This document shows positions 1 to 64,000 of a stretch of 64,000 nt of DNA, piece by piece (within the stretch, counting starts at the first letter, position 1; every line of letters starts with the position of its first letter). Source of the DNA: an uncultured Dehalococcoidales bacterium (lineage in GTDB: Bacteria > Chloroflexota > Dehalococcoidia > Dehalococcoidales > BS750m-G39); the NCBI GenBank assembly GCA_964396965.1, contig CAYNGD010000003.1, positions 106-64,105 of the forward strand, in the 5' to 3' direction. Made by a program: the position numbers and the translations under genes. The notes beneath the pieces were generated by a model, which was given only the letters and a program-made list of their open reading frames with translations, was not told the origin of the DNA and did no database searches.

Positions 1-221
1 TGTCTACCCTTCCCATTTTATATCTTTTCCCGCTTAAGGATGACTTAGGGCAAATACGGGCTTCACCTCATCAAATTCAGTAGGTTTACGGATATTCCCC
101 CGTCCCCAGTCCGGGTAATACTTAATATAGCTGCTCTCAAGCCGGGAAACGGCTGGCGTGTAGCGCTGAAAACATGTTTAACGGAAAAAAGCAGTCCTTG
201 GAATAAAAAAGGAGGTTAAAA

Positions 222-617
222 GTGAAACCATTTGGAGAACTCTACAAGACCGCGGACTGGAAGACCGAGAAGCACGTGCCGGTAATCGACTGCCCGGATA
301 AGGTGAAAGCCGGCGAGATGTTCCCGGTCAAGGTTACTCTGGGCAAGGAGATAGCTCACCCCAACACCACCGCGCACCATATCCGCTGGATTTCCATCTA
401 TTTCCACGCGGAGGGAGACAAATTCCCCTATCAGATAGGGCGTTTCGAGTTCAGTGCTCACGGGGAATCAACCGAGGGGCCGGATACCAGCTCCGTCTAT
501 ACTCACCATGAGGCCAGCACATCCATGAAGACCAGCAAGCCCGGCACCCTTTACGCCACCGCCCTGTGCAACATACACGGGCTGTGGAGATCAGAGAAAG
601 AGATAAAGGTCTCCTGA
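222..617 (+). CDS. sor: Superoxide reductase, 1Fe neelaredoxin/desulfoferrodoxin catalytic-domain type
   Basis: EKHVP, HPNTTAHHIRWI and CNIHGLW iron-ligand motifs; SD GGAGG before GTG. Confidence 0.9.
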   Translation: MKPFGELYKTADWKTEKHVPVIDCPDKVKAGEMFPVKVTLGKEIAHPNTTAHHIRWISIYFHAEGDKFPYQIGRFEFSAHGESTEGPDTSSVYTHHEASTSMKTSKPGTLYATALCNIHGLWRSEKEIKVS

Positions 618-644
618 TAGACTACAATAAAAGGAGGTGCAACA

Positions 645-1013
645 ATGCCGGAGTTCGTCAACCCTTTTAGTGGTAAACTACCGGACCGTAAGCTCACTGA
701 GGGGGAGCTGGTGAGGGCTATCAGGCTGAACCTCGCCGCCGAGGAGGAAGCGGTGCACCTGTACATGGCTCATGCCGATGCCACCGACCATCCCTTGGCC
801 AAGAAGGTGCTGATTGACATCGCCAACGAGGAACGGACACACGCCGGGGAGTTTTCCCGGCTGCTTCAAATACTGACCGGCGACGAGGACAAGTGGCTGG
901 CCGAGGGCGCTACCGAGGTGGATGAGATGGCCGCCGAGGCCGCTACATCGGAGCCGACGGAAGCTGCACCATCTGGCGGGGAAGAGCCGACCATCGGCTC
1001 AATGAAAGAGTAA
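645..1013 (+). CDS. Encapsulin-associated ferritin-like protein (EncFtn/Flp) with C-terminal cargo-loading peptide
   Basis: EEEAVHLY...NEERTHAGEF ferroxidase motifs; acidic Ala/Pro linker ending in PTIGSMKE (resembles LTVGSL targeting peptide); directly upstream of encapsulin; SD AAGGAGG. Confidence 0.88.
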   Translation: MPEFVNPFSGKLPDRKLTEGELVRAIRLNLAAEEEAVHLYMAHADATDHPLAKKVLIDIANEERTHAGEFSRLLQILTGDEDKWLAEGATEVDEMAAEAATSEPTEAAPSGGEEPTIGSMKE

Positions 1014-1029
1014 CCGAGAGGAGAAATAG

Positions 1030-1821
1030 ATGACAACTAAATATCTTTCCCGAGAAGATGCCCCCATTGAAGCCGCTAGCTGGGAACTGCTGGACGGCAC
1101 CATGCTTGGAGCGGCCAAGAGCGTTTTGAGCGGGCGCCGCATTCTTGACGTTGACGGCCCCTATGGCCTGGGTCTAAAGGCGGTGCCGTTGAGCGACGCC
1201 GAGGCCGGAGCGGCCCCTGTGGTCAGCCCGCTGATGCCGCTGGCGCTGATAAGCCGGACCTTTACCCTGGCCAAGCGGGACCTGGCCGCCTTTGAAAAAG
1301 ACGGGATAATGCTCGACACCGGCCCGGTGGCCGCCGCCGCCATCGAGTGCGCCGGTGTGGAGGATGAGCTGGTTTTCCGGGGGATAAAGGGCACACCCGG
1401 CCTGCTCACCGCCAAGGGCGCTAGCCAGGTGAAGCTATCGTCCTGGGAGCAGGTCGGCGCCGCCGCGGAGGATATCATTAAGGCGGTAACCGCGCTTGAC
1501 GGCGCCGGTTTTCACGGCCCTTACTGCCTGGCGCTGGCCCCCGGCCGCTACAATACGCTGCTGCGCCGCTACCCGACCGGCAACTTCAGCGAGCTGGAAC
1601 ATGTCAAGACGATGGCAACCGCCGGAGTGGTCAAAGCGCCGGCCCTGGAGAGCGGGGGTCTGTTGCTGGCCTCCGGCCGCCAGTATGCTTCAATCGTGCT
1701 TGGACAGGATATGGCCGTCGGCTTCATCGGCCCTGTTGCCGAGAGGCTTGAGTTCTCTATTTCGGAGAGCCTGACGCCCTATATCCGGCAGCCCAGGGCG
1801 CTCTGCCTGCTCAAAGACTGA
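1030..1821 (+). CDS. Family 1 encapsulin shell protein (linocin M18 / HK97 fold)
   Basis: 263 aa; YLSREDAP start, GRRILDVDGPYGLG, GFHGPYCLAL, IVLGQDMAVGF; follows the cargo gene. Confidence 0.92.
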   Translation: MTTKYLSREDAPIEAASWELLDGTMLGAAKSVLSGRRILDVDGPYGLGLKAVPLSDAEAGAAPVVSPLMPLALISRTFTLAKRDLAAFEKDGIMLDTGPVAAAAIECAGVEDELVFRGIKGTPGLLTAKGASQVKLSSWEQVGAAAEDIIKAVTALDGAGFHGPYCLALAPGRYNTLLRRYPTGNFSELEHVKTMATAGVVKAPALESGGLLLASGRQYASIVLGQDMAVGFIGPVAERLEFSISESLTPYIRQPRALCLLKD

Positions 1822-1918
1822 CATCTGGTTAAGTTCTACTTGCTTAAAGCATCGACCGCCGAGTCTGGCAGGGCGGTTAATGCTGTGTGCAATTTATCCC
1901 CTGTTTTAACCTGGGTCT

Positions 1919-2062
1919 ATCTTCCCATATCCGCCCGCCCAAAGAGGTTTCACCTCTTTACATTTCTATTCCCCGCCCCAAGAGGGGTTAATTCCCCTTC
2001 TCCCCCCCAAGAAGAAATTGATAGAAGTAGCACTTCTGTAGGGTGGGTTTGGGTGGGAAGTA
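1919..2062. repeat. Intergenic inverted-repeat element, copy E1
   Basis: CTTCCCATATCCGCCCGCCC at 1921-1940 and GGGTGGGTTTGGGTGGGAAG at 2041-2060; shares AGGTTTCACCTCTTTAC and CTTCTGTAGGG with copy E5. Confidence 0.8.
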
Positions 2063-2123
2063 AGCCCAAAGCGTTTGAGCACCCCCTATGGCTGTGTTAT
2101 AATTCCATCGTAAGGATAACGTT

Positions 2124-3194
2124 ATGTGGGATAGACTAGACCAGATAGAGAAGCGCTACCAGGAGCTTGACCGCCAGATGGCCCGGCCGGAGCTGGCCAC
2201 CGACCTCAAGCGGCTGCAAACGCTGGCCCAGGAGAAGGCGGAGATTGAAGACCTGGTGATCAAATACTGGGCCTACCGGGCTACCGCCAGGGAGCTGGAG
2301 GAAACAAAAGGGATGCTGGACAGCGCCCTGGACGAAGAGATGGGTCGGATGGTCAGGCAGGAGATAGAGAAGCTGGAGGCGAAGCGGCAGCGCCAGCTTG
2401 ACGGGCTTAAGACCGCCCTGGCACCCAAGGACGCCAACGACGACAAGGATATCATCATGGAGATAAGGGCCGGCACCGGCGGCGACGAGGCCGGTCTCTT
2501 TGCCGCCGACCTCTTCAGAATGTACAGCCGCTATGCTCAGGACAAGGGCTGGGCGGTGGATATAATCGACAGCAACGAGAGCGGCATCGGCGGCTTTAAG
2601 GAGATTATCTTTGAGATAAAGGGGAGGGGCGCTTTCAGCCGCCTCAAGTATGAGAGGGGGGTGCACCGGGTGCAGCGGGTGCCGGTCACCGAGTCCTCGG
2701 GGCGTATCCACACCTCGACGGCCACCGTGGCCGTCCTCCCCGAGGCCGACGAGGTTGATATTGACATCAACCCCGAAGACCTCAGGGTCGACATCTTTCA
2801 CAGCGGCGGGGCGGGGGGCCAGAACGTCAACAAGGTAGCCACCGCCGTCCGCATCACCCACCTGCCCACCGGCATCGTCAGCACCTGCCAGGACGAGCGC
2901 TCCCAGCTCCGGAACCGGAGGAAGGCGATGGCGGTACTCCGCGCCCGCCTGCTGGATATAGAGCGGAGCAGGCAGGAGGAGGCAATAACCCAGCAGCGCC
3001 GCTCCCAGGTGGGAGGTGGCAAGCGCGCCGAGAAGATAAGGACCTATAACTTCCCCCAGGACCGCGTCTCCGACCACCGCCTCGGCCAGAGCTTCCGCAG
3101 CCTGCCCCGCATCCTTGATGGCGACCTCGACCCGCTTATAGATGCCCTGGCCTCAAGCGAGCAGGCCAGACAGATGGAGGAGCAGCCGGCTTGA
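2124..3194 (+). CDS. prfA: Peptide chain release factor 1
   Basis: GGQ motif, PVT anticodon-like tripeptide, EIRAGTGGDEA; upstream of prmC. Confidence 0.97.
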   Translation: MWDRLDQIEKRYQELDRQMARPELATDLKRLQTLAQEKAEIEDLVIKYWAYRATARELEETKGMLDSALDEEMGRMVRQEIEKLEAKRQRQLDGLKTALAPKDANDDKDIIMEIRAGTGGDEAGLFAADLFRMYSRYAQDKGWAVDIIDSNESGIGGFKEIIFEIKGRGAFSRLKYERGVHRVQRVPVTESSGRIHTSTATVAVLPEADEVDIDINPEDLRVDIFHSGGAGGQNVNKVATAVRITHLPTGIVSTCQDERSQLRNRRKAMAVLRARLLDIERSRQEEAITQQRRSQVGGGKRAEKIRTYNFPQDRVSDHRLGQSFRSLPRILDGDLDPLIDALASSEQARQMEEQPA

Positions 3195-4057
3195 CCCTGA
3201 AGCAGGCACTCCGCCGCGCCCGGGAGGTTCTCAGCCAGAACGGCGTTGAGGATGCCCCACTGGAGAGCGAGCTGCTGCTGCGCCATACCCTTAAGATAGA
3301 CCGGGTCCAGCTATATATTGACCTTGAAAAGGAACTGCCCCCCCGGCAGGAGCAGACTTTCCGCCGTTTATTAAAGCGCCGCTTGAACGGCGAGCCGGTG
3401 GCCTATATCACCGGCTACCGCGAGTTCTACGGGCTTGACTTCAGGGTTAACCGTAATGTCCTCATCCCCCGCCCCGAGAGCGAGCTTCTGGTGGAAAAAA
3501 CAATAGCTCTTGCTACAAACCACCCCTTACCGTTAATTGCCGACATCGGTACCGGCAGCGGGGCTATTGCTGTCAGCCTGGCGCTTGGCTTGCCCCGGGC
3601 CAAAATTTACGCCACCGATATCTCTGCCGCCACCCTTAAAATAGCCCGGCTCAACTGCCGCAGACACAGCGTGGCTGACAGGGTGCTTCTTTTAGAGGGC
3701 AACCTGCTGGAGCCGTTACCGGAGCCGGTTGACATTATCGTGGCTAACCTGCCCTACGTCCGTAAATCAGAGTTAAACCCGCAGTCAGAGCCGCCGCTGG
3801 CGCTGGACGGCGGTGCCGACGGGACGGAGATTATAGGAAGGCTCTGTCGGCAGGCGGAGGGCAGGCTTAAACCCGGCGGCTGGCTGCTGCTGGAGATAGG
3901 CCAGGGGCAGGGGGAGACGGTCGGGGATATTTTACATAACATATTACCCGATGGCAAGATAGATGTCTTCCCCGACTTGGCCGGCATCGAACGGGTAGTA
4001 TCCCTTAGCCTATGCACAAGCTCGGCTCAACTTGACAGGCAGTGCCTACACTGTTAA
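3191..4057 (+). CDS. prmC: Release factor glutamine methyltransferase
   Basis: DIGTGSG and ANLPY motifs; 4-bp overlap with prfA. Confidence 0.95.
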   Translation: MTLKQALRRAREVLSQNGVEDAPLESELLLRHTLKIDRVQLYIDLEKELPPRQEQTFRRLLKRRLNGEPVAYITGYREFYGLDFRVNRNVLIPRPESELLVEKTIALATNHPLPLIADIGTGSGAIAVSLALGLPRAKIYATDISAATLKIARLNCRRHSVADRVLLLEGNLLEPLPEPVDIIVANLPYVRKSELNPQSEPPLALDGGADGTEIIGRLCRQAEGRLKPGGWLLLEIGQGQGETVGDILHNILPDGKIDVFPDLAGIERVVSLSLCTSSAQLDRQCLHC

Positions 4058-4114
4058 ATTAGATAGTTAGTTTTCCCTAAATTTTAATGGTTAAACGGGA
4101 GGAATTGAGTCGTC

Positions 4115-4915
4115 ATGAACGTGGTTGTCTGCATCAAACAGGTGATTGACCCCGAGGCACCCCCCGCCAGCTTCAAGATCGACCCCGCCAGTAATAAAGT
4201 GGTGCCGCCGGCGGGGGTCTCGCCGGTGGTTGACCCCTACGCCGAATACGCCGTTGAGGCGGCGCTAAAGCTCAAGGATGCCGTGGGGGGCAAAATCACC
4301 GCCCTCAGCCTGGGCTCGAACCAGCTCCGGGACATTGTCAAGAAACCGCTGGCGATGGGGGCGGACGAGCTTATCCTGTTAGAGGATGAGGCCTTCGACG
4401 GGGGCGATAGCTGGTCAACCGCCTACGCCCTGGCCCTGGCCATCAAGAAGATAGGCGAGTATGATATTATCTTCTGCGGCCGTGAGGCCTCGGACTGGAA
4501 CGCCGGACAGGTGGGCTCGGGGATAGCCGAGATACTGGGGCTGCCCAGTGTCACCCTGGCCGAGAAGATAGACATCGCCGACGGCAAGGCCAAGGTGCAG
4601 CGCAAGACCGACGAGGGCTACGAGGTGGTTGAGGTGTCACTGCCCTGCCTGATTACCGTCAGCAACGAGATTGGCGAGCCCCGCTACCCCACCATAAAGG
4701 GGATTATGGCTGCCAAGAAGAAGGAGGCGGTGGTCTGGAAGCCGGCTGATATCGGTGTTGACCCCGCCAAGATAGGCGCTGGTGGCCGGCATACCAAGCT
4801 GCTCAAACTGTTCCAGCCGGTCAAAGAGGGCAAGTGCGAGATAGTCGAGGCGGAGAGCCCGGAGGAAGCGGCTGTGCTTCTGGCGGTAAAGTTGCGGGAG
4901 GTCAAGGTACTATAA
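4115..4915 (+). CDS. etfB: Electron transfer flavoprotein beta subunit
   Basis: VVCIKQV, LAMGAD, GQVGSGIAEILG, EPRYPTIKGIMAAKKK. Confidence 0.95.
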   Translation: MNVVVCIKQVIDPEAPPASFKIDPASNKVVPPAGVSPVVDPYAEYAVEAALKLKDAVGGKITALSLGSNQLRDIVKKPLAMGADELILLEDEAFDGGDSWSTAYALALAIKKIGEYDIIFCGREASDWNAGQVGSGIAEILGLPSVTLAEKIDIADGKAKVQRKTDEGYEVVEVSLPCLITVSNEIGEPRYPTIKGIMAAKKKEAVVWKPADIGVDPAKIGAGGRHTKLLKLFQPVKEGKCEIVEAESPEEAAVLLAVKLREVKVL

Positions 4916-4970
4916 AAAAATTTCTTAACCAGTATTTAACATTCTTGTGTTATAGGTAAGGAGATAAGTC

Positions 4971-5969
4971 ATGGCTGAAAATAAGGGTGTTATGGTCCTA
5001 GGTGAGACTAAAGAAGGCAAGCTGGCCTCAATCTCTACCGAGCTGCTGGGTGGAGGCCGAAAGTTGGCCGATGACCTGGGAGAGGAGCTGGCGGCGGTGC
5101 TGGTCGGCAGTGGCGTCGGTAATCTGGCTCAGGAAGCCGTTGCCTACGGTGCCGATAAGGTCTACGTCGTGGACGACCCCATTTTAAAAGACTACCAGAC
5201 CGATTCTTACGTTGTGGTCATGGAGAAGGTGGTGGGGCAGGCCATGCCCCAGGTTATAATTATGGGGCAGACCTCTATTGGCCGCGACTTGGCCCCCCGG
5301 CTGGCTTTTCGGCTGAACACGGCAGCGGCTATGGGCTGCCTGGAGCTGGCTATCGACCCACAATCCAAGAAGCTGTTACAGACCAAGCCGGTCTACGGTG
5401 GCAACGCCCTGGCTGTTTTTACCACCGATTCCTTCCCCCAGATAGCTACCGTCCGGCCCAAGGCGATGGCTCCCTTAGCGCCCGACCAGTCCCGAAAGGG
5501 AGAGGTAATTAAGGTTGAGGCTGGTTTAGACCCTTCGGCGCTAAAGGCCAAGGTTTTGGAGAAGGTGCCCGAAGAGGTGGAGGGGATAAAGCTGGAGGAT
5601 GCCGCGGTGGTGGTCAGCGGTGGGCGGGGCATCGGCAGCACCGAAGGCTTCCAGCAGTTAGAGGAACTGGCCAAGCTGTTAAGGGGAGCGGTGGGGGCTA
5701 GCCGCCCCCCCTGCGATAACGGCTGGATGCCCACTGGGGCGCAGGTAGGACTCACCGGCAAGATTGTCACCCCCGACCTGTATATTGCCGTCGCCCTCTC
5801 CGGCTCCAGCCAGCACATGTCCGGCTGTTCCGGCTCAAAGACGATAGTAGCCATAAACAAAGACCCCGAGGCTAATATATTCCGGGAAGCCCGTTTCGGC
5901 GTGGTGGGAGACTGGAAAAAGGTAGTGCCCGCCTTCACCGAAAAACTCAAGGAGCTTCTGGCTAAATAA
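4971..5969 (+). CDS. etfA: Electron transfer flavoprotein alpha subunit
   Basis: VVSGGRG, QVGLTGKIVTPDLYIAVALSG, IVAINKDPEANIF. Confidence 0.95.
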   Translation: MAENKGVMVLGETKEGKLASISTELLGGGRKLADDLGEELAAVLVGSGVGNLAQEAVAYGADKVYVVDDPILKDYQTDSYVVVMEKVVGQAMPQVIIMGQTSIGRDLAPRLAFRLNTAAAMGCLELAIDPQSKKLLQTKPVYGGNALAVFTTDSFPQIATVRPKAMAPLAPDQSRKGEVIKVEAGLDPSALKAKVLEKVPEEVEGIKLEDAAVVVSGGRGIGSTEGFQQLEELAKLLRGAVGASRPPCDNGWMPTGAQVGLTGKIVTPDLYIAVALSGSSQHMSGCSGSKTIVAINKDPEANIFREARFGVVGDWKKVVPAFTEKLKELLAK

Positions 5970-5990
5970 GGCAGTATAAGGAGAGAGACG

Positions 5991-6857
5991 ATGAAGCTGC
6001 GAATATTAGCTGGCCTGTTGCTGGCCATCCTGCTGGTTCTTTCCCCGGCGACAGCGGTACTGGCCCAGAATGAGACCCCGGCCCCAGAAACGATTCAGCT
6101 AACCCCCGACTACTCTAAGCTGGAGGGGACATCCGGGACTAGCTTTCTGTTTAACGTTAGTTTGAACTACCAAGGAGCAGAGGCCCGAACCTTTGACCTG
6201 GTGGCTACCGGACCCAAGGACTGGACGACATATATCACTCCAACCTATCCCGAAACCACACAGATATTGAGCATAACGCTTCAGCCAGTGCCGCCCGGCC
6301 AAACTTATGGTGCAACGAAGGTAGAGGTTCATACCTCTCCCCCCGCCTGGCTTATGCCTGAACCCGGGGACTACCAGATAACCCTGGAAGCAACCTCGGG
6401 TGACGTTAAGGGTAGTGTTCAGCTTACGGCAGTAGTAACTGCCAAGTATACCATGTCGCTATCCACACCCAGTGGGCTCCTTAATACCACGGCTACTGCT
6501 GGGAAGGATAACTACTTCTCGGTGGACGTGGCAAACAATGGCTCGGCTCCTATTGATAATATTACCTTTTCTTCGGATAAACCGAGCGGGTGGACAATTG
6601 ACTTTACTCCGAAAAACATTGATTCCCTAAATACCGGCGACTCTCAAACCATAGATGTCAACATAAAGCCACCGAGCAAGACCATCGCCGGCGACTATCA
6701 GATAACCATCACCGCCAACGGAAAGCAAAGCCAGGATAATATTGCTATCAGGGTTACCGTGCAAACGCCCACCGTCTGGGGATGGGTGGGGGTTGGCATC
6801 ATCGTCGTGGTTATCGCTGGCCTGGTATATATCTTTATGCGCTTCAGCCGACGTTAA
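5991..6857 (+). CDS. Secreted, C-terminally anchored NEW3/Ig-like domain protein
   Basis: Signal peptide, two beta-rich repeats (PSGWTIDFTP), C-terminal TM followed by RFSRR; operon with ABC exporter. Confidence 0.7.
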   Translation: MKLRILAGLLLAILLVLSPATAVLAQNETPAPETIQLTPDYSKLEGTSGTSFLFNVSLNYQGAEARTFDLVATGPKDWTTYITPTYPETTQILSITLQPVPPGQTYGATKVEVHTSPPAWLMPEPGDYQITLEATSGDVKGSVQLTAVVTAKYTMSLSTPSGLLNTTATAGKDNYFSVDVANNGSAPIDNITFSSDKPSGWTIDFTPKNIDSLNTGDSQTIDVNIKPPSKTIAGDYQITITANGKQSQDNIAIRVTVQTPTVWGWVGVGIIVVVIAGLVYIFMRFSRR

Positions 6858-6860
6858 AAG

Positions 6861-7790
6861 ATGGACAAGAAGATAGTCGTAGAGACGCGGGACCTGACCA
6901 AGAGGTACGACGGCACCACTGTAGTTGACAACCTCAACCTCCACGTCGCCGAGAACGAGGTCTTCGGCCTGCTCGGCCCCAACGGTGCTGGCAAGACCAC
7001 CACCATCCTGATGCTGCTTGGGCTTACCGAGCCGGCTTCGGGCAACGCCCGGATATTCGGCTTTGACTCCACCCGGGAGCCACTCAAGGTAAAGCGACTC
7101 ACCGGCTATCTTCCGGAGAGGCTGGGCTTCTACGAAGGCCTTACTGCCCGCGAGAACCTGCGCTTTATCGCCTGGCTGAATAATATGCCCAATGACGAGG
7201 CTGAACGCCAGATTGAGCAGGTGCTGGGGGCGGTGGGACTGGCCGAGGTGGCCGACACCGCCGTGGGCAAGTTCTCCCGTGGGATGAAACAGCGCTTAGG
7301 GATAGCCGACGTACTGGTCAAGAAGCCCCGTCTCGCCATTCTCGACGAGCCCACCGCCGGGCTTGACCCGGCGGGGATTAATCAGATTTTGGACCTTATC
7401 GTCGGCCTGCCCAAGATGGATACCACCGTGATAATGTGCTCCCACCGCCTCTATGAGGTGCAGCGGATATGCCAGAGCATCGCCATACTGGCCAAGGGCA
7501 AGCTGGTGGTGGAGGGTAACCTGGAGGCCTTGGGCCGGGAGGCTTTCACCGGAGGCCGCTACCGGATTGAGGTGGAGACCGACGGGGTCAGCCCCCGGCT
7601 GGTAGAAATAATCGCTAAAATCAATGGGGTTGGGAAGGTGGAGGCGGAGGGCAATTTCCTGCACATAACCACCAATTCTGACCTGCGGGCGGCCATCTCC
7701 AAGGCGGTGGTCAACAGCGGTGTGGCCTTAATCCAGATGAAGGTCATGGAGTTCTCGCTGGACGAGATATACAAGAAGTATTTTCATTAA
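6861..7790 (+). CDS. ABC transporter ATP-binding protein
   Basis: GPNGAGKTT, FSRGMKQR, ILDEPT. Confidence 0.93.
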   Translation: MDKKIVVETRDLTKRYDGTTVVDNLNLHVAENEVFGLLGPNGAGKTTTILMLLGLTEPASGNARIFGFDSTREPLKVKRLTGYLPERLGFYEGLTARENLRFIAWLNNMPNDEAERQIEQVLGAVGLAEVADTAVGKFSRGMKQRLGIADVLVKKPRLAILDEPTAGLDPAGINQILDLIVGLPKMDTTVIMCSHRLYEVQRICQSIAILAKGKLVVEGNLEALGREAFTGGRYRIEVETDGVSPRLVEIIAKINGVGKVEAEGNFLHITTNSDLRAAISKAVVNSGVALIQMKVMEFSLDEIYKKYFH

Positions 7791-7799
7791 GGTTAGCTG

Positions 7800-8690
7800 A
7801 TGGTAAACATAATCAGGAAAGAACTGGCCGACTATTTCAACAGCATAAGGTGCTTCATACTGTTTCTGCTGGTATTCGTGGCCAGCGCGGTAGCCCTTTA
7901 CGCCGCCCATCAGGGTATCCGCGATGCCACCAGCGGAAGCAGCTTTATCTTCACCGGCCTGTTTACCACCGGGACCAACATACCTTCGCTGGTGACCTTT
8001 ATCGCCCTCCTCGTCCCCATCATCGGGATAGCCCTCGGCTTTGACGTTATCAATAGTGAGCGCTCCAACGGCACCCTGAACCGAATCCTGTCCCAGCCTA
8101 TCTACCGGGACAGCGTCATCAACGGCAAGTTTCTGGCCGGCATGGTTACCCTAACTATCATGATGCTGACCGCCATGCTGCTGGTTGGAGGCTACGGCCT
8201 GAGGATGATTGGCGTGCCGCCGGCCGCTGAAGAAATCATCCGGCTCTTTATCTACTTCGTCGCCGTCATTATCTACGGGGCCTTCTGGATGGGCCTGGCC
8301 GTCCTTTTCTCCATCTTGTTCCGCAGCCTGGCCATCTCCCTGCTGTGCCCTTTGGCCGTCTGGATACTGCTGGGCAACCCCGTCTTCAACCCCTACGTCA
8401 GTTTTATCGTGCCCGCCGTAAGCCACTCTATAGGGACGCAACTGATGTTGCTGCGGGTTTCCCCCTACTGGCTCTTCGCCGAGGCCACGGCGGCGCTGCT
8501 TGACCCTATGTTTAGGGGTCTGGGAATACTAACCGTCAGTGATACCACCGGGATGTTGTACAGGCCCCTCTCCCTGCAGCAGAGCCTGATTCTGGTCTGG
8601 CCGCAGCTCACCGCCATCATCTGCCTGACCGTTATCTGCTTTGCCGTGAGCTATGTCGTCTTCATGCGGCAGGAGATAAGGTCTACCTAG
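7800..8690 (+). CDS. ABC-2 type permease
   Basis: Multi-TM; ERSNGTLNRILSQP motif; FMRQEIR end. Confidence 0.88.
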   Translation: MVNIIRKELADYFNSIRCFILFLLVFVASAVALYAAHQGIRDATSGSSFIFTGLFTTGTNIPSLVTFIALLVPIIGIALGFDVINSERSNGTLNRILSQPIYRDSVINGKFLAGMVTLTIMMLTAMLLVGGYGLRMIGVPPAAEEIIRLFIYFVAVIIYGAFWMGLAVLFSILFRSLAISLLCPLAVWILLGNPVFNPYVSFIVPAVSHSIGTQLMLLRVSPYWLFAEATAALLDPMFRGLGILTVSDTTGMLYRPLSLQQSLILVWPQLTAIICLTVICFAVSYVVFMRQEIRST

Positions 8691-10750
8691 GCCTTCTCTT
8701 TTTCCGCCTGTCTCTCGGCGATAATCTTCTGGGCAACGTGGGCCGGCACCTCTTCGTAGTGGCTGAAGACCACCTTGTAGCTGCCCCGCCCCTGGGTTAT
8801 CGATTTCAGGTCGATGGCGTAGCGCAGTATTTCCGCCAGCGGCACCTGGGCTTCGATAATATTGACGCCTCCCCCGGGGTTCATCCCCTGCACCCGCGCC
8901 CGCTTGGTGTTGAGGTCGCCGATGATGTCGCCGGTGAACTCCTCGGGGACGGTGGCGGTGATGTTCATTATCGGCTCTAGCATTATCGGCTGCCCCTCGG
9001 TCATCCCTTTCCTGAGCGCCCCCGCCCCGGCAATCTTGAAGCATATCTCCGAGGAATCAACCGGGTGGAAGCTACCGTCGTAGACGGTTGCCCTGAGGTC
9101 GGTGACCGGGTAGTGCGCCAGCACCCCTTCCTTAAAGGCCTCGTTGACCCCCTTCTCCACCGCCGGTATGTAGTTCCTGGGTATGGCCCCGCCCACCACC
9201 TTATCGGCGAATTCGGTGCCGCTGCCCCTGGGCAGGGGCTCAAGCTCGAGCAGGACATGCCCGTACTGACCGTGCCCGCCCGTCTGCTTCTTGTGCTTGT
9301 ACTCGGCCTTGGCGCCGACGGTTATCGTCTCTTTGTAGGGGACTCTGGGTGTCTCCAGTGTTACCGCCACCCCGAACTTGCGCAGCATCTTTTCCGCCGC
9401 CACCTCCAGGTGTGACTCCCCCATGCCGGAGATAACCGTCTCGCCAGTATCAGTGTCACGGCGCACGTGCAGGGTTGGGTCTTCCTCAACTATCCGGGTT
9501 AAAGCTGACCCCAGCTTGTCCACGTCAGTCTTGGTCTTGGGATGCACCCCCAGGCTGAAGGCCGGCTCGGGGAACTCGATAGGGGCGATTGTTAGCGGCT
9601 TGTCCTGGCTGGTGAGGCTATCGCCAGTGCTGGTCAGGGCCAGCTTGGCCACCGCCCCGATGTCCCCCGCCCCCAGCTGGGGCACCGGCTCCTGGTTCTT
9701 GCCCCTCAATACGAAGAGCTGGCCGATGCGCTCGGCACCCTTGCGGCTGGCGTTCCAGACCTGCGAGTTGCTGCTGATGGCGCCGTTATAGACCCGGAGG
9801 TAGGTCAGCTTGCCCACGTAGGGGTCGGCGCTGGTCTTGAAGACCAGAGTCGCCAGCGGCCCGTCCGGGCTGGGCTCGGTCATCTGTCTGGTGGAATCGC
9901 TTAAGGTGACCACCTTGCCCTCTTTGGGCGAGGGCAGGTAGCCGCAGATGGCGTTAAGAAATAGCTTAAAGCCGATATCTTTCAGTGCCGAGCCGGTGAA
10001 GATGGGCACCAACTTGCTGCCCACCACCGCTTGCCGCAGGCCTCTACTCAGTTCCTCCTGGCTGAGTTCGCCCCCCTCCAGGTACTTCTCGATAAGCTTA
10101 TCATCGGCCTCGGCGGCGGCCTCTATCAGTTTCTCCCGGTAGGATTCGGCCTGCTTTTTGAGCGCTTCGGGCAGCTCGGCCTCTTTCCCCTCGGTGCCGG
10201 TATAGGCCTTCATGGTCAGCAGGTCAACTACACCCTCGAACTTGTCCTGGGCACCGATGGGCAGCTGTGCCGGCAGGCACCTTGGGCCGAACTTGGCCTG
10301 AATCTGCCCCACCGTTTTGTTGAAGTCGGCGTTCTCCCGGTCCATCTTGTTGATGAAGATAAGACGGGGCAGCTTGTCTTTTTCGCAGTAACCCCAGGTT
10401 ATCTCGGTGCCCACCTCGACCCCCGAGGCGGCGCAGACCATGATTATCGCCCCCTCGGCCACCCTCATGCTGGCCTTGACCTCGCCGACGAAGTCGGCAT
10501 AGCCGGGGGTGTCCAGCAGGTTAATCTTGATGTCCTGCCACTGGCAGGGGAGAATGGACAGGTTGATGCTTATCTGGCGCTTCACCTCGTTTTCGTCATA
10601 GTCCGAGGTGGTCGTCCCGTCCTCGGTCTTGCCCAGACGCTTGATGGCGCCGGCGTTAAACAGCATGGCCTCGGCGGCGGTGGTCTTGCCGGCGCCGCTG
10701 TGCGACAGCAGGACGACGTTGCGGATATTCTCCATTCCCTGTTTTGGCAT
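8687..10750 (-). CDS. fusA2: Elongation factor G paralogue (EF-G II type)
   Basis: SHSGAGKTT, RQISI in place of RGITI, DTPG, NKMD, KKQTGGHGQYG; outside the str operon. Confidence 0.9.
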   Translation of the reverse strand: MPKQGMENIRNVVLLSHSGAGKTTAAEAMLFNAGAIKRLGKTEDGTTTSDYDENEVKRQISINLSILPCQWQDIKINLLDTPGYADFVGEVKASMRVAEGAIIMVCAASGVEVGTEITWGYCEKDKLPRLIFINKMDRENADFNKTVGQIQAKFGPRCLPAQLPIGAQDKFEGVVDLLTMKAYTGTEGKEAELPEALKKQAESYREKLIEAAAEADDKLIEKYLEGGELSQEELSRGLRQAVVGSKLVPIFTGSALKDIGFKLFLNAICGYLPSPKEGKVVTLSDSTRQMTEPSPDGPLATLVFKTSADPYVGKLTYLRVYNGAISSNSQVWNASRKGAERIGQLFVLRGKNQEPVPQLGAGDIGAVAKLALTSTGDSLTSQDKPLTIAPIEFPEPAFSLGVHPKTKTDVDKLGSALTRIVEEDPTLHVRRDTDTGETVISGMGESHLEVAAEKMLRKFGVAVTLETPRVPYKETITVGAKAEYKHKKQTGGHGQYGHVLLELEPLPRGSGTEFADKVVGGAIPRNYIPAVEKGVNEAFKEGVLAHYPVTDLRATVYDGSFHPVDSSEICFKIAGAGALRKGMTEGQPIMLEPIMNITATVPEEFTGDIIGDLNTKRARVQGMNPGGGVNIIEAQVPLAEILRYAIDLKSITQGRGSYKVVFSHYEEVPAHVAQKIIAERQAEKEKA

Positions 10751-10822
10751 GGGGGCACCTACTCTCTAAAACTTAATCCAACAAGCTATTATACTCGGCG
10801 GTGGCTGATACGGCAAGTTTGG

Positions 10823-11677
10823 CTAGCGTGCCCGGCGTCGCTTTCTTCTTCCGAAAAGGGAGGGGACGAGCCAGAGGAAGAAGATTACGCCGAAAAAGGG
10901 GAGGGGTATGAAGAAAACGCCCCCACCCCCACCACCATTCCCGCTGCTGCCCTCGGAAACGGCCACCAGGGGCGGCGCCGAAGGCCCCGAGGTTGTTACC
11001 GCTTCCGGGGTTATCTCGTAGGCGGCCAGGTTGACGTCGAGGAAATCCTTGGAGGTCCAGCCCAGCGGGTTGTTCTTGCCGGTGGCCTCGGCCCAGACCC
11101 AGCCCGGCTCGCCGTTAACCTCGAAAAGAATGGGTGCCTTGGTGTAGTCGGGGAGATAGACCAGACAGGCGGTGTGCTCCTCGCCGATGACTATCGCCGA
11201 GCGGTAGCCGGCCCCCTTGTACATCACCGCCAGCAGCACGGTGCTGTCCTCGCAGTCGCCGTAGCCGGCCCGGCCCCCCTCGATAATGGCCGCCATCTCG
11301 TCGGCGTTCTGGGCGAACTCGTCGTGACCGAACTGGTCGATATCGGTGGTGTATTTAACCCGGTCCCTCACGAAGCTGAATATGGCCTCCGCCTGCCGGA
11401 TGGGGTCGGCGTAGTTCTGGGCGAACTGCTCGCCCAGTTGGTAGGCCTGAGCGGCGTTGTCACCCAGGCTCTCGAAGGCAATCACCGGGCGGAAGGTACT
11501 ATCGGAAATCTGGTAGAAGCCGTCGTTGCCGAAGGCGCGGGTGCGGCATATCTCCCAGTCGTCGAAGACATCGCCGTTTTTCTCGGTGAAATGCTGGGAG
11601 GGAGACGCCCAGGCGTAGCCGGCGGAGAGCAGGCTGGCCAGCAGAACCAGGCCGATTATGATGGCGACCCTTTTCAT
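10823..11677 (-). CDS. Secreted transglutaminase-like cysteine protease-fold protein with C-terminal membrane anchor
   Basis: Signal peptide; GDCED, EEHTAC and WAEAT putative triad; Gly-rich linker, TM, RRKRRRAR. Confidence 0.75.
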   Translation of the reverse strand: MKRVAIIIGLVLLASLLSAGYAWASPSQHFTEKNGDVFDDWEICRTRAFGNDGFYQISDSTFRPVIAFESLGDNAAQAYQLGEQFAQNYADPIRQAEAIFSFVRDRVKYTTDIDQFGHDEFAQNADEMAAIIEGGRAGYGDCEDSTVLLAVMYKGAGYRSAIVIGEEHTACLVYLPDYTKAPILFEVNGEPGWVWAEATGKNNPLGWTSKDFLDVNLAAYEITPEAVTTSGPSAPPLVAVSEGSSGNGGGGGGVFFIPLPFFGVIFFLWLVPSLFGRRKRRRAR

Positions 11678-12159
11678 AGCGGCGCAGTCAGGGCGGCGTG
11701 GAGGATGAGGCCGAAGAAGACCAGGTAGCCGAAGACCTGTATCCCCGCCGCCACCGGGCTTTTACTGATGCTGGCGAAGGGTATCCGGGGCGTCAGCTTA
11801 TCTATGATATAGAACATAGCTACCCCGACGAACAGGCTCACCACAAAGCTTATCGCCAGCAGCCCCCAGCTCCTGAAGTCGAAGATGTACCAGACAATGG
11901 GTGCGGTGACGGCGGTGAGGGCGGTAACGGCGCCATGGATGACCAGCCCGATGAGAATGAAGAAGCCACCGATGAACAGTCCGGTGGCCACCGGGTCCTC
12001 GCCGATGAGTTCGCGTTGGGTGATTTGGGGGGTGAGGACGTCGAACACCCGCACCCCGAGGAGGGCCAGCAGCCCGGAGATGAAGGCCAGCAGCACCACC
12101 TTGGCCAGCCATATCAGCACGATTACCCAGAAAGGGGCGACCAGACCGAGCTCATTCAT
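11674..12159 (-). CDS. Four-TM membrane protein (DUF350-like)
   Basis: Two hydrophobic repeats (GEDPVATGLFIGG / SKSPVAAGIQVFG); 4-bp overlap with downstream gene. Confidence 0.6.
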   Translation of the reverse strand: MNELGLVAPFWVIVLIWLAKVVLLAFISGLLALLGVRVFDVLTPQITQRELIGEDPVATGLFIGGFFILIGLVIHGAVTALTAVTAPIVWYIFDFRSWGLLAISFVVSLFVGVAMFYIIDKLTPRIPFASISKSPVAAGIQVFGYLVFFGLILHAALTAPL

Positions 12160-12177
12160 AGCGTCTCCTCCTTGTCG

Positions 12178-12729
12178 TTAGCGGCCTATCAGCAGCGGGG
12201 TGAGGTAGGTCTCGATGGCCGCCGCGGGCAGCATCAGGGCCAGCGCCAGGCCCAGATAGAACAGGTTCTGCCGCAGGCTGGGCAGAAGCAGCCCCCGCTT
12301 TTCCTTTTTGAACAGGGCAATCACCACCATAATGCCGAAGCTGAGCGCCGCCGCCTCCCCGATGAACAGGGCGGGTAGCTCGATGACGCCATGAGGCAGC
12401 AGTCCAGCCAGGACAAAGCCCAGTGACTTCTGCTGCGCGACCATGGTTGACACCAGCCCCAGAATCCAGCCGTTGAGAAACAGGGTGGCCACGGGTATTA
12501 TCGCCAGAATGGGGCTGAAGGCGAAGCTGAAAAGCAGGGTGATAACGTTCTTGATAAAGATAAAGATAAACATGGTGAAGGTGAAGGGGGTCAGGATTCC
12601 CCCCAGTTGCTCCAGGCTGATGAGCTCCTGGGAGAGCAGGCTGGAGATGTTGGCCGGGTCAGCCAGGCCGAAGGCTAGGCCGGCGCCGAACAGGGCGACG
12701 GCGATAACAATCCACCACCGGTATCTCAT
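12178..12729 (-). CDS. Stage II sporulation protein M family membrane protein
   Basis: IFIKNV, LNGWILG, LLPHGVIELPA, AAIETYLTP. Confidence 0.88.
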   Translation of the reverse strand: MRYRWWIVIAVALFGAGLAFGLADPANISSLLSQELISLEQLGGILTPFTFTMFIFIFIKNVITLLFSFAFSPILAIIPVATLFLNGWILGLVSTMVAQQKSLGFVLAGLLPHGVIELPALFIGEAAALSFGIMVVIALFKKEKRGLLLPSLRQNLFYLGLALALMLPAAAIETYLTPLLIGR

Positions 12730-13313
12730 GCTGGCTCAGCCTTTTTGACGCCGAACTTATCGTAGAAGACGATTTCGGCTAGCTCCTTCCTGGGCCTGGG
12801 GTTGGGCGTTTCATCGGGGTAGCCCAGCGGTGTCATCGAGACGACGACAAAGCCCTCGGGCACCCCCAGAATCTCGGCTACCTTAATAGCATCAAAGGCG
12901 CCGATGTGGACCGTGCCCAGCCCCAGGGCGTGGGCGGCCAGCGTCAGGTTCTGCACGGCCAGGGCCACGTCATACATGTACCAGTCGCCCTTATCGGTGA
13001 CCGGCCCCCTTGGCTCTCTGGTGGAGTAGCCCGACTTCCTCAGCTCGGCGCAGGCGACGATGGTCACCGGCGCGGTTCTTAGCGCTTCGGCGCCCCGATT
13101 GGCCTTACCTCTGGTCACCTCAATGGTGGTATCGGCCAGCTTATTCCTTAGCCGGCTGTCCCGCACCACGATAAACCGCCAGCATTGGCTGTTATGCCAG
13201 GACGGCGCCTGGCGGGCGGCTTCCAGGACTAGCTCCAGTGTCTTATCGTCAACCGGCCTGGTCTGATACCGGCGGATGCTTCTCCGGCCCTTAATTGCTT
13301 CCATAATTTCCAT
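12726..13313 (-). CDS. Nitroreductase family protein
   Basis: RRSIRRY, APSWHNSQCWRF, LGLGT, LGYP. Confidence 0.92.
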   Translation of the reverse strand: MEIMEAIKGRRSIRRYQTRPVDDKTLELVLEAARQAPSWHNSQCWRFIVVRDSRLRNKLADTTIEVTRGKANRGAEALRTAPVTIVACAELRKSGYSTREPRGPVTDKGDWYMYDVALAVQNLTLAAHALGLGTVHIGAFDAIKVAEILGVPEGFVVVSMTPLGYPDETPNPRPRKELAEIVFYDKFGVKKAEPA

Positions 13314-13325
13314 ATCGTTCTCCTT

Positions 13326-13967
13326 TTATTCCTCTTCTTCCCAGGCGCCCCTGCCGATTAAAGAGACGAAGCGGCAGCCGCCCAGGTTATCTATCTTGTT
13401 CTTATTCCGGCCCCGGGTAATCTTGCACAGATCCTGGACATAGCGGGAGCCCACCGGAATCACCAGCCTCCCCCCGATGGCCAGCTGGGCGATTAGCTCG
13501 GGCGGCACCTTGGGGGCGGCGGCGGTAGCCATGATGGCGTCATAGGGAGCCTCACGCCGCCAGCCCAGTGTTTCCTCGGCCAAATGCACCTCAATATTTT
13601 TATAGCCCAGCTCAACCAGCAGCTTCTTAGCCCGGTCAGCTAAGGGCTTGACCCGCTCGGTGGTAATCACCCTCTTGGCCAGTTGAGCCAGGATAGCCGC
13701 CTGATAACCGCTGCCGGTGCCTATCTCCAGGACCTTCTCCTGGCCGGTAAGCTCCAGCGCCTGGGTCATCAGGGCGATAATAAACGGCTGGGAGATGGTC
13801 TGCCCGTAGCCGATGGGCAGCGGTTTATCGGCGTAGGCCAGCTGGCGGCTCTCCGGGGGTACGAAGAGTTCCCTGGGGATGGCGCCCATGGCCGCCAGTA
13901 CCTGCTTATTCTTAATCTCGGCGCCAAGTTGCTTGATTAACTCCGCCCTGGCCGCTGCAAAATCCAT
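13326..13967 (-). CDS. pcm: Protein-L-isoaspartate O-methyltransferase
   Basis: QTISQP, LEIGTGSGYQAA, APYDAI; start placed at ATG 13967 (MDFAAARA). Confidence 0.93.
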   Translation of the reverse strand: MDFAAARAELIKQLGAEIKNKQVLAAMGAIPRELFVPPESRQLAYADKPLPIGYGQTISQPFIIALMTQALELTGQEKVLEIGTGSGYQAAILAQLAKRVITTERVKPLADRAKKLLVELGYKNIEVHLAEETLGWRREAPYDAIMATAAAPKVPPELIAQLAIGGRLVIPVGSRYVQDLCKITRGRNKNKIDNLGGCRFVSLIGRGAWEEEE

Positions 13968-13993
13968 AATAGCCGCCCCCACCGGTCCCGGTT

Positions 13994-14287
13994 TCAAGAG
14001 AGAGTCAGGGCCAGAATCACCAGAATAACCACTATTGCCCCGGCCAATATGCCGATCCGGCGCAGCTCGGCGGCTACGTCAGCGGACTGGACCGCCACCG
14101 CCGGGGCCTTCGGTTTTGGCGCTAGTGACGCTGGCTTCCCGGCCATGGGGGTCGGCTTAACCGCCTCGGCCGCTACTGGTGCCTGAACCGCCGGTGCCTG
14201 AACCGCCGGTGCCTTAACCACCGCTGAGGTAAAGGTCTTCCTGCCTTTTCTCTTGCCCCGCTGTCGGCCCCGCCTTGATTTAGGCAT
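13994..14287 (-). CDS. Small hypothetical membrane protein with basic N-terminus and Ala/Pro linker
   Basis: MPKSRRGRQRGKRKGRK start, APAVQ repeats, C-terminal TM; overlaps xerD stop. Confidence 0.7.
   Translation of the reverse strand: MPKSRRGRQRGKRKGRKTFTSAVVKAPAVQAPAVQAPVAAEAVKPTPMAGKPASLAPKPKAPAVAVQSADVAAELRRIGILAGAIVVILVILALTLS
14178..14222. repeat. In-frame 15-bp tandem repeat, 3 copies
   Basis: GGTGCCTGAACCGCC x2 plus GGTGCCTTAACCACC; encodes AVKAP/AVQAP. Confidence 0.85.
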
Positions 14288-15203
14288 CTGCTACCTCCTG
14301 TCTCGCCCTCGGGTGAGATCTTTCATAGGCGCGCCGGACGTGTTCCGTGGTCAGGTGGGTATAGACCTGGGTGGTCGATATATTGGCGTGCCCCAGCAGC
14401 TCCTGCACCGACCTCAGGTCCGCCCCGCCGCTTAACATATGGGTGGCGAAGCTGTGCCTCAGGGTGTGGGGGGTAATCTCCACGCCCAGCTTGGCTGATT
14501 TGGCGTAGCCCTTCAGTATCTGCCACAGCCCCTGCCGGGTCAGCCTCTCGCCGCGCCGGTTGAGGAAGAGGGCCTCTTCCCCACTGCCGGCTTTCAGCCT
14601 AGGGCGGCCCTGGTTCAGGTAGTCTTTAAGCGCGGCTACCGCCTGGCTGTGGATGGGGATGAGCCTTTCCTTGCCCCCCTTACCGAAGCAGCGCACGTAG
14701 CCGCCGCCGGTATCAATATCGTTCAGGTTCAGCGAGACCAGTTCGCTTACCCTCATGCCGCTGGCGTAGAGCAGGTGCAGCATGGCCTTATCCCTCTTGG
14801 CTTCGGGCGTGTCCCTCTTTTCCGTCTCCTCCAGCAGCTGGCGGGCCTGGGTGATTGAGATTGGCTTGGGCAGCGCCCGGCCCACCCTGGGGGAGGGCAC
14901 ATCACGCGTCGGGTTTTCCTTTACCAGCCCCTCCGACGTCAGGAAGTTGAAGAAGGACTTGACCGCGGCCACCTTGCGGGCGACGGTGGTAGCGGCGTAG
15001 CGCCTCTCCTTGAGGTTGGTCAAATAACTCAGGATGGACTGCCGGTCAAAAGCCGTCCAGGGGGTAGTGGCGCCCCCCTTGGCCGATTCTTCCAGAAAGC
15101 CGGTAAACTGGTTCAGGTCATTCTCATAGGCTAGTATGGTGTTCTGGGAAAAGCCCTTTTCCACCTCTAGGTATTTTAGGAATTTATCAATCTCTTCTTT
15201 CAC
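14280..15203 (-). CDS. xerD: Site-specific tyrosine recombinase XerD
   Basis: ASGMRVSEL, GKGGKER, HTLRHSFATH, LLGHANISTTQVY. Confidence 0.92.
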   Translation of the reverse strand: MKEEIDKFLKYLEVEKGFSQNTILAYENDLNQFTGFLEESAKGGATTPWTAFDRQSILSYLTNLKERRYAATTVARKVAAVKSFFNFLTSEGLVKENPTRDVPSPRVGRALPKPISITQARQLLEETEKRDTPEAKRDKAMLHLLYASGMRVSELVSLNLNDIDTGGGYVRCFGKGGKERLIPIHSQAVAALKDYLNQGRPRLKAGSGEEALFLNRRGERLTRQGLWQILKGYAKSAKLGVEITPHTLRHSFATHMLSGGADLRSVQELLGHANISTTQVYTHLTTEHVRRAYERSHPRARQEVADA

Positions 15204-15341
15204 CGTGCCTCCTCGCTGCTAATGGGTTTTAGGTTATTTTAACATATCAATATGTGAGGCTACAAGATTTATGTCTAGTTTTTGAGGGTAAGCCACACCT
15301 AGAGGCCTTATTACAGAGAAGGGGAGGGGGCGATAGGGAGA

Positions 15342-15370
15342 TTGACAAAGCATAAAAGGAAGGCTAGACT
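15342..15370 (+). promoter_or_regulatory. Sigma70-type promoter of GYD gene
   Basis: TTGACA-17-TAGACT. Confidence 0.6.
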
Positions 15371-15414
15371 AAAGCCCCAATATTGGGGGGAGATAAGATA
15401 CTAGGAGGTGTGAC

Positions 15415-15702
15415 ATGGGAACTTATATCATTCTCAGCCGAGTTTCTCCAGAGGCTTTTAGAACTTCAAAGGACCTTAAGCAAGCAGCCGAAACAGTTTT
15501 AGCTAAGCTTAAAAGCGAATGCCCTGGTGTTATTTGGAAGGATAGTTACGCTACTATGGGGCGCTATGACTTTGTGGATACCGTTGTGTCAGATGACCCG
15601 AAGAAGGTTGAGAAAGCAGCAATGATTATCCGTGCTTACGGACATTCGACAACCGAAACATTGCTGGCCACGCCGTGGAAAGAGTTTATAGCCAGCCTTT
15701 AG
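15415..15702 (+). CDS. GYD domain-containing protein
   Basis: YATMGRYDFV motif; SD AGGAGG; AT-richer than neighbours. Confidence 0.85.
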   Translation: MGTYIILSRVSPEAFRTSKDLKQAAETVLAKLKSECPGVIWKDSYATMGRYDFVDTVVSDDPKKVEKAAMIIRAYGHSTTETLLATPWKEFIASL

Positions 15703-15741
15703 CCGCATTGGGAGCGATTTTAACATAATCAGAAAGAAAAT

Positions 15742-16530
15742 TCAGCCAGCGCCCGCCGTTCCTATCAGTTCGGCGATAGTCTTATCGCCGCTTGTTTGGG
15801 GATAGAATTTCAGGCTGGTCCCCCAGTGCGGGTCGGGCCCTATACCGGCCACCGCTTCCCCTATCGTCATCTTTTGTGTACACAGGCTGGTGATGAGCTC
15901 GGCGGTGGCAGGGTCAACGTAGCCCAGGTCAACGCTGCCGTCCCAGCCCAGGTAGGCTGACGCTCCCTTCAGGGTAAAGGCGGCGGCCATATCGGTGTGG
16001 TAGGTACAGGAGCAGCCCATCATGATTATCACCGTGTTGTCGAAGCGCCCCTCCGTCTTTTCCAGGATGAACTTGGAGTTGACGGCGAAGACCAGGGGAA
16101 AGTCCGCCTCTATTTCCGCCGGCAGTAGCTGGTCGTCAAGCTGCTCGCGGACATAGCTGGACTGTTTGTATTCCTCAGCGGTGAACAGGTAGGTGTCCTG
16201 CTTTACCCCCACCACCTCCGAGCCCTCCTCCGCCTTGAGCAGCCCGGCGTGGGCGCGGAAGATTATCAGCTTATAGCCGTATTTGGGCAGCCTTTGGTAG
16301 AGCTTTACGCTGACCTCTTTGCCCGTGTAAACGTCCACCTTGAAGCCGGCGGCTTCGAGTTCGGCGGTGACTTGGTTGATGAAAGCCTGGTTCGGCTCTA
16401 AAACGGCCAGCTGGTCAACGATGGCGGCTTTGGGGCCTGAGTCGGGGTGGGGCTGGGGGCAGCCGGCGACTAGAATCAGCCCCGGCAGGACCAGAGCTAA
16501 CACCGCCAGGGCGATGAAGTAGCGCTTCAC
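15742..16530 (-). CDS. Hypothetical lipoprotein, possible caspase/gingipain-like fold
   Basis: Lipobox LVAGC; IIFRAHAG and IIMMGCS segments; AYLGW. Confidence 0.55.
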   Translation of the reverse strand: MKRYFIALAVLALVLPGLILVAGCPQPHPDSGPKAAIVDQLAVLEPNQAFINQVTAELEAAGFKVDVYTGKEVSVKLYQRLPKYGYKLIIFRAHAGLLKAEEGSEVVGVKQDTYLFTAEEYKQSSYVREQLDDQLLPAEIEADFPLVFAVNSKFILEKTEGRFDNTVIIMMGCSCTYHTDMAAAFTLKGASAYLGWDGSVDLGYVDPATAELITSLCTQKMTIGEAVAGIGPDPHWGTSLKFYPQTSGDKTIAELIGTAGAG

Positions 16531-18098
16531 AGTTTTTTGGGTCTATTGGCTCGCCTTATTAAAATCAAACAGCCGGCAGTTAAAGCCAGGAGGAGGGCGG
16601 CGCTTAAGATGAGCCAGGGCAGCAGCAGGGCTGCCTTATCTACGGGATAGACCGTACCCCCTACCGTTCCGCCAGACGGTGGGGGTGGCGGTGAAGTAGT
16701 CAGATGGAAGGCAACAGCGCCGCCGTTGGCTACCGCCCAGCCGCTGATGGCACCCCACTTGTCGGTGGACATCACCCGCCAGTAATAGTCACCGTCAGGG
16801 AGGGTCTGCCCCTCGCTGCCCGCAGTGTATGTCCCGCTCCCCTCGGCTTGTCCCACGGTGAAGCTGGCTGGCCCCTGGGCGAGCAGCTCCGAGGTGTAGT
16901 AGACTACCGGAGACGAGAAACCGGAGTCATTATCTATCTGGATGGTGTACTGGACGGTATCGTAGGTGTTAGGGTCGCTCTGGGTGAAGGTTAGTTCAGG
17001 GGTATTATCATTAACCGAGCTTCCGTCCACACATTCGGGTGGGCCCAGGTTGGTGGGGGTGTTGGGGGGGGCGTTGGCAAAGTATTCGTCGGCGCCGATG
17101 TCCACAATGGGTGAGGCGGCGTCCTCCCAGATGCGGGGGTCGCCCTCAAAGTCGGTGGTAAGCCAGCCCGGCACGGCGGCGTTGTCCCCGGCGTCAATGC
17201 AGGGGGAGGTGGCTTGGAGGTGGTAGTCGCCGCCGCCGACAAGTTGGGGGTCGGTGGTGAGACCGTTGCTTGATGTGCAGTTGACCAGGGTATTGCTGTA
17301 GATATCGTTGTAGTTAATGGTAAGGGTGGGGGTAAGACAGTATATTCCACTGCCGCTAGTTGCCGAGTTACTGGCAATGATGTTATTGGTAACGGTGGGT
17401 ACGGCTGAGCTGCCATCAACATAGATAGCGCCGCCGTTGCTGCCGGCCGTGTTGCTGACGATGGTGTTATTGATGATGGTGGGTTGGGAGGTGCTGCTGA
17501 TGTAGATGGCGCCGCCGTTGCTGGCGGCCGTGTTGCCAGTGATAATGCAGTTGGCGATGGTTGGGAAGGAGAGAGACCGGCAGCCGATGGCACCGCCGGT
17601 GCCGTAGGAGGTGTTGTTCTCGAAAACGCAATTAATTATCCTTGGTGAGGCGGGATTATTGATAATATAAATCCCGGCACCCCCGCTACCCGCTTCGTTG
17701 CCGGTGAAGATGCAGTTGCTCACCGTCGGCGAGCCGCCGTCGTCGTGCATCCCGCCGCCGAAGCTAGCCGCGCCGCCGGTGATGGTGAAGCCGTCGAGGG
17801 TGGTCGTCGAGTTAATGCTACCGACGTTAACCACCGAGGTAGAGCCGGTGCCCTGAATAGTGGTGGTGGCGGCCCCTGCCCCCAGCACCGATACCCCGTT
17901 TTTCAGGGTGATGTCCTCATTGTAGGTGCCGGCAGCCACATATATAGTATCTCCGGAGGAAGCAGCGGTAATGGCTGCTTGGATGGTGGTATAGTCACCC
18001 GGGACGTTGTAGCTTGCTCCCTGCGCTGGCAGTGCTATCACCAGGCTGAAGCTCAACACCAGCCCCAGGGCGAGCAGGATGCTCAGCAACCGCCTCAT
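16527..18098 (-). CDS. Secreted right-handed beta-helix (pectin lyase-like/DUF1565) surface protein with Ig/Fn3-like domain and C-terminal anchor
   Basis: Signal peptide, VPGDYTTIQAAI, repeated GGAIY/NNTIVSN, SPCIDAG, YYWRV, C-terminal TM with basic tail. Confidence 0.8.
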   Translation of the reverse strand: MRRLLSILLALGLVLSFSLVIALPAQGASYNVPGDYTTIQAAITAASSGDTIYVAAGTYNEDITLKNGVSVLGAGAATTTIQGTGSTSVVNVGSINSTTTLDGFTITGGAASFGGGMHDDGGSPTVSNCIFTGNEAGSGGAGIYIINNPASPRIINCVFENNTSYGTGGAIGCRSLSFPTIANCIITGNTAASNGGAIYISSTSQPTIINNTIVSNTAGSNGGAIYVDGSSAVPTVTNNIIASNSATSGSGIYCLTPTLTINYNDIYSNTLVNCTSSNGLTTDPQLVGGGDYHLQATSPCIDAGDNAAVPGWLTTDFEGDPRIWEDAASPIVDIGADEYFANAPPNTPTNLGPPECVDGSSVNDNTPELTFTQSDPNTYDTVQYTIQIDNDSGFSSPVVYYTSELLAQGPASFTVGQAEGSGTYTAGSEGQTLPDGDYYWRVMSTDKWGAISGWAVANGGAVAFHLTTSPPPPPSGGTVGGTVYPVDKAALLLPWLILSAALLLALTAGCLILIRRANRPKKL

Positions 18099-18228
18099 TT
18101 GAACCCCCCTTGATTTGCTTATGTTCTATGATATACCAAAAGGTGGATTTGTCAAGTTTAGTGAGGAGACATCTGTCAACAGCGGTAGAGCTTTGCCCTT
18201 ATCCTGGGCTGTGCTACAATAAATCTGT

Positions 18229-20046
18229 ATGACGGCGGGCTATATCACCGAGCAGATAAAGGGGCTGCCCTCAAGCCCCGGCGTCTATCTCTTTAAGGAT
18301 GCCAGGGGCAATATCCTCTACGTGGGCAAGGCGGTCAGCCTTAAGCACCGGGTAAGCTCCTATTTCGGCGGCGGGCAGAAGCTCACCCCCAAGATAGGGC
18401 GCATGGTGAGCAAAATCGCTGACCTGGAGTACTTTGTCACCGCCTCGGAGCAGGAGGCGCTCATACTAGAGCTGAACCTGATAAAGCGGCACCGCCCCCG
18501 CTATAACGTACGCCTCAAGGATGACAAGACCTTCCCCTATCTCAAGATAGATCTGGCCGAGGACTGGCCCCGGGTGCACATCACCCGTCGGCTTGAAGAA
18601 AACGGGGGGCGCTACTTTGGCCCCTTTGCCAGCGCCAAATCGATACGCCAGACGCTAAGACTGCTCAAGGGCATCTTCCCCTTTCGCTCCTGCTCAAGGC
18701 CAATCACCGGCACCGATGCTCGCCCCTGCCTTGACTACCACATCGGCAACTGCCTGGCACCCTGCATCGGCGCCGTCAGCCGCCGGGACTACGCCGAGGT
18801 CATCAGGCAGGTCGTCCTCTTTCTGGAGGGGAAGCAGGAGAGGGTGGTCAAGGAGCTTAAGACCCAGATGGAGCGGGCGTCGGAGAACCTGGACTACGAG
18901 AAGGCCGCCCGCCTGAGGGACCAGATTCAGGCGGTGGAGCAGGTGGTCGAGGGACAGCGTATTGCTGCCAGGGTAAAAGGGGAGCAGGACGTCATCGCCT
19001 TTAAGGGAGATAGAGACCAGGCCTACGTGCAGGCCTTCTTTATTCGCGGCGGCAAGCTCATCGGCCGGGAGAGCTTTCTGCTTCAGGGCACCAGCGACGA
19101 GGCGCCGGGGCAGGTAATGTCCGGCTTCATCCAGCAGTTCTACGCCTCCGCCCCGCATATCCCCCCGCTGTTATTGCTCCAGCACCCGGTTGAGGATGCT
19201 GCTATGCTCCAGGACTGGCTTTCCGCCAGACGTGGGGGCCGGGTAAAGATTGAGGTGCCCCGGCGCGGCAGCAAGAAAGAGCTGGTGGGCATCGTGGCCG
19301 AGAACGCCCGGCAGGGACTGGAGCAGCTTAGAATCAAGCAGTTTGCCTCGTCCAAAACGCTATCGGCGGCGCTGGAAGAGATAAAAAAGGAGCTTGATTT
19401 GCCCCGCCTCCCCGCCCGCATCGAGGGCTACGATATATCCGATATTCAGGGGGCTGCTGCCGTGGGCAGCCTGGTCGTCTTCGAGGGGGGCCGGCCCAAA
19501 CCTGCTCATTATAGGCGCTTTAGAATCAAGACCGTAACTGGCGCTGACGACTACGCCATGCTCGGCGAGGTGCTCAAAAGGAGGTTCAAGCGGGCGGGCG
19601 ATGCCTCGGATAGCTGGGCGGTTGTGCCCGACCTGGTCCTCATCGACGGGGGCAAGGGGCAGCTCGGCGCCGCCCTGACCGCCATGAGGGAGGTGGGGGC
19701 TGAGTCTGTACCCGCCGCCGCTCTGGCCAAAGAAAACGAGGAGCTCTTTATCCCCGGCAGCTCAAAGCCCGTAGTTTTACCACACTCCTCACCTGGCTTG
19801 CATCTTTTGCAGCGCCTCCGCGACGAGGCGCACCGCTTCGCCCTGGGCTATCACCAGAGGCTGAGGAAAAAGCAGACCTTCGCTTCGGCGCTGGACGACA
19901 TCCCCGGCATCGGGCCAAAGCGCAAACGGGCCCTGCTCCGCCAGTTCGGCTCGGTCAAGGCCGTAAAAGAGGCTTCAATCAATGAACTGGCCACGGCTAA
20001 GGGCATAACCCGCAGTTTAGCTGCAAAGATAAAGGAGTATTTATAG
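18229..20046 (+). CDS. uvrC: Excinuclease ABC subunit C
   Basis: PGVY...YVGKA GIY-YIG, RYFGPF, IDGGKGQL, RLRDEAHRFA, HhH IPGIGPKR. Confidence 0.97.
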   Translation: MTAGYITEQIKGLPSSPGVYLFKDARGNILYVGKAVSLKHRVSSYFGGGQKLTPKIGRMVSKIADLEYFVTASEQEALILELNLIKRHRPRYNVRLKDDKTFPYLKIDLAEDWPRVHITRRLEENGGRYFGPFASAKSIRQTLRLLKGIFPFRSCSRPITGTDARPCLDYHIGNCLAPCIGAVSRRDYAEVIRQVVLFLEGKQERVVKELKTQMERASENLDYEKAARLRDQIQAVEQVVEGQRIAARVKGEQDVIAFKGDRDQAYVQAFFIRGGKLIGRESFLLQGTSDEAPGQVMSGFIQQFYASAPHIPPLLLLQHPVEDAAMLQDWLSARRGGRVKIEVPRRGSKKELVGIVAENARQGLEQLRIKQFASSKTLSAALEEIKKELDLPRLPARIEGYDISDIQGAAAVGSLVVFEGGRPKPAHYRRFRIKTVTGADDYAMLGEVLKRRFKRAGDASDSWAVVPDLVLIDGGKGQLGAALTAMREVGAESVPAAALAKENEELFIPGSSKPVVLPHSSPGLHLLQRLRDEAHRFALGYHQRLRKKQTFASALDDIPGIGPKRKRALLRQFGSVKAVKEASINELATAKGITRSLAAKIKEYL

Positions 20047-20049
20047 AAT

Positions 20050-21024
20050 ATGCCGGCCAACCTGCCGCCGCAGTACTTTGACGCCGAGAAGAACTTCCGG
20101 GAGGCCAAAGACCCGCTGGAGAAGATAGCCGCCCTGGAGGAGATGCTGGCCATTATGCCCAAGCACAAGGGCACCGACCATCTCCGCGCCGAACTCAGGG
20201 GCCGGATTGCCAAGCTCAGCCAGCTGGCCGCCAAGAAGAGCGGCGCCCGGCGGGCTTCAATGGTCATCGAGAGGGAGGGGGCGGCCCAGGTGGCCGTGGT
20301 CGGCCTGCCCAACGCCGGCAAGTCCCGGCTTATCGCCGCCATCACCAACGCCTCCCCGTCCGTGGCCGAATACCCCTTCACCACCCACAGCGCCACTCCG
20401 GGGATGATGGAGTTCGAGAACATCAAGATACAGCTTATCGATACCCCGCCCCTGGCCCCCCAGACCATCGAGTTCTGGCTGCCGCCCCTGCTCCGGCGGG
20501 CAGACGCCCTGCTGGTCATGGTGGACTTAGGCCGTGACCCGCTGGAACAGATGGAATCCATTATTTCTCAACTGACGAAGATGCGAATACTGATAGAGGA
20601 CGCCGGGGCGGACTCGGAATTCACTATCTGGCACCAGAGGGCGCTTATTATCGGCAGCAAGCTTGACCTTGACGCCGCCGCCCCGAATTTTGAGACGCTC
20701 AGAGGTGAATATGGAGGCCGGTTCCCGGTTATCGCCATCTCCACTGAGCAGGGCACCGGTCTGGAAGAGCTCAAATCCAAAATATATGAGGTTTTGAATA
20801 TCATCCGGGTCTATACCAAGGCACCGGGGCAAAAGCCCGAATTTACCGACCCCATCGTCGTCCCCAGGGGCAGCACCCTGGCCGATGCCGCCGCCGAGGT
20901 GCACAAGGACTTCGCCGCCAATATGAAGTACGCCCGCATCTGGGGCTCGGGCAAGCACGACGGCGTTATGGCCAGGAGAGACCACGTCTTAGAAGACGGC
21001 GATATAATCGAGCTGCACCTTTAG
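20050..21024 (+). CDS. DRG/OBG-family GTPase with TGS domain
   Basis: MPANLPPQY, KHKGTDHL, GLPNAGKS, YPFTT, DTP, IRVYTKAPG, LEDGDIIELH. Confidence 0.9.
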   Translation: MPANLPPQYFDAEKNFREAKDPLEKIAALEEMLAIMPKHKGTDHLRAELRGRIAKLSQLAAKKSGARRASMVIEREGAAQVAVVGLPNAGKSRLIAAITNASPSVAEYPFTTHSATPGMMEFENIKIQLIDTPPLAPQTIEFWLPPLLRRADALLVMVDLGRDPLEQMESIISQLTKMRILIEDAGADSEFTIWHQRALIIGSKLDLDAAAPNFETLRGEYGGRFPVIAISTEQGTGLEELKSKIYEVLNIIRVYTKAPGQKPEFTDPIVVPRGSTLADAAAEVHKDFAANMKYARIWGSGKHDGVMARRDHVLEDGDIIELHL

Positions 21025-22198
21025 TCAGAGCAGCGAGGGCAGCTTCCTGGCCGCCGCCTCCATAGCCCTGGCCTTCTTTATGGCTTCCTCCCGCCGCTTC
21101 TTCACCCGGCGCACCAGTCCGCCAATGATGTCGTAGTAGCCTTTTACCCGCTCGATAGAGCTGAGACCGGAGAGCAGCAGCGTCACCCCCAGCCCCCCCC
21201 CGCCCCCGGGGATAGTCACAGCTCCTTATTACCGCTACCGGCGCCGCACCTTTGAGGAAGCCGCCCAGTTCCTGGAAGAGCTCCGGCCTCATCTCGGCGG
21301 CTGGCGCCGATACCAGGTAAAGCGCTCTGGCGGCATCCTCCGGACGGCAGTCAACCGCCAGCCGGCTCAGGGCTGCCTCCACCGCCGGAATGCCCGCCTG
21401 TCGCTCGGCGGCCCTGCTCCGGAAGCTGCGCCCAAGGCCGAAAAGCCCCCGCGAGGGTAGCGGCGACTGGCCGCAGCCGATGGCGCTCCAGCCGCTGAGC
21501 GTCTGCCTGATATTACCGAAGTCGGCCATGCTCGTTCCAATGTATCTGCTTTTTTCCTCCTCGCCGGCGCAGAGCAGGTCGTAGAAGGGCTCGACCATAA
21601 GCTCGTTGATTTTATCCGGCCTGTCCCTCAGGGCGGCTTCCCGGCTGACATAGCGCTGGTTATCGGCCACTAAGACGGCCTCGGCCACCGAGTGAATAGA
21701 CTTGAGTGATATGGCGGCGTTGTAGGTGAGGTGTTCCTCCTCGGCCTCCTCGTCCCGGAAGGGGAGAACGGCCAGGGCGTAGACCGGCTTGTCCTGGTAG
21801 CAGCCCTTCAAGTCCCGGGCTATTACCGGCATACCGCCAGAGCCGGTGCTGCCGATAACGCTGGCAATGAGCAGGAAGGCATCGGTCTCGAAGAGCCTGC
21901 CGGCGGCCCTTACCGCATCAAGGACTCGGCTGCTGTTTTCCGAGATAATCCCGGCGCCGATTTCGCTCATCCGCACCATCTCTTCACCGTTTGTCCGGGG
22001 GCTTTCGATGAGGATTCGGTGCCGGGGGTCGGGTTTTATAGCCCGCAGGCTTTCCAGGTCGGTCTGGTCAACGTCAACGGCCAAGGCGTCGGTGACTATC
22101 TCCAGCCCCCTTTTGCCCCTGGCTTTTTTGTTCAGACCGGCGAACTCTTGGGCAATCCTTCCCCCGCACCGCCCCACTCCGATGACCAGCAGTTTCAC
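21025..22198 (-). pseudogene. CetZ-like tubulin/FtsZ-family gene, frameshifted at a G9 run (21193-21201)
   Basis: KLLVIGVGRCGGRIA, STGSGG, VLPF, DNQ; CDYPRGRGG continues as LGVTLLLSGLSSIERVKGYY only in another frame; removing one G gives 390 aa ending at TGA 21025. Confidence 0.8.
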
Positions 22199-22401
22199 CC
22201 GACACCCCCTGGCTTTTATGTAGTGACAATTGTATCACAAAGGGCAGAAAAATGCCAGAGGGCATTAGATTTGGTAAGATTTTAGCTGTAATTATTTTAA
22301 GATAGTGTTGACATGATGAGTTAATTATGGCCTTAATCCCGCCGCCGATTAAAAGCTATACAGCCGCAGTCTATGGCGCTATAATGAGGGGGCTATCGTC
22401 C

Positions 22402-22722
22402 ATGGACGCTTCCACCAAGTTACGCAGAATAGAATATCTTCTGGGCACGCTGCTGGGGCTGGTCGTGGCCGACGGCCTCATCAGCCAGTTCCTTATCAAG
22501 AGCGGATTAGGTCAGGAGGGGAACCCCTTCATCAGGGCTGTGGTCACCGAGAACAATTTTCTGGTGGTTAAAATGTGCAGCGCTATTCTCTGCGTCCTGA
22601 TACTGTGGAACATGGCCAGGAGGTCGCCGGGGCTGATATTTATCTTCAGTGCCTGCATCGTTGGGCTTTATACCGCTATTTTGTTCTGGAATATAGCCGT
22701 TTTCTTGGTTTTCAGCACCTAG
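22402..22722 (+). CDS. Small membrane protein (DUF5658-like)
   Basis: ADGLISQFL...QEGNPF; three TMs; start at ATG 22402 after GAGGGGG. Confidence 0.65.
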   Translation: MDASTKLRRIEYLLGTLLGLVVADGLISQFLIKSGLGQEGNPFIRAVVTENNFLVVKMCSAILCVLILWNMARRSPGLIFIFSACIVGLYTAILFWNIAVFLVFST

Positions 22723-22832
22723 GCTAAGCAAATTATTCCGCCTTTGACTTACCCCAACCCCTCCTCCCTTTACCTGCCGGAGGTTTAGTATTAATATTAA
22801 ATTTACAGCGAGTTTCAGGGAAGGAGGACAAA

Positions 22833-23603
22833 ATGGGTCGCGTGGATGGTAAAACAGCCATCATAACCGGCGCCGCCAGGGGGCTGGGTAAGGCGATGGC
22901 CCAGCTGCTGGCCAGGGAGGGGGCCAGGGTTGTAATTGCCGATATCCTTGAGGACGCAGGCGGGGAGACGGCCGAGGGAATAAAGCGCGAAGGGGGCAAG
23001 GCTATCTTTTTGAGGCATGATGTCACCAGCGAGGATAGCTGGAGCAAGCTAATGGGGAAGACCCTGTCCGAATTCGGCAAGCTGGATGTCCTGGTGAACA
23101 ACGCCGGGGTGATGCTGGTCAAGGAGATTGCCGATACCACCCTTGAGGAGTGGCGCCGGCTCATGAGCGTTAACCTGGACGGCGTTTTCCTGGGGACGAA
23201 GCACGCTATCAGGACGATGAGGGAGAGCGGCGGCGGCTCTATTGTTAATATCTCCTCGGCGGCGGGTCTTATCGGTACTGTTGATGACACGGCGGCCTAT
23301 GTGGCCAGTAAGGGCGCGGTTAGGCTGTTTACCAAGGCGGCGGCCCTGGAGTGCTCTAAGAAAGGCCACAACTATAATATACGGGTTAACTCGGTGCACC
23401 CCGGTGTCATCAAAACGGATATGGTAGCCGGTATGATGGCCCACGATGAGGAGTTCAAGAAGAGGCTGGAGTCCACCCATCCCATCGGCTTTCTGGGCGA
23501 GCCGATAGATATTGCTTACATTGTCCTTTATCTGGCCTCGGACGAGTCCAGGCTGGCCACCGCCGACGAGTTTGTTATTGACGGGGGCTGGACGGGGAGC
23601 TAG
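22833..23603 (+). CDS. Short-chain dehydrogenase/reductase (hydroxysteroid/cyclopentanol dehydrogenase-like)
   Basis: TGAARGLG, NNAG, YVASK, RVNSVHPG; SD AGGAGG. Confidence 0.93.
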   Translation: MGRVDGKTAIITGAARGLGKAMAQLLAREGARVVIADILEDAGGETAEGIKREGGKAIFLRHDVTSEDSWSKLMGKTLSEFGKLDVLVNNAGVMLVKEIADTTLEEWRRLMSVNLDGVFLGTKHAIRTMRESGGGSIVNISSAAGLIGTVDDTAAYVASKGAVRLFTKAAALECSKKGHNYNIRVNSVHPGVIKTDMVAGMMAHDEEFKKRLESTHPIGFLGEPIDIAYIVLYLASDESRLATADEFVIDGGWTGS

Positions 23604-23640
23604 CTTTAGGGTAACCCCTTATCCCCCCACCCAATAAAGA

Positions 23641-23662
23641 GAGGGGGCTTTTAAGCCCCCTC
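23641..23662. terminator. Hairpin downstream of SDR gene
   Basis: GAGGGGGCTT-TT-AAGCCCCCTC perfect 10-bp stem; no clear U-tract. Confidence 0.5.
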
Positions 23663-23699
23663 ATAACCCATTTCCCCATCCCGCTTTCATCCCAGCGTT

Positions 23700-23745
23700 T
23701 TGCGTCCCATACCCACCCACCCAAAGTGGCTTTGCCTCTCTTAGA
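23700..23745. repeat. Inverted-repeat element, left half only (E2)
   Basis: CCCATACCCACCCACCC at 23706-23722 followed by AAAGTGGCTTTGCCTCTCTTA; no G-tract partner. Confidence 0.7.
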
Positions 23746-23781
23746 GTCTTTTCACCCCCGAACCCCAGTGCCACCCCTACC

Positions 23782-23809
23782 TTGACACCCAGTATTTCAG
23801 TAGTATAAT
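23782..23809 (+). promoter_or_regulatory. Consensus sigma70 promoter of NYN gene (likely leaderless mRNA)
   Basis: TTGACA-16-TATAAT; ATG 23817 lies 7 nt after the -10 box; no SD. Confidence 0.75.
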
Positions 23810-23816
23810 GCCACCG

Positions 23817-24326
23817 ATGAAGAAACTGCTTTTTAACCAAGCTTTTATTGATGGTACAAACTTATATCTGTCAGCTAAAAATCCAGGATGGGAAATAGAT
23901 TGGTTGTTGTTTAGAGAATATCTGCGGAAGAGGCACAATGTAAGCCATGCTTACTACTTCGTAGGGTACCTAGAGAAATATCGGTACCTTTACGATGAAT
24001 TAAAAGATTATGGCTACATTTTAATCCATAAACCGGTGCTTAAACTACCAGGTGGCGAAATTAAGGGAAATTGTGATGCTGAGTTAGTTTTAAGAGCAAT
24101 GGTTGAGATTAATAATTACAACAAAGCAGTAGTTGTAACAGGTGACGGTGATATAAGCTGTTTGATAGAACATTTGCGTAACATTGACAAGTTCAAGCTT
24201 GTTATAGCGTGCAGGCAAGATAGTTGTTCTTATTTGCTAAGGAAGGCCGCAGGTGGCAATATCATGTTCTTAGATGCTTTGAGGGATAAATTTGAGAAAA
24301 AGCAGAAGGGGCAATTGCAGGATTAG
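23817..24326 (+). CDS. NYN (LabA/DUF88, PIN-like) domain protein
   Basis: AFIDGTNLY, KGNCDAELV, VTGDGD; markedly AT-rich. Confidence 0.88.
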   Translation: MKKLLFNQAFIDGTNLYLSAKNPGWEIDWLLFREYLRKRHNVSHAYYFVGYLEKYRYLYDELKDYGYILIHKPVLKLPGGEIKGNCDAELVLRAMVEINNYNKAVVVTGDGDISCLIEHLRNIDKFKLVIACRQDSCSYLLRKAAGGNIMFLDALRDKFEKKQKGQLQD

Positions 24327-24436
24327 CACCTACAATCCCCCCTTCCATCATGATGCAACTATGTTAGCACATGCATTAGCGTATGTCAAGTTCCTATTGC
24401 CGTTCTACTATGTTCCTTCACACTTACTTTAGTACC

Positions 24437-25831
24437 TCACACTTTCCTCACCCTTCCTTTCGCTTCCCTCGGCTGGTAGCGGCTGGCTGCCTCAACTAAG
24501 AGCGCCAGGCTCATCAGGAAGTCGTCGTGGCCCTGGGAGGGGTCAACGTAGAAGTTCATCGTCTGCGACGCCCGGAACTGGCTCCTGGCCCTCTCTAATT
24601 CCAGCCAGAACTCCTGCTCATCCTCGGAGCCATCGCTCTTATAGACCTTGAGCCGCCCGGAGTTTATCACCGCTAAGAGGTTGAAGCCAAGCTCGGACTT
24701 GGCCTTGGCGGTGAAGGTAAAAGGAGATACCCTGGGGCCGAGCGTCTTCCTCAAAAAAGAGCTTACCGGCTGGCCGATGCCGGTGGCGTCAACCACCACC
24801 CTGCGGCATTTCCAGACGTTCTTAAGTATATCAACCAGCCGGGGATAAAGTTCGGCGTGCTTCTGGCCGGTCCAGCGGTAGTGCTCCACCACCCGAATCC
24901 GTGGCTGTTTCTGGATTTCGTCGCAGATGGAGAAGTCCAGCTCGCCGATGGTGACCACAGTCGAGTCCTGCCTTAATCTGGGGACGGCCAGATAATCGCC
25001 CTCGGCTATTTCGGCCTCACCGGCGATGTCAATTCCGGCGATGTATATCCTGCCAGGCTCGAGCTGGTGCTTCCGGGGGTGCTCTCCCTTTAGCTGGGCG
25101 AGCTGCTGCTGGCTCAAAAAACCGCCGCCCCCCCGGATGGGCAAAAGCCTATACTGGGTCAGGAAGAGGGGGTGGTTCTCGCCTAATCTCTCCCTCTCCC
25201 CTTCGACGTAGGCGCGGTAGTCCGGGTTGTGCTTGGCTATCTCCTGCCAGTCGTAGCGGAAGTGGCGCTTAATGCCGTCCTGTCTTTCCAGCTCCAGGTT
25301 GGCCTGCTTGACCTCCTCCAGCAGGGTAGTGTCGTCCCAGGTAGTGCCGTAATGAACGGTGGTGACATTGGTGGTGGCTCCCATCGGCTTGAACTCCTTG
25401 GTGTACTTGTCTTTGCTCACGTCCTGGGCTTCGTCTATCTCCAGAAGAATATGGGCGGTATTGCCAACTACGTTGGAAGACTCGTCGGCGGAAAGAAATA
25501 TGGCCCGGGCGCTGCCCAGCCGGATAATATAGCCCATCTCCGGTGTCCAGATGCCGCTGAAACCGGCGTCGTTGAGCCTGTCCCTCAGGCGCATCATGGA
25601 GATAACCGTCTGGGGCTTGAAGGTGGGGGCGCACTTTATCAGGTTTTCGGCCCTGGCCATGTAGAGGGTGAGCAGCAGCAGCTCGAGCTGGGCGGAGAGC
25701 TCGTTCTTGCCCCCCTGGCGGGCCATCTCCACCGAGAAGGTGAGCCCCTTTCTATTGAGGACGCTGTCCAGTATCGCCGAGGCCACCTCCCGCTGGTAGG
25801 GGCGGAGCCTGCTTAAAGCATTTGCTGACAT
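24437..25831 (-). CDS. Terminase large subunit-like protein (ATPase + RNase H-like nuclease)
   Basis: LRPYQ, RQGGKN Walker A, LEIDEAQ Walker B, YGTTW, AGIDIAG, VVVDATGIG, HDDFLMS. Confidence 0.85.
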   Translation of the reverse strand: MSANALSRLRPYQREVASAILDSVLNRKGLTFSVEMARQGGKNELSAQLELLLLTLYMARAENLIKCAPTFKPQTVISMMRLRDRLNDAGFSGIWTPEMGYIIRLGSARAIFLSADESSNVVGNTAHILLEIDEAQDVSKDKYTKEFKPMGATTNVTTVHYGTTWDDTTLLEEVKQANLELERQDGIKRHFRYDWQEIAKHNPDYRAYVEGERERLGENHPLFLTQYRLLPIRGGGGFLSQQQLAQLKGEHPRKHQLEPGRIYIAGIDIAGEAEIAEGDYLAVPRLRQDSTVVTIGELDFSICDEIQKQPRIRVVEHYRWTGQKHAELYPRLVDILKNVWKCRRVVVDATGIGQPVSSFLRKTLGPRVSPFTFTAKAKSELGFNLLAVINSGRLKVYKSDGSEDEQEFWLELERARSQFRASQTMNFYVDPSQGHDDFLMSLALLVEAASRYQPREAKGRVRKV

Positions 25832-25846
25832 AAAACTATTGCCCCT

Positions 25847-26095
25847 CCATTTTTAACCGGTATTTTGTTTCCTATACCCGCCCGCCCAAAAGGCTTTTTA
25901 CCCCAAAAAATCTCCGATTTTTCGGGGGCCCCGTGTTCGCCTCTTAGACTTTCTTTCCCCACCCCGCTGAGCAGTGACGATATCCCCTTCCCCCCTCCCT
26001 CTAGGGGGTTAGAGTTTACAATCCCTAGTTTGGGGTGGGGTAATGAAGTGCTAGAAGCACAGCTTATGAGGGTGGGAGGGCGGGAAAAATAACAA
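25847..26095. repeat. Inverted-repeat element E3 (first 143 bp nearly identical to E4)
   Basis: C-tract 25871-25887, G-tract GGGTGGGAGGGCGGG 26070-26084; about 10 mismatches to 26662-26804. Confidence 0.88.
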
Positions 26096-26130
26096 CCGTT
26101 GATAAAGGGTAATGGGGTGGCTAGAACCCC

Positions 26131-26481
26131 CTATTTGGCTAAATTACCGATAACCTTGATGCCGAGCGGGATGGCGATATCCCTGAGTACATTACCGATG
26201 GCTTCCTTCAGTCCCTGCTTCTGCTCTTTGGTGATGTTGTACTTGGCCTTGACCAGGCGGGTAAGGGTGTTGGTAGCCTGCATCAGCAGCCTGATGTTCT
26301 CAGGGTCGTTTTTCAGGAGGGACTTTATCTTGACCCGGAGCAGGGCGATCTCGTCGTCAAAGCCCTCGACGCCGCTGGCCAGCTCAAAGTCGAGCTGCTC
26401 TGCCTCGTCGAGAACTTTGGAGTAGAAGCTTCGTTTTTTACCCTTTGGGGCGTCTTTTTTTGGCCTTGCCTTTTCCGACAT
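26131..26481 (-). CDS. Putative terminase small subunit
   Basis: 116-aa helical protein (FYSKVL, DDEIALLRVKIKSLL) directly upstream of terL-like gene. Confidence 0.55.
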   Translation of the reverse strand: MSEKARPKKDAPKGKKRSFYSKVLDEAEQLDFELASGVEGFDDEIALLRVKIKSLLKNDPENIRLLMQATNTLTRLVKAKYNITKEQKQGLKEAIGNVLRDIAIPLGIKVIGNLAK

Positions 26482-26584
26482 TAGGCCTGTCTCCGTTCTT
26501 CAGCACTTTAGCGCTCGCCAGCACGATGGTGTGGGCGGCCAGGTCCCACCGCTTGAGTTCTACGGCCAGTCGCAGTAGCCTCAT
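26438..26584 (-). CDS. Small basic hypothetical protein (48 aa), first gene of ter operon
   Basis: SD GGGGAGGG before ATG 26584; MRLLRLAVELKRWDLAAHTIVLAS; overlaps putative terS start. Confidence 0.55.
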   Translation of the reverse strand: MRLLRLAVELKRWDLAAHTIVLASAKVLKNGDRPNVGKGKAKKRRPKG

Positions 26585-26612
26585 CGTCCCTCCCCTTTCT
26601 GTATTTAATATT

Positions 26613-26626
26613 AGCACATATGTTCT
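26613..26626 (-). promoter_or_regulatory. Putative LexA (SOS) box
   Basis: AGAAC-ATAT-GTGCT on minus strand, one mismatch to AGAAC-N4-GTTCT, 29 nt upstream of the operon's first ATG. Confidence 0.55.
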
Positions 26627-26661
26627 ATTATGGCTAGAAGCATTTGTCACAATCCCCACCC

Positions 26662-26902
26662 CCATTTTTAACCGGTGTTTTGTTTCCCATACCCACCCGC
26701 CCAAAAGGTTTTTTACCCCAAAAAATCTCCGATTTTTCGGGGGCCCTGTGTTCGCCTCTTATACTTTCTTTCCTCACCCCGCTAAACAGTGACGACATCC
26801 CCTTTTCTCCTACCCCAAAGGGGAGAAATTATCCTCGTTCCCCTTTTCAAGAGAATTTTAAAGGCGCAGCCTTTGAGGGTGGGAGGGTGGGAAGAAAAAC
26901 GA
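26662..26902. repeat. Inverted-repeat element E4
   Basis: CCCATACCCACCCGCCC 26686-26702; AAAGGCGCAGCCTTTGA then GGGTGGGAGGGTGGG 26877-26891 and AAGAAAAAC. Confidence 0.88.
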
Positions 26903-26974
26903 CTTCCGGCAGAGATAAAGGGATTTTTAAATAAATTGCTATTATAGCCTGAGAGTTATAGAATAAACGAGTAA

Positions 26975-27670
26975 ATGAACGTTGCCAGGCAGCTGTATGA
27001 GCTTCAGGAACTGGACCTGGAGATTGAGTCTGACGAGCAGACGCTGAGGCAGGTCGCCAGCCAGCTCGGCGAGAGCCAGGCGGTAGTCAGAGCTAAGGCG
27101 AAGCTGGAATCCGAGCAGCAGCGCCTTGAGGAGTTAAAGCACCAGCAGCGCACCGCAGAGTGGGAGATAGACGACATCACCAATAAGATTACCGCCGCCG
27201 AGGAGTCCCTCTTCAGCGGCCGCATCAAGAACCCCAAGGAGCTTTCCGGCCTCCAGCACGAGGTCGAGGCGCTTAAAGCCCGGCGCGCTCGGCTTGAGGA
27301 AACAGCGCTGGAGGTGATTGACAGGGTCGAGCAGGCCGAGGCTGGCCTGGCCGAGATGCAGGGCCAGCTGGAAGGCCTGACCGCTGACTGGCGACGCCAG
27401 CAGAAGCAGCTGGCCGTAGAGCAGGCCCGGCTTGAAGCCGTTATCGCTGAGCTTAAGCAGAAACGGCAGCTGCTTTCAGGGCAGATTGAGCCCCAGGCGG
27501 TTGAGCTGTATCAGGCCCTGAAAGATAGCAAGGGGAGGGCGGTAGCCAGGGTGGAGCAGGGGATATGCCGCGGCTGCCGGATATCGCTGCCCATCACCGA
27601 CCTGCAGCGGGCCAGGGGCAATAACCTGGTGCACTGCAGCAGCTGCGGGCGCATCCTCTTCCTGCCTTGA
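26975..27670 (+). CDS. Coiled-coil protein with C4-type zinc ribbon (DUF164 family)
   Basis: LYELQELD, coiled coil, CRGCRI and CSSCGRIL. Confidence 0.9.
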   Translation: MNVARQLYELQELDLEIESDEQTLRQVASQLGESQAVVRAKAKLESEQQRLEELKHQQRTAEWEIDDITNKITAAEESLFSGRIKNPKELSGLQHEVEALKARRARLEETALEVIDRVEQAEAGLAEMQGQLEGLTADWRRQQKQLAVEQARLEAVIAELKQKRQLLSGQIEPQAVELYQALKDSKGRAVARVEQGICRGCRISLPITDLQRARGNNLVHCSSCGRILFLP

Positions 27671-27678
27671 GGGAGCCG

Positions 27679-28080
27679 ATGACGCCGAAAAAGTTAGTAA
27701 TCTATACCGACGGCGCCTCATCGGGCAACCCGGGGCCGGCCTCTATCGGTGCCGTTATTCAGGACGGGCAGGGCAGGGTCATCAGCCGTATCTCCCGGCG
27801 CATCGGCCACGCTACCAATAACCAGGCGGAGTACCGGGCCATAATCGCTTCACTGGAGGAGGCCGCCCGGCTCGGTGCCGAAGAAGTTGACATAAAGTCA
27901 GACTCGGAGCTGGTGGTGAAGCAGCTAAAAGGCCGCTACCGGGTAAAGAAAGCTACTTTAAGGCCGCTCTACCAGGAGGTGGTCCGGCTTGCCGGCTCAC
28001 TTGGGGCCTTCAGTATAACCCACATCCCCCGTGAGCAAAATGTAGAAGCCGACAGGCTGGCCAACCAGGCGCTGGGTTGA
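27679..28080 (+). CDS. rnhA: Ribonuclease HI family protein
   Basis: YTDGASSGNPG, TNNQAEY, SDSELVV, REQNVEADRLAN. Confidence 0.92.
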   Translation: MTPKKLVIYTDGASSGNPGPASIGAVIQDGQGRVISRISRRIGHATNNQAEYRAIIASLEEAARLGAEEVDIKSDSELVVKQLKGRYRVKKATLRPLYQEVVRLAGSLGAFSITHIPREQNVEADRLANQALG

Positions 28081-28112
28081 CTAACCACCGCCGTCATACT
28101 ACACTGTAACCA

Positions 28113-28461
28113 GGTCAAGTAAACTGGGTGACCGCCCCATTTTTGGGGAGGAAAGTCCGAGCTCCACCGGGCAGGATGCTGGCTAACGGCCAGGGGGGGC
28201 GACCCTACGGAGAGTGCCACAGAAACACACCGCCTCCTTCTGGGGGTAAGGGTGAAATGGTGAGGTAAGAGCTCACCGGCGGCTGGGTGACCGGTCGGCT
28301 GGGTAAACCCCATCCGGAGCAAGGCCAAATAGAGGGACACAGGGACGCCCGGCCTGTCCCCGGGTTGGCCGCTTGACCCTGGTGGTAACATCAGGGCTAG
28401 ATAGATGGTCACCGCCCCGATTCGTCGGGGTACAGAACTCGGCTTACAGGTTTACTTGGCC
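28113..28461 (+). ncRNA. rnpB: RNase P RNA (bacterial type A)
   Basis: GAGGAAAGTCC, AGTGCCACAGAAA, AAACCCC, GAGCAAGGCCAAATA, ACAGAACTCGGCTTA; 5'/3' ends pair (GGTCAAGTAAAC / GTTTACTTGGCC). Confidence 0.96.
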
Positions 28462-28558
28462 TTTTGACTTTTGGCACTTTTTGGCAACTAAGGTCATTAG
28501 TGATGCACCCTGTGCAAGGAAGTGCGCCAACTGTGCCGGTTCTGTTCGGTGTTGCCAT
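28409..28558 (-). pseudogene. N-terminal fragment of split integrase-like gene, int(N)
   Basis: AAGGAGG (28567-28573), 8 nt, ATG 28558; 41 codons run through the att core, then stop antisense within rnpB; frame matches the fragment beyond attR. Confidence 0.6.
28436..28462 (+). repeat. attL: 27-bp direct repeat (3' end of rnpB)
   Basis: AACTCGGCTTACAGGTTTACTTGGCCT, identical to 39320-39346. Confidence 0.93.
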
Positions 28559-28997
28559 CGTCTTGCCCTCCTTTTCATCATCTTCGCTTATGATTATAGA
28601 TTTGTCAATAGCCTCGTGTCTGAATGGGACAGATGGATAGCTTTAGTTCGACTTCAATAGGCCAATAGAAAGCAAAGGGGGGTCGGTACAACTATTTCTG
28701 ATCAAATAACTGTCTCTGATTATATGCCATAACTCTCACCTAATGCAGGCTCACTTCGCGGCTGGTTAAACAAAACAATGTTTTGTGACCTGTTTAGCCT
28801 TATATACTTAACTTAGTTGCACCATCTGGACTTTTGGTCAATCAATAGGCATTAATATGCCAAACGAAACAGATTGTCAGTACAATACTTCCTTGCTTGT
28901 TTTCCCCAGCAAGGAAATCTCTTGCCCAACCTATAGCTTGACATGGCAGGCATTTCGTTTATAGTATAGCAAAGACATTCAATTTTGGGATGGACAC

Positions 28998-29411
28998 ATG
29001 GTCAAGCCGAAAACGGCCAAGCCAGGAAATAAACCCTCTCGAAGCCGGGAAGCAGGCTACAGCATAAGAGGCCGCATCTGGGTTGAGAAAGACGGTGAAC
29101 TGTATTTGGGGTGGGGCCGAGTGATACTTTTGGAGCGATTGGATGAGATGGGGTCAATTGCCGCTGCCGCTCGTTCCATGGGGCTAACCTATCGCAATGC
29201 TTGGTTGTGGATAGAGTCCATGAACCGCTTGGCTCCTTCCCCTTTGGTTGAGAAGACAATCGGTGGGGGCGGCGGCGGTCATACCAAACTGACAGAGGAA
29301 GGGCATAAAGCCGTCGCCCTATACAAAGAGTTGCACCTCCATTTAGAGAAACTCTTGGAGCAAGAAGCCCTATACATTAACCACGAAAGTGGTGTCCCCG
29401 TATCCCCTTAA
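28998..29411 (+). CDS. ModE-like winged-helix regulator (DNA-binding domain only)
   Basis: GRIWVE, LGWGRVILL, GSIAAAARSMGLTYRNAW, GGGGGGHTKLT; no TOBE domains. Confidence 0.85.
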   Translation: MVKPKTAKPGNKPSRSREAGYSIRGRIWVEKDGELYLGWGRVILLERLDEMGSIAAAARSMGLTYRNAWLWIESMNRLAPSPLVEKTIGGGGGGHTKLTEEGHKAVALYKELHLHLEKLLEQEALYINHESGVPVSP

Positions 29412-29481
29412 CCTAATAATACTAGCTAAGAACCTTTCAAGGCACGTATCAGCTTTATTTAGCAGTTAAGCCGGATCCCAC

Positions 29482-29510
29482 TTGACAAGTCGCTATACCT
29501 TCTGTAATAT
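29482..29510 (+). promoter_or_regulatory. Sigma70 promoter of ABC uptake operon
   Basis: TTGACA-17-TAATAT. Confidence 0.65.
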
Positions 29511-29524
29511 ACACATAATTTAAA

Positions 29525-29546
29525 CTATATCTCCGCAGATATAGCG
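29525..29546. promoter_or_regulatory. ModE-box-like palindrome
   Basis: CTATATCT-CCGC-AGATATAGCG; related CGCTATAC...ATATAC at 29491-29512 overlaps the promoter. Confidence 0.55.
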
Positions 29547-29589
29547 CCTCAGAACTTTGCCGAGAATAAAACGAAGGAGGTCAATTAAT

Positions 29590-30675
29590 TTGAAAACCAA
29601 GGTCTTGACTATTTTTGCGGTTCTGATTCTAGTAGTTGCTCTAATAGCCAGTTTGACCGGTTGTCAGAGCACGGGCGCTCACAATGCTCCGGCAACACCC
29701 GCGCCTACCACCAGAACCATCACCGATATGTATGGCCGCCAGATCACCGTGCCCACCACGATTAATCGCGTGCTGGGCACCAGCCCGATAGAAATGGAGC
29801 TGGTCTATATGCTTGCCCCGGACAAGCTGGTCGGGCTGGCCGTCGAAGTTAAAGGCCAGCCCCCGCTGGTGCCGGAGAAGTACAGCAGCCTACCTGTAAT
29901 AGGGGGCTGGTTCGGCACCCAGACCGGCAACTACGAGACCTTCATCGCCGCTAAACCGGACATCATCCTAGAGGGCTTCGAATCCAGTATTGCCGAAAGG
30001 CAGGAGAAGTTCGGCTCCATCCCAGTGGTGGGCGTCAACGCCGGTGATTATCTAACGAACTACGAAAACGAGGTGCGCTTCCTGGGGGATCTGCTGGGGG
30101 TACAGGCGCAGGCCCAAAGCCTTATCACCTACTACAAGGATGCCATGCAGTATGTCGAAAACGTTGTTTCCGGTATCCCGGATAATGCCAGGGTAAAAGT
30201 GTACTATGCCGAAGGCAAGGATGGTTTCAGTACCGACCCCTCTGTTTCGATGCATACCAAGTTGCTGGAGTTCTGCGGCGGCGAGAACGTGGCCAAGGTT
30301 ACTTTAATACCGGGTTACGGCATGGCCGAGACATCCCTAGAGCAAATCGCACTGTGGGACCCGGACATGATTATCATCGGCCGCAGCAGTCAGGCAACAC
30401 TGTATCAAACGATTATGACCGACTCCAAATGGAGCCAGCTTAAAGCAGTGAAAAACAAGCAGGTCTTCCTTCGGCCGGATAACCCCCTCTCCTGGTTCGA
30501 TGGCCCGCCGGGGCCGTGCCAGATTATCGGCCTGTACTGGATGGTGCACACGCTGTATCCCGATAAAACTAAAGATTTGGACCTGGGGGCCAAGGTTAAA
30601 GAGTTCTACGCCAAATTTTTGCACTATCAACTGACCGATGCCGAGGTGGCCGGGCTGTTAGCCAATCCAAGCTAA
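29590..30675 (+). CDS. ABC transporter substrate-binding lipoprotein (class III, BtuF/FhuD/MolA-like)
   Basis: TTG start after AAGGAGG; lipobox LTGC; TITDMYGRQITVP, KPDIIL, WDPDMIII. Confidence 0.88.
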   Translation: MKTKVLTIFAVLILVVALIASLTGCQSTGAHNAPATPAPTTRTITDMYGRQITVPTTINRVLGTSPIEMELVYMLAPDKLVGLAVEVKGQPPLVPEKYSSLPVIGGWFGTQTGNYETFIAAKPDIILEGFESSIAERQEKFGSIPVVGVNAGDYLTNYENEVRFLGDLLGVQAQAQSLITYYKDAMQYVENVVSGIPDNARVKVYYAEGKDGFSTDPSVSMHTKLLEFCGGENVAKVTLIPGYGMAETSLEQIALWDPDMIIIGRSSQATLYQTIMTDSKWSQLKAVKNKQVFLRPDNPLSWFDGPPGPCQIIGLYWMVHTLYPDKTKDLDLGAKVKEFYAKFLHYQLTDAEVAGLLANPS

Positions 30676-30679
30676 AAAA

Positions 30680-31759
30680 ATGGTTACTGTGGAAAAGGTA
30701 AAGCCGGGCGCGAAGAACTCAAGCTCCGTCCAGGCAAAGAGACTGGGACTGGGCGGGGTATCTACCGGCGTTATTCTGGCCGGTATACTGGCAGTGCTTT
30801 TCATCCTCTCGTTCGCTATTGGCAGATACCCCGTCTCCCCCGTGGATGTGGTCAAGATACTGGTTTCTCATATTCTGCCTCTGCAGCATACTTGGCCCGA
30901 TATACTGAATACGATAGTGATACAGATAAGACTGCCGAGAATACTGGCGGCGATACTGGTAGGCGCCAGCCTAGCGCTGGCTGGCGCCTCCTTTCAGGGA
31001 CTCTTTCGCAACCCGCTGGTGTCTCCAGATATTCTGGGAGTCAGCACGGGCGCCGGCTTCGGCGCCGCCGTGGCTATCCTGCTCTCCTGGAACATGGTCA
31101 TGATACAGGTAGCCGCCTTCATCAGCGCTTTGGTGGCCGTGGGCGTTTCCTACGGCGTGAGCAAGATGGTCAAAGGTAACACTACACTGACCCTCATTCT
31201 GGCGGGCATGGCTATCGGCTCTCTCTTCGGTGCCTTACTTTCTCTGGTGAAATACGTCGCCGACCCCACCAACCAGTTGCCCACCATCACCTACTGGCTC
31301 ATGGGCAGTCTGGCTTCGGTAAGTACACGTGACCTGCTTTTCGCCGCTATCCCGATGCTGGTGGGTATCGCTGTGCTCATCCTTATCCGCTGGCGCTTCA
31401 ACGTGTTGGCGATGGGTGAGGAAGAAGCCATGGCACTGGGAGTAGAAACCAGCCGGCTGCGTGCCATAATCATCGTCTGCTGCACCATGATTACGGCCTC
31501 CTCGGTATGTATCAGCGGCACCATCGGCTGGGTGGGGCTGGTTATTCCCCATATCGGCCGCATGCTGGTAGGGCCGAACCACAGAAGACTCCTCCCCGTG
31601 AGTCTGCTGTTGGGAGCGGCTTACCTCCTGCTGATTGACAATATCTGCCGGGTAGTGGCCAGTGTGGAGATTCCGATAGGGATTCTCACGGCGATTGTCG
31701 GCGTGCCGTTCTTTATTTACCTGCTCAACAGGAGCGGAAGGGGGTGGGCATGGAGCTAA
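30680..31759 (+). CDS. FecCD/BtuC-family ABC permease
   Basis: IRLPRI, FRNPLVSPDILGVS, GTIGWVGLVIPH. Confidence 0.92.
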   Translation: MVTVEKVKPGAKNSSSVQAKRLGLGGVSTGVILAGILAVLFILSFAIGRYPVSPVDVVKILVSHILPLQHTWPDILNTIVIQIRLPRILAAILVGASLALAGASFQGLFRNPLVSPDILGVSTGAGFGAAVAILLSWNMVMIQVAAFISALVAVGVSYGVSKMVKGNTTLTLILAGMAIGSLFGALLSLVKYVADPTNQLPTITYWLMGSLASVSTRDLLFAAIPMLVGIAVLILIRWRFNVLAMGEEEAMALGVETSRLRAIIIVCCTMITASSVCISGTIGWVGLVIPHIGRMLVGPNHRRLLPVSLLLGAAYLLLIDNICRVVASVEIPIGILTAIVGVPFFIYLLNRSGRGWAWS

Positions 31760-32592
31760 TAGTAAATAATGCCGAATTCCACTATGATGCCATCGGAAAC
31801 AGCGGTTTTAAGAACATCAACTTCTCCCTGGAAGATGGCGAGGTAATGTCCATTCTCGGCCCCAATGGTTGCGGCAAGACGACCCTGCTGAAGTGCCTCA
31901 ACAACTTGATTAGACTCGGTAAAGGGAGCATAGCGGTGGATAATCAGGATGTATCGCGTCTGCCCAGAGCCGAGATAGCCAGGTCTATCGGCTATGTGCC
32001 GCAGATGCACCAGCCTGTCTTCCCCTTTACTGTCCTGGATACCGTGCTGGTGGGTAGAGCGCCTCACCTTGGGCTGCTGGCTTCCCCGAAACCGGAGGAT
32101 GTTAAAATTGCCGAACAATCCTTGGACATTATGGGCATTTATCATCTTAGGGATAGACCTTATACCCAGATAAGCGGCGGTGAGAGGCAACTGGTTATCT
32201 TTGCCCGGGTGTTGGCCCAGCAGCCGGCACTTCTCCTTCTGGATGAACCCACCTCGCACCTGGACTTTGGCAATCAGATACGCGTTTTGCACTTGGTGGA
32301 GGAGCTGGCGGCCACCGGCCTTCCTATCATCATGACTACCCACTTCCCTGACCACGCCTTTCTTATGTCCAGCAAGGTGGCTATCATGAAAAATGGTGAG
32401 TTCTTGGACTTTGGCCCGCCTGATGAAGTTATTACCGATGCCAATCTGGAGAAGGCCTACGGCATCAAGGTTAAGGTGCTGGATGTGGATGGCGCTATTA
32501 ACCGAAGAATATGCCTGCCCCTCAAGAGCGACCTTAACTCTATCTCAAACTTAAATATTCTATTGGAGAGACTGTATGGACGAAAACTTTGA
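31750..32592 (+). CDS. ABC transporter ATP-binding protein (FepC/BtuD-like)
   Basis: GPNGCGKTT, ISGGERQ, LLDEPT. Confidence 0.92.
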   Translation: MELIVNNAEFHYDAIGNSGFKNINFSLEDGEVMSILGPNGCGKTTLLKCLNNLIRLGKGSIAVDNQDVSRLPRAEIARSIGYVPQMHQPVFPFTVLDTVLVGRAPHLGLLASPKPEDVKIAEQSLDIMGIYHLRDRPYTQISGGERQLVIFARVLAQQPALLLLDEPTSHLDFGNQIRVLHLVEELAATGLPIIMTTHFPDHAFLMSSKVAIMKNGEFLDFGPPDEVITDANLEKAYGIKVKVLDVDGAINRRICLPLKSDLNSISNLNILLERLYGRKL

Positions 32593-33115
32593 TTTTCTTC
32601 TGCAAAAAGCCAAGGCTTTTCACGGTGATGTCTGTGCCGGTATAGTCCTGGGCACACGATTGACCATAGCCGGCATGAAGGCTCTGGGTATGGACCCCAC
32701 AAAGCGTAACCGCGACCTTATCGTTTTTGTGGAGATTGACCGCTGTATGTCAGACGCAGTGCAGGCCATTACGGGCTGTTCACTGGGGCACCGCACCCTG
32801 AAGTATATTAACTACGGCAGGTTTGCTGCCACTTTCTATGACATGAGTAGAAACCGGGCAGTGCGTGTCTCCCGACGTAATCTACCTATGGGTAATGAAG
32901 ACCTTGTTGAAGCATACACAAACGCTCCAGAAGAGGAGTTGATCAAACTGGAGGAGGTTAAAGTCAGCCTGGATAGTCATGACCTGCCGGGCAGGCCACA
33001 ATCGATGGAGGAGTGCAGCCATTGTGGCGAGCTTATCTTTGATAGTAGAGGGGTCAATGCGGATGGTAAGCTCTTGTGCCGGGCCTGTGCCAGTGGTGCT
33101 TATTATAGCCATTAA
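32576..33115 (+). CDS. FmdE family protein with C-terminal zinc finger
   Basis: FHGDVCAG, EIDRCMSDAVQ, CSLGHRTL, CSHCGE...CRAC. Confidence 0.88.
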   Translation: MDENFDFLLQKAKAFHGDVCAGIVLGTRLTIAGMKALGMDPTKRNRDLIVFVEIDRCMSDAVQAITGCSLGHRTLKYINYGRFAATFYDMSRNRAVRVSRRNLPMGNEDLVEAYTNAPEEELIKLEEVKVSLDSHDLPGRPQSMEECSHCGELIFDSRGVNADGKLLCRACASGAYYSH

Positions 33116-33143
33116 CCAAAGAGCCAGATAAGGAGGCAAAAAC

Positions 33144-33890
33144 ATGATGAAGCTAATAGACGACCTTATTTCAGCAGTACGTCATAATGCCGCTTCGGCT
33201 AAGGATGTGCGAGTGGGGGTCTCTTGGACCGGGGTATGGGGCAAGTACTGCGGGCTTTCCAAGACCTACGGTGTACCTTTTGTCCATGGCAACTACACCC
33301 GTGATATGGGCCACTTGACCGAAAAGACCACCCTGGAACTGGCGGAGTACGCCAAGTCCTGGAACCTGATTGAGGCCAGCATCGGGGTAGCCGCCATCAA
33401 TTCGATGATTAAGGCTAAAGGGGCAGTCAACATCAACGCACGGGAAATCATCCTGCGTAAGGGGCAGGGCAAACGGATAGCGATGTCGGGTGCCTTTCCC
33501 TTTACCCCGGAACTCAAAAAGCTGGCCAAGCAGTTGTGGGTGATGGAACTGGACCAGAGTCAGCTTAATCCAGCCCAAGGCATCATCACTGAAACTGCTG
33601 CTGAATACATCATTCCAGAGTGCGACATAGTGATTATCACCGGCTCCACACTCATCAATAAATCCATGGAAAGACTGCTGGAACTGGCCCGGTTAGCTAA
33701 AGCCTATACTGTTGTTCTCGGCCCCAGCACTCCACTGAGTGAAGTTCTTTTTGACTATGGCGCTCACTTGGTAGCAGGCGCTGAAGTCGTCCAGCCTGAA
33801 GCGGTGCTCAAGAAGCTAAGCCAGAGCGGGGGCATGCTGGATACCAAGGTCTGCCCGGGCGAAATTGCATTTAAGGTTCTGGAAAGATGA
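33144..33890 (+). CDS. DUF364 family protein (Rossmann-like, putative metal chelation)
   Basis: ASIGVAAINS, IITGSTLIN, LGPSTPL. Confidence 0.85.
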   Translation: MMKLIDDLISAVRHNAASAKDVRVGVSWTGVWGKYCGLSKTYGVPFVHGNYTRDMGHLTEKTTLELAEYAKSWNLIEASIGVAAINSMIKAKGAVNINAREIILRKGQGKRIAMSGAFPFTPELKKLAKQLWVMELDQSQLNPAQGIITETAAEYIIPECDIVIITGSTLINKSMERLLELARLAKAYTVVLGPSTPLSEVLFDYGAHLVAGAEVVQPEAVLKKLSQSGGMLDTKVCPGEIAFKVLER

Positions 33891-34537
33891 ACTACCAGAC
33901 CGACCCTCAGCGGATGAACCTGATTGCCAAACTCGCCTTTGCCCCGATATACCCCTATTTAGCCCAGCAGATAAGGGACAAGTTCGGCATAACCAATGGA
34001 ATATGCGTTGACCTTGGTTCGGGCCCGGCCTCACTGGCTATCGCCATAGCCCGCATCACCGATTTAACCATCTATTCCTTGGACATCCAGCCTGAGATGA
34101 TCAGTGTTGCTCGGCAGAATATCGCCGAAGCCGGGTTTTCTTCCCGTATACGCGCCGTAACTGCCGATGTGTGTCGGATGCCCTTTGAAGATAATTCGGT
34201 TGACCTGATGGTTAGCCGCGGCTCTATTTTCTTCTGGGAAGACCGGGTAACGGCTTTCCGGGAAATATACCGTGTCCTCCGGCCCGGCGGGGTAGCCTAC
34301 TGCGGCGGCAGCCTTGGTGACGATACCACGCGGGCGCAGGTAATAGCCGCCTTCAATACCATTGCTGAACTCCAACCATATAAGGAAGATTGGCAGCACA
34401 CAGTCAGCCGCAATATGAATAAGCTGACCTTGGAAACCATGCTCGAAGAACTGGGGCAGGCTGGCGTGCCGGGCACCGTGGAAAAAGAAAACGGAGGTAT
34501 CTGGGCACAGATAATCAAACTGAATAACGAGGCGTAA
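33887..34537 (+). CDS. Class I SAM-dependent methyltransferase
   Basis: VDLGSGPA, DVCRMPF, SRGSIFFW, VLRPGG. Confidence 0.88.
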   Translation: MNYQTDPQRMNLIAKLAFAPIYPYLAQQIRDKFGITNGICVDLGSGPASLAIAIARITDLTIYSLDIQPEMISVARQNIAEAGFSSRIRAVTADVCRMPFEDNSVDLMVSRGSIFFWEDRVTAFREIYRVLRPGGVAYCGGSLGDDTTRAQVIAAFNTIAELQPYKEDWQHTVSRNMNKLTLETMLEELGQAGVPGTVEKENGGIWAQIIKLNNEA

Positions 34538-34775
34538 TAATGGGCAACAGCGATATAACTCCGGGAAGCAGCCCGAGGAATATAGACTGGGCACTGGTAT
34601 GGTGGAACAAATGTCTTGAATAGGTCTAGTCTCCGCACCCCACAACTATTGGCGGTCCTAATTACCAAGAAGTCTTGTTCTGGTTCAGACCCAAGATAGT
34701 CCTAAGAATAGGATACGAGGTCTAACTTGACTTTTAAAGCTGTTTGCAGTAGTTCTTATAAGTATTCAGGAAAAG

Positions 34776-35558
34776 ATGAAAATAAAGCAAGCTTTTGATA
34801 TTCACACTGGTGAAGTGATAAGTCTCGTAGGTGGCGGTGGCAAAACGGCTCTGATGTTTGCCATAGCCCGTGAAATGGTTCTGGACAAGAACCGAATTAT
34901 TACCACGACCACCACCAAAATCTTCGAACCCTTACCTTCTCAGACACAAAAACTTCTTGTGGAGAAAAATGAGGTGAAACTGCTAAAGTTGCTGCTCCAG
35001 CAAATTGATAATTACACTCATATCACCTTAGCCAGTGAAAAACTAGGTTCGGGAAAGTTAAATGGCATCAACCCAGAGCTGGTGACAAAGCTAGCCGGAA
35101 TTGAGAAAATATCTTGCATTATTATTGAAGCAGACGGAGCAGCACACAAATCGCTGAAAGCACCAAACGCAACGGAGCCGGTAATGCCAGATAATACCTC
35201 CCTGGTCATACCAGTCGTGGGCGTTGATGCCTTGGGTTGCCGCTTGACTAAAGAAGAGGTTTTTAGACCAGAAATTGCTGCCGAGTTACTCGGAGTGCCC
35301 ATTGGCGAGGTTATGACAGCCGAGTTGATTGCTCGCTTGATAACTCACCCCCGGGGTATAACCAAAGGAAGCCCGGAAGGGGCAAGGATTATCCCGTTTA
35401 TAAATAAAATGGATTTAAATGAAGGTTTGTCAAAGGGAAGAATCATGGCAAATATGATTTTGGCAATGGGTCATTCTCAAATAAAGTACGTCGTGCTAGG
35501 TCAAGCTCAATCACCAAACCCTGTGACAGAAGTCATTCGGGAGAAAAATCATGGCTGA
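34776..35558 (+). CDS. yqeC: YqeC-family selenium/molybdenum hydroxylase accessory protein
   Basis: SLVGGGGKT, TTTTKI, EADGA..K.LKAP..TEPV.P. Confidence 0.87.
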   Translation: MKIKQAFDIHTGEVISLVGGGGKTALMFAIAREMVLDKNRIITTTTTKIFEPLPSQTQKLLVEKNEVKLLKLLLQQIDNYTHITLASEKLGSGKLNGINPELVTKLAGIEKISCIIIEADGAAHKSLKAPNATEPVMPDNTSLVIPVVGVDALGCRLTKEEVFRPEIAAELLGVPIGEVMTAELIARLITHPRGITKGSPEGARIIPFINKMDLNEGLSKGRIMANMILAMGHSQIKYVVLGQAQSPNPVTEVIREKNHG

Positions 35559-35818
35559 TATCTATGCCGATTGTCCTTAAAGACATTGCTGCTTCACTGT
35601 ACCTGCAAGTCTCAAGTACGCTCCTGACATTAAACAACAGTGATTTTAAAATTATCCCCTCTGAGGAGAGACTCCAACATAATGGAATCGCGTTCAAAGC
35701 CGATTACTTATAAGACTGAACATTACGCTATCTTGTGTCGGGGGGTTTTGGGCGTGTGAGGGCAGGCTACGTGCCGAAGTATATCATTGCTTATTCTCTC
35801 TCCGCAGTCTTTAGCAGG

Positions 35819-35848
35819 TTGACAAATACCTATTGCATAAAATATAAT
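35819..35848 (+). promoter_or_regulatory. Sigma70 promoter of Fur-family gene
   Basis: TTGACA-18-TATAAT. Confidence 0.65.
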
Positions 35849-35864
35849 TGCAACTAGGTGCAAT
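35847..35864. promoter_or_regulatory. Putative Fur-family operator, copy 1
   Basis: ATTGCAACTAGGTGCAAT, one mismatch to the palindrome at 36315. Confidence 0.75.
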
Positions 35865-35868
35865 AACC

Positions 35869-36282
35869 ATGAGCTGCTTGGAAACATTAAGAGAAAAAGA
35901 CCTGAAGCTAACTCCCCAGAGAAGACTGATAATAGACATTATTAACGATGCTCATTCACATCTTACGGGAGAAAATATTATCGACTATGTACAGAGCAAG
36001 ATGCCAAGAGTAAATAAGTCTACCATTTACCGCACTCTGGATATCTTGGAACAAGCCGGATGCGTTTTTAAGAGTAAATACGGCAATCATTTCATCTACC
36101 ATCACGCTGAAGAAGGCCATCATCATCACCTGGTTTGCCGGAGGTGCGGTAAAACCGTGGAATGTTCGGAAAATCTCTTCAGTCAGGTTGAGCAGTCTGT
36201 GGCGGAAAAATATGGCTTCCAGGTTAGTTTCAGACATATCGTGATGAATGGTCTTTGTGGTAACTGTAAAAATCAAGGTTAG
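35869..36282 (+). CDS. Fur-family metal-sensing regulator (Zur/Nur-like)
   Basis: LTPQRRLI, STIYRTL, HHHHLVCRRCG, GLCGNC. Confidence 0.9.
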   Translation: MSCLETLREKDLKLTPQRRLIIDIINDAHSHLTGENIIDYVQSKMPRVNKSTIYRTLDILEQAGCVFKSKYGNHFIYHHAEEGHHHHLVCRRCGKTVECSENLFSQVEQSVAEKYGFQVSFRHIVMNGLCGNCKNQG

Positions 36283-36314
36283 CTGAAGGGTACAGATTAT
36301 TTTTTTGCTCTTGT

Positions 36315-36332
36315 ATTGCAACTAGTTGCAAT
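36315..36332. promoter_or_regulatory. Putative Fur-family operator, copy 2 (perfect palindrome)
   Basis: ATTGCAACT-AGTTGCAAT upstream of the cbiM SD. Confidence 0.8.
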
Positions 36333-36359
36333 TAGAATAAGGAGGTAAAGGAGTATCAG

Positions 36360-37391
36360 ATGCACATACCTGATGGTTATTTGAGTCCGGCCACATGTGG
36401 AACTATGTACGCCGTCTCCGTACCTTTCTGGTATCTAGCCGTTAATCGTGTCCGCAAGTTTCTTACCACCCGCACTGTACCGGTGCTGGCCCTTTTCGCC
36501 GCTTTCTCCTTTGTTTTAATGATGTTCAATGTCCCTATACCCGGGGGAACGACCGCGCATGCGGTGGGTGCAACGCTTCTGGCCATCGTACTGGGTCCCT
36601 GGTCCGCTGTGTTGGGTGTTTCGGTAGCGCTGGGAATTCAGGCATTATTTTTCGGCGATGGTGGCCTGCTCACCTTTGGTGCTAACTGCTTTAACATGGC
36701 TATCGTCATGCCGCTGGTAGGATATTTTATTTATAAAGTAATATCGAGCAATTCGGAGGCTGGTTCGCCCCGCCGTGTGCTGGGGGCAGTCATAGGGAGC
36801 TATGTAGGTATAGTCGCCGCTGCTGCTGCAGCCGGAATTGAGCTCGGTATTCAGCCTGCCCTATTTCACGCTGCCAATGGCACCCCGCTCTATTCTCCAT
36901 ACAGTCTGGGCGTGGCTCTGCCGGCGATGCTAATTGCACACCTGGCTGTGGCAGGTCCAATTGAAGCCGCGGTAACGGGTGGGGTAGTCGCCTATTTGCA
37001 ACGATCTCATACCAGCCTTATTAAGGCAGATAGTTCGAGGAAGAAAGAGGGCAAACTCTGGGTTCTCTGGGGGGCTCTCGGGGTGTTAGCCTTGGCTGCT
37101 CCGCTAGGACTCCTAGCATCCGGTACTGCTTGGGGTGAGTGGGGAGTAGATGAACTTCAGAAGATGGGCCTAGGCTTCATACCCCAGGGGCTGCAGAAAT
37201 TGGCAGGCTGGTGGCCAGCTCCGCTGCCAGACTATGGCTTCCCGAGAATGGGAGCAGTCATCGGCTATATCCTGTCTGCTGTGGTAGGCATGGCTCTGGT
37301 GGCTTTCCTCCTCTGGATGCTTGGCCGGTGGCTCAGTCGCAAGAACTTATCCAAGCCAAGGCTGTCCCCCAAAGAGGAACCGGAAGGGTGA
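36360..37391 (+). CDS. cbiM: Ni/Co ECF transporter substrate component CbiM/NikM fused to PDGLE domain
   Basis: MHIPDGYL, GGTTAH, FGDGG, WGEW, PLPDY. Confidence 0.92.
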   Translation: MHIPDGYLSPATCGTMYAVSVPFWYLAVNRVRKFLTTRTVPVLALFAAFSFVLMMFNVPIPGGTTAHAVGATLLAIVLGPWSAVLGVSVALGIQALFFGDGGLLTFGANCFNMAIVMPLVGYFIYKVISSNSEAGSPRRVLGAVIGSYVGIVAAAAAAGIELGIQPALFHAANGTPLYSPYSLGVALPAMLIAHLAVAGPIEAAVTGGVVAYLQRSHTSLIKADSSRKKEGKLWVLWGALGVLALAAPLGLLASGTAWGEWGVDELQKMGLGFIPQGLQKLAGWWPAPLPDYGFPRMGAVIGYILSAVVGMALVAFLLWMLGRWLSRKNLSKPRLSPKEEPEG

Positions 37392-38206
37392 AAGGCGAAG
37401 GTTTTCTTACCAAGAACATCTCCAGTTTAACCCACACCCTGGAATCTATAATTTCGACCGAAGATTTGTGCCGCGCTCCGGGATTACTCCAGGGCTTAGA
37501 CTCAAGGGTTAAAGTGGTGACCTTCCTGCTTTTCATTGTCATGGTTGGCCTGGCACGGAGTCTATCGGCACTGGCGATAATATTTGTCCTGATCTTGACT
37601 TTGAGTTTCCTCTCTAAAGTGCCGCTGGTGTTTTTCCTCAAGCGTGTTCTCATCTTCATCCCTATCTTTACCGCGGTGATTGCCCTGCCGGCTCTCTTTA
37701 TCACACCGGGCTCACCTCTGGTAGCCCTTGCCGGTAAGATAATCATTACTGAGCAAGGCGCCCGCACTGCCGGGCTCCTGTTCCTTAGAGTAACGGACTC
37801 ACTGTCTTTTGGGGTGCTCCTCATTCTGACTACACCCTGGGCCAGCATACTCGTGGCATTACGTTGGCTTCGTATACCATCGCTACTCGTAGACATCCTG
37901 GGCATGACTTACCGTTATATATTTCTCTTATTGCATACTACCAATTCTATGTTCCTAGCGCGCCGAAGCCGCACCATAGGGAGCTTCTCCAGCGGAGAAA
38001 ACCGACGATGGCTGATTAGGGCCTTAACCACAACGATGGCCAAGTCACAATACCTTAGCGAGGAAGTATATCTCGCTATGCTTTCCCGGGGTTACCAGGG
38101 AGAAACACGTGTCTTGAATGACTTTAGAATAAGGCGCCGGGATTTATTATGGGTAGCCTTTGCCTTGATTGCCGCATCTATCTTATTCTGGGGTAACTAT
38201 CTATGA
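37388..38206 (+). CDS. cbiQ: ECF transporter transmembrane component CbiQ/NikQ
   Basis: LQGLDSRVK, MTYRYIFLL, AMLSRGY; GTG start overlaps cbiM stop. Confidence 0.9.
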   Translation: MKGEGFLTKNISSLTHTLESIISTEDLCRAPGLLQGLDSRVKVVTFLLFIVMVGLARSLSALAIIFVLILTLSFLSKVPLVFFLKRVLIFIPIFTAVIALPALFITPGSPLVALAGKIIITEQGARTAGLLFLRVTDSLSFGVLLILTTPWASILVALRWLRIPSLLVDILGMTYRYIFLLLHTTNSMFLARRSRTIGSFSSGENRRWLIRALTTTMAKSQYLSEEVYLAMLSRGYQGETRVLNDFRIRRRDLLWVAFALIAASILFWGNYL

Positions 38207-39027
38207 GCATATTTGACACAGGGCATATTTTCGAGGCAAAGAACCTGAGCTATGATTATCCAGGAAATGTTCCGGCTTTGAGACAGGTCAACTTTACCAC
38301 TGGAGCGGGAGAATTGATAGCCCTGGTAGGAGTGAATGGCTCTGGGAAGAGCACTCTACTCAAGCTACTGGACGGACTTATATTTCCCACAGACGGAGAG
38401 GTGCTGGCTTTTGGGCATCCTCTTTCCGAAGAGACATTAAAAGACGGGACTTTTGTTGCAGAATTTCGCCGCAAAGTCGGGCTGGTGTTTCAGGACCCGG
38501 ATGTGCAGCTCTTTTCTTCCACGGTCTGGGACGAAGTAACCTTCGGCCCACTTCAGTTGGGAATTCCCAAGGAGGAAGTAGTATCCAGAGGTCTGGAAGC
38601 CCTCAAACTGCTCAACATCGCTCATCTTCGAGAGCGTCCCCCGTATCTTCTCTCTGGTGGGGAGAAAAAGAAGGTCTCCCTGGCTTCCGTGCTTTCATTG
38701 CATCCCCAGGTTCTCCTCCTTGACGAGCCTACTACTGGCCTGGATCCGCAGAGTCAGGGAAATCTTATTGATTTCCTGTTTCAATGGGCCGATGAGGGAA
38801 GGAGCGTGGTTTTCAGTACTCAAGACCTAGATATTGTGGAGGAGATTGCTACCCGTGTGATTGTCATGGGAGCCGAACATAACATTCTGGCTGACGGTAA
38901 GCCGGAAGAATTCCTGTCTGATCCAGATTTTCTCCTTCGGACTAACCTTGTCCATGAACACTCACACAGGCATAGGGAACTCGTACACCGCCACCCACAC
39001 CTGCACGAGCACCAGCACCAGCACTAA
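38203..39027 (+). CDS. cbiO: ECF transporter ATPase CbiO/NikO with His-rich tail
   Basis: GVNGSGKST, LSGGEKK, LLDEPT, HEHSHRH...HRHPHLHEHQHQH. Confidence 0.92.
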   Translation: MSIFDTGHIFEAKNLSYDYPGNVPALRQVNFTTGAGELIALVGVNGSGKSTLLKLLDGLIFPTDGEVLAFGHPLSEETLKDGTFVAEFRRKVGLVFQDPDVQLFSSTVWDEVTFGPLQLGIPKEEVVSRGLEALKLLNIAHLRERPPYLLSGGEKKKVSLASVLSLHPQVLLLDEPTTGLDPQSQGNLIDFLFQWADEGRSVVFSTQDLDIVEEIATRVIVMGAEHNILADGKPEEFLSDPDFLLRTNLVHEHSHRHRELVHRHPHLHEHQHQH

Positions 39028-39083
39028 GGAATATTACCAGAACGGAACCAACGATATAGATGTACTTAGTTATTGCCTGGCCT

Positions 39084-39319
39084 TCATGAATTCTCCACAC
39101 GTGATCTGCCCCCCAGCCATTTTTGATAGCCGGTGATAATCTGCTGATAGCGCTCGATAGTTTTGGGGTCCCGGTCGCTTTGCGCTAGCTCCTGTGATAT
39201 AATTCGAAAGGGTCTGCCATATCAAGGCAATTGTAGTGCATGCCAGCTGGCATACTGTGCACAAGCTGAAAAGCGATACTTTTGGCAATTGCCTGAATTT
39301 GGCTTTCGGTTAGTCTTGT
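39084..39319 (-). pseudogene. Decayed integrase-like fragment, int(C), N-terminal SAM-like domain
   Basis: TRLTESQIQAIAKSIAF...DPFELYH, 1-nt deletion, then QELAQSDRDPKTIERYQQIITGYQKWLGGR; catalytic domain absent. Confidence 0.6.
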
Positions 39320-39346
39320 AACTCGGCTTACAGGTTTACTTGGCCT
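39320..39346 (+). repeat. attR: displaced copy of rnpB 3' end
   Basis: AACTCGGCTTACAGGTTTACTTGGCCT, identical to 28436-28462. Confidence 0.93.
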
Positions 39347-39490
39347 GACTTTAAGGCAAAGAACTCTCTCCCGCCTCTACTTTTCTTTTATTGCGCCTAC
39401 CGTAGTGTCAACATCATTGACAATATTCATCAATATGATTTAAACTATTAACAATTAGTCTATAGTTAATATAATGTTGGGGAAAAGGGA

Positions 39491-39949
39491 ATGATAATGG
39501 ACAAAGCAGAGTCAATTAAGGGAATTGTTGAACTGCAGCGGCAGGCAGGTCGGATTCTGGGGCAGTATGCCGCCAGTGTCTGGCTTGATTCGGGCCTTAC
39601 CCTGGCCCAGCTCAGAAGCCTGTTCTTGATTACTAAAAAGGGAACTACCAACTTTAGGAAGCTGGCAGAAGCTTTGGGAGTCACCCCCGCCGGCGTTACC
39701 CGCATTGTTGACCGCCTGGTGGAGCAGGGGCTGGTCAGCCGGAGGGAGGACCCCAGTGACCGCCGCATGATGGTATTGCAGCCAACGGTTAAGGGGCAAA
39801 CCATCATAGCTAACCTCAGGGAGAGCGGCATAAATCAAATGACCCGGATACTGACGCTTCTCAGCCTGGAAGAGCTTGATGCTCTGTCTCAAGGGCTTTC
39901 CGCGTTTATAAGGGCGGCCAAAACCTACCAGGGAGAGACTCATCCATGA
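39491..39949 (+). CDS. MarR family regulator
   Basis: LTLAQLRSL, VTRIVDRLVEQGLVSRREDPSDRR. Confidence 0.92.
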   Translation: MIMDKAESIKGIVELQRQAGRILGQYAASVWLDSGLTLAQLRSLFLITKKGTTNFRKLAEALGVTPAGVTRIVDRLVEQGLVSRREDPSDRRMMVLQPTVKGQTIIANLRESGINQMTRILTLLSLEELDALSQGLSAFIRAAKTYQGETHP

Positions 39950-40950
39950 ATATGATTGAAGTGGAGGGGCTGACCAAGCGCTTTGGTGAATTCACGGCGG
40001 TGGATCATGTCTCTTTTCAGGTTGAAAAGAGCGAGATACTCGGCTTCCTCGGCCCCAATGGAGCCGGCAAATCGACAACATTACGCATGCTCTGCACCCT
40101 GCTGCGGCCAACAGAAGGCAGCGCCAGGGTAGCCGGTTTTGATATCGCCAGTGAACCGGACAAGGTGAGAGGACACATCGGGCTGGTGGCTGAGAAGCTC
40201 ATCCTTTACGACCAGCTGACCGCTGAGGAGAACCTTACCCTTTTCGGCAGGCTGAACAACCTGCCCGAAGCGCAAATCAGACAGGGAATAGATAAGTGGC
40301 TTGGCCGTCTCCATATGGAGGCATGGCGCAAGTATAAGGTAGGGGCATTTTCAACAGGCATGAAGCAGCGGATAAACGTTGCCCGCGCCCTTCTCCATCA
40401 CCCCGACGTCCTCTTCCTTGACGAGCCTACCCTGGGACTCGACCCGCAGACGACCAGGGCCATTCACGAATTTATTATCGAACTGGGCCAGGAAGGCATC
40501 ACCACCGTGCTCACCACTCATGACATGGTTGAAGCCGGGGCTCTCTGTCATCGCATCGCCATTATTGACCGGGCCAAGATAGTTGCCCTTGATACCACCG
40601 GTAATTTGAAGCGGCTGGTCTCTAACGGCGATACGACGGTAGTTGATATGGAAATCTCCAACCTTAGCCAGTCGATGCTCTCTCAGATGAAGGATGTGGA
40701 GGCGGTTGTCTCCGTAGCGCAAACTGATTCGTACCGGGTGAGAATCAACATCAAGGGTAGCGATGCGGTCGGCCGGATTGTGAGCGCTGTCGTCGCTGGT
40801 GGGGGTAATATCCGGGCGATAAACACGGCGGAACCGAGCCTGCAGGATGTCTTCCTGTATCTTACCGGGCGTGAGATGCGCGACCAGGCGACTGAGAGGG
40901 TTCCTTCAGTTCGGGGACGCCGCTGGCGAAGAACCTCAAGAGTGAGATAA
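39946..40950 (+). CDS. ABC exporter ATP-binding protein (DrrA-like)
   Basis: GPNGAGKST, FSTGMKQR, LDEPTLGLDP, PSLQDVFLYLTG. Confidence 0.92.
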   Translation: MNMIEVEGLTKRFGEFTAVDHVSFQVEKSEILGFLGPNGAGKSTTLRMLCTLLRPTEGSARVAGFDIASEPDKVRGHIGLVAEKLILYDQLTAEENLTLFGRLNNLPEAQIRQGIDKWLGRLHMEAWRKYKVGAFSTGMKQRINVARALLHHPDVLFLDEPTLGLDPQTTRAIHEFIIELGQEGITTVLTTHDMVEAGALCHRIAIIDRAKIVALDTTGNLKRLVSNGDTTVVDMEISNLSQSMLSQMKDVEAVVSVAQTDSYRVRINIKGSDAVGRIVSAVVAGGGNIRAINTAEPSLQDVFLYLTGREMRDQATERVPSVRGRRWRRTSRVR

Positions 40951-40958
40951 TAAAGAAG

Positions 40959-42155
40959 GTGATTGGTATGCTTGGTGATTTCAGAAGGGTGGTCATGCAT
41001 AGCCTCCGCCTCGGAATTAAAGACCTTTTGGTCTTCGCCCGTGACCGGATGATGCTTATCTCCTTTATAATCATGCCTATCTTCATGATGATAATGATGG
41101 GCTTTATCTTCCCGTCACAGAACGTTTTGAAGAATGCCCCGTTGGGCATCGTCAATCTCGACGAGGGCCCGCTCGGTGCCCAGATAAATTCGGCAGTCCA
41201 GCAGCTAAACCGGCAGCAGAGTGAACGGATGTTCGCCATAACCTATCTCCGCAGCAAGGGCATGGCCATAGAACAGATAAAGGAGCAGATGATAAATGGC
41301 GCCATAATTATCCCTGCCGACTTCTCGGCCAAGATAGCCGATGGCGAGCAGGCCTCGGTTATTATCATCACCGACCAGTCCAACCCCCAGGTATCGGCGG
41401 GTATCACCGGGGTACTGGACGCGCTCATGTCCACCACGGCCAGCCAGCTGGCCGCCAAGAACGTAGCCGCCCTGGTGCCGGGTGTGAGCGACCCGCAGTC
41501 GCTGGTTATGCCGTTTACGGTAGAGACCGAGGGCACCGTTCCGGGCAAGCCCAACTATTTCGAGTTCATCGCTCCCGGCCTGATGGCAATGGTCATCATG
41601 TTTGCCGCTATGACCGGCCTGGCGGCTTCCATATCGAGAGAACGCGAACTGGGTACCCTGGATGGCATCCTGTCAGCTCCCATTAGCCGGCTTTCTATCG
41701 TGCTGGGCAAGAGCTTCGCCCAGGTGGTGCGCGGACTGCTGCAGGCCATGCTCGCCCTGATTCTGGCTATAGTGCTCTTTGGTGTCGTCGTTCACGGCAG
41801 CTACGCCCTGCTGTTTTTACTACTGTTGCTGACCGTATTCTCTTTTATCGGCATCGGCATCATAATATCGGCGCTGGCTTCGGAACAGGAGACCGCCATG
41901 ACGATAATGATGACCATCACCTTTCCCATGCTCTTTCTTTCCGGTGCCCTCTTTCCCATTCAACAGATGCCGACCGCTGTCCAGGCTGTTTCTAAGTTTC
42001 TGCCGCTGACCTATGCGGTTAACGCCCTGCGCAAGTGCATCGTGCTCGGCACCGGCATCACCGGGATGATGACGGAGGTCTGGGTGATGCTCGGTTTCGG
42101 CATTGTTTTTACGGTGATCGCAATACCTGTGTTCAATCGGATTATTAGCCGGTAA
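40959..42155 (+). CDS. ABC-2 type permease
   Basis: ERELGTLDGIL, PMLFLSGALFPI, PLTYAVNALR. Confidence 0.9.
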   Translation: MIGMLGDFRRVVMHSLRLGIKDLLVFARDRMMLISFIIMPIFMMIMMGFIFPSQNVLKNAPLGIVNLDEGPLGAQINSAVQQLNRQQSERMFAITYLRSKGMAIEQIKEQMINGAIIIPADFSAKIADGEQASVIIITDQSNPQVSAGITGVLDALMSTTASQLAAKNVAALVPGVSDPQSLVMPFTVETEGTVPGKPNYFEFIAPGLMAMVIMFAAMTGLAASISRERELGTLDGILSAPISRLSIVLGKSFAQVVRGLLQAMLALILAIVLFGVVVHGSYALLFLLLLLTVFSFIGIGIIISALASEQETAMTIMMTITFPMLFLSGALFPIQQMPTAVQAVSKFLPLTYAVNALRKCIVLGTGITGMMTEVWVMLGFGIVFTVIAIPVFNRIISR

Positions 42156-42190
42156 CAGACTCAAGGCATAACAGTTGGAGGAACTAACCG

Positions 42191-43573
42191 ATGAAGAAAT
42201 TGTATTTCTGGCTGTCAATCATTTTGGCAATAACGCTGTTTGTGGGGACAGCCGCCCCGGCATCGGCCCGAGTCAAGGGGGAGCCTGACCTGCAGGCAAC
42301 GGTGGTCGGGAGTGGTGAGTTTCCGGTAGGGCAGGTGGGAGTGTTACAGATAATGCTCCAGAACAACGGGACTTTCTCCGGCGGGACGGAAGACCCGGAT
42401 GACCAGGTGATGGCGCTCGGCTACACCAATGCCTTGGGCGTTACCCTGGCACCGCCCTGCACCACCGCTATCAGTGTCACCGCTACTTTGGAATCGACCA
42501 GTCCATCAATTAAAGTCCTGAGCGGGCCCACGGCGGTTGGGACCCTGCCCCGCGGGATGACCACAGTGCAGCCAGTAACCTTTCAACTCCAGGTGGCTAA
42601 GAACGCCCAACCCGGGACCTACTCTCTCCAGGTGGAACTTAAATATCAGTACCTGCAAAACGTTAACTGGCTCAATCCGATACAGCTCGTCCCCGCCGGG
42701 CTGACGAGCTCATCCTACCAGCCTGAGTTTGCCTTCTACTGGGGGAACAAAGAACAGCAGGTGGAGATACCGATAACGGTTGTCGGCACCTATTTCTCGG
42801 TAGCGGTCACCCAGACAGAGGGCGTCAGGGTGGGGACAACCGGCGTTATAACGCTGGATATTCAGAACAGCGGGGGCGACGAGGCAGATGGGGTCACCGC
42901 TGAGGTAGTCCCCGGAGTCAATTTTTCTCCCCTCGGCCCGGCTAGTTTTCTGGGGGATATTCCCCGTGGTAGTTCGGTCACTACTCAATTTAAGGTGTCG
43001 GTCTCACCGAAGGCGATTGCCAAGGACTGTCCTCTGGATATCCTGATTAAGTATAAAGATGAGAAAAACATCCCCAGGCAGCTGCCGCTGACTGTCGGCG
43101 TGCCGGTGAAAGAAGAGGTGAAATTTGAGCTAGAGCCTACCAGGGTTGATGGTGGCAATCTTACCCCCGGGGCCGAAAAAATAATCGAAATTCCCATTGT
43201 TAATGCCAGCGATTCTGAGGTCAAGGATGCCACGGCCCGAATCAACATTGTCGACCCGTTTTCCACCGCCCCGTTTTCGACTACCGATGATACCGCCTAT
43301 ATCGGGACGCTCCAGCCGGGAGAAAGCGGCACGGCCAAGTTCAGGATAACCGTTGACACTGATGCCGTAGCCAAGGCATACACGCTGGAGGTGGAGGTCA
43401 AATACTGGGACTCTTTGGATAATTCCTATATCTCCCAGCCGATGAGGGCAGTGGTAACTGTGCAGCCGTCTTCTGGACTCTCGGTAACAACTATCGTTGT
43501 CATTTCCCTGGCGGCTGTGGTTGTCATCGGCATCATCTTCTACCTTATAAGAAGGGGCAGGAAAGCGGCGTGA
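42191..43573 (+). CDS. Secreted COG1361-like (S-layer-associated) Ig-repeat protein with C-terminal anchor
   Basis: Signal peptide, PGTYSLQVELKY, IGTLQPGES, C-terminal TM followed by RRGRK. Confidence 0.72.
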   Translation: MKKLYFWLSIILAITLFVGTAAPASARVKGEPDLQATVVGSGEFPVGQVGVLQIMLQNNGTFSGGTEDPDDQVMALGYTNALGVTLAPPCTTAISVTATLESTSPSIKVLSGPTAVGTLPRGMTTVQPVTFQLQVAKNAQPGTYSLQVELKYQYLQNVNWLNPIQLVPAGLTSSSYQPEFAFYWGNKEQQVEIPITVVGTYFSVAVTQTEGVRVGTTGVITLDIQNSGGDEADGVTAEVVPGVNFSPLGPASFLGDIPRGSSVTTQFKVSVSPKAIAKDCPLDILIKYKDEKNIPRQLPLTVGVPVKEEVKFELEPTRVDGGNLTPGAEKIIEIPIVNASDSEVKDATARINIVDPFSTAPFSTTDDTAYIGTLQPGESGTAKFRITVDTDAVAKAYTLEVEVKYWDSLDNSYISQPMRAVVTVQPSSGLSVTTIVVISLAAVVVIGIIFYLIRRGRKAA

Positions 43574-43669
43574 CCCTTAGCTGATGTCACTTTTGCTTGT
43601 TGCCGAATTTCCCCCTCTCGGCTATGATAACCCTGTCTGCCCAAGCGACTTTCAAGGAGAGTGAGTCTG

Positions 43670-44797
43670 ATGTCAGAAAAAAGCAAAACGATAGTAATTA
43701 TCCTGCTGGTAGCCGCCGTCGTGGTCTTGTCCTTCGGTACCGGCTGGCTTGTGGGCAGGCGGAGCTCACCCTATCAGGGGCTGGGAATTGTCGGGCAGGC
43801 GTGGAATATCATCTTTCAGGACTACGTGGACAAGGACCATCTTGATGCCGAGGCGCTGGCGCAGGGGGCGGTAAAGGGAATGGTAGCGGCGCTGGACGAC
43901 CCCTACACCACCTACCTTGACCCGGCCGCCTACGAACTGAGCCAGAAGGGGCTGGAGGGGAAATTTGAGGGCATCGGCGCCTATGTGGCTTCTGAGAACG
44001 GTCAGGTGGTGGTCATCGCCCCGGTGGCCGGTTCGCCGGCGGACGAGGCCGGCATCAGGGCCGGCGATGTGATTCTGGCGGTCGATGGCAAGTCCACCGC
44101 CGATATGAGTCTGACCGACGTGGTGCTCAGCGTCCAGGGCCCCAAGGGGACGACGGTCACCCTTTCCATCCTTCACCAGGGTGAGACCGAGCCGGTTCTG
44201 ATGAAGATAGTCAGGGCTGAGATTGAGGTGCCCAGTGTCCGCTTTGAGATGAAGGATGACATCGCCTACATCAAAATCACCAATTTTTCCGAGCGTACTG
44301 CCGAAGAGCTGGCGCCGGTGATGGAGGAGGTAAAACAGCAGGCCTCGGGCATCGTCCTTGACCTGCGTAGCAATCCCGGCGGCCTGCTGGACTCGGTGGT
44401 TGGCGTCGCCAGCTTTTTCCTTAATGAGGGGGTGGTGCTCGATGTTGTTGATAATGAAGGCAACCATCAGACCTACTCGGTTAAGCCCGGCCTGGCCACC
44501 GACCTGTCTATGGTGGTCCTGGTGGACGAGTCCAGCGCCAGCGGCAGCGAGGTGCTGGCCGGGGCCTTGCAGGACTACGGGCGGGCGGTTATCGCCGGTC
44601 AGAAGACCTACGGCAAGGGCAGCGCCAACACTATGTATCCGCTTGAAGATGGCTCGGCGCTGTACATCACCTACGCCCGCTGGTACACTCCCAAGGGCCG
44701 CCTGATAGAGGGCAAGGGGATACAGCCGGACTATGAGCTTGACCTGGAGAACGTTGATGCCGTCCAGTGGGCGGTGGATTATCTTCATAGCCACTAA
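43670..44797 (+). CDS. ctpA: S41 C-terminal processing peptidase
   Basis: DPYTTY, PDZ GIGA, LDLRSNPGG, SASGSE, TYGKGS. Confidence 0.93.
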   Translation: MSEKSKTIVIILLVAAVVVLSFGTGWLVGRRSSPYQGLGIVGQAWNIIFQDYVDKDHLDAEALAQGAVKGMVAALDDPYTTYLDPAAYELSQKGLEGKFEGIGAYVASENGQVVVIAPVAGSPADEAGIRAGDVILAVDGKSTADMSLTDVVLSVQGPKGTTVTLSILHQGETEPVLMKIVRAEIEVPSVRFEMKDDIAYIKITNFSERTAEELAPVMEEVKQQASGIVLDLRSNPGGLLDSVVGVASFFLNEGVVLDVVDNEGNHQTYSVKPGLATDLSMVVLVDESSASGSEVLAGALQDYGRAVIAGQKTYGKGSANTMYPLEDGSALYITYARWYTPKGRLIEGKGIQPDYELDLENVDAVQWAVDYLHSH

Positions 44798-44879
44798 TCC
44801 CCCACCCCGTTTTATGTCTTTTCCCGCCCGCCACCCTTTAAGGTAACGGGCTAAAGCCATTTTCACCCCGCCCACCCGC

Positions 44880-45085
44880 GTTTATTTTCCCATACCCTCC
44901 CTCCCAAAAAGGTTTCACCTCTTTACGTCACTTAACCCCCACCCCCTGAAGGGGACATTGATGGAAGTACAACTTCTGTAGGGAAGGGGGGTGGGAAGTA
45001 ATACAATCGCCAAAAATGGGAGTGGGGGGCAAGAAGTTTAAAGGCGTAGCCTTTGAGGGCGGGTTGGGTGGGAAGAAAAAACAAT
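44880..45085. repeat. Inverted-repeat element E5 (between convergent ctpA and elp3)
   Basis: CCCATACCCTCCCTCCC 44889-44905; internal GGGAAGGGGGGTGGG 44981-44995; AAAGGCGTAGCCTTTGA then GGGCGGGTTGGGTGGG 45057-45072. Confidence 0.85.
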
Positions 45086-45116
45086 TATTAACAAGGTGGG
45101 GGTAAAGTAGGTGGGG

Positions 45117-46478
45117 TCACCTAACCCCCGCCGGCTTCAGCTCCCTGACCATGTAGTCCCCTTGTAAACTATAGCCGAACTCGCTGCGGTAGTACTCCCT
45201 GGCGCCGATGCCGCTGAGGATTTTCATCTGCGGCAGCTTAAACTCCTGGCTGGTTATCCTCTCCGCCTCCAGCAGCAGCGCTTTGCCCAGCCCCTTATGC
45301 TGGGCGGCTCCCTCTTGCTGCGTGTTGAGGGGGACCTCCGGCCCGTAGATGTGCAGCTCACGTATCACCGCCGAGGCTTCTTGAACCCGCAGCCGCAGCA
45401 GGCCGAAGAGTGTTTCTGCCTTATCCTCGAAAGAGAGGAAGATTTCTTTACCACCTGATGCCTGGTAGTCCATTCTCACCAGCTTCGGCTCGCCTATCTC
45501 TCGCCCCTCCCGCGCCCGGTGGCCGTACTCCCGGCAGCGGATACACTTACACTCAATCCCCCTCTGCTTCATCCGCTGCCTGACCACCCCCCTCAGCGAG
45601 TCCTTGCAGCCGGCGGTGATGAACTTGGACGGTATGTCCCGCAGCACCCGCGATATGCGGACATATTTGGGCACAATAGACTTTATCGCCACCATCAGGT
45701 TGACCATGGTGCTTATCTCGTAGGGCTGGTAGCGGCCTTCTTTGTACCATCTCTCCAGTTCGGTGCCCTCGACCACCATGGTCGGGTAGAGCTTTAAACC
45801 ATCCGGCCTGAAGCGCTCATCCTCAAAAAGCAACCTAGATAGCTCCAAATCGTGCTCCAGGTTAGAGCCGGGCAGCCCCGGCATCCAGTGGTAGTGCACC
45901 TTAAAGCCGTTTTCCCGCAGAAGGGCGGTGGCCCGCACCACATCCTCGACACCGTGCCCCCGCCGGGTCAGGCGGTAGATCTGGTCGTCTAAAGTCTGCA
46001 CGCCCAGCTCCACCCGGGTGGCGCCGAACTCAAGCATCCGCTCTATCTCCTCCGGCCCGCACCAGTCCGGCCTGGTCTCAATGCACATCCCGGTGCAGCG
46101 GTGCTGGGCCGTCTCGTTGAGCTTTTTGGCCTCGGCCAGGTCGGCTGATTCCCGTCCGTTTAAGCCCTCCAGGCAGTCCTTGATGAAGCGGAACTGGTAG
46201 TCTTGAGGGTAGGCCAGGAAGGTGCCCCCCATCACAATCAGCTCGATTTTATCGGTGGGGTGGCCCATCTCGCTGAGGGCTTTCAAGCGAAGTTTTACCT
46301 GTTTTTTAGCGTCATAGTCGCACCTTATCGCCCTTAAGACCGCCGGCGACTCCGGGGTATAGCTCTGGGGTGTTGACGGGTAGGTGGGACAGAAGACGCA
46401 CTGCCCCGGGCATTTGAGGGGCCGGGTCATCACCGCCACCGGCGTCACCCCGGATATAGTCCTTGCAAATTTCTTCAT
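45117..46478 (-). CDS. elp3: Elp3 tRNA U34 carboxymethyltransferase (radical SAM + KAT)
   Basis: ISGVTPVAVMT, CPGQCVFC, MGGTF, ETRPD, DGLKLYP, RELHIYG, QHKGLG, SGIGAREYY. Confidence 0.95.
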   Translation of the reverse strand: MKKFARTISGVTPVAVMTRPLKCPGQCVFCPTYPSTPQSYTPESPAVLRAIRCDYDAKKQVKLRLKALSEMGHPTDKIELIVMGGTFLAYPQDYQFRFIKDCLEGLNGRESADLAEAKKLNETAQHRCTGMCIETRPDWCGPEEIERMLEFGATRVELGVQTLDDQIYRLTRRGHGVEDVVRATALLRENGFKVHYHWMPGLPGSNLEHDLELSRLLFEDERFRPDGLKLYPTMVVEGTELERWYKEGRYQPYEISTMVNLMVAIKSIVPKYVRISRVLRDIPSKFITAGCKDSLRGVVRQRMKQRGIECKCIRCREYGHRAREGREIGEPKLVRMDYQASGGKEIFLSFEDKAETLFGLLRLRVQEASAVIRELHIYGPEVPLNTQQEGAAQHKGLGKALLLEAERITSQEFKLPQMKILSGIGAREYYRSEFGYSLQGDYMVRELKPAGVR

Positions 46479-46559
46479 GGTGTGCCATAAACAGTGTAGC
46501 AGATTTAATTTGTAAACAGAAACAGGGCATTTGAGGGAATGCCTCGCCCATATTATATC

Positions 46560-46708
46560 TATTCCCTCCCGGCCACCCTTATGTGGAAGGGGTTACGCTC
46601 CACCCATTAAGGGGGTGTAGTGTCTCCTATCTTGGGGTGGGGCAGCAAGTTTTAGAAGCGAAGCTTATACGGGTGGGTGGGTATGGGAAACAAAACATAG
46701 GTTAAAAA
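46560..46708. repeat. Inverted-repeat element E6 (between divergent elp3 and methyltransferase)
   Basis: GGGTGGGTGGGTATGGGAAACAAAAC 46671-46696 is nearly the reverse complement of the E4 left end; left arm degenerate. Confidence 0.78.
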
Positions 46709-47371
46709 ATGAGGAAAAGCGCAACCAATAATAGATACATCTTTGACCAGATAGCCCCCAGTTGGTACAACTTCCGGCACTGGTCAATCTTCAGCGCCGA
46801 GCTTGAGCGACTGGCCAAACGCTGGCAGAGGGGCAGGCTGCTCAACCTGGGCTGTGCCCACGGCCCCGATTTCCTGCCCTTCAAAGACGGCTTCAAGCTC
46901 TACGGGGTGGACTTCTCCGCCGAGATGCTGAGGTTCGCCCAAAAATACGCTAAGAAATTCAGCTTTGATGTTGAGCTGGCGCTGGCTGATATCCGCTGCC
47001 TCCCCTACCCCGATGAGAGCTTCGACTGGGCGATAGCGGTGGCCACCTATCACCATCTGAGGAGTGGGGAGCACCAGGCCGCTTTAACTGAACTGAGGCG
47101 GGTCTTGAAACCCGGCGGCGAGGCCTTTATCACGGTCTGGAACCGCGGCCAGCCCCGCTTCTGGTTCAAGCCCAGAGAGGTGGAAATCCCCTGGCGCAAG
47201 AAGGGAGGAACTCTCTACCGCCGTTACTACCTCTTCACCTATAATGAGCTGGAAAGGCTGGCCAGGCAAGCCGGATTTGAGGTGATTAAATCTTTCCCGG
47301 AGAACGCCTACCGCTTTCCGGTGAAGCTATTCTCCCGGAATGTCCGCCTGTTAATAAAGAAGCCGGCCTAG
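46709..47371 (+). CDS. Class I SAM methyltransferase resembling Trm9/ALKBH8 tRNA mcm5U34 methyltransferase
   Basis: FDQIAPSW, LNLGC, AIAVATYHH, LKPGGEAFITVW, IPW, RRYYLFTYNEL; next to elp3. Confidence 0.75.
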   Translation: MRKSATNNRYIFDQIAPSWYNFRHWSIFSAELERLAKRWQRGRLLNLGCAHGPDFLPFKDGFKLYGVDFSAEMLRFAQKYAKKFSFDVELALADIRCLPYPDESFDWAIAVATYHHLRSGEHQAALTELRRVLKPGGEAFITVWNRGQPRFWFKPREVEIPWRKKGGTLYRRYYLFTYNELERLARQAGFEVIKSFPENAYRFPVKLFSRNVRLLIKKPA

Positions 47372-47853
47372 CTTTGGGTGGGCCGGGTAAAGATGGTCAG
47401 CTCGCCGCGTTTGAAGCCCAGCTTCTGGAAATAGTTCTGAAGCTCCCACTCACGCTCATCGAGGACGGCGCGGACAGTGTTGACCTCACGGTCGCGGCAG
47501 CGCTTGATTAGGGCGTTGACCAGTTTGGCGGCGATGCCCCTTTTCTGGTAGTCGGGGTCAACAATGAGCATGTAGATGAGGCCCACCTGGTCAACCGGTA
47601 TGCCCACGTAGGCCAGCCCGCTCCAGATAAAGCCAACCGGTTTGCCATCGGCTTCGGCGACCAGGCTCAGGTCGAGCGGGCCGCCCGGCTTGGTTAGGGC
47701 TACCTCCTCATAGGTCATGGCCCCCCGGTAGCTCAGGCGGCTCCGCTTAACGCCGGGTATCTTCTCCTCCCTGATTTTGCTGTAGATAGCTATAATGGAA
47801 TCAATATCTCCCCGCTCCATGGGTCTGATGGTGACTTCGCCTTTGCTAACCAT
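47368..47853 (-). CDS. GNAT family acetyltransferase
   Basis: SLVAEADGKPVGF, VDPDYQKRGIAAKL. Confidence 0.85.
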   Translation of the reverse strand: MVSKGEVTIRPMERGDIDSIIAIYSKIREEKIPGVKRSRLSYRGAMTYEEVALTKPGGPLDLSLVAEADGKPVGFIWSGLAYVGIPVDQVGLIYMLIVDPDYQKRGIAAKLVNALIKRCRDREVNTVRAVLDEREWELQNYFQKLGFKRGELTIFTRPTQS

Positions 47854-47929
47854 GATAATCACCCCCTTGCTCACGGTGGGATAGAACTGCATTATAGCAA
47901 CTTATCCCCTTTTGCCCAAATTAGAGTTC

Positions 47930-48125
47930 GTTTATCGTCCCATACCCTCCCGCCCACAAGGGTTATACCCTTTTCACATTTCTTTACCCCGCCCCCCATA
48001 GGAGAGGTGTCAGTCCTTTTCCCGTGATGGAGAGAAATTATGCCTTTTTCTGGGGAAAATTATCCCACCTATTTTTAGGGGTGTTAAAGAAGTGAAACCT
48101 CTATAGGGTGGGAGGGTGGGTAGCC
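47930..48125. repeat. Inverted-repeat element E7 (between tandem GNAT genes)
   Basis: CCCATACCCTCCCGCCC 47939-47955; GGGTGGGAGGGTGGG 48106-48120; internal GAGAAATTA. Confidence 0.85.
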
Positions 48126-48163
48126 AAACTCACTCTAAAAAACAGGCGGTAAGGTTCCCCGGG

Positions 48164-48640
48164 CTAGGGGGTTGGTGGGCCTTTTTTCAGCCTCTTGGTG
48201 TAGTCAACCAGCTTGCCCCGGCGGAAACCAAGCTGCTCGAACAGGCTCTGTAGCTGGTTATCCCCTTCCTCAATCATTATCCGTACCGAGTTGAGATTTT
48301 TCTCCCGGCAGGTCTCCACCAGGGCGTTGACCATCTGGGTGGCGACGCCCTGCCGCCAGTAGTCTGGTTCGACGCCCAGGATGTGAATCATGCCCACTTC
48401 GTCAAAAGGTTCCCCGAAGTAGGCACGGCGGGCCAGCAGAAAGCCCTGCACCTCGCCGTTGACCTCAGCGACGAAGCTCAGGTCGGGGATTTTGCCCAGG
48501 TCTCCGATAATCAAATCGGTATAGGTGGCCGCCCTCCGTACCCCGGTGATTTTGCTGTCAATGGCTAAAACCCGGTCGATGTCCATGGATTCCATGGGGC
48601 GGACCCTTATCTTAAGTTTTCCTTTTTCGGTATCAATCAC
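48164..48640 (-). CDS. GNAT family acetyltransferase (paralogue of 47368-47853)
   Basis: SFVAEVNGEVQGF, VEPDYWRQGVATQM. Confidence 0.85.
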   Translation of the reverse strand: MIDTEKGKLKIRVRPMESMDIDRVLAIDSKITGVRRAATYTDLIIGDLGKIPDLSFVAEVNGEVQGFLLARRAYFGEPFDEVGMIHILGVEPDYWRQGVATQMVNALVETCREKNLNSVRIMIEEGDNQLQSLFEQLGFRRGKLVDYTKRLKKGPPTP

Positions 48641-48726
48641 GGCCTCTCTCCTTCCTCAGATTAAGGGGATACTTTGGCGTCCGCATCGTATTATCCGCCT
48701 TTTCCGGTTTTTGTCAATACCTTATT

Positions 48727-49398
48727 TCACTGTCGGCAGGTTCCGGGGGCAATTCCGGCGGTAATTCCCCATCTACGGCTATGTTCCCTCTTCAGCTGCC
48801 GGAGGTTGTTCCGGACCGGGATTGAGGCGATATTATCCAGGGTCATCAGCACCCCGTCCTCACGGTTGTCGGTGTAATAGCCACGGCGCAGCCCCACCTG
48901 AGCGAAGCCGTATTTGGTATAGAGGCTCTGGGCGGTGGTGTTGGAGGCACGCACCTCCAGCGTCACCAGGTGGGCGCCCAGCTCCAGGGACAGCTCTATC
49001 AGTGAGATGAGCAGCATCTCGCCTATCCCCTGGCGGCGATAGCTCTCCCGCACGGCGATGTTGGTTATGTGGGCTTCCCCGGCCATCAGCCACAGACCGG
49101 CAAAGCCTAGGAGGTACTCCCTGGCCGGAGGGGGTTCGCTATCGGAGTGGTTAGAACGGAGCCTCAGCTTGGTCAGAAGCCCGGAGAGGCCTTTCCGAGG
49201 GGTGGGGCTCGGCGCCGGCGGTTGGTATTTCTTTTTCTCGTCGCCGACCACGATGTAGTGGGCCAGGCTGTTTTTGAGTTCACGCTGGTAGTTGGGCGGC
49301 GGCCACATGGTGGGGAAGGCTTCGTGGTCAATCTCATTGACCTGGGGAAGGTCTTCCTGGTACATCAAGCGTATATTGAGCGACGAGTTTTTAGCCAT
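48727..49398 (-). CDS. rimI: Ribosomal protein alanine N-acetyltransferase
   Basis: EAHITNIAV, RRQGIG, LEVRASN, RRGYYTDNREDG; ~35-aa Pro-rich insert. Confidence 0.88.
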   Translation of the reverse strand: MAKNSSLNIRLMYQEDLPQVNEIDHEAFPTMWPPPNYQRELKNSLAHYIVVGDEKKKYQPPAPSPTPRKGLSGLLTKLRLRSNHSDSEPPPAREYLLGFAGLWLMAGEAHITNIAVRESYRRQGIGEMLLISLIELSLELGAHLVTLEVRASNTTAQSLYTKYGFAQVGLRRGYYTDNREDGVLMTLDNIASIPVRNNLRQLKREHSRRWGITAGIAPGTCRQ

Positions 49399-49466
49399 TA
49401 GAGTCTGATTACGGGGTTATTTTAGCACAACTCGTCTCTAACTTCCTACTACCCCGCTCCTGCCAT

Positions 49467-51878
49467 CTAGGCGTTACTCCTGATATGCCTCCCGTAATAG
49501 CCACAGTGTTCCCGGTCAAATATCCGTTGCGCCAGAAGCTTCACCAGGTCCTGTATCAGGAACATGCTCAGACAGTAGCCCCAGACAATCCCGGCATAGG
49601 TCCAGCCCATCGGGCTCATCAGGAAGCCGTAGACGGCGATGAAGGTGGCGACTATCTGGGTGCCAATCACCGCCTCCAGCAGAATCATGGCCGGTTTGAT
49701 TGTCCAGAAATTTCTCCGGGTACGGGCGGCAAACAAGGTTAGATGGCCGCCTATGGACAGGTTCAGGTACACCATCGTCCGGACCACATCCGGGCTGAGA
49801 TGAAAAATGCTGTTCCCTAGGTAGAAGATGCCGAAGGACCGGATCATGGCAAAGGCCCCCAGGACGGTGGCTATGCCGAGCACCATCCGCATGTTCCAGA
49901 CTTCGGGCTTATCGGAATAGCGGACGTTATCGTAGGCGATGGACAGAATGGCGCCGTCGTTTAAGATTGCCAGCAGGACTATCATTATCGCCGTCACCGG
50001 ATATACCCTGAAGAGAATTATGGCTATGGTCAGGAATCCCAGCAGGGCCACCGTCTCGGCGATACGATAGATAGCGTAGTTGAGCATGCGCTGGAATATC
50101 TTGCGGGCCTCCTTGATGGCGTCGATAATCACGGAAAGGCCCGGGGTCAGCAGCACGATGCTGGCGGCGGCCCGGGCGGCATCAGTGGCTCCGGCCACGG
50201 CGATGCCGGCATCGGCCTTCTTTAGGGCCGGGGCATCATTCACTCCGTCGCCGGTCATGCCCACGATGTGCCCCCGCTGCTGGAGGGCATCGACGATGTG
50301 GTACTTGTGCTCGGGAAAGACCTGGGCAAAGCCGTCGGCCTGCTCGATGGCGTCGGCCAGCTGGCCGGCCTGGTGGGCTTTGGTTTCTTCAAACAGGCTG
50401 GCGTCCAGGATGTTCGTCCCCAGCCCCAGCTGGCGCCCGATTTCCTTGGCGATAGCCACCTGGTCCCCGGTGACCATCTTGACCTCCAGCCCCATCTTTC
50501 TGGTGGTATCGACGGTCTCCTTGGAATCCTCGCGCAGCGGGTCGAAGAGCGGGATTATACCGATAAACTGCCATTTATTCTGGCCATCGGTACGGGCCAC
50601 CCCCAGGGAGCGGAAGCCCCGGGAAGCGAACTCTTTGACCGCCTTATCAACCTCTTCTTTAATCTTAGCCGCATCGGGGTCCAGCGCCAGGATGACCTGG
50701 GGTGCACCCTTGGTAACCCTGGAGGTCTTCCCGTCTGCCCCCTTCACCTCGGCCTCGGTGCGCTTGTGGACGGGGTCAAAGGGCTGGAAGTGGGCTATCT
50801 GGTAGGACTTGAGCACTTTAGTGTCTTTAATTCCGCTCAGCACGGCCAGGTCAATCGGGTCCTGGTCCTCCTCGCGGGAGGCCAGCGCCCCGGCCAGAAT
50901 TACCTCTTCCCCTTTAACATTATTTACAGTGAAAGGCTCTCCCGGGGTCAGTTTGCTCTGGGTGAGGGTGCCCGTCTTATCGGAGCAGAGGACATCGATA
51001 CCAGCTACCTCCTCAACCGCCGTCAGCTTGGTGACAATCGCCTGCTTGGCCGCCAGTATCTTGGCGCCCAGGGCCATGGTCACCGATAGAACAGCGGGCA
51101 TCGCCACTGGGACGGCGGCTATGGTCAGCACCAGCACGAACTGAAGCACCTGGAGCAGCTGGTCGTGGCGGGAGAGGGCTATGCCTATTATCAGGACGGC
51201 CAGTGCCGCAGCGATAATGAGCAGGTAATCGGCAATCTTGACGACCGCCTGCTGGAGATGGCTTCTCGTCTCGGCCGATTTGACCAGTTCGGCGGTCTTG
51301 CCGTAGTAGGTGTCTTTAGCCGTGGCGTAGACTACGGCATCGATTTCGCCCTGCTTCAGGATAGAGCCGGAGAAGACGGCGTCACCGGACTTGTGCTCCA
51401 CCGGCAGGGACTCTCCGGTCAGGGCGGACTGGTCGACCTGCACCGGGTCTCCCTCCAGCAGCTTGGTGTCGGCGGGTATGATGTCGCCGATGCGCAGCCG
51501 CACCAGGTCGCCGGGGACCAGCTCGCGGGCGGGGATGCTCTTCCACTCCCCGTCTCGCTTGACCCTGGCCTTGAGGGCCAGCTGTTTCTTGAGGGCGGCG
51601 ATGGCACTGTCGGCCTGATATTCCTCTCGGAAGCCTACCACGGCGTTCATGACCAGCAGCGCTAGAATAACGCCGACGTCGGGCCAGTGGCGCAGCACCC
51701 CCGACAGTATAGCTGCCAACATAATCATGATGGGGATGGGACCCCAGAAATAGGAGAGGAACTTCAGGATAGGACTGACCCTTTCCTCTTTGATCTCGTT
51801 GTAGCCGTATTTTTCCAGCCGTTCCTGCGCCTCGGCCGTCTTCAGGCCGTCAGCCGAGGTGCCGAGGCGCTTCATCAC
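49467..51878 (-). CDS. P3A-type plasma-membrane H+-ATPase (PMA1-like)
   Basis: TGES, VPVAMPAV, DKTGTLT, KGAPQ, TGDGVNDAPAL, ILNDGAIL; frame open upstream to about 51950. Confidence 0.92.
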   Translation of the reverse strand: MMKRLGTSADGLKTAEAQERLEKYGYNEIKEERVSPILKFLSYFWGPIPIMIMLAAILSGVLRHWPDVGVILALLVMNAVVGFREEYQADSAIAALKKQLALKARVKRDGEWKSIPARELVPGDLVRLRIGDIIPADTKLLEGDPVQVDQSALTGESLPVEHKSGDAVFSGSILKQGEIDAVVYATAKDTYYGKTAELVKSAETRSHLQQAVVKIADYLLIIAAALAVLIIGIALSRHDQLLQVLQFVLVLTIAAVPVAMPAVLSVTMALGAKILAAKQAIVTKLTAVEEVAGIDVLCSDKTGTLTQSKLTPGEPFTVNNVKGEEVILAGALASREEDQDPIDLAVLSGIKDTKVLKSYQIAHFQPFDPVHKRTEAEVKGADGKTSRVTKGAPQVILALDPDAAKIKEEVDKAVKEFASRGFRSLGVARTDGQNKWQFIGIIPLFDPLREDSKETVDTTRKMGLEVKMVTGDQVAIAKEIGRQLGLGTNILDASLFEETKAHQAGQLADAIEQADGFAQVFPEHKYHIVDALQQRGHIVGMTGDGVNDAPALKKADAGIAVAGATDAARAAASIVLLTPGLSVIIDAIKEARKIFQRMLNYAIYRIAETVALLGFLTIAIILFRVYPVTAIMIVLLAILNDGAILSIAYDNVRYSDKPEVWNMRMVLGIATVLGAFAMIRSFGIFYLGNSIFHLSPDVVRTMVYLNLSIGGHLTLFAARTRRNFWTIKPAMILLEAVIGTQIVATFIAVYGFLMSPMGWTYAGIVWGYCLSMFLIQDLVKLLAQRIFDREHCGYYGRHIRSNA

Positions 51879-52169
51879 CTCGGCGGTGGGCAGCTCTTTC
51901 AGAGATTCGGCTGTATTGGATGTCTCGGCTTGCGGTCGTTTACTCGTCGCAGGGCTCCTTTCTCCTCCTGGGTTAGCTAGTTACATAATAGCATAATAGG
52001 GTCACCGGCAGTACTTGGCTATCCGTAAATTTACTTAATAAATTTATAAATCGCCCGTAATTCCGCTAGCCAAAGTCAGTATTATGGGCAACACCCCGGC
52101 GCCGGATGTGATAAAATGCAATTAGGGTGAACTGGCGATAGAACGCCCCCCTGTCTCGAGGTAAGCACT

Positions 52170-54683
52170 ATGTCATCTTTCTCTTATCAGGCCCTGCCCG
52201 AAGGTCTGGGCAAGCTGTCTGAGCTGGCGCTCGACCTTCGCTGGACCTGGAGCCACGAAGGTGACCGGCTCTGGAGCGCCATCGACCCCGAGGTCTGGGA
52301 CAGGACTCAGAACCCCTGGCTGATGTTGCAGATTGTCTCACGCGTTGAGCTGCAGAGATTTCTCCGGGACCGGGTGTTTATGGGGGAACTGCGCTACCTG
52401 CAGCAGTCGCGGAAGGAATACCTGGAGAATCCCGGCTGGTTCCGGCAGCACTACCCCGATAAAACGCTGAACACGGTTGCCTACTTCAGTATGGAGTTCG
52501 GCCTGGCCGAGGCCCTCCCGCTCTATGCCGGCGGGCTGGGGATACTGGCCGGTGGCTATCTCAAGACCGCCAGCGACCTGCAGGTGCCGATGGTCGGCAT
52601 CGGCCTGCTCTACCAGGAGGGCTATTTCCGGCAGATGGTTGATAATAACGGCTGGCAGATAGAGGCCTACCCCTATAACGACCCGACCAGCCTGCCGATT
52701 AGGCCGGTTACCGATGCCGGCGGCGGCTGGCTGCGGCTATCCCTGGAGCTGCCGGGGCGCACCCTCTGGCTGAGGGTATGGCAGGCGCAGGTGGGTGGGG
52801 TGATGCTCTACCTGCTGGACAGCAACGACCCGCTTAACAGCGCCACTGACCGGGGTATCACCAACAAGCTGTATGATGACCGGCCGGAGATACGTTTGAT
52901 ACAGGAGATGATACTGGGCATGGGGGGGTGGCGGGTGGTGAACGCCCTGGGCCTGCCGGTGGAACTATGTCATCTGAATGAAGGGCACGCCGCCTTTCTG
53001 GTGCTGGAGCGGGCCCGTTCTTATATGGAGCAGACCAAGGAGTCTTGGGCGGTAGCACTGTGCGCCACGCGCGCCGGCAATATCTTTACCACCCATACGC
53101 CGGTGGCGGCTGGCTTCGATAGCTTTCCCCCGCAGCTGATTGCCCACTATTTCCGGGACTACTCGCGGGCGATGGGCGCTTCTCCTGAGCAGATTTTAGC
53201 CCTGGGCCGAAAGGACCCGGCTAACCCCGATGAACCATTTAACATGGCCTATCTGGCTACGCGCGGCAGTGGCTGTGTCAACGGTGTCAGCCAGCTGCAT
53301 GCCAGGGTGAGCCGGCGTATCTTCCAGCCCCTGTATAACCGATGGCCTGAACCGGAGGTTCCGGTAGGCCATATCACCAACGGCGTGCACGTACCCTCCT
53401 GGGACTCGCAGTTTACCGATGAGCTGTGGACCAGGGCCGGCGGCAAAGAGCGCTGGCTTCACGAGATGGAGGACCTGGCCGAACAGATTCAACAGCTCTC
53501 GGATGCGGAGCTGTGGACATTCCGCACCGGCCAGTGCCGGAACCTGATAGACTTCGTGCGCCGGCGGCTGGCTTATCAGCTCAACCAGCACGGGGCAGAC
53601 AGTGAGAAAATAAAGGAAGCACGCCGGGTGCTGGATACCGATGCCCTGATTTTGGGCTTTGCCCGGCGCTTCACTTTGTACAAACGGCCCAACCTGCTGT
53701 TAACCGACCCGGCCCGGCTTGAAGCTATCATCAATAATCCGAGCTACCCCCTTCAGCTGGTGGTGGCGGGCAAGGCCCACCCCGACGATGTCGAGGGGAA
53801 GCGCCTGGTGCAGCAGTTCGTGACCTTCGCCGGCAGGCCCGGCGTCCGCCACCGGGTCGCTTTTATCGAGGACTATGACATGGCCATCGCCCAGGAACTG
53901 GTGCAGGGGGTGGACCTCTGGCTGAACACGCCGCGGCGGCCCTGGGAGGCCTGCGGCACCAGCGGCATGAAGGTGCTGGTCAATGGCGGGCTCAATTTCT
54001 CGGAACTGGACGGCTGGTGGGCGGAGGCCTACAGCCCGGAGGTGGGGTGGGCCCTCGGCGACGGTAAGGAATATCCTGAACCAGGGTGGGATATAACCGA
54101 GGCTAATCAACTCTACGACATCTTGGAGCAGGAAATTATCCCCGAGTTCTACAACCGGGATAAGGACGGTGTTCCGGCGGGGTGGGTGGTGCGGATGCGG
54201 GCCAGCATGGCCAGGCTGGCCCCTAGTTTCAGCAGCAACCGGATGCTGCGCCAGTACGTGGAAGAGGTCTACCTGCCGATGACGAATCGGTTCCGGCAGC
54301 GCCAGCGCGACGGCGCACGCCTGGCCAGGGAGCTCAGCCGGTGGCAAAACCAGCTTGAGCAGAACTGGCCCGCTGTCCACTTCGGCGAGTTGGAGGTACA
54401 CCTGGAGGACAAGCGGTGGGAGTTCGGGGTAAAGGTCTATCTGGGCAAGGTTTCCCCGTCTTCGGTCAGCGTGGAACTCTATGCCAATCCCCGGGACGGA
54501 GAGGAGGCGGTGCGCATACCTATGGCGCGCGGCCAGAAAATCGGCGAGGCACAAAACGGCTATATCTATGTGGGAGAAGCCGAGGCCAGCCGCCCCGCCG
54601 CCGATTTCACTCCCCGCATCATACCGGCCCACCCTTCCCTGCTCGTTCCGCTGGAAGACTCACACATCCTGTGGCAGAAGTGA
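52170..54683 (+). CDS. glgP: Alpha-glucan (glycogen/maltodextrin) phosphorylase
   Basis: YFSMEFG, YAGGLG, HLNEGH, EACGTSGMK (PLP lysine), DGWW. Confidence 0.94.
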   Translation: MSSFSYQALPEGLGKLSELALDLRWTWSHEGDRLWSAIDPEVWDRTQNPWLMLQIVSRVELQRFLRDRVFMGELRYLQQSRKEYLENPGWFRQHYPDKTLNTVAYFSMEFGLAEALPLYAGGLGILAGGYLKTASDLQVPMVGIGLLYQEGYFRQMVDNNGWQIEAYPYNDPTSLPIRPVTDAGGGWLRLSLELPGRTLWLRVWQAQVGGVMLYLLDSNDPLNSATDRGITNKLYDDRPEIRLIQEMILGMGGWRVVNALGLPVELCHLNEGHAAFLVLERARSYMEQTKESWAVALCATRAGNIFTTHTPVAAGFDSFPPQLIAHYFRDYSRAMGASPEQILALGRKDPANPDEPFNMAYLATRGSGCVNGVSQLHARVSRRIFQPLYNRWPEPEVPVGHITNGVHVPSWDSQFTDELWTRAGGKERWLHEMEDLAEQIQQLSDAELWTFRTGQCRNLIDFVRRRLAYQLNQHGADSEKIKEARRVLDTDALILGFARRFTLYKRPNLLLTDPARLEAIINNPSYPLQLVVAGKAHPDDVEGKRLVQQFVTFAGRPGVRHRVAFIEDYDMAIAQELVQGVDLWLNTPRRPWEACGTSGMKVLVNGGLNFSELDGWWAEAYSPEVGWALGDGKEYPEPGWDITEANQLYDILEQEIIPEFYNRDKDGVPAGWVVRMRASMARLAPSFSSNRMLRQYVEEVYLPMTNRFRQRQRDGARLARELSRWQNQLEQNWPAVHFGELEVHLEDKRWEFGVKVYLGKVSPSSVSVELYANPRDGEEAVRIPMARGQKIGEAQNGYIYVGEAEASRPAADFTPRIIPAHPSLLVPLEDSHILWQK

Positions 54684-54795
54684 TCGTTTGTCTTCAAACG
54701 GACATCCTACTGAGTTATGAAACTATCTTTTTAACGTCTGCTTCGTTATACTATATGCACCAGGATAACATGTCCGTAAATTCGGGGGTTGTCAG

Positions 54796-55338
54796 GTGCA
54801 AGACGAGGAGAGCCTGGTACGCCGGGCGCAGCAGAATGACCAGGAAGCTTTCGCTCAGCTGTACGAGGAGTATTTCGACAGGATTTATCGCTATATAACC
54901 CTCAAGATAGGGGATGCGGTGGAGGCAGAAGACTTGACTCAGCAGGTCTTTCTAAATTCGCTGCGGTCCATCTCTTCCTTCAGGTGGAAGGGGAGGCCCT
55001 TCTCCGCCTGGCTCTACCGTATTGCCCACAACCAGGTGGTTGACCATTTGAGGAAGAAAAGGAGGAGCGACCTACCGCTGGAGGAGACGCTGACCGACGG
55101 TGGCGAAGACCCCCAGCTGCACGCCGAGCGCCGGCTGGATATCGAGCGGGTGCTGGCGGCGGCCCAGAGGCTGACCGAGGCCCAGCGCGAGGTGATCTCC
55201 CTCCGTTTTACCAGTCAGCTTTCCGTCGCCCAGGTGGCCGAGATTATGGGAAAAAGCCAGGGGGCGGTAAAGGCGCTGCAGCACAGCGGCATCGTCGCCC
55301 TGCGCCGGGCGCTGATGGTGACCGAGAATGAAGAATAA
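54796..55338 (+). CDS. ECF RNA polymerase sigma factor
   Basis: AEDLTQQVF, FSAWLYRIAHN, region 4 QVAEIMGKSQGAVK. Confidence 0.92.
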   Translation: MQDEESLVRRAQQNDQEAFAQLYEEYFDRIYRYITLKIGDAVEAEDLTQQVFLNSLRSISSFRWKGRPFSAWLYRIAHNQVVDHLRKKRRSDLPLEETLTDGGEDPQLHAERRLDIERVLAAAQRLTEAQREVISLRFTSQLSVAQVAEIMGKSQGAVKALQHSGIVALRRALMVTENEE

Positions 55339-56200
55339 AGAGTTTGATAATATCTTAAACGATTGTCTGGAGCGGCTGCTGATAAAAGGCGAGAGCCTGG
55401 AGCAGTGCCTGGAACATTATCCTGAGCAGGCCGCCGAGCTAAAGCCCCTGCTGGAGACAGCTCTGGCGGCCAGGGAGGCGGCGGACATAAAGCCCCGCCC
55501 CGATTTCAGGGCCAGGGCCAGCTACCAGTTCCGCTCGGCGCTTAAAGAGAGGACGGCTGGCCGGGAACGCCCCTCCTGGGGCTGGTTCCCGCGCTGGGCG
55601 ATGGTGGTGGCGGTGGTTCTGGTGCTGGTGTTGGCCTGTGGAAGCACGGTGTTCGCCGCCAGCAGCAGCATGCCCGATAGCCCTCTATATCCGGTAAAAC
55701 TGGCCACCGAGCAGGTACAGTTTAGCCTAACTTTTTCGCAGATGGGCAAGGCCAGGCTCTGTGCCGAGCTGGCTGACAAACGGGTGGCCGAGATAGCCTA
55801 CATGGCGGATAAGGGCGACACCGGGCAGGTGGAGCTGACCACCCAGCGCCTCGATGACAGGCTGGCGTTACTGGTGGTTCTGGTTGGGGGTAGTGAAGGG
55901 GCTAGCGGAGTACTTATGGCACCGTCGCCGGCGGCAACCGCCCCGCCGCCAACAGCAGCACCAAAGCCGCCGGTAGTGGCGCCTCCGGCGGAGAAGGGGT
56001 GGGGAGGCAACGAAAATGCCCAGGATACTAGTCAGGTCCAGCTGAGGGATAGGCTGGCCTATGACGCCGCTCATAACCAGGCGGTGCTGGACGCGGCGCT
56101 GGACAAAGCACCGGAGCAGGCCAAGCCAGCCCTGCGCCGGGCGATTATGGTATCAGAAGACGGCTATGCTGAAGCCCTTGTGGCCCTGGAGCAGTCGTAG
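55328..56200 (+). CDS. Putative anti-sigma factor (DUF5667 domain)
   Basis: N-terminal CLE..YP..A.ELKPLL, TM, SMPDSPLYPVKLATE; overlaps sigma gene. Confidence 0.75.
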   Translation: MKNKEFDNILNDCLERLLIKGESLEQCLEHYPEQAAELKPLLETALAAREAADIKPRPDFRARASYQFRSALKERTAGRERPSWGWFPRWAMVVAVVLVLVLACGSTVFAASSSMPDSPLYPVKLATEQVQFSLTFSQMGKARLCAELADKRVAEIAYMADKGDTGQVELTTQRLDDRLALLVVLVGGSEGASGVLMAPSPAATAPPPTAAPKPPVVAPPAEKGWGGNENAQDTSQVQLRDRLAYDAAHNQAVLDAALDKAPEQAKPALRRAIMVSEDGYAEALVALEQS

Positions 56201-56290
56201 CCTTTTTGAATTTCCCTTAAGTCGCCGCTAACCATCCGGCAGCTTTTTCGTTATATATAGTCGGGATAAGCAATTTTGAGGAGGTAATCT

Positions 56291-57040
56291 ATGAAAAAGT
56301 ACTGGTTGGCGGCGATTGGTCTGGTACTTTTGCTGGCGGTGGTCGGTTTCAGCGGTTGCGGCAGCAGCCCGACCACCATCGGCACGGTGGGCGTAAACAG
56401 CCAGCAGACCGGAATCTGGGTCAGCGGTGAGGGCAAGGTCAGCGTCACCCCGGATATCGTCACGCTTTCGCTGGGCATCCAGGCCCAGGCGGCCACGGTG
56501 GCCGAGGCCCAATCTCAGGCGGCTACGGCCATGAGTGCGGTGATGACGGCACTGACCGATAACGGTGTGGCTGATAAGGATATCCAGACCCAGCATTTCA
56601 GCATTAACCAGGTGACCAGGTGGGATAATACCAAAAACGAAGAGATTGTCATCGGCTACCAGGTGACTAACATGGTCACCGCCAAGATAAGGAATGTGGA
56701 GAACGCCGGTCCCATTATTGATGCCGTGGCCACCGCCGGCGGCGACTACACCCGCATCAATAACATCAGCTTCTCGGTGGATGACCCCACCCCCTACTAT
56801 GAGCAGGCGCGCCAGAAGGCGATGGCTGACGCCACGGCCAAGGCCGAGCAGCTGGCCGAGCTGGCCGGGGTTACACTGGGCAAGCCGACCTATATCTCCG
56901 AAGGCAGCGTAACCCCCCCGGTTATCTATCGGGACACCGGGGTGGCAGCCGTACCGGCACCAACACCCACCACGCCAGTCAGCGTGGGAGAGATAGAGCT
57001 CACCCTTGACGTCCAGGTGGCCTACGCCATCACCGGCTGA
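56291..57040 (+). CDS. SIMPL (DUF541) domain protein, probable lipoprotein
   Basis: FSGC, VSGEGKVSVTPD, RQKAMADATAKA, LGKPTYISE. Confidence 0.88.
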   Translation: MKKYWLAAIGLVLLLAVVGFSGCGSSPTTIGTVGVNSQQTGIWVSGEGKVSVTPDIVTLSLGIQAQAATVAEAQSQAATAMSAVMTALTDNGVADKDIQTQHFSINQVTRWDNTKNEEIVIGYQVTNMVTAKIRNVENAGPIIDAVATAGGDYTRINNISFSVDDPTPYYEQARQKAMADATAKAEQLAELAGVTLGKPTYISEGSVTPPVIYRDTGVAAVPAPTPTTPVSVGEIELTLDVQVAYAITG

Positions 57041-57062
57041 TTGCTGTCCTGAGCTGGTATCA

Positions 57063-57089
57063 AAGGGGGGTCTTTTAGAGGCCCCCCTT
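57063..57089. terminator. Hairpin between convergent SIMPL and queH genes, possible terminator
   Basis: AAGGGGGGTC-TTTTAGA-GGCCCCCCTT followed by ATTTT; right arm touches the queH stop codon. Confidence 0.55.
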
Positions 57090-57630
57090 ATTTTATGGTG
57101 AAGTTGGCGTAGCGCTCCCACTCGCTGTAAACGCAGCCGCAGTACTGCTGGCGGTAGAGCTCCAGGGGCTTGGTGATATGGCGGCTGTCCGAGTAGCGCT
57201 TGCGCAGGTCGGCGTAGAGGAAGTCAACCCCGCTTTCTCTGGCTATTTCTTCGCTGACCTCTCTAATCAGCTCGTGCTTCTGCTGGGGGCTGATGAGCAG
57301 GCTGGTGGTGAAGGCGTCAAAGCCCTTCTCTCCGGCGATTTCGGCCGTCTTGGAAAGCCTCAGCCTAAAGCAATACTGGCAGCGCTCGGCCTCATGCCCC
57401 ACCACCCCCCGGAAGTAGTCAATGATGTCGTAGACGCTGGTCATTATCAGCGGCAGGCCCATCTTTTCGGCCAGGGACTGCATTGCCTCAAGGCGGTGCA
57501 GGTGCTCGGTGTAGGGGTGGATGTTGGGGTTGTACCAGAGGGCGCTGACGTCATATCCCTGCCCCCGCCAGTATTCGAGGGTGTAGGCGGCGCAGTGGGC
57601 ACAGCAGCAGTGGACGAGGAGTTTTTTCAT
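57088..57630 (-). CDS. queH: Epoxyqueuosine reductase QueH
   Basis: HCCCAHC, YNPNIHP, RCQYCFRLRL, YRQQYCGC. Confidence 0.93.
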   Translation of the reverse strand: MKKLLVHCCCAHCAAYTLEYWRGQGYDVSALWYNPNIHPYTEHLHRLEAMQSLAEKMGLPLIMTSVYDIIDYFRGVVGHEAERCQYCFRLRLSKTAEIAGEKGFDAFTTSLLISPQQKHELIREVSEEIARESGVDFLYADLRKRYSDSRHITKPLELYRQQYCGCVYSEWERYANFTIK

Positions 57631-57632
57631 TT

Positions 57633-57842
57633 CTATTCCTCCTGGTACTCAAAAACCTCTTCTAGGGATACCCCGAAGGCCCGGGCAATCCTGAAGGCCA
57701 GCTCAATGGACGGCACATACTTGCCCTGCTCCAGGGCGATGATGGTCTGGCGCGTGCAGCCGGCGCGCTGGGCCAGCTCCTCCTGGGTCATCTCGCCGTG
57801 GTCGAAGCGCAGCCGGCGTATCTGGTTGTTTATCCTAGCCAT
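57633..57842 (-). CDS. XRE-family HTH regulator
   Basis: [26 protein letters not shown]. Confidence 0.9.
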
Positions 57843-58272
57843 ACCTGTTGGCTCTCCAGTAGCCGATAGCTATGCCCAGGCACTGCGCCAGCGTGCTGAC
57901 AATCAGGATGGACATGAATATTACGTAGAGATAGACGGCGGGTATGAGGCCGGTGTCCTGGTAGACCTCGTTGAGGGCGATGACCCAGGCCACCAGCGTG
58001 AAGATGACCGCCAGCCACTGGATGCGGGGCGCCCGTTCTACTATTCGGATGTCTCTTTCATCGACAATCTTTGGGTTACGTAACGGGATGTTGACGATGA
58101 CGCCATTGACGATGAGCGCCCCGATAAGTAGGGCGTCTATGATTAACCTGAAGGTCTGGTCGGCATCGAAGGTCCGGATGCCCCCCATCAGGACGAAGAC
58201 CAGCACGAAGGCGATAGCGAAAGCCAGCCCCACCCCCAGACCCCACCAGGCCCTTTTCTGCAACGGTGCCAT
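57835..58272 (-). CDS. Membrane protein (DUF2178-like) paired with XRE regulator
   Basis: Four TMs, IVDERD motif; SD GGAGG before ATG 58272. Confidence 0.7.
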
Positions 58273-58387
58273 ATTTCCTCCCTTCTCAGGTAATCTATAC
58301 AATACATATTGTAATGTATAAAATACTAAATGTCAAATATTTTTTACATCAGTTTGCAGAAACTCTCCCCCTTTCTAAATAGTGTTT

Positions 58388-58715
58388 AGCTTCCCATACC
58401 CGCCCGCCCAAAAAGGCTCCGCCTCTTTACCATCTCTTTACCCCCGCCCCCCAGAGGAGAGAAATTAACTTCCCTTTTCACTTAGAAAGGAGGGATTGAT
58501 GCCCCTTATTCCCCCACCCACTAACGAAAAATAGACTCCCAGACCTCGTAAAGCGGGGAATTGAGGGCGCTAACTCCTGTTGGGTGGGTTGGGGTGGTAA
58601 AAAGAACAACTGTTAAAGATGGGTGAGGGGGAATAAGAGAATTTTAGAGGCGAAGCCTTTGAGGTGGGTCAGGGTGGGAAGAAAAACGACTTAAGAATGG
58701 GTGGGTGGTTGGGGG
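58388..58715. repeat. Inverted-repeat element E8 (downstream of ruvB)
   Basis: CCCATACCCGCCCGCCC 58393-58409; G-tracts at 58582-58597, 58663-58678 and 58699-58715; AGAGGCGAAGCCTTTGA; GAGAAATTA. Confidence 0.85.
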
Positions 58716-58716
58716 A

Positions 58717-59751
58717 CTAAAGCAAAGTTCCCTGCGGGGTTCTTTTATTGTAGGGCAGGTCAAGGTGCTTGTAGGCCAGCTCGGTGGCTAGCCTTCCCCG
58801 CGGCGTCCGCTCCAGAAAGCCGAGCTGGAGCAGGTAGGGCTCATAGACGTCCATGATGGTGTCGGCCTCCTCGCTGATTGAGGCGGCGATGGTATCCAGC
58901 CCCACCGGCCCCCCGTTGAACTTCTCAATGATGGTGCGCAGCAGCTTGTGGTCTATCTCGTCCAGGCCGATTTTGTCCACCTCTAGTTTGGACAGCGCTT
59001 CGATGGCCACCTCTTTAGTGGCCACGCCGTCGGCAATCACCTGGGCGTAGTCACGCACCCGCTTTAAGAGCCGGTTGGCCACGCGGGGGGTACCCCGGGC
59101 GCGGCGGGCTATCTCCTTGAGTCCCTCCTTTTCCGCCTTCACTTGGAGGATTTTGGCCGAGCGCTGGAGTATCTTCTCTACCGCCTCCTGGTCGTAGAAG
59201 TCGAGGCGGTAGACCGCCCCGAACCTGTCCCTCAGGGGCGGGGAGAGCAGGGCGAAGCGGGTGGTGGCGCCGATGAGGGTGAAGGGGGGCAGGTTCAGCC
59301 GCAGGCTGCGGGCGCCGGGCCCTTTGCCGATAACGATGTCCAGGGCGAAGTCCTCCATAGCCGGGTATAAGACCTCTTCCACCGCCCGGTTGAGGCGGTG
59401 GATTTCGTCGATGAAGAGGATATCGTGGCGGCGCAGGTTGGTCAGGATGGCGGCCAGGTCTCCGGTGCGCTCCACCGCCGGGCCGGAGGTAATCCTGATG
59501 TTGACCCCCATCTCGGCGGCGATGATGTAGGCCAGGGTGGTCTTGCCCAGCCCCGGCGGGCCGTAGAGCAGGACGTGGTCGAGCGCCTCCTCCCTGCCTC
59601 TGGCGGCGGCGATGGCAATCCTGATGTTGTCCTTGATTTTGTCCTGCCCGATGAAGTCGTCAAAGCGCCGGGGGCGGAGGCTGGTGTCCAGGGTGACGTC
59701 CTCGGTAGCGGGCTTGCCGGAGATGATGCGCTCTGTTTTGCTCTCTCCCAT
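58717..59751 (-). CDS. ruvB: Holliday junction branch migration helicase RuvB
   Basis: [38 protein letters not shown]. Confidence 0.97.
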
Positions 59752-59793
59752 AATTTAGTCTATTATAGCACATCACCGCCGGATAAAAGAGAA

Positions 59794-59822
59794 AGCCGCC
59801 CTCTTTTTTATCAGGGGCGGCT
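59794..59822 (-). terminator. Rho-independent terminator after rpoC
   Basis: AGCCGCCCCT...AGGGCGGCT stem followed by TTCTCTTTT on the minus strand. Confidence 0.7.
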
Positions 59823-59846
59823 CTTATAGGTCTATATCGCCGGGTT

Positions 59847-62800
59847 CTAGTCTTCGCTCTCCTCTTGCTCCTCTGGCTCAACTGTGTCCAGTGGTCCCTC
59901 GGTGGTCATTCCCTGCATCTCCTCGGCGGTCAGTTTCAGCGTCTCGTCGGGCATCTCAAGGGGGGCAAAGCCCAGCCTCTCCCTGGCCCGGGGCATCTCC
60001 CCGGTTACCCAGCTCGGCATCTCCTCAGCTTCCTCAACCAGCGGGGGTGGCTCCTCGGGGAGGGGGTAGCGGGCGGGGATAAGCTTGCCGATAATCACGT
60101 TCTCCTTGAGCCCTACCAGCCGGTCAATCTCGCCCCTGACGGCGGCCTCGGTGAGCACCCGGGTGGTCTCCTGGAATGAGGCCGCTGCCAGCCAGCTATC
60201 GGTGTTCAGCGAGGCCCTGGTTATGCCCATCAATACCGCATGGGCGGTGGCTGGCTCGCCGCCTTCGGCCAGAACCTTGGCGTTGATATCCTCGTAACGG
60301 AAGATGTCAATCAGCTCGCCGGGGACTAAATCGGTGTCGCCCGATGAGTCGATGCGTACTTTAGAGAGCATCCGGTGGACGATGACCTCGATGTGCTTGT
60401 CGTTGATGGTCACCCCCTGGGAACGATAGACCTTCTGCACCTCGTTCACCAGGTACTGCTGGGTGGCCTCCTTGCCCAGGATGCGCAGGATGTCCTGCGG
60501 GTTGATTGAGCCCTCGGTGAGCTGCTGGCCCGCCTTCACCTTTTCCCCGCTCTGGACGCGGATGTGGGCACTGGCGGGGATGGTGTACTCCTGCTGCTCC
60601 TCCTCCATATAGCTGATGAAGAGCTTGTTGTCCTCGGTGACCACCTCACCCGCCACCGATGCGGTGATTGGCTTGGCCTCGGTGGCCAGGGCCACCGCCT
60701 CCCCGGCATCTTTAGCCGGAGCCGGCGGGCTGGCCAGTTCAGCGCCGATATCCACCCACTGGCCGTTTTTGACCATAAGCTGCCAGCCCTCGGGCACGGG
60801 GTATTCATCGCGGTAAATCTCGGCGCTGGTGATTCTGATTAATTTGCCCTCGTCGCTCTCGATGACCTCGGCGGTGCCGTCTATCTCCGAGATAACGGCC
60901 TGCCCCTTGGGCGGTCTGGCCTCGAAAAGCTCCTCCACTCTGGGCAGACCGCTGGTGATGTCAAGGCCGACCACGCCGCCGGTGTGGAAAGTGCGCAGGG
61001 TGAGCTGGGTGCCCGGCTCGCCGATGCTCTGGGCGGCGATGATGCCGACGGCGGTATCGGGGTCAATCAGGTGCCTCCTGGCCAGGTCGCGCCCGTAGCA
61101 GCGCTGGCAGGCGCCGTGACGGGAGCGGCAGCTCAGGGGCGAGCGGACATAGACCTTGGTTATGCCGGCGGCGATAATCTCGTTGGCCTTCTGCTCGTCA
61201 ATCTCCTCGTTGCGGTCAACGATGACCTTCTTGGTCTTGGGCTTGACTATTTTGGCCGCCGCCAGCCGGCCGATGATGCGCTCGGCAAGCGACGGTAACA
61301 GTTCTTTTTCCAGCGGCTCGGATATCCAGACGCCCTCGGTGGTGCCGCAGTCCTCTTCGCGGGTGATGACGTCCTGGGCAACATCAATGAGGCGGCGGGT
61401 AAGATAGCCCGAGTCAGAAGTCCGCAGCGCCGTGTCGGCCAGCCCTTTACGAGCGCCGTGGGTAGAGATAAAATACTCCAGCACGCTCAGGCCCTCGCGC
61501 AGCCCGCTCTTTATGGGGAAGTCAATGATTTTGCCGGCGGGGTCGGTCATCAGCCCCCGCATACCGGCCATCTGCCTTATCTGGGAGATGTTGCCCTTGG
61601 CCCCCGATGTTGCCATCATGTAGACGCCGCCGTAGCGGTCCAGGGTCTGGGAGATGATGTCGGTGATGCGGTCGGTGGTCTCCATCCAGATGCTGATGGT
61701 GTTGTTGTACTTTTCGTCCTCGGTAATCAGGCCCTTGTTGTACTGGCTTTCGATAATGGAGACCCTCTCGCTGGCCTCCTCCAGCAGCTTGGGCTTGCTC
61801 GGCGGGACCTGGATATCGCCCATAGCGATGGTCGTCCCCGATTTGGTGGCGTAGGTAAAGCCCAGATGCTTGATGGCATCCACCACCCTGGAGGTGTCTT
61901 CGGCGCTCAAGAGCTTATAGCAGTCGGTCACTATCTGCTTTAATATTCCTTTGTCTATTGACTCGTTATAGAAGCCGAGCTCGGCGGGCAGGACATCGTT
62001 GAAGATAATGCGCCCCACGCTGGTCTTGAGCCTCTGGCCGTCTTCCTGCTGCTTCCTGACCTCAATCTCAGCCCTGAGGTCAACGCGCCCCAGCTCGTAG
62101 GCCAGCTTGGCCTCTTCAAAGCTGCCGAAGATTGTCCCCTCGCCCCGAGCGCCGGGGATGACGCTGGTCAGATAGTAGCAGCCCAGCACCATGTCCAGGG
62201 TGGGGGTCACTATCGGCTCGCCGGAGCTGGGCAGCAGCATGTTCTGGCTGCTCAGCATAATCTTCCTGGCTTCGGCGACGGCGGCCCGTGATAGTGGGAC
62301 GTGAATGGCCATCTGGTCGCCATCGAAATCGGCGTTGAAGGCGGAGCAGACCAGGGGGTGTATCTGGATGGCGCTGCCGTCGATGAGCACCGGCTCGAAG
62401 GCCTGTATGCTTAAGCGGTGCAGGGTGGGGGCGCGGTTGAGCAGCACCGGCCTTTCTTTGACCACCTCCTCCAGTATGGCGAAGACCTCGGGCTTGTTCC
62501 TCTCCACCAGGCGGCGGGCGCTCTTGATGTTGTGGGCCAGCCCCTGCTCCACCAGGCGGCGCATGATGAAGGGCTTGAAAAGCTCCACCGCCATCCGCCG
62601 GGGCAGACCGCACTGATAGAGCTTCAGTTCCGGCCCGACCACGATAACCGAGCGTCCGCTGTAGTCAACCCGCTTGCCCAGCAAATTCTGGCGGAAGCGC
62701 CCCTGCTTGCCCCTGAGCATATCGGATAGTGATTTTAATTTATGGTTGCCGCTTATTGAGACGGCCCTTCCCCTCCTCCCGTTGTCAACCAGGGAATCGA

Positions 62801-63875
62801 CCGCTTCCTGTAACATTCTCTTCTCGTTGCGGATGATAATCTCCGGCGCACCTATCTCCAGCAGGTGGCGCAGGCGGTTGTTGCGGTTGATGACCCTCCG
62901 GTAGAGGTCGTTGAGGTCGCTGGTGGCGAACCGGCCACCATCGAGCTGAACCATGGGCCTCAGGTCGGGGGGCAGCACCGGCAGCACGGTGAGTATCATC
63001 CACTCTGGCTTGTTGCCGCTGCGGCGGAAGGCCTCCACCACCTGAAGCTGCTTGGCCGCCCGGCGGCGGCGCTGGCCGGAGGCGGAGCGTGTCTCCTGGA
63101 GCAGCCGGTTGCGGATTTCATCTAAATTAAGGTACTTTAGCAGTTGCAATATAGCCTCGGCGCCCATTCCGGCCTCAAAGACCTGGCCGTACCTCTGTTT
63201 CAATTCGTAGTACTGGTTCTCGGTGAGCAGGGCGAGCTTGCGCAGGTCCTGCAGCAGCTCTATGTCTGAGGCCAGCTTCTCCTGACACCGGGTTTTCTCC
63301 TCGGCGAAGTCTCCCCGCACCTTGTTTACCTCCTCCACCGTCGCCCCGGCCTGCTCCATCTCGCTGACTTGAGCCTCCAGTGCGCTCTCCTTTTCGGCTA
63401 TCTTCTGGGTGCTGGTCTCTTTCAGCTGCTCGATGGCCTGCTGGCGTGCCTCTTCGTCAATTGAGGTGATGATATAGTGGGAGAAGTAGAGGACCCGCTC
63501 CAGACTCCGCGGCGAAAGGTCTAAGAGCAGGCCCATCCGGCTGGGTATCCCCTTGGCGAACCAGATATGGCTCACCGGGCAGGCCAGCTCGATGTGTCCC
63601 ATGCGCTCCCGGCGCACTTTGGCCCGGGCCACCTCGACGCCGCACTTATCGCAGATAATCCCCTTGTAGCGTATCCTTTTGTACTTGCCGCAGTAGCATT
63701 CAAAATCTTTAGTTGGACCAAAGATCCTCTCGCAGAAAAGCCCGTCCCGCTCCGGTTTGAGGGTGCGGTAGTTGATAGTCTCGGGCTTGGTTACCTCTCC
63801 GTAGGACCAGCTTCTTATCTGTTCCGGGGAGGCCAGTGATATACGTATAGCGTCGAAATCGTTAACCTCAAGCAT
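59847..63875 (-). CDS. rpoC: RNA polymerase beta' subunit
   Basis: NADFDGDQM catalytic motif, N-terminal Zn ribbon, [15 protein letters not shown]. Confidence 0.98.
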
Positions 63876-64000
63876 CTTCTTTTTCTTCCTCTGGTTCGGT
63901 TGAACCCTCTTCTATTTTCTCAACAGCTTCAGCCTCAGCCTTGGGGGCTTCTTTAGTTTCTTCGGCGACCGCTGTCTCGGCCTCAGCCTTGGGGGCTTCT
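63868..64000 (-). CDS. rpoB: 3' end of upstream gene, probably rpoB (partial; acidic repeat tail)
   Basis: Open frame [46 protein letters not shown] overlapping rpoC start; identity inferred from position only. Confidence 0.6.
63932..64000. repeat. 21-bp direct repeat with 48-bp period in coding tail
   Basis: GCCTCAGCCTTGGGGGCTTCT at 63932-63952 and 63980-64000. Confidence 0.8.

Follow-up and report, generated by a model that had tools for sequence, protein, structure and literature searches.

The window analysed here, i.e., a stretch of 64,000 nucleotides from an uncultured Dehalococcoidales bacterium, contains a complete gene for the bacterial class-A RNase P RNA, rnpB, at positions 28116-28462 of the plus strand (Rfam RF00010, 311.4 bits, E = 4.7e-101; the match is untruncated and spans model positions 1-367 of 367). 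The gene encodes a ribozyme, is essential and universally conserved, and is present in a single copy. Its last 27 nt, AACTCGGCTTACAGGTTTACTTGGCCT, which the Rfam alignment places in the 3' strands of P4 and P1, occur in two exact copies on the plus strand, one at the end of rnpB (28436-28462, hereafter the attL core) and one as an isolated duplicate (39320-39346, the attR core). The copies are identical at 27 of 27 positions and are spaced by 10,884 bp, start to start; no further copy with up to two mismatches was detected in the window, and 100 shuffles gave 0 matches. Similar sequences, TTTGACTTTTGGCA and GACTTTAAGGCA, are found downstream of the two copies. The earlier note on this DNA, made from the sequence alone, had described this recurrence, the similarity beyond both copies, the correspondence to the P4/P1 strands and an RNase P RNA that stays intact despite the insertion, and each of these observations was reproduced.

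The island between the repeats spans 10.9 kb. Its conserved left end (28463-28579), an element-derived arm that we designate P', contains two TTTTGGCA motifs and shares ~81% identity with the region that follows rnpB in two relatives, L003 and L004, despite unrelated cargo. Six-frame translation also revealed a putative 49-codon ORF on the minus strand (28409-28558; MATPNRTG...KVKRPSKPVSRV...), which starts in the island, crosses the core and extends into rnpB. The cargo genes are all on the plus strand. The first encodes a ModE-like HTH regulator (28998-29411; NCBIfam TIGR00637, ModE repressor domain, E = 1.3e-23, below the curated cut-off; Pfam HTH_1, weak) and is followed by a BtuCDF/FecCDE-type ABC importer (29557-32592; Pfam Peripla_BP_2, FecCD and ABC_tran), which consists of a binding protein (29557-30675), a permease (30680-31759) and an ATPase (31744-32592). 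The best NCBIfam matches of this importer were to corrinoid, heme and iron-chelate transporters, all under the curated cut-offs. Next come an FmdE-domain/zinc-finger protein, a DUF4213+DUF364 "heavy-metal chelation" protein and a SAM methyltransferase (32576-34537; Pfam), the selenium cofactor biosynthesis protein YqeC (34776-35558; NCBIfam TIGR03172, 169.8 bits against a cut-off of 73; Pfam YqeC), and a Fur-family metalloregulator (35848-36282; Pfam FUR, E = 8e-27), the gene of which is flanked by the 21-nt inverted repeats I14 (35845-35865 and 36314-36334). The last cargo genes specify an ECF-type cobalt/nickel importer, CbiM(-PDGLE), CbiQ and CbiO (36360-39027; NCBIfam CbiM NF005598, 413 bits against a cut-off of 401; Pfam CbiM, PDGLE, CbiQ and ABC_tran).

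According to the Pfam and NCBIfam assignments, all genes between the repeats are thus metal-related or accessory, in agreement with the earlier claim of accessory metal functions. The intergenic repeat family said to be missing from the island is indeed missing, which is weakly informative at ~8 loci per 64 kb (P ~0.15-0.2). Domain and tblastn searches found no intact integrase, excisionase or transfer gene within the island. A prophage was considered and rejected, as the island carries no phage genes (virion, terminase, lysis).

Immediately inside the attR core, on the minus strand, lies the conserved right arm of the island, P (39105-39319), which is the 5' end of a tyrosine integrase gene, truncated and frameshifted (a pseudogene). 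The identity of this remnant was established by homology to intact relatives; neither the remnant nor the peptide produced by its fusion across a reconstituted attP matched Pfam or PHROG profiles. The remnant aligns with L081:150-1037, an intact ORF of 295 aa (Pfam Phage_integrase, E = 1.2e-36), at 79% amino-acid identity. Together with the core (241 nt), it shares 95% identity with the beginning of P0006, an intact integrase (293 aa) that occupies the equivalent position in L083, whereas the identity between the window and host genes on the L083 contig is only 72-78%, from which it follows that the element is much more recent than the split of the hosts. About 215 nt of the integrase 5' end are left in the window, matches of related integrases in tblastn cover residues 1-53 only, and the alignments reveal a 1-nt deletion near 39193. 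The description of the locus as a tyrosine-integrase island is accordingly upheld in that an integrase remnant adjoins the distal repeat, but an integrase is no longer encoded. Having lost it, the island cannot move by itself, and because the gene is both deleted and frameshifted we regard the island as fixed and non-autonomous. A second tyrosine recombinase in the window (14280-15203) was rejected as the integrase of the island; it is XerC/D-like, with 28-30% identity to the integrases related to the remnant.

The structure was compared with independent assemblies. A 13.2-kb Logan contig, SRR14802574_183180, is 100% identical to the window over 29491-41660 and begins, by its own coordinates, at ~28433; the right junction is covered by a contig from a second run as well. 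It is conceivable that the second 27-nt copy arose during assembly or binning, by the joining of rnpB-adjacent sequences from different strains, as the DNA evidently comes from a metagenome-assembled genome and the Logan contig starts 3 nt before the first repeat, which indicates a branch of the assembly graph at that point. However, both repeats and the complete island between them are contained in this one contig, which extends into the MarR gene cluster described below, the right junction is reproduced in the second run, and JGI contigs of another lineage have the same architecture. A fault in one particular assembly thus does not account for the structure, and we consider this explanation extremely unlikely.

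Relatives with an empty rnpB site, which the earlier note had proposed to look for, were found. The two relatives with the highest flank identity, L006 and L007, have no second repeat; their match to the window ends at 28465-28467 and resumes, after 12-58 bp, at 43606-43651, and the gene for an S41 peptidase (window position 43661) follows rnpB within 12-60 bp. In six other relatives, 0.5-1.2 kb separate rnpB from the S41 peptidase gene, and the second repeat is absent in at least eight relatives across the group. Exact-protein look-ups for same-species contigs with an empty site returned no record for the RNase H-like protein and only window-identical fragments for CT398 and MarR. The same site is occupied in L003 and L004 by a 9.3-kb island, the repeat of which is degenerate; its ends are homologous to those of the island in the window, but its cargo is unrelated.

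Compared to the relatives with empty sites, the inserted DNA in the window amounts to 15.1 kb (28463-43605), of which 4.3 kb are outside the repeat pair. The proposed extent of the island, 28436-39346, thus holds for the repeat-bounded 10.9 kb but not for the total insertion. The additional segment (39347-43605, plus strand) encodes a MarR regulator, an ABC ATPase, an ABC-2 permease and an NPCBM_assoc surface protein (Pfam). It is absent from L006, L007, L004 and L083, in all of which the S41 peptidase gene comes directly after rnpB or the distal repeat, and this 4.3-kb MarR/ABC-2 segment is a separate insertion. A tandem island was rejected, as no third copy of the core was found at up to three mismatches. 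We do not claim a target duplication around this segment; its C/T-rich ends each resemble the native flank, not each other.

The distribution among relatives might also be read in the opposite direction, i.e., the segment might be ancestral and lost from the "empty" relatives by deletion between the repeats, with no recent acquisition. A precise deletion is possible between direct repeats, and a related island with the same ends is present in a more distant relative (L004). Against this stand the 95% identity of the remnant to its counterpart in L083 with host genes at 72-78%, the GC content of the island (0.504 versus 0.58-0.59 in the flanks, i.e., 8 points lower), the unrelated cargo of the two islands, and the absence of a second repeat in the relatives across the group; moreover, the repeat itself would still need an integration event. 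An ancestral segment is thus very improbable, and the GC content and the identity of the remnant identify the island as horizontally acquired. Cobalt/nickel uptake and the uptake of a chelated metal or corrinoid in this organism, together with the regulators of these systems, are encoded by horizontally acquired accessory DNA and not by core metabolism.

We consider it highly probable that the island was inserted at the 3' end of rnpB by a tyrosine integrase and is now a fixed, non-autonomous block. An integrative element with an Xer-like tyrosine integrase would have recombined its attP with the rnpB 3' end; at the left junction (attL), the element's own copy of the last ~27 nt would have made rnpB complete again, and the displaced end of rnpB would have remained at the right junction (attR). 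In the subtype of the window, the integrase gene would lie just inside attR and read inward, away from the core. Later, in the lineage of the window, the integrase would have been deleted beyond approximately codon 50 and frameshifted, and the outcome would be a fixed metal-acquisition block of 10.9 kb, both att cores of which are still identical. The repeat, the intact rnpB, the remnant, the empty sites of the closest relatives, the horizontal origin and the link between rnpB and the integrase clade described below are observed; the recombination event itself, the position of the crossover, and the timing and manner in which the metal cargo joined the element are inferred.

The remnant belongs to a previously unrecognised clade of integrases that comprises at least 100 proteins from Dehalococcoidales/Chloroflexota (family set, n = 108). 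These are short, two-domain, Xer-like proteins of ~290 aa; the catalytic residues R, K, H, R, H and Y are invariant in an alignment of 12 family members, the best profile is that of archaeal XerA (NF040815, below the curated cut-off), and the best solved relative is Pyrococcus XerA (4a8e). IMG/VR contained no close member of the clade, the best match being 36-38% identical. The whole clade is associated with rnpB: in 7 of 7 contexts read (L081, L083, L086, L088, L093, L096 and L097), with differing neighbourhoods, the integrase is next to the rnpB 3' end or its repeat. Every contig with an intact integrase ends inside the element, and no second core was found in L086, L088, L096 or L097, the contigs of which end too early. 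Intact clade integrases are located next to rnpB 3' ends in many other genomes, so that the scan for rnpB 3' duplications next to integrases suggested by the earlier note came out in its favour. The metal cargo of the window has no resemblance to the backbone genes beside the intact integrases (L083, L097). The core is found in either orientation, and the conserved N-terminal region of the integrases starts 18-27 nt from it; in the sense subtype, the integrase starts within the rnpB 3' end or a few nucleotides after it, without a promoter-sized spacer. The rnpB 3' end is translated in the called N-terminus of 23 of the 108 family proteins, although an open frame through the core is found at about the chance expectation. 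The note had called rnpB a rarely noted target; a full-text literature search yielded no paper in which rnpB serves as an attachment site, with the qualification that large catalogues may list it, and the matches merely cite rnpB as a phylogenetic marker. The mechanism is thus a known one, acting on a target for which we found no report and through a previously unrecognised clade of integrases.

The island is bounded by the att sites of an autonomous element family and has no recombinase of its own, as is the case for the cis-mobilisable elements (CIMEs) and accretion products at the attachment sites of ICEs, in which integrase-less DNA is enclosed by the att sites of an autonomous element and the ends are conserved while the cargo differs. 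It is possible, although we consider it doubtful, that the island is likewise cis-mobilisable, with functional attL, attR and arms, that it is moved in trans by an integrase of the clade, and that the exchange of cargo proceeds through tandem islands that accrete and are deleted at rnpB. The identity of the cores is consistent with this possibility, and so is the conservation of ~117 bp inside attL and ~215 bp inside attR, which are 81-95% identical between islands with unrelated cargo in hosts with genes that are only 72-78% identical; this could also reflect recent common ancestry of the elements. In one stretch, counted by eye, the 17 substitutions between the remnants of the window and L004 are distributed over the codon positions as 5, 7 and 5, and such an even spread speaks against maintenance of the remnant as a protein. 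Around the core of the reconstructed attP, a stretch of 84 nt contains five direct TTGGC motifs, compared to a background of 1.4 per kb, and a host lineage with ~93% identity carries an intact (L083) and a truncated (L003) variant at the same site. Conversely, no excised form, within-population polymorphism or helper element in the same genome was observed, and the lack of a resident helper sets the island apart from CIMEs. Further, the sole other recombinase in the window is the XerC/D-like one described above, and the cores of L004 have drifted (three mismatches), as expected of an immobile relic.

A bolder proposal, which seems unlikely to us, is that the att core is physically coupled to the integrase start: in the sense subtype, the integrase would be expressed from the RNase P RNA transcript, as an extension of its 3' end, the antisense subtype, to which the window belongs, would have a split integrase gene, and integrase-less islands with both arms retained would be cassettes moved in trans. 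In SSV1-type archaeal integrases, the int gene is split by integration. If attP is reconstituted, the frames in the window are compatible with this topology: the putative minus-strand ORF from the left end would continue in frame through the core into the remnant, and in the antisense subtype the ribosome-binding site, the start codon and the first ~40 codons may lie across attP (28409-28558). If true, integration would sever the integrase from its translation start, i.e., an SSV1-like on/off switch in a bacterium. However, in contrast to the SSV1 type, the integrases of the clade are complete, Xer-like proteins without this N-terminal extension, the host is a bacterium, and the L004 counterpart of the left-end ORF, which has kept the ribosome-binding site, the ATG and the first codons, is broken. 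Among 5.8 billion proteins, none starts with the N-terminus of the left-end ORF; the search with the attP-fusion peptide found a single hypothetical protein of 71 aa, which led to L003-L005.

Searches for islands that are limited to tRNA and tmRNA genes would miss rnpB islands, and rnpB accompanied by a repeat of its 3' fragment is a simple marker of strain-variable DNA in Dehalococcoidia, which are known mainly from fragmented metagenome-assembled genomes. To our knowledge, there is essentially no genetics for this class, and the short Xer-like enzyme, with a conserved ~27-bp attB in related genomes, is a candidate tool for site-specific integration.

Islands and prophages inserted by tyrosine integrases in the 3' ends of tRNA and tmRNA genes (P4/HPI/Islander type) are the known paradigm. 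The rnpB island shares with them the repeat of the 3' end of a stable RNA, the restoration of the gene at attL, an integrase gene next to one att site (a remnant in the window, intact in relatives), the sporadic occurrence among relatives, the deviant GC content and the decay of the integrase after fixation. It differs in its target, the catalytic RNA of RNase P, and its integrase, unlike those of the P4 and lambda types, has no arm-binding domain. The ssrA islands of Dehalococcoides mccartyi, which the earlier note had invoked as a tyrosine-integrase precedent, are not one, as their enzyme is DsiB, a large serine recombinase of the CcrB family, which is accompanied by DsiA (McMurdie et al. 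2011, PMC3146451). Nevertheless, they are found in the same class of bacteria and also occupy a single-copy, essential stable-RNA gene as a hot spot, with a 3'-end repeat of 20-27 bp, variable cargo behind a conserved integration end and a recombinase ORF that overlaps the att site, and their integrase-less units have been discussed as cis-mobilisable (PMC3146451). In contrast, the present system has a tyrosine recombinase and rnpB as the target, and no tandem array was seen; a DsiB-type island is not indicated, as the island contains no serine recombinase, the window contains no tmRNA gene, and the relatives of the remnant belong to Phage_integrase. Another parallel is phage phiEf11, which integrates into ffs, the 4.5S RNA gene, with a core that is also 27 nt long and also lies in a housekeeping RNA gene other than tRNA or tmRNA (PMC12540744, 2025). 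In that case, the RNA gene and the host are different, the element is a bona fide prophage, and 74 nt separate the attP core from the terminus of the ORF for the integrase (PMC12540744). That example illustrates that RNA-gene targets other than tRNA and tmRNA are still reported as new, and the integrase clade on rnpB represents a new class of target beside the tRNA/tmRNA paradigm.

The last 27 nt of rnpB (AACTCGGCTTACAGGTTTACTTGGCCT) recur exactly 10,884 bp downstream, as the earlier note had claimed: a search of the window returned two exact copies, at 28436-28462 and 39320-39346, both on the plus strand, and no third copy, even with two mismatches allowed; shuffled sequence gave no match in 100 shuffles. 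A complete class-A RNase P RNA was identified by Rfam at 28116-28462 on the plus strand (311 bits, model positions 1-367 of 367, not truncated). It is the only RNA gene that Rfam detected in the window, which contains no tRNA or tmRNA genes. Because the complete rnpB ends at 28462, the first copy represents the last 27 nt of the gene, including the 3' strands of P4 and P1, and the second copy is an isolated fragment. The full-length match bears out that RNase P RNA stays intact, and the similar sequence said to follow both copies is present in the window. A Logan contig, assembled independently, is 100% identical to the window across 29491-41660 and by its coordinates starts at ~28433; reaching from there to 41660, it places both repeats on one contig. 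The right junction was reproduced by a contig from a second run.

Scanning species-representative genomes with the neighbouring RNase H-like protein placed the source organism among the uncultured Dehalococcoidales and yielded about twenty relatives that have the CT398-RNase H-rnpB synteny. The check proposed earlier, a search for relatives with an empty rnpB site, was successful: the flanks of L006 and L007 are higher in identity to the window than those of any other relative, and in both a block that matches the window as far as 28465-28467 gives way, after a gap of 12-58 bp, to a second block matching the window from 43606-43651, which contains an S41 peptidase gene with its promoter. The distance between rnpB and this gene is 0.5-1.2 kb in six more relatives, and neither these six nor L006 and L007 have a second copy of their own rnpB tail.

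At the right junction, six-frame translation revealed an open frame that exits the core on the minus strand (RPSKPVSRV-TRLTESQIQAIAKS...MPAGMHYNCLDMADPF), resumes after a 1-nt deletion as ...ELAQSDRDPKTIERYQQIITGYQKWLGG, and then reaches a stop. This fragment has no match in profile libraries; it was identified as an integrase because related contigs carry homologous intact ORFs. For example, in L081, the remnant sequence runs on into an intact 295-aa ORF (Pfam Phage_integrase, E 1.2e-36), and an intact orthologue of 293 aa, P0006, occupies the identical position in L083, with the distal core on one side and the S41 peptidase gene on the other. When the L081 and L083 integrases were compared to the window by tblastn, only residues 1-53 matched, at 39105-39262; thus, all that remains of this tyrosine integrase gene in the window is roughly its first 50 codons. 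The catalytic residues R, K, H, R, H and Y are invariant in a 12-member family alignment, and the nearest named relatives of the family are archaeal XerA-type recombinases, a kinship indicating a short enzyme of two domains, neither of them a separate arm-binding domain. It should be noted that the window also encodes an XerC/XerD-like chromosomal tyrosine recombinase (14280-15203, minus strand, 307 aa), which is only 28-30% identical to this integrase clade.

With the L081 integrase as the query, 108 proteins were retrieved, ~90 of them at >=50% identity, all from Chloroflexota/Dehalococcoidales metagenomes. The called ORF contains the translated 3' end of rnpB in 23 of the 108: the antisense reading (SKPVSRV), which is also that of the window, occurs in 5 of these, where the integrase lies at attR and reads inward, and the other 18 have a reading in one of the sense frames, with the integrase directly downstream of rnpB. 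Four members (L086, L088, L096 and L097) were chosen for analysis of DNA context irrespective of this translation signal, and in all of them only 0-60 nt separate the end of a full-length rnpB from the integrase; their upstream neighbourhoods contain PolA, CT398, radical SAM and hypothetical genes, and PemK/RHH, respectively. The integrase was located at the rnpB 3' end or its repeat in 7 of 7 contexts, L081, L083 and L093 included. In another Dehalococcoidales lineage (L093-L095), rnpB is directly followed by a truncated, sense-type clade integrase of 166 aa (L093, 10764-11303), a second independent example of integrase decay at rnpB. Next to the integrase, the intact elements of L083 and L097 have a common backbone: a small ORF and, at 11411-12606 in L083 and 11520-12715 in L097, a second Phage_integrase-like protein of 230 aa, into which a zinc ribbon is inserted, followed by a protein of 168 aa. 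We also observed a 388-aa clade protein (P0070, from a 1.14-Mb ENA contig), in which a CT398-like coiled-coil N-terminus is fused in frame to the integrase at the MADPF motif, implying a deletion or misassembly that spans the RNase H gene and rnpB.

The same site carries a second island in a more distant relative (L003, L004 and L005, and also L082), where rnpB is followed by a 9.3-kb segment ending in a degenerate rnpB tail (3 differences between the two tail copies), with the S41 peptidase gene directly after the distal copy. Its cargo, a molybdenum hydroxylase with Fe-S and FAD subunits, an alcohol dehydrogenase and a CoA transferase, showed no kinship with that of the window, even by tblastx. 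The ends are common to the two islands, at 81% over the ~117 bp that follow attL and at 87% over the ~240 bp that lead up to attR and include it. Both truncated islands stop matching the intact integrase at one L083 coordinate, within ~5 nt; in L004 and L082 the remnant picks up again at about codon 126 (an internal deletion), whereas that of the window does not. In one stretch counted by eye, the 17 substitutions between the window and L004 remnants are spread evenly across codon positions, suggesting that the conserved ends are not being kept as protein. Alternatively, they may be retained for a DNA-level function, as att arms, which would be the basis of a cis-mobilisable island, or may simply reflect recent common ancestry. 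The L083 host is ~93% identical to that of L003, and L083 has the intact integrase and different neighbouring genes; thus, island content is polymorphic within a narrow lineage. Furthermore, the remnant and core of the window are 95% identical to L083, compared to 72-78% for the host genes on that L083 contig. The element is therefore much younger than the host divergence, and simple vertical inheritance of the island is excluded. On the other side of rnpB in L004-like lineages, a few kb upstream of CT398-RNase H-rnpB, there are Terminase_6C-domain genes and PemK/RHH toxin-antitoxin pairs (L091, 4639-6093; L092, 1509-2963; L093, 7353-8225), which may be a prophage remnant.

Integration would proceed by recombination of an attP bearing the rnpB-tail copy with the chromosomal rnpB. 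The L004 lineage has a G/A difference close to the core's 3' edge, where attL carries the host-like base and attR the element-like one; this hints at strand exchange at the extreme 3' end of the core, unless the difference is a later mutation. The attP reconstructed by joining both island ends contains five direct TTGGC motifs within 84 nt around the core, compared to 1.4 per kb in the window; these are candidate recombinase-binding sites, and one overlaps conserved codons. A left-end ORF of 49 codons (28409-28558, minus strand) shares its frame, read across the core, with the remnant, and its ribosome-binding site and ATG are conserved in L004, weakly suggesting that the integrase ORF could span attP in the circular form. 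However, the left-end ORF is broken in L004, no database protein carries its N-terminus, and open frames through the core are no commoner than expected by chance.

Between the repeats lie twelve genes, all co-directional and none with a recombinase domain: a ModE-like HTH regulator, a BtuCDF/FecCDE-type ABC importer (three genes), an FmdE/zinc-finger protein, a DUF4213-DUF364 'metal chelation' protein, a SAM methyltransferase, YqeC, a Fur-family regulator, and CbiM(-PDGLE), CbiQ and CbiO; YqeC and CbiM score above the NCBIfam curated cut-offs. The GC content of the island is 0.504, versus 0.58-0.59 on either side. A 21-nt inverted repeat (TAATTGCAACTAGGTGCAATA / TATTGCAACTAGTTGCAATTA, 35845-35865 and 36314-36334) brackets the Fur-family gene upstream of cbiM, and its arms are candidate operators for the island's own metalloregulator. 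The metal cargo and the backbone adjoining the intact integrases (L083 and L097) share nothing; by analogy with the proposal for Dehalococcoides ssrA islands (PMC3146451), the cargo could plausibly have entered via tandem islands undergoing accretion and deletion.

A further segment of 4.3 kb (39347-43605, GC 0.544) separates attR from the S41 peptidase gene and carries genes for a MarR regulator, an ABC ATPase, an ABC-2 permease and an NPCBM_assoc/S-layer-like surface protein. It is missing from L006, L007, L004 and L083, its first ~25 nt still resemble the native rnpB flank, and it contains neither a third core copy nor a recombinase; we treat it as a separate insertion at the rnpB hot spot. 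Elsewhere in the window, a family of intergenic repeats, often paired in inverted orientation, has C-rich arms and G-rich arms (TTCCCATACCCnCCCnCCCAAA..., GGGTGGGAGGGTGGGAAG) and occurs at ~1909, 23691, 25844-26096, 26659-26907, 44874-45087, 46653-46708, 47924-48129 and 58378-58693, with no member in 26.9-44.8 kb. Rfam gave no match to the family, which is a candidate REP/MITE-like element or terminator. Four tandem repeats of 81-84 nt (17338-17652, 61-75% identical) are probably inside a large repetitive gene.

The proposal of an island integrated at rnpB is thus supported by the repeat, the integrase remnant, the empty sites and the horizontal origin, and we consider it very likely that the island was inserted by a clade-specific tyrosine integrase and has since been disabled. 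Duplication of the att site at the 3' end of a stable-RNA gene, the decayed remnant of an adjoining tyrosine integrase gene, relatives with empty sites and a horizontal origin are all in evidence, and the mechanism is the same as that of integrative islands targeting tRNA and tmRNA genes. The closest system, from the same bacterial class, is that of the Dehalococcoides ssrA islands, which the earlier note had cited as a tyrosine-integrase precedent; this does not hold, as those islands use a serine recombinase (PMC3146451). Given the different recombinase and the different target RNA gene of that system, the window island does not belong to that family. Integration into ffs, another housekeeping RNA gene, was published as novel in 2025 (PMC12540744); in full-text literature searches, no paper was found that describes rnpB as an attachment site, although rnpB may have been listed earlier in a large database. 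The strategy is therefore familiar, the target is one for which no report was found, and the integrases form a sizeable, previously unrecognised, target-specific clade. A known principle is extended and nothing is overturned; the practical use lies in mapping variable DNA and in genetic tools for Dehalococcoidia.

Follow-up and report, generated by a model that had tools for sequence, protein, structure and literature searches.

A decayed rnpB-targeted island in a Dehalococcoidales genome, and an integrase family whose long reading frame probably spans the attachment site

The window analyzed here, a stretch of 64,000 nucleotides from an uncultured Dehalococcoidales bacterium, contains an intact rnpB gene that is followed by an island of approximately 10.9 kb carrying metal-uptake and cofactor genes. 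The island is bordered by a direct repeat and has an integrase remnant at its right end. The features of the locus are as follows.

28116 to 28462, plus strand: intact rnpB, bacterial class A RNase P RNA, the integration target (Rfam RF00010)
28436 to 28462: attL core, the final 27 nt of rnpB (exact 27-bp direct repeat)
28463 to 28558, minus strand: N-terminal mini-exon, ATG plus 31 codons, MATPNRTGTVGALPCTGCITNDLSCQKVPKVK (ORF reading)
28463 to 28579, minus strand: conserved left arm of the element (blastn against L034/L035)
28467 to 28487, minus strand: two overlapping copies of (T/G)TGCCAAAA(A)GT beside the core (k-mer comparison, in silico attP)
28567 to 28573, minus strand: Shine-Dalgarno sequence AAGGAGG, 8 nt 5' of the ATG (sequence; CCTCCTT on the plus strand)
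28593 to 28622, minus strand: outward-facing sigma-70-like promoter, CAGACA, 18 nt, TATAAT (promoter scan, 10/12 matches)
28998 to 39027, plus strand: cargo, 12 genes (ORF list; Pfam on the first ten ORFs)
39100 to 39319, minus strand: integrase remnant (sequence, homologue comparison)
39218 to 39235, minus strand: internal start conserved in the family, ATG at 39220-39218 and TACAAT at 39235-39230 (homologue comparison)
39278 to 39288, minus strand: third repeat copy, TTGCCAAAAGT, overlapping the codons for AIAKS (k-mer comparison, in silico attP)
39320 to 39346: attR core, the displaced copy of the rnpB 3' end (exact 27-bp direct repeat)

The rnpB gene matches the full RF00010 model (311 bits, model positions 1 to 367). 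The two 27-bp cores, AACTCGGCTTACAGGTTTACTTGGCCT, are 100% identical, and no such match is expected by chance (100 shuffles). The exact repeat and the Rfam match therefore confirm what had been read from the sequence alone, namely, an att core at both ends of the island with one copy inside rnpB. This layout fits the targeting of small-RNA genes, in which the 3' end of a stable-RNA gene is occupied, the gene is restored, and a displaced repeat marks the far border. The presence of the island is sporadic: rnpB is joined directly to the conserved chromosomal flank in many Dehalococcoidales loci, and a related locus, L035, has the same two ends as the window with other cargo between them. The insertion explains how a block of metal-uptake and cofactor genes came to adjoin rnpB in the window. 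The cargo comprises genes for a ModE-like HTH regulator, a Peripla_BP_2/FecCD/ABC_tran transporter, FmdE with a zinc finger, and DUF364/DUF4213, followed by a methyltransferase, YqeC, a Fur-family regulator, CbiM(+PDGLE), and CbiQ-like and CbiO-like proteins, the last two named only from ORF sequence and operon position. No recombinase was found among the 12 cargo genes by the ORF list or by Pfam on the first ten ORFs.

At the left end, the promoter and Shine-Dalgarno sequence precede an ATG on the minus strand (28558-28556), and the mini-exon that it opens enters the core in the one frame that is open there, which encodes the peptide RPSKPVSRV. In the integrated form, this ORF (MATPNRTGTVGALPCTGCITNDLSCQKVPKVK-RPSKPVSRV-LYPDESGR*) reaches 28409 and stops 8 codons into rnpB, exactly as the sequence-only reading had described. 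Sequence searches found no homologues of the 49-aa left-end ORF. The left arm is common to the island of L034/L035, which carries different cargo (81% identity by blastn), and L035 has the same MATPNR start and the same Shine-Dalgarno sequence. The three short repeats flanking the core in the in silico attP, of which TTGCCAAAAGT is present at the same place in L035 and L237, are candidate binding sites for the recombinase or an accessory protein.

At the right end, the minus strand reads a stop, RRERVLCLKV without a start codon, and then RPSKPVSRV-TRLTESQIQAIAKSIAFQLVHSMPAGMHYNCLDMADPFELYHRS*, and resumes one frame over as ELAQSDRDPKTIERYQQIITGYQKWLGGRSRVENS*. It thus keeps the N-terminal part of a tyrosine integrase, about 75 codons long, with the frame open through the core: a translated spacer, TRLTESQIQAIAKSIAFQLVHSMPAGMHYNCLD, and the first ~35 residues of a SAM-like core-binding domain. 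The frame has no ATG of its own between the upstream stop and the core, as reported earlier; one correction is that in-frame ATGs exist 3' of the core (in HSM, AGM, and LDM), the last of which corresponds to the Met that is conserved family-wide. Homologues have ELYH[KRT]ELAQSD where the window frame breaks, and their alignment shows that the window lacks one G of AGGGAG at approximately 39191-39192, which accounts for the 1-nt deletion noted before. When the two ends were joined in silico, they formed a single continuous frame as far as this frameshift. The fragment stops after WLGGR, near residue 35 of the core-binding domain. All later sequence has been deleted, and L035 is truncated at the same point. 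The catalytic domain has therefore been lost from the window copy, as had been proposed: the PF00589 catalytic residues (R-K-H-R-H/W-Y) are absent from the fragment, and in intact homologues R133, K158, H216, R219, and H242 are invariant and Y251 nearly so.

Pfam and PHROGs returned nothing significant for the 120-aa rebuilt protein, which is too short for these libraries, and so homology had to come from sequence searches. The window fragment is 77 to 81% identical to P0001-P0003. P0003 carries PF13495/PF02899, with PF00589 in the neighboring ORF, and homologues with these domains identify the fragment as the N-terminus of a tyrosine integrase, the window retaining only the first helices of the core-binding domain. 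The closest intact integrase (P0042/L237) shows 95% DNA identity to the window over 39107-39346, while the surrounding chromosomes are merely 72 to 78% identical, indicating horizontal movement. The earlier view that this element is fixed was not borne out, since both of its ends are better conserved than the chromosome around them (L034/L035 comparison). For the same reason, the window copy may still be mobilizable in trans; the arms that survive on the two sides of the core measure 117 nt and 240 nt, about the size of an attP.

A search for related loci with the single rebuilt integrase yielded one unrelated Hyphomicrobium locus only, and the family was recovered by an alignment-based search. 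This search substantiated the predicted large rnpB-targeting family in Dehalococcoidia: in about 75 of 92 related loci, an rnpB core lies 55 to 175 nt 5' of the conserved Met, and thus the att core does stand 5' of intact integrases in about 75 Dehalococcoidia loci. The hosts are Dehalococcoidia metagenome-assembled genomes (MAGs). Homologues carry PF00589 and PF13495, not PF16795, and among solved structures, the closest folds are those of XerA, Tn1549 Int, IntI, and XerH. Among complete integrated copies, 41/52 have an intact integrase body. The family also includes the opposite orientation, with int directly 3' of rnpB, which had not been foreseen, and distant relatives lie directly after a tRNA gene (L046). 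IMG/VR held no close relative (best 41% identity), and this search gave no evidence that the elements are recognized viruses. A second att site was not reached on the longer contigs of P0038, P0016, P0075, P0087, P0084, and P0042, and a genome scan for attR junctions in the window orientation returned mostly the core followed by ACAGGTCTAC without an integrase, another kind of remnant. Many of the contigs stop at or near the core.

Across the family, the frame that passes through the core is open. Among 53 distinct spacers, the integrase frame contains 1 stop, and the other two frames contain 114 and 52. In the class with the window orientation, spacers are 96, 99, 105, or 114 nt long, and the integrase frame is always the single open frame of the reverse-complemented core; L079 and L082 use another frame, and their core variant lacks TAA. 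Spacer differences by codon position number 733/570/804. The spacer pN/pS of 0.5 to 0.95 gives no clear distinction between the spacer frame and the control frames, and spacer conservation is partly at the DNA level, for instance, in ATTGCC and TGCCAAAAGT. There is almost no in-frame start near the core. One member that lacks the core, L232/P0047, has the Shine-Dalgarno sequence AGGAGGTGA, 5 nt, and an ATG 5' of the same helix region, and the long form is therefore a genuine protein. No RNA gene was detected 5' of this member by Rfam and tRNA scans. In the opposite orientation, the core is open in all three frames, and a 1-nt difference separates the close relatives L061 and L037 where the core is joined; hence the frame through the core is not fixed there. 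An AlphaFold2 model of P0048 predicts that residues 1 to 20 (mini-exon and core-coded) are disordered, with a helix at residues 24 to 40 (pLDDT of about 70) and a confident fold from residue 56 on.

The matching start signals lie at the partner ends. Three attL ends were available in the window orientation, two of them independent of the window: L040 has AAGGAGG, 7 nt, and a GTG followed by 4 more codons, and L009 has GGAGG, 10 nt, and an ATG opening 10 codons. In the opposite orientation, L016, L014, and L118 have an ATG 6 to 9 codons 5' of the core, preceded by AAGAGGAG (L016), AAGGAGG (L014), or a mere 4-nt AGGT match (L118). Promoter-like sites stand 5' of the starts in the window, L040, and L014. 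As background, a 7-nt Shine-Dalgarno sequence precedes 0.8% of start-like triplets in the window, and among ~70 distinct rnpB-adjacent flanks, a Shine-Dalgarno match of at least 5 nt with an in-frame start occurs only in the window, L040, L009, and L006, the last likely by chance (3-nt spacing). The two integrase pieces thus lie at opposite ends in the window (28463-28558 and 39100-39319) and, in the same layout, in L040, and L009 shows the start-bearing end. Together, the frame counts across the family and the partner ends bear out the proposal that the frame runs through the att core with its start signals at the element's far end; by the in silico junction and by comparison, the attP core would fall within the integrase frame and be translated. 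Some apparent junction-spanning genes were rejected: the N-terminal extensions of P0014 and P0018 proved to be chance ORFs in the flank 3' of rnpB, and the supposed own start of P0016 is a TTG inside the core. No protein spanning the attP junction or covering the N-terminal mini-exon was found with the rebuilt full-length query, which was covered to at most 90%, and no circular or attP junction was found.

We therefore read the window as a decayed, nonautonomous remnant of an rnpB-targeting family in which a long integrase frame spans attP and is split by integration, a reading to which we assign a probability of roughly 0.68 and which the spacer stop counts and the in-frame starts at partner ends support. 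One side of the core would supply the promoter, Shine-Dalgarno sequence, and start codon, and the other a weakly constrained spacer of ~35 to 55 codons followed by an Xer-like body with its core-binding and catalytic parts. Circularization would join the two sides, with the core translated as a disordered linker, so that the integrase could be strongly expressed when the element enters a cell, presumably from the circle only. Integration would then carry these signals to the far border of the island, pointing into rnpB, and leave the body with only its conserved internal start (ATG or GTG), preceded by a −10-like hexamer, from which a putative short isoform able to excise the element could be made at a low level. 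In the window copy, the body was deleted after ~35 core-binding residues, and the rest is frameshifted.

The internal start bears directly on the earlier claim that integration silences the integrase. The conserved Met stands about 30 to 55 codons 3' of the core and is ATG (47) or GTG (6) in all 53 distinct copies, and a TAnnnT hexamer lies 6 or 9 nt 5' of it in 52/53 distinct homologues. Relatives at 39% identity have AGGAGG at the same Met, and a complete recombinase can therefore start 3' of the core. With this start and hexamer kept and 41/52 integrated bodies intact, silencing was not borne out; a short integrase may still be made after integration, and the internal start and intact bodies suggest that it is functional. 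In the window, the internal ATG follows TACAAT by a 9-nt spacer without a Shine-Dalgarno sequence and is a candidate leaderless start of this isoform. The leaderless-promoter idea rests only on the hexamer and its spacing; no −35 element fitting the hexamer was found. It is possible, though we hold it only tentatively, that the state of the element decides between two isoforms, the long one, made only across the joined attP, driving integration and the short leaderless one, made in the integrated state, allowing rare excision. If so, the gene split at the att site would set directionality and dosage without a separate excisionase, and the family would be a bacterial counterpart of the archaeal “suicidal” integrases that escapes suicide.

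The conserved Met can also be taken to mean that this is a conventional rnpB island, in which the integrase is always made from the internal Met, attP lies ~100 nt 5' of the gene, and the left-end ORF is a coincidence or an unrelated small gene reading outward. The conservation of the Met (53/53) and hexamer (52/53), the AGGAGG in distant relatives, the confident fold beginning just after the Met, the intactness of most integrated copies, and the failure to find an attP-spanning protein all agree with it. However, it leaves unexplained the 1 spacer stop against 114 and 52, the fixed tie to the core's only open frame across spacer lengths, and the Shine-Dalgarno sequences and starts at the partner ends of unrelated elements. 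The partner mini-ORFs (5, 10, and 32 codons) are alike in neither length nor sequence, the 49-aa left-end ORF has no homologues, and L232 has a canonical Shine-Dalgarno sequence and ATG 5' of the helix. We consider this alternative unlikely.

Less credible still is that the left-end promoter, Shine-Dalgarno sequence, and ATG form an outward module independent of the integrase, acting antisense to rnpB or as host read-out. An integrated transcript would indeed be antisense to the rnpB 3' end, but antisense RNA needs neither a Shine-Dalgarno sequence nor a start codon, and the equivalents in the opposite orientation (L014, L016) read away from rnpB into the downstream flank, so that the common factor is reading across the core, not into rnpB. 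That the repeat is a chance or assembly artefact and the island not real, for which no support was found, is refuted by the shuffle result and the relative with different cargo between the same two ends, and also runs against the exact coincidence of the repeat with the rnpB 3' end and the integrase remnant adjoining it.

The proposed split integrase can be set beside several known systems. The ssrA islands of Dehalococcoides belong to the genomic islands that occupy the 3' ends of genes for small stable RNAs. As in such tRNA and tmRNA islands, the elements described here have a tyrosine integrase, restore the end of the RNA gene, and leave a displaced copy at the far border; they differ in targeting rnpB and in having integrase start signals across the att site. 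In the Dehalococcoidia, which are environmentally important and difficult to culture, rnpB emerges as a hotspot of repeated integration, and such hotspots break MAG assemblies. cis-Mobilizable elements (CIMEs) are att-flanked and lack a recombination module, and the window island likewise keeps att sites and conserved arms without a working integrase, the same arms enclosing other cargo elsewhere. Circles of the IS911/IS30 type have junction promoters, and Tn916 is transcribed in its circular form. The family would share with them strong recombinase expression only when the element ends are joined; those systems assemble a promoter or transcript, whereas here a translation start would be fused in frame through the att core, a simple means of tying integrase expression to circularity of the element.

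The attP of Myxococcus phage Mx8 overlaps the int 3' end. The same holds for Burkholderia phages phi52237, phiE202, and phiK96243 (PMC2920897). In these phages, too, a bacterial integrase frame is cut at the att core by integration, but they exchange the C-terminal end of int and keep its promoter and start, whereas the Dehalococcoidia family would lose the 5' end with promoter, Shine-Dalgarno sequence, and start. A further parallel is with SSV1-type (type I, “suicidal”) integrases of archaeal viruses and plasmids (SSV1, pTN3, pT26-2), whose reading frame contains attP with a translated core. Upon integration, their N- and C-terminal pieces come to lie at opposite ends of the element, and the gene is made whole again at a tandem or circular junction. 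In contrast to these, the present hosts are bacteria (Dehalococcoidia), the protein is Xer-like (PF00589 and PF13495, not PF16795) and does not group with SSV integrases by sequence, the target is rnpB rather than a tRNA gene, both core orientations relative to int occur, what the split removes is limited to the start codon plus 5 to 32 residues of disordered tail rather than a functional half, and a conserved internal start remains, with most integrated copies intact. Reviews state that att-split integrase genes are exclusive to archaea (PMC7253208, PMC8371274). A widespread Dehalococcoidia family with the att core in a long int frame would remove that boundary and would show the split arrangement arising independently in an Xer-like lineage.

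The window contains a complete class A RNase P RNA gene, rnpB, and no tRNA genes. The last 27 nt of rnpB, AACTCGGCTTACAGGTTTACTTGGCCT, recur exactly at 39320-39346, a repeat match for which none would be expected by chance. The exact 27-mer was present in 33 genome contigs, nearly all from Dehalococcoidales or Dehalococcoidia MAGs, and in most of these it was the plain end of rnpB; from this distribution the host lineage is identified and the att core is recognised as the conserved 3' end of rnpB. Between the two copies lie 12 genes, all on the plus strand and none encoding a recombinase. The features that define the island and its left end are as follows.

28116-28462, plus strand: rnpB (Rfam, 311 bits, whole model)
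28573-28567, minus strand: left-end Shine-Dalgarno (SD) sequence AAGGAGG, then 8 nt and an ATG at 28558
28622-28593, minus strand: promoter-like site (CAGACA, 18 nt, TATAAT) upstream of this SD
Cargo, plus strand: ModE-like HTH protein
Cargo, plus strand: Peripla_BP_2/FecCD/ABC_tran transporter
Cargo, plus strand: FmdE protein with zinc finger
Cargo, plus strand: DUF364/DUF4213 protein, methyltransferase and YqeC protein
Cargo, plus strand: Fur-family regulator
Cargo, plus strand: CbiM, then CbiQ-like and CbiO-like genes

Within the cargo, the Fur-family gene and cbiM each have a near-palindrome, ATTGCAACTAG(G/T)TGCAAT, upstream (35845-35873 and 36314-36341, respectively); it probably serves as operator for the metal regulator that the island encodes. 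Beyond the island, about 4.4 kb (39347-43775) encoding a MarR-like regulator, an ABC ATPase, an ABC-2 permease and a 460-aa ORF separate attR from a CtpB-like S41 peptidase gene. This block is missing from the collinear L034, L035 and L237 genomes, where the peptidase gene directly follows attR, and may have inserted earlier at the same rnpB hotspot, but no third core copy was found with up to 3 mismatches allowed.

On the minus strand, the left-end ORF comprises the ATG and 31 codons, reads the core as RPSKPVSRV and ends after 8 codons inside rnpB. At the right end, a stop is followed by 10 start-less codons and the core in the same frame as at the left end. The sequence beyond it reads TRLTESQIQAIAKSIAFQLVHSMPAGMHYNCLDMADPFELYH and, one frame over, ELAQSDRDPKTIERYQQIITGYQKWLGGR, before non-homologous residues run to a stop. 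Homologues read ELYH[KRT]ELAQSD at the frameshift site, and thus the window lacks one G of AGGGAG. When the attP junction was built in silico, the joined ends formed a single frame as far as the frameshift. The ends therefore agree in every detail (SD, ATG, core frame, 1-nt deletion) with the sequence-only reading, which had described an integrase-like gene split by its own att site and restored on excision. The integrase remnant also contains a perfect 14-nt palindrome, ATGCCAGCTGGCAT, at 39245-39258; homologues carry TGCCA-N2-4-TGGCA at this position with a conserved GCACAGT in front.

The first homologues of the right-end fragment were three short proteins; one of them, P0003 (locus L037), matched the SAM-like domain, and the next ORF encodes PF00589. 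With the rebuilt full-length query, >300 proteins were retrieved; identity was 50-86% for about 100 of these, annotated as integrase or XerC/D. These homologues carry PF13495 and PF00589 with invariant catalytic residues, confirming that the fragment is the N terminus of a tyrosine integrase (int). An AlphaFold2 model of one family protein, P0048, was confident (mean pLDDT, 84), and its nearest solved folds were XerA, Tn1549 Int, the integron integrase, XerH and Cre. The closest intact relative is P0042, from L237; DNA identity to the window is 95% over 39107-39346 versus 72-78% in the flanking chromosomes, which indicates that the element moved horizontally. The window copy derives from a P0042-like integrase that has lost everything beyond about residue 35 and with it, as proposed earlier, the catalytic domain.

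Alignment-based scans identified about 100 related loci in Dehalococcoidia MAGs and metagenomes; IMG/VR held no relative closer than 41% identity. Of 92 loci, about 75 place the rnpB core 55-175 nt ahead of a Met conserved family-wide within the motif M-x-x-F-x-x-Y-H, and the suggestion of a bacterial, rnpB-targeting family was thus upheld. About 20 loci share the window's orientation, with the reverse-complemented core before int and int at the far island end, reading inward. In about 50 others, int shares the rnpB strand and follows rnpB immediately, the core being in plus orientation. In this opposite class (L037, L059-L065, L078-L105, L219, L221 and L234-L236), all three frames through the core are open and all three are used; its ORFs are often called too long, into rnpB ('MVTAP...' and 'LDRWSP...' N termini), an annotation artefact.

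In L046 (9160-9400), a distant member (36% identity) directly follows a tRNA gene, read by eye as tRNA-Val(GAC), and its frame stays open across the 3' end of the tRNA; this arrangement may predate the switch to rnpB. On a 1.14-Mb contig, the 388-aa product P0059 joins a CT398-like zinc-ribbon N-terminal part to the integrase from its conserved Met, which suggests that RNase H and rnpB were deleted or that the gene was miscalled; the CT398-like gene is the second gene upstream of rnpB in the window. Many Dehalococcoidales (L006, L008, L015, L025, L066, L067, L069, L072 and L086) have a conserved element of ~30 nt, CCAGCTTGGGGCTGAGAAAAGGGAAGTAA, 25-30 nt past rnpB; it marks the chromosomal side of attB and attR. 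Genome contigs L223-L226 and L228 carry another junction type, in which the core is followed by ACAGGTCTAC..., the first 9-10 nt being identical to the post-core sequence of L233. No integrase homologue was found in these five loci, and their junctions are probably scars of deleted elements.

Start signals for the integrase were located at the opposite end of the element.

Start modules at the element end opposite the integrase
Window, window's class: AAGGAGG, 8 nt, ATG, 32 codons before the core
L040 (3.3-kb element), window's class: AAGGAGG, 7 nt, GTG, 5 codons before the core, in frame
L009, window's class: GGAGG, 10 nt, ATG, 10 codons before the core, in frame
L035, window's class: left end same as the window's, frame now broken
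L016, opposite class: AAGAGGAG, ATG and 8 codons before the core
L014, opposite class: AAGGAGG, ATG and 8 codons before the core
L118, opposite class: 4-nt SD match only (AGGT), ATG and 5 codons before the core

The mini-ORFs of L016, L014 and L118 enter the core in frames used by opposite-class integrases, and promoter-like sites precede the modules of the window, L040 and L014. Some ORFs are extended by chance from chromosomal flanks; in the window, a 7-nt SD precedes 0.8% and an SD of at least 5 nt 7.5% of start-like triplets. Of about 70 distinct flanks adjoining rnpB, only four paired a good SD with an in-frame start: those of the window, L040 and L009, which were all the start-bearing ends available for the window's class, and that of L006 (3-nt spacing), which is likely a chance case. 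Because the mini-ORFs are alike in neither length nor sequence, the conserved feature is a start reading across the core. In L118 (14788-14900), a ~100-nt remnant of a second integrase N-terminal region, MTGRPV-TRLTGLLD-SSYHQAALEEVKAASLYS, follows attR of one element in the same frame; it resembles a scar left by a tandem insertion through which a junction-spanning gene was once rebuilt.

We then considered whether the spacer between core and conserved Met is translated. Across 53 distinct sequences, stops numbered 1 in the integrase frame but 114 and 52 in the two alternative frames. Differences by codon position (733/570/804) followed a coding pattern, weaker than downstream, and pN/pS was only 0.5-0.95; the spacer is conserved partly at the DNA level. 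In the window's class, where the spacer measures 96, 99, 105 or 114 nt, the single open frame of the reverse-complemented core is the integrase frame in every lineage except L079/L082, which uses a different frame through a core variant without TAA. In-frame ATG, GTG or TTG codons were almost never found near the core side. The core-less member L232 (P0047) has AGGAGGTGA, 5 nt and an ATG 12 codons upstream of the same helix-forming region, showing the long form to be a bona fide protein. The P0048 model shows disorder over the mini-exon and the residues that the core encodes, a helix of moderate confidence at residues 24-40, and a confident fold from just past the conserved Met onward; either core orientation and any open frame are tolerated because the linker is disordered. 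In the opposite orientation, a 1-nt difference separates the core junctions of the close relatives L061 and L037, so frame concordance in the opposite class still needs complete elements.

The sequence-only reading had also held that integration silences the integrase. Of the 53 copies, 47 have ATG and 6 have GTG as the conserved Met codon, none with an SD. In 52 of the 53, a TAnnnT hexamer ends 6 or 9 nt upstream (hexamer and start codon in the window, 39218-39235). Its last T falls on the third base of a Pro, Thr, Ser or Asn codon and is invariant, which points to DNA-level constraint. Relatives of 39% identity carry AGGAGG at this Met, marking it as the ancestral start. A body of at least 260 codons is kept in 41 of 52 complete integrated copies, in contrast to rapidly decaying pseudogenes. 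Silencing is thus not established, and a short, possibly leaderless isoform might survive integration. The hexamer may be the -10 box of a leaderless mRNA, a weak step since no matching -35 element was found.

The L034/L035 chromosome is collinear with the window's (73-77% identical), with only 28463-28579 (81%) and 39105-39344 (87%) of the island in common; the integrase truncation point is identical and the cargo entirely different. At the same site, the integrase is intact in L237, which is closely related to the L035 genome. The kept arms and core total about 385 bp and include three copies of TGCCAAAAGT, as (T/G)TGCCAAAA(A)GT, two on the left arm (28467-28487) and one on the right (39278-39288), where it overlaps the 'AIAKS' codons and is conserved in L035 and L237. 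These repeats are candidate protein-binding sites of attP, and the kept arms look like an attP-equivalent around exchangeable cargo, as a non-autonomous island would have; such an island may be fixed, as the sequence-only reading held, or may be mobile with an integrase supplied in trans.

A protein search with the rebuilt full-length query found no circular junction or junction-spanning protein. The reading in which the integrase gene would be split across its att core is nevertheless well supported by comparison. Phages of bacteria are known in which attP sits at the int 3' end (PMC2920897), and two reviews describe the split-gene logic of SSV-type integrases in archaea only (PMC7253208, PMC8371274); with a start that reads across the att core, the present family follows that same logic.

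Follow-up and report, generated by a model that had tools for sequence, protein, structure and literature searches.

What does an ABC importer labelled 'iron/B12-type' in databases carry when the gene of a ModE-like regulator lies beside it? The question is raised by seven + strand genes in the window (the whole 64,000-nt stretch of DNA analysed here, from an uncultured Dehalococcoidales bacterium). A ModE-type winged-HTH-only regulator of 137 amino acids (28998–29411; TIGR00637) is followed by a MolA-related class III (Peripla_BP_2) substrate-binding lipoprotein (29590–30675; Pfam), a MolB-like FecCD-type (type II ABC) permease (30680–31759; PF01032, 306 bits), an ABC ATPase (31744–32592; PF00005), an FmdE domain joined to a C4 zinc ribbon of the DksA/TraR type (32576–33115; PF02663, 98.5 bits against a cut-off of 22.9; PF01258), a DUF4213 + DUF364 protein (33144–33890; Pfam; nearest structure 3l5o) and a class I SAM-dependent methyltransferase (33887–34537; Pfam; nearest structure 3dlc, 1e-47). 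An earlier sequence-only reading had listed this six-gene set with its regulator and described the genes as mostly overlapping or closely spaced; Pfam and NCBIfam returned every member, and the spacing is indeed tight, with 4 nt between the binding-protein and permease genes, overlaps of 16 nt (permease/ATPase) and 17 nt (ATPase/FmdE), 28 nt between FmdE and DUF364, and a final overlap of 4 nt. The start of the binding-protein gene was placed at a TTG (29590) with AAGGAGG ahead of it, and the lipoprotein signal ends in LTGC. A YqeC-family gene (34776–35558, + strand; TIGR03172, 169.8 bits, above the cut-off) lies 238 nt 3′ of the operon and is possibly associated with it, an association that is not conserved (no YqeC match among 73 related loci). 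No formylmethanofuran dehydrogenase genes were found among those annotated at about 25–46 kb of the window.

The operon is part of a predicted island of 10.9 kb that would have entered rnpB, the RNase P RNA gene (28116–28462, + strand; Rfam RF00010, 311 bits), at its 3′ end; the last 27 nt of rnpB (28436–28462) recur as a perfect direct repeat at 39320–39346 on the same strand. GC content is 0.46–0.55 across 28–40 kb, versus mostly 0.55–0.62 outside, and sampling found the binding protein in no genome of the same family (0 of 12) and in 27 of 200 in the order. Elsewhere the genome encodes five Mo/W-bisPGD enzymes, an AOR, MoaA, MoaC, MoaE and MoeA, and therefore needs the metal and not the cofactor. 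It also contains a ModA/WtpA-type system under riboswitch control and a second transporter with a TOBE-ATPase; a third Mo/W importer in this genome would need a reason.

The best solved relative of the permease is HI1471/MolB (2.6e-75, 257 bits), ahead of FhuB, HmuU and BtuC (151–179 bits; FhuB, the next best, 179; BtuC, 151). In a profile search of the PDB, the binding protein matched 4pag (3e-65), 4ovk (2e-37) and MolA (3psa/3psh, 6e-31), so that MolA is its third-best solved relative, the first with a known ligand and the best characterised, while the two closest structures have no ligand on record. The family itself is tightly conserved (53–77% identity) and common to Dehalococcoidia, Bathyarchaeia and Bacillota. 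Haemophilus influenzae MolBC-A (HI1470/HI1471/HI1472), a type II importer of molybdate and tungstate, is thus resembled in both its FecCD-type permease and its class III binding protein. MolBC-A is reported to be repressed by molybdate through an unknown factor and to coexist with a classical Mod-type system (PMC4031551), and the window genome likewise pairs its importer with such a system. It differs in that the binding protein is closer to the uncharacterised 4pag and 4ovk, and in that the operon adds FmdE, DUF364, a methyltransferase and an explicit ModE-type regulator with its boxes.

That regulator matched TIGR00637 at 1.3e-23 (82.9 bits, below the NCBIfam cut-off of 98.5), and its nearest PDB entries were the 'Mo-binding transcriptional repressor' 2ijl, which has 135 amino acids and only an HTH, and 1b9m, the ModE of E. 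coli. As had been claimed from the sequence, Pfam and NCBIfam gave no match to a TOBE (di-TOBE/Mop) domain in its 137 amino acids. In size (about 135–145 amino acids) and in having the HTH only it resembles 2ijl as well as the split ModE found in Chlorobi, where an HTH-only gene and then a di-TOBE gene lie beside a related transporter cluster, whereas no TOBE gene adjoins the window regulator; the only stand-alone TOBE protein of the genome (69 amino acids) is encoded on another contig, beside polA. The earlier suggestion that the regulator needs a separate sensor agrees with the Chlorobi arrangement, with this stand-alone protein and with the FmdE proteins fused to or abutting a ModE-type HTH that are described below.

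A promoter-like site precedes the regulator gene (TTGACA-16-TATAGT, 28938–28965, + strand; 11/12 in a consensus scan), and a strong operon promoter (TTGACA-17-TAATAT, 29482–29510, + strand; 10/12) was read from the sequence. The ModE-box-like palindrome previously placed at 29525–29546 is present beside this promoter, although it ends at 29544 and is one of two boxes and not the only one. In this Box 2, two perfectly matching inverted arms of 8 nt flank 4 central nt (CTATATCT-CCGC-AGATATAG, 29525–29544); the genome has no other perfect copy. It begins 15 nt 3′ of the −10 hexamer, and Box 1 (CTATACC-N6-AATATAC, 29493–29512), which starts 32 nt earlier, is a weaker site of the same type that covers the promoter spacer and the −10 hexamer. 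We take this operator type to match the classical ModE box. Box-type sites exceed chance in this 1.75-Mb genome: the degenerate form occurs in nine places (12 strand hits) against a mean of 1.55 strand hits in shuffles, and just four of these places fall between genes, namely the two boxes of the operon and a further pair at a paralogous ModE-like locus. There the gene order is MobA, ModE-like gene (C7:81953–82264), NMT1-type transporter with TOBE-ATPase, and tungsten AOR; both promoters at the paralogue carry boxes of this type, one box (C7:81830) having the position and type of Box 1. Among related loci, L041 has a two-box promoter of the same layout and 32-nt spacing, and L014, the only one with a ModE-like gene directly beside the operon, has a CGTTATAT-N6-ATATAACG box 3′ of that gene.

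The window operon shares with the E. coli ModE/ModABC system (a HTH + di-TOBE repressor, with a ModC-TOBE in some species) the ModE-type HTH and an AT-rich TATAT...ATATA inverted-repeat operator overlapping the promoter, and by analogy this uptake operon may also be repressed when metal is sufficient. It differs in that neither regulator nor ATPase has a TOBE domain and in that the transporter is of type II and not type I; the fusions described below suggest that FmdE takes the TOBE positions in systems of this kind.

Molybdenum also recurs in the regulatory surroundings of the orthologues. Orthologous operons with binding proteins 63–71% identical to that of the window lie behind Moco riboswitches in five Dehalococcoidia genomes, with RF01055 aptamers directly upstream on the same strand (two in tandem in L006 and in L010, and L007, L008 and L009). 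The four aptamers displayed keep the P3 stem, which Regulski et al. (PMC2408646) tied to Moco rather than to the W-cofactor. Riboswitch control is what these orthologous operons share with the Moco/Tuco riboswitch regulons (Regulski et al. 2008). The window operon differs in that Rfam found no RF01055 riboswitch there, and protein–operator control is predicted instead; a reading of the main text of that paper turned up no FecCD/FmdE-type operons, but it references a FhuD structure paper, so that its supplement may mention such an operon. In all 11 Bathyarchaeia loci recovered, Tfx lies directly upstream of the orthologues, as it precedes the Methanothermobacter fmdECB operon of the Mo isoenzyme, which it binds and regulates (PMC3087415) and which likewise contains FmdE. 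More distant Chlorobi versions adjoin ModE, with HTH and di-TOBE encoded as two neighbouring genes or as one fused gene. These Chlorobi clusters contain a TonB-dependent receptor and TonB, and the receptor hints at a chelated substrate.

The FmdE domain was found with several molybdenum-related partners. ATPase and FmdE are encoded in one open frame in four orthologous loci (L006, L007, L009 and L024) and are fused in two database proteins (P0121, P0122); FmdE is fused with a ModE-type HTH in both orders, and about 48 metagenome loci have the two either fused or side by side; and it is fused to MobB and to molybdopterin-binding MoCF_biosynth domains, a MoCF_biosynth gene also lying adjacent in L097 and L111. 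Because of these fusions and abutments, FmdE is probably a Mo-sensing or Mo-accepting partner. In the Methanothermobacter operon FmdE goes with an enzyme, whereas here it goes with the transporter ATPase, to which it is fused in relatives. Methanococcus maripaludis has a DUF364 gene inside a mod operon (modABC-DUF364-fmdE), with fmdE as the next gene. Published structures gave the metal-ligand positions of the N-terminal domain and had Zn or Ni, not Mo, at the metal site (PMC2954224). These positions (H16, C20 and C57) and the four cysteines of the zinc ribbon (C147, C150, C168 and C171) are invariant among 28 transporter-linked homologues; in the window protein, Asp replaces the second His of the FHGHxC + Cys site.

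We consider it reasonably probable (about 60%) that the operon is a molybdenum-responsive importer of the MolBC-A type (type II, FecCD-family) carried on the rnpB island, and sequence comparison supports the view that this 'iron/B12-type' importer is part of the Mo (or W) supply. Outside the cell, the binding lipoprotein would pick up molybdenum, or possibly tungsten, in a form of which molybdate or tungstate is the simplest, and the MolB-like permease and the ATPase would import it. The ModE-type HTH-only protein, of a divergent family, would repress the operon through the two boxes, one in the spacer and −10 hexamer and the other just 3′ of the −10. FmdE may act as a cytoplasmic metal- or cofactor-binding partner in the role that TOBE/Mop has in classical Mod systems, both on the ATPase (compare ModC-TOBE) and with the HTH protein (compare ModE as HTH + TOBE), and DUF364 and the methyltransferase would be accessory. 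Whereas the genes, promoter, boxes, family ties, domain fusions and the regulatory surroundings of orthologues are observed, we infer the substrate, the repression and the partnerships of FmdE with regulator and ATPase. The proposal that Mo/W and not iron is taken up here thus stands, given that MolB is the closest solved relative of the permease and MolA the closest characterised relative of the binding protein and that Moco riboswitches, Tfx and ModE lie near orthologues, whereas the 'tailoring' of the metal by DUF364 and the methyltransferase, proposed with it, is unsupported, DUF364 being missing from several orthologous operons.

The binding protein does not point to one particular Mo species, because the oxyanion contacts of MolA are mostly not conserved. 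Of the contacts named for MolA (K221, R264, Y301 and Y114; bioRxiv 10.64898/2026.10.15.759412), K221 maps to S220, R264 to a place near R265, Y301 to D304 and Y114 to F130 in an alignment with an offset of 21 that is weak in lobe I; the invariant R265 is the sole plausible counterpart (of R264) and requires a 2-residue slip. Because at most one of the four is retained, the pocket is predicted to differ from that of MolA, and the family instead keeps invariant polar and aromatic residues of another set, which includes E116, D216, H222, R265, R295 and W302. Such a pocket could serve a Mo/W-related substrate other than the free oxyanion, either a Mo/W-organic chelate ('molybdophore') or thiomolybdate/thiotungstate, with FmdE (through its Cys/His site), DUF364 (a SAM-binding fold) and the methyltransferase releasing the metal or processing or making the ligand. 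Bulky chelates are the usual cargo of class III binding proteins, the TonB-dependent receptor and TonB of Chlorobi would fit, and the hosts (Dehalococcoidia, Bathyarchaeia, Chlorobi and Methanomicrobiales) are anaerobes of sulfidic settings, conditions in which, when anoxic, molybdate is rapidly thiolated (PMC10390477). The sole characterised DUF364 enzyme, Orf5 of Streptomyces, cyclises a SAM derivative (PMC12930334); the window protein matches the DUF364 domain (azetidine-carboxylate-synthase-like; PF04016, 127 bits, plus DUF4213), but the Orf5 activity is not transferable to it. However, the cluster contains neither an exporter nor recognisable chelator-synthesis genes, and MolB, the nearest relative of the permease, transports a small substrate. 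Several orthologous operons lack DUF364 and several lack the methyltransferase, so that neither can be essential to uptake. In loci of Chlorobi and Methanomicrobiales, too, methyltransferase homologues adjoin the gene of the binding protein. We regard a chelated or thiolated substrate as unlikely, while giving it real weight.

Salvage of a pterin-type precursor (cPMP, molybdopterin or Moco), with FmdE as a cofactor carrier, is a good deal less probable. The cofactor is what Moco riboswitches sense, MobB and molybdopterin-binding domains are among the fusion partners of FmdE, large ligands suit class III binding proteins, and a pterin or flavin ligand was guessed in the DUF364 structure paper (PMC2954201). 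Yet with MoaA, MoaC, MoaE and MoeA the genome can make the cofactor, and the permease is closest to a transporter of a small anion. Moco, moreover, is very labile outside proteins.

Marginally less credible still, and disfavoured, is an ordinary importer of corrinoids, haem or ferric siderophores whose Mo-related neighbours are coincidental. Corrinoid salvage is common in Dehalococcoidia, the database name is 'iron complex transport system substrate-binding protein', the best NCBIfam match of the permease is a BtuC model (far below its cut-off), and this is the sole Peripla_BP_2 protein in the 91%-complete genome. Against this, BtuF (about 1e-5), FhuD, CeuE and IsdE were far weaker relatives of the binding protein than MolA in the PDB profile search, no cobalamin riboswitch (RF00174) was found in the assembled genome (91% complete) or at the operon, which sets it further apart from BtuFCD, and three unrelated Mo-linked regulatory devices precede the orthologues. 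The sequence-only reading had named an Fe-siderophore or B12 ligand with Fur control as the opposing case; the island does have Fur-type palindromes, but at 35847 and 36315, away from the operon. Least probable of all is that the importer takes up a Ni or Co complex and is one arm of a 'metal island' shared with the neighbouring Fur-family/CbiMNQO unit. This reading is prompted by the Fur-family regulator and CbiMN-Q-O on the same island, by some class III proteins that bind Ni complexes (e.g. 4ls3 and 4ino, about 3e-7) and by the Zn/Ni in the FmdE crystal site. Against it, the CbiMNQO unit is served by a separate regulator and separate palindromes, no CbiMNQO or Fur-family match adjoins the importer genes in related loci (CbiO-query matches being only weak ABC-ATPase ones, several kb off, in some distant loci), and every regulatory link of the orthologues is to Mo.

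A molybdenum-responsive importer of the MolBC-A type remains our preferred reading, and its wider interest lies in FmdE, whose fusions to a transporter ATPase, a ModE-type HTH, MobB and molybdopterin-binding domains are new in the present analysis. We suggest tentatively, at somewhat less than even odds, that FmdE is a previously unrecognised cytoplasmic domain for the sensing and hand-over of Mo (or Moco) that replaces TOBE/Mop in repressor and importer alike. If so, FmdE with a ModE-type HTH would constitute a new kind of Mo-responsive repressor, FmdE with the ATPase would gate or unload a MolBC-type importer, and the long-mysterious FmdE, including that of the methanogen fmdECB operon, would gain a role.

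The regulator gene at the head of the cluster encodes a 137-aa ModE-type winged-HTH-only protein (28998-29411, plus strand; NCBIfam TIGR00637, 1.3e-23) that scores 82.9 bits, below the family cut-off of 98.5. No TOBE domain was detected in its 137 aa by Pfam or NCBIfam, as the sequence-only reading had anticipated. On the same strand follow a Peripla_BP_2 binding protein starting at 29590 (TTG, preceded by AAGGAGG, with a lipoprotein signal ending LTGC), a FecCD permease (30680-31759), an ABC ATPase (31744-32592), FmdE with a C-terminal C4 zinc ribbon (32576-33115), a DUF4213 + DUF364 protein (33144-33890) and a class I SAM methyltransferase (33887-34537), all assigned by Pfam. All the genes claimed for this overlapping or closely spaced cluster were therefore found. 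From binding protein to methyltransferase the genes are joined by a 4-nt gap, a 16-nt overlap, a 17-nt overlap, a 28-nt gap and a 4-nt overlap, which makes the six genes one operon. A promoter (TTGACA-17-TAATAT, 29482-29510, plus strand) was located from the sequence and a consensus scan. The palindrome said to lie beside it was also recovered, as a perfect inverted repeat read from the sequence (box 2, CTATATCT-CCGC-AGATATAG, 29525-29544), while a second element of the same type (box 1, CTATACC-N6-AATATAC, 29493-29512) spans the promoter spacer and the -10 hexamer.

Among solved structures the top relative of the permease is HI1471 (MolB; 2.6e-75, 257 bits), compared with 179 bits for FhuB, 169 for HmuU and 151 for BtuC. 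A binding-protein profile built from 23 homologues (53-77% identical) matched 4pag (3e-65), 4ovk (2e-37) and MolA (3psa/3psh, 6e-31), with BtuF, FhuD, CeuE and IsdE falling between 1e-9 and 1e-4; no mention of 4PAG or 4OVK was found in the literature searched. Since the permease is nearest to MolB and MolA is the nearest characterised relative of the binding protein, the closest characterised system is MolBC-A, a type II molybdate/tungstate importer of Haemophilus (PMC4031551).

Uptake of a Mo/W-related species rather than iron, as proposed from the sequence alone, is supported by this MolB/MolA kinship, the Mo-linked control of orthologues and the weak similarity to BtuF. The main rival keeps the Mo link and makes the cargo a chelate or thiomolybdate. 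The ligand contacts of MolA (K221, R264, Y301 and Y114; preprint, bioRxiv 10.64898/2026.10.15.759412) align in the window's binding protein, in that order, with S220, a position near the invariant R265, D304 and F130; as these contacts are mostly replaced, the pocket differs from that of MolA. Ni/Co import is disfavoured, since the neighbouring CbiMN-Q-O unit has a regulator and palindromes of its own and the control of orthologous operons is linked to Mo, and so is a haem or siderophore importer, FhuD, CeuE and IsdE being far weaker relatives of the binding protein than MolA. A corrinoid importer was rejected, as no cobalamin riboswitch was found in the 91%-complete source genome and BtuF similarity is weak. 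Moco salvage was rejected as the main reading: MoaA, MoaC, MoaE and MoeA are encoded in the source genome together with five Mo/W-bisPGD enzymes, so that the genome needs the metal and not an imported cofactor.

Scanning one genome per species yielded 73 related loci, whose genes were mapped by phmmer. The close loci (L006-L045) share a recurring core order of binding protein, permease, ATPase and FmdE, many also containing DUF364 and methyltransferase genes, with gene content partly hidden where contigs end early. The hosts belong to the Dehalococcoidia, to the Bathyarchaeia and further archaea and, in one case, to the Bacillota, with a few more besides. Mo-linked control of four kinds stands ahead of the operons. 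Immediately before the first gene and in the same orientation, L006 and L010 each have two RF01055 aptamers and L007, L008 and L009 one each; the P3 stem is kept in the four inspected and the other three are 136-149 nt in length. Regulski et al. associated P3 with Moco-related genes and its absence with W-cofactor genes (PMC2408646). A Tfx-type regulator is encoded directly upstream in all 11 Bathyarchaeia loci, and Tfx binds the Mo-dependent fmdECB operon of Methanothermobacter (PMC3087415). ModE-type arrangements comprise a two-box promoter like that of the window, with identical 32-nt spacing (L041), a ModE-like gene with a CGTTATAT-N6-ATATAACG box after it (L014) and two GTTATATC-N6-AATATTAC boxes (the L027-L035 group). 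More distant versions from Chlorobi (about 35% identity), which also carry a TonB-dependent receptor and TonB, lie near ModE encoded by adjacent HTH-only and di-TOBE genes (L048) or by a single gene (L052, L061). By correlation only, Mo is somewhat favoured over W by the P3-containing riboswitches, by Tfx and by the origin of FmdE in fmd rather than fwd.

In one Dehalococcoidales genome (L007, 83-231 and 380-790) a Moco riboswitch lies ahead of a ModE-like HTH-only gene, which would place a Mo regulator itself under cofactor control. A mini-ORF or 'start-stop' element, in which a strong Shine-Dalgarno sequence leads into an ATG and a stop follows after one to nine codons, mostly one or two, is conserved in several loci (L027, L028, L030-L035); it lies just upstream of both boxes and about 130-170 nt ahead of the binding-protein gene's start. 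In Chlorobi (L048:4454-14643 and other loci) the cluster encodes FecCD, an ATPase, a TonB-dependent receptor, a methyltransferase, a class III binding protein, SBP_bac_6, a CobW-like GTPase, an ABC ATPase-like protein, TonB, a ModE HTH and di-TOBE, and may represent an outer-membrane-to-cytoplasm Mo acquisition route of green sulfur bacteria.

FmdE is the most regular partner among close loci that reach past the ATPase gene. ATPase and FmdE form a single open frame of about 460 aa in four of them (L006, L007, L009 and L024), and two such proteins were found in a 5.8-billion-protein library. The same library holds two proteins (P0123 and P0124) in which FmdE and its zinc ribbon are fused to a ModE-type HTH; they are 44% identical to the window's FmdE over the FmdE part and 45% identical to the window's regulator over the HTH part, which scores 82 bits against TIGR00637, level with the window regulator. 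An exhaustive search of 1.84 billion representatives, followed by Pfam, revealed both FmdE-HTH and HTH-FmdE orders, a triple FmdE-HTH-MoCF_biosynth fusion, and MobB-FmdE, FmdE-MobB and TrmO_N-FmdE fusions. Individual library proteins joining FmdE with MobB, TrmO_N (UPF0066) or HTH + MoCF_biosynth include P0131, P0134, P0145, P0129, P0138, P0171, P0180 and P0126; the MobB fusions, in both orders, are reminiscent of the YqeC protein encoded after the window operon and of a CbiA/ParA-like P-loop protein after the Bathyarchaeial operons. Across 80 metagenome loci FmdE and HTH were fused in 13 (loci of 4 kb or more) and abutted on the same strand in about 35, and 11 of 14 abutting pairs checked have one stop codon and then 2-7 codons to an in-frame ATG. 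The next gene encodes a molybdopterin-binding-domain protein in two metagenome loci (L097 and L111, the latter with a Mo-bisPGD enzyme upstream), and a TOBE gene precedes the pair in two others (L130 and L131). When genomes across the class were searched with the FmdE-HTH fusion, FmdE parts alone were recovered, the fusions themselves coming from protein libraries and metagenomes. Given its fusions with the ATPase and the ModE HTH, FmdE occupies the TOBE positions of classical systems.

H16, C20 and C57, at the N-terminal-domain metal-ligand positions (taken from PMC2954224), and the four zinc-ribbon Cys are conserved in the window FmdE and 27 transporter-linked homologues; in the window protein Asp replaces the second His of FHGHxC. 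The 2010 FmdE structure paper recorded metal transporters beside most FmdE genes and proposed no Mo-sensing role. A second FmdE on contig C5 of the source genome (G000:C5:22729-23322, i.e. L001:6729-7322, minus strand), found with an ArsR-family regulator, a TauE/SafE exporter and an SBF-family transporter, has no zinc ribbon matched in Pfam and no Mo context; its setting is possibly metalloid or sulfur-anion. DUF364 and the methyltransferase are each not universal in the mapped operons. In M. maripaludis a DUF364 gene lies inside a mod operon and is cofit with nifH, and the sole characterised DUF364 member is a SAM-derivative cyclase (PMC12930334). Our literature search found no paper naming FmdE and DUF364 together. 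A weak second DUF364 match on contig C8 lacks Mo context.

An HTH-only ModE-like paralogue is encoded on contig C7 (G000:C7:81231-87168; L005:5231-11168) in the order MobA-like, ModE-like, NMT1-type binding protein, permease, TOBE-ATPase and tungsten-type aldehyde:ferredoxin oxidoreductase, with box-type sites at the paralogue's own promoter and ahead of its transporter. With its NMT1-family protein and TOBE-ATPase beside this oxidoreductase, the system may represent a type of tungstate/molybdate transporter not described before. Scanning the genome for the exact palindrome, with as many as 4 mismatches allowed, returned mainly noise, a degenerate pattern combined with coding context being more useful: it occurs at nine places (12 strand hits) in 1.75 Mb, against 1.55 strand hits in shuffles, and the five that belong to neither ModE-like locus all lie within coding frames. 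With non-coding places confined to those loci, the predicted regulon is the two operons. On contig C5 an operon for a permease, TOBE-ATPase and ModA-WtpA-type protein has upstream a P3-lacking Moco-family riboswitch ('Tuco', W-cofactor type; L001:11177-11298), so that one Mo/W system would be under RNA control and two under protein control. A stand-alone 69-aa single-TOBE (Mop/molbindin) protein adjoining polA (G000:C31:10433-10642; L079:3434-3643) is a candidate trans-acting Mo sensor for both paralogues. In metagenome locus L097, polA lies about 1 kb from the FmdE-HTH gene, divergently.

Two perfect direct repeats, 27 nt long and matching the 3' end of rnpB (28436-28462 and 39320-39346), enclose a 10.9-kb stretch of reduced GC content that carries the window operon, a YqeC-family gene, a Fur-family regulator and CbiMN-Q-O, and looks like a 'trace-metal' island integrated at rnpB. 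Sampling 12 genomes from the same family, among them one from the same genus, turned up no copy of the binding protein, against 27 positives among 200 further genomes from the order, a distribution that fits horizontal acquisition. Two copies of a ATTGCAACTAG-type palindrome, distinct from the ModE-type boxes, occur at the Fur-family gene and upstream of cbiM (35847-35873 and 36315-36341).

These sequence features, family relationships, contexts and fusions lie beneath a mechanism whose binding, repression, substrate and protein partnerships we infer. With Mo (or Moco) sufficient, the ModE-like dimer would sit on both boxes and block the promoter, assisted by a partner that binds the ligand, either the operon's own FmdE or the 69-aa Mop protein; when Mo is scarce, the operon would be expressed. 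The lipoprotein would then hand a Mo species to the MolB-like permease for ATPase-driven import, and FmdE at the ATPase might receive or sense the metal. Earlier work already covers MolBC-A, HTH-only ModE proteins and the Moco riboswitch, as well as the genes that FmdE and DUF364 tend to neighbour; no description of the conserved importer-FmdE operon, its three or four Mo-linked controls or the FmdE-for-TOBE pattern was found in searchable papers.

To our knowledge MolBC-A has so far had no regulator and no partners; its orthologues now show three different Mo-linked controls and a constant partner, FmdE. Nor do we know of any function assigned to FmdE in the time since the 1990s, when the fmd operons were sequenced, and its fusions with an ABC ATPase, ModE HTH, MobB and molybdopterin-binding domain provide a concrete, bench-testable hypothesis for this old orphan protein. 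The importer operon and a Ni/Co uptake unit on one small rnpB-targeted island point to horizontally traded trace-metal acquisition in a streamlined genome. If Mo/W-related uptake is correct, hundreds of related entries annotated as 'iron complex transport' in anaerobes such as Dehalococcoidia and Bathyarchaeia would be Mo/W systems under a wrong name, which would change the reading of trace-metal supply in these uncultured groups.
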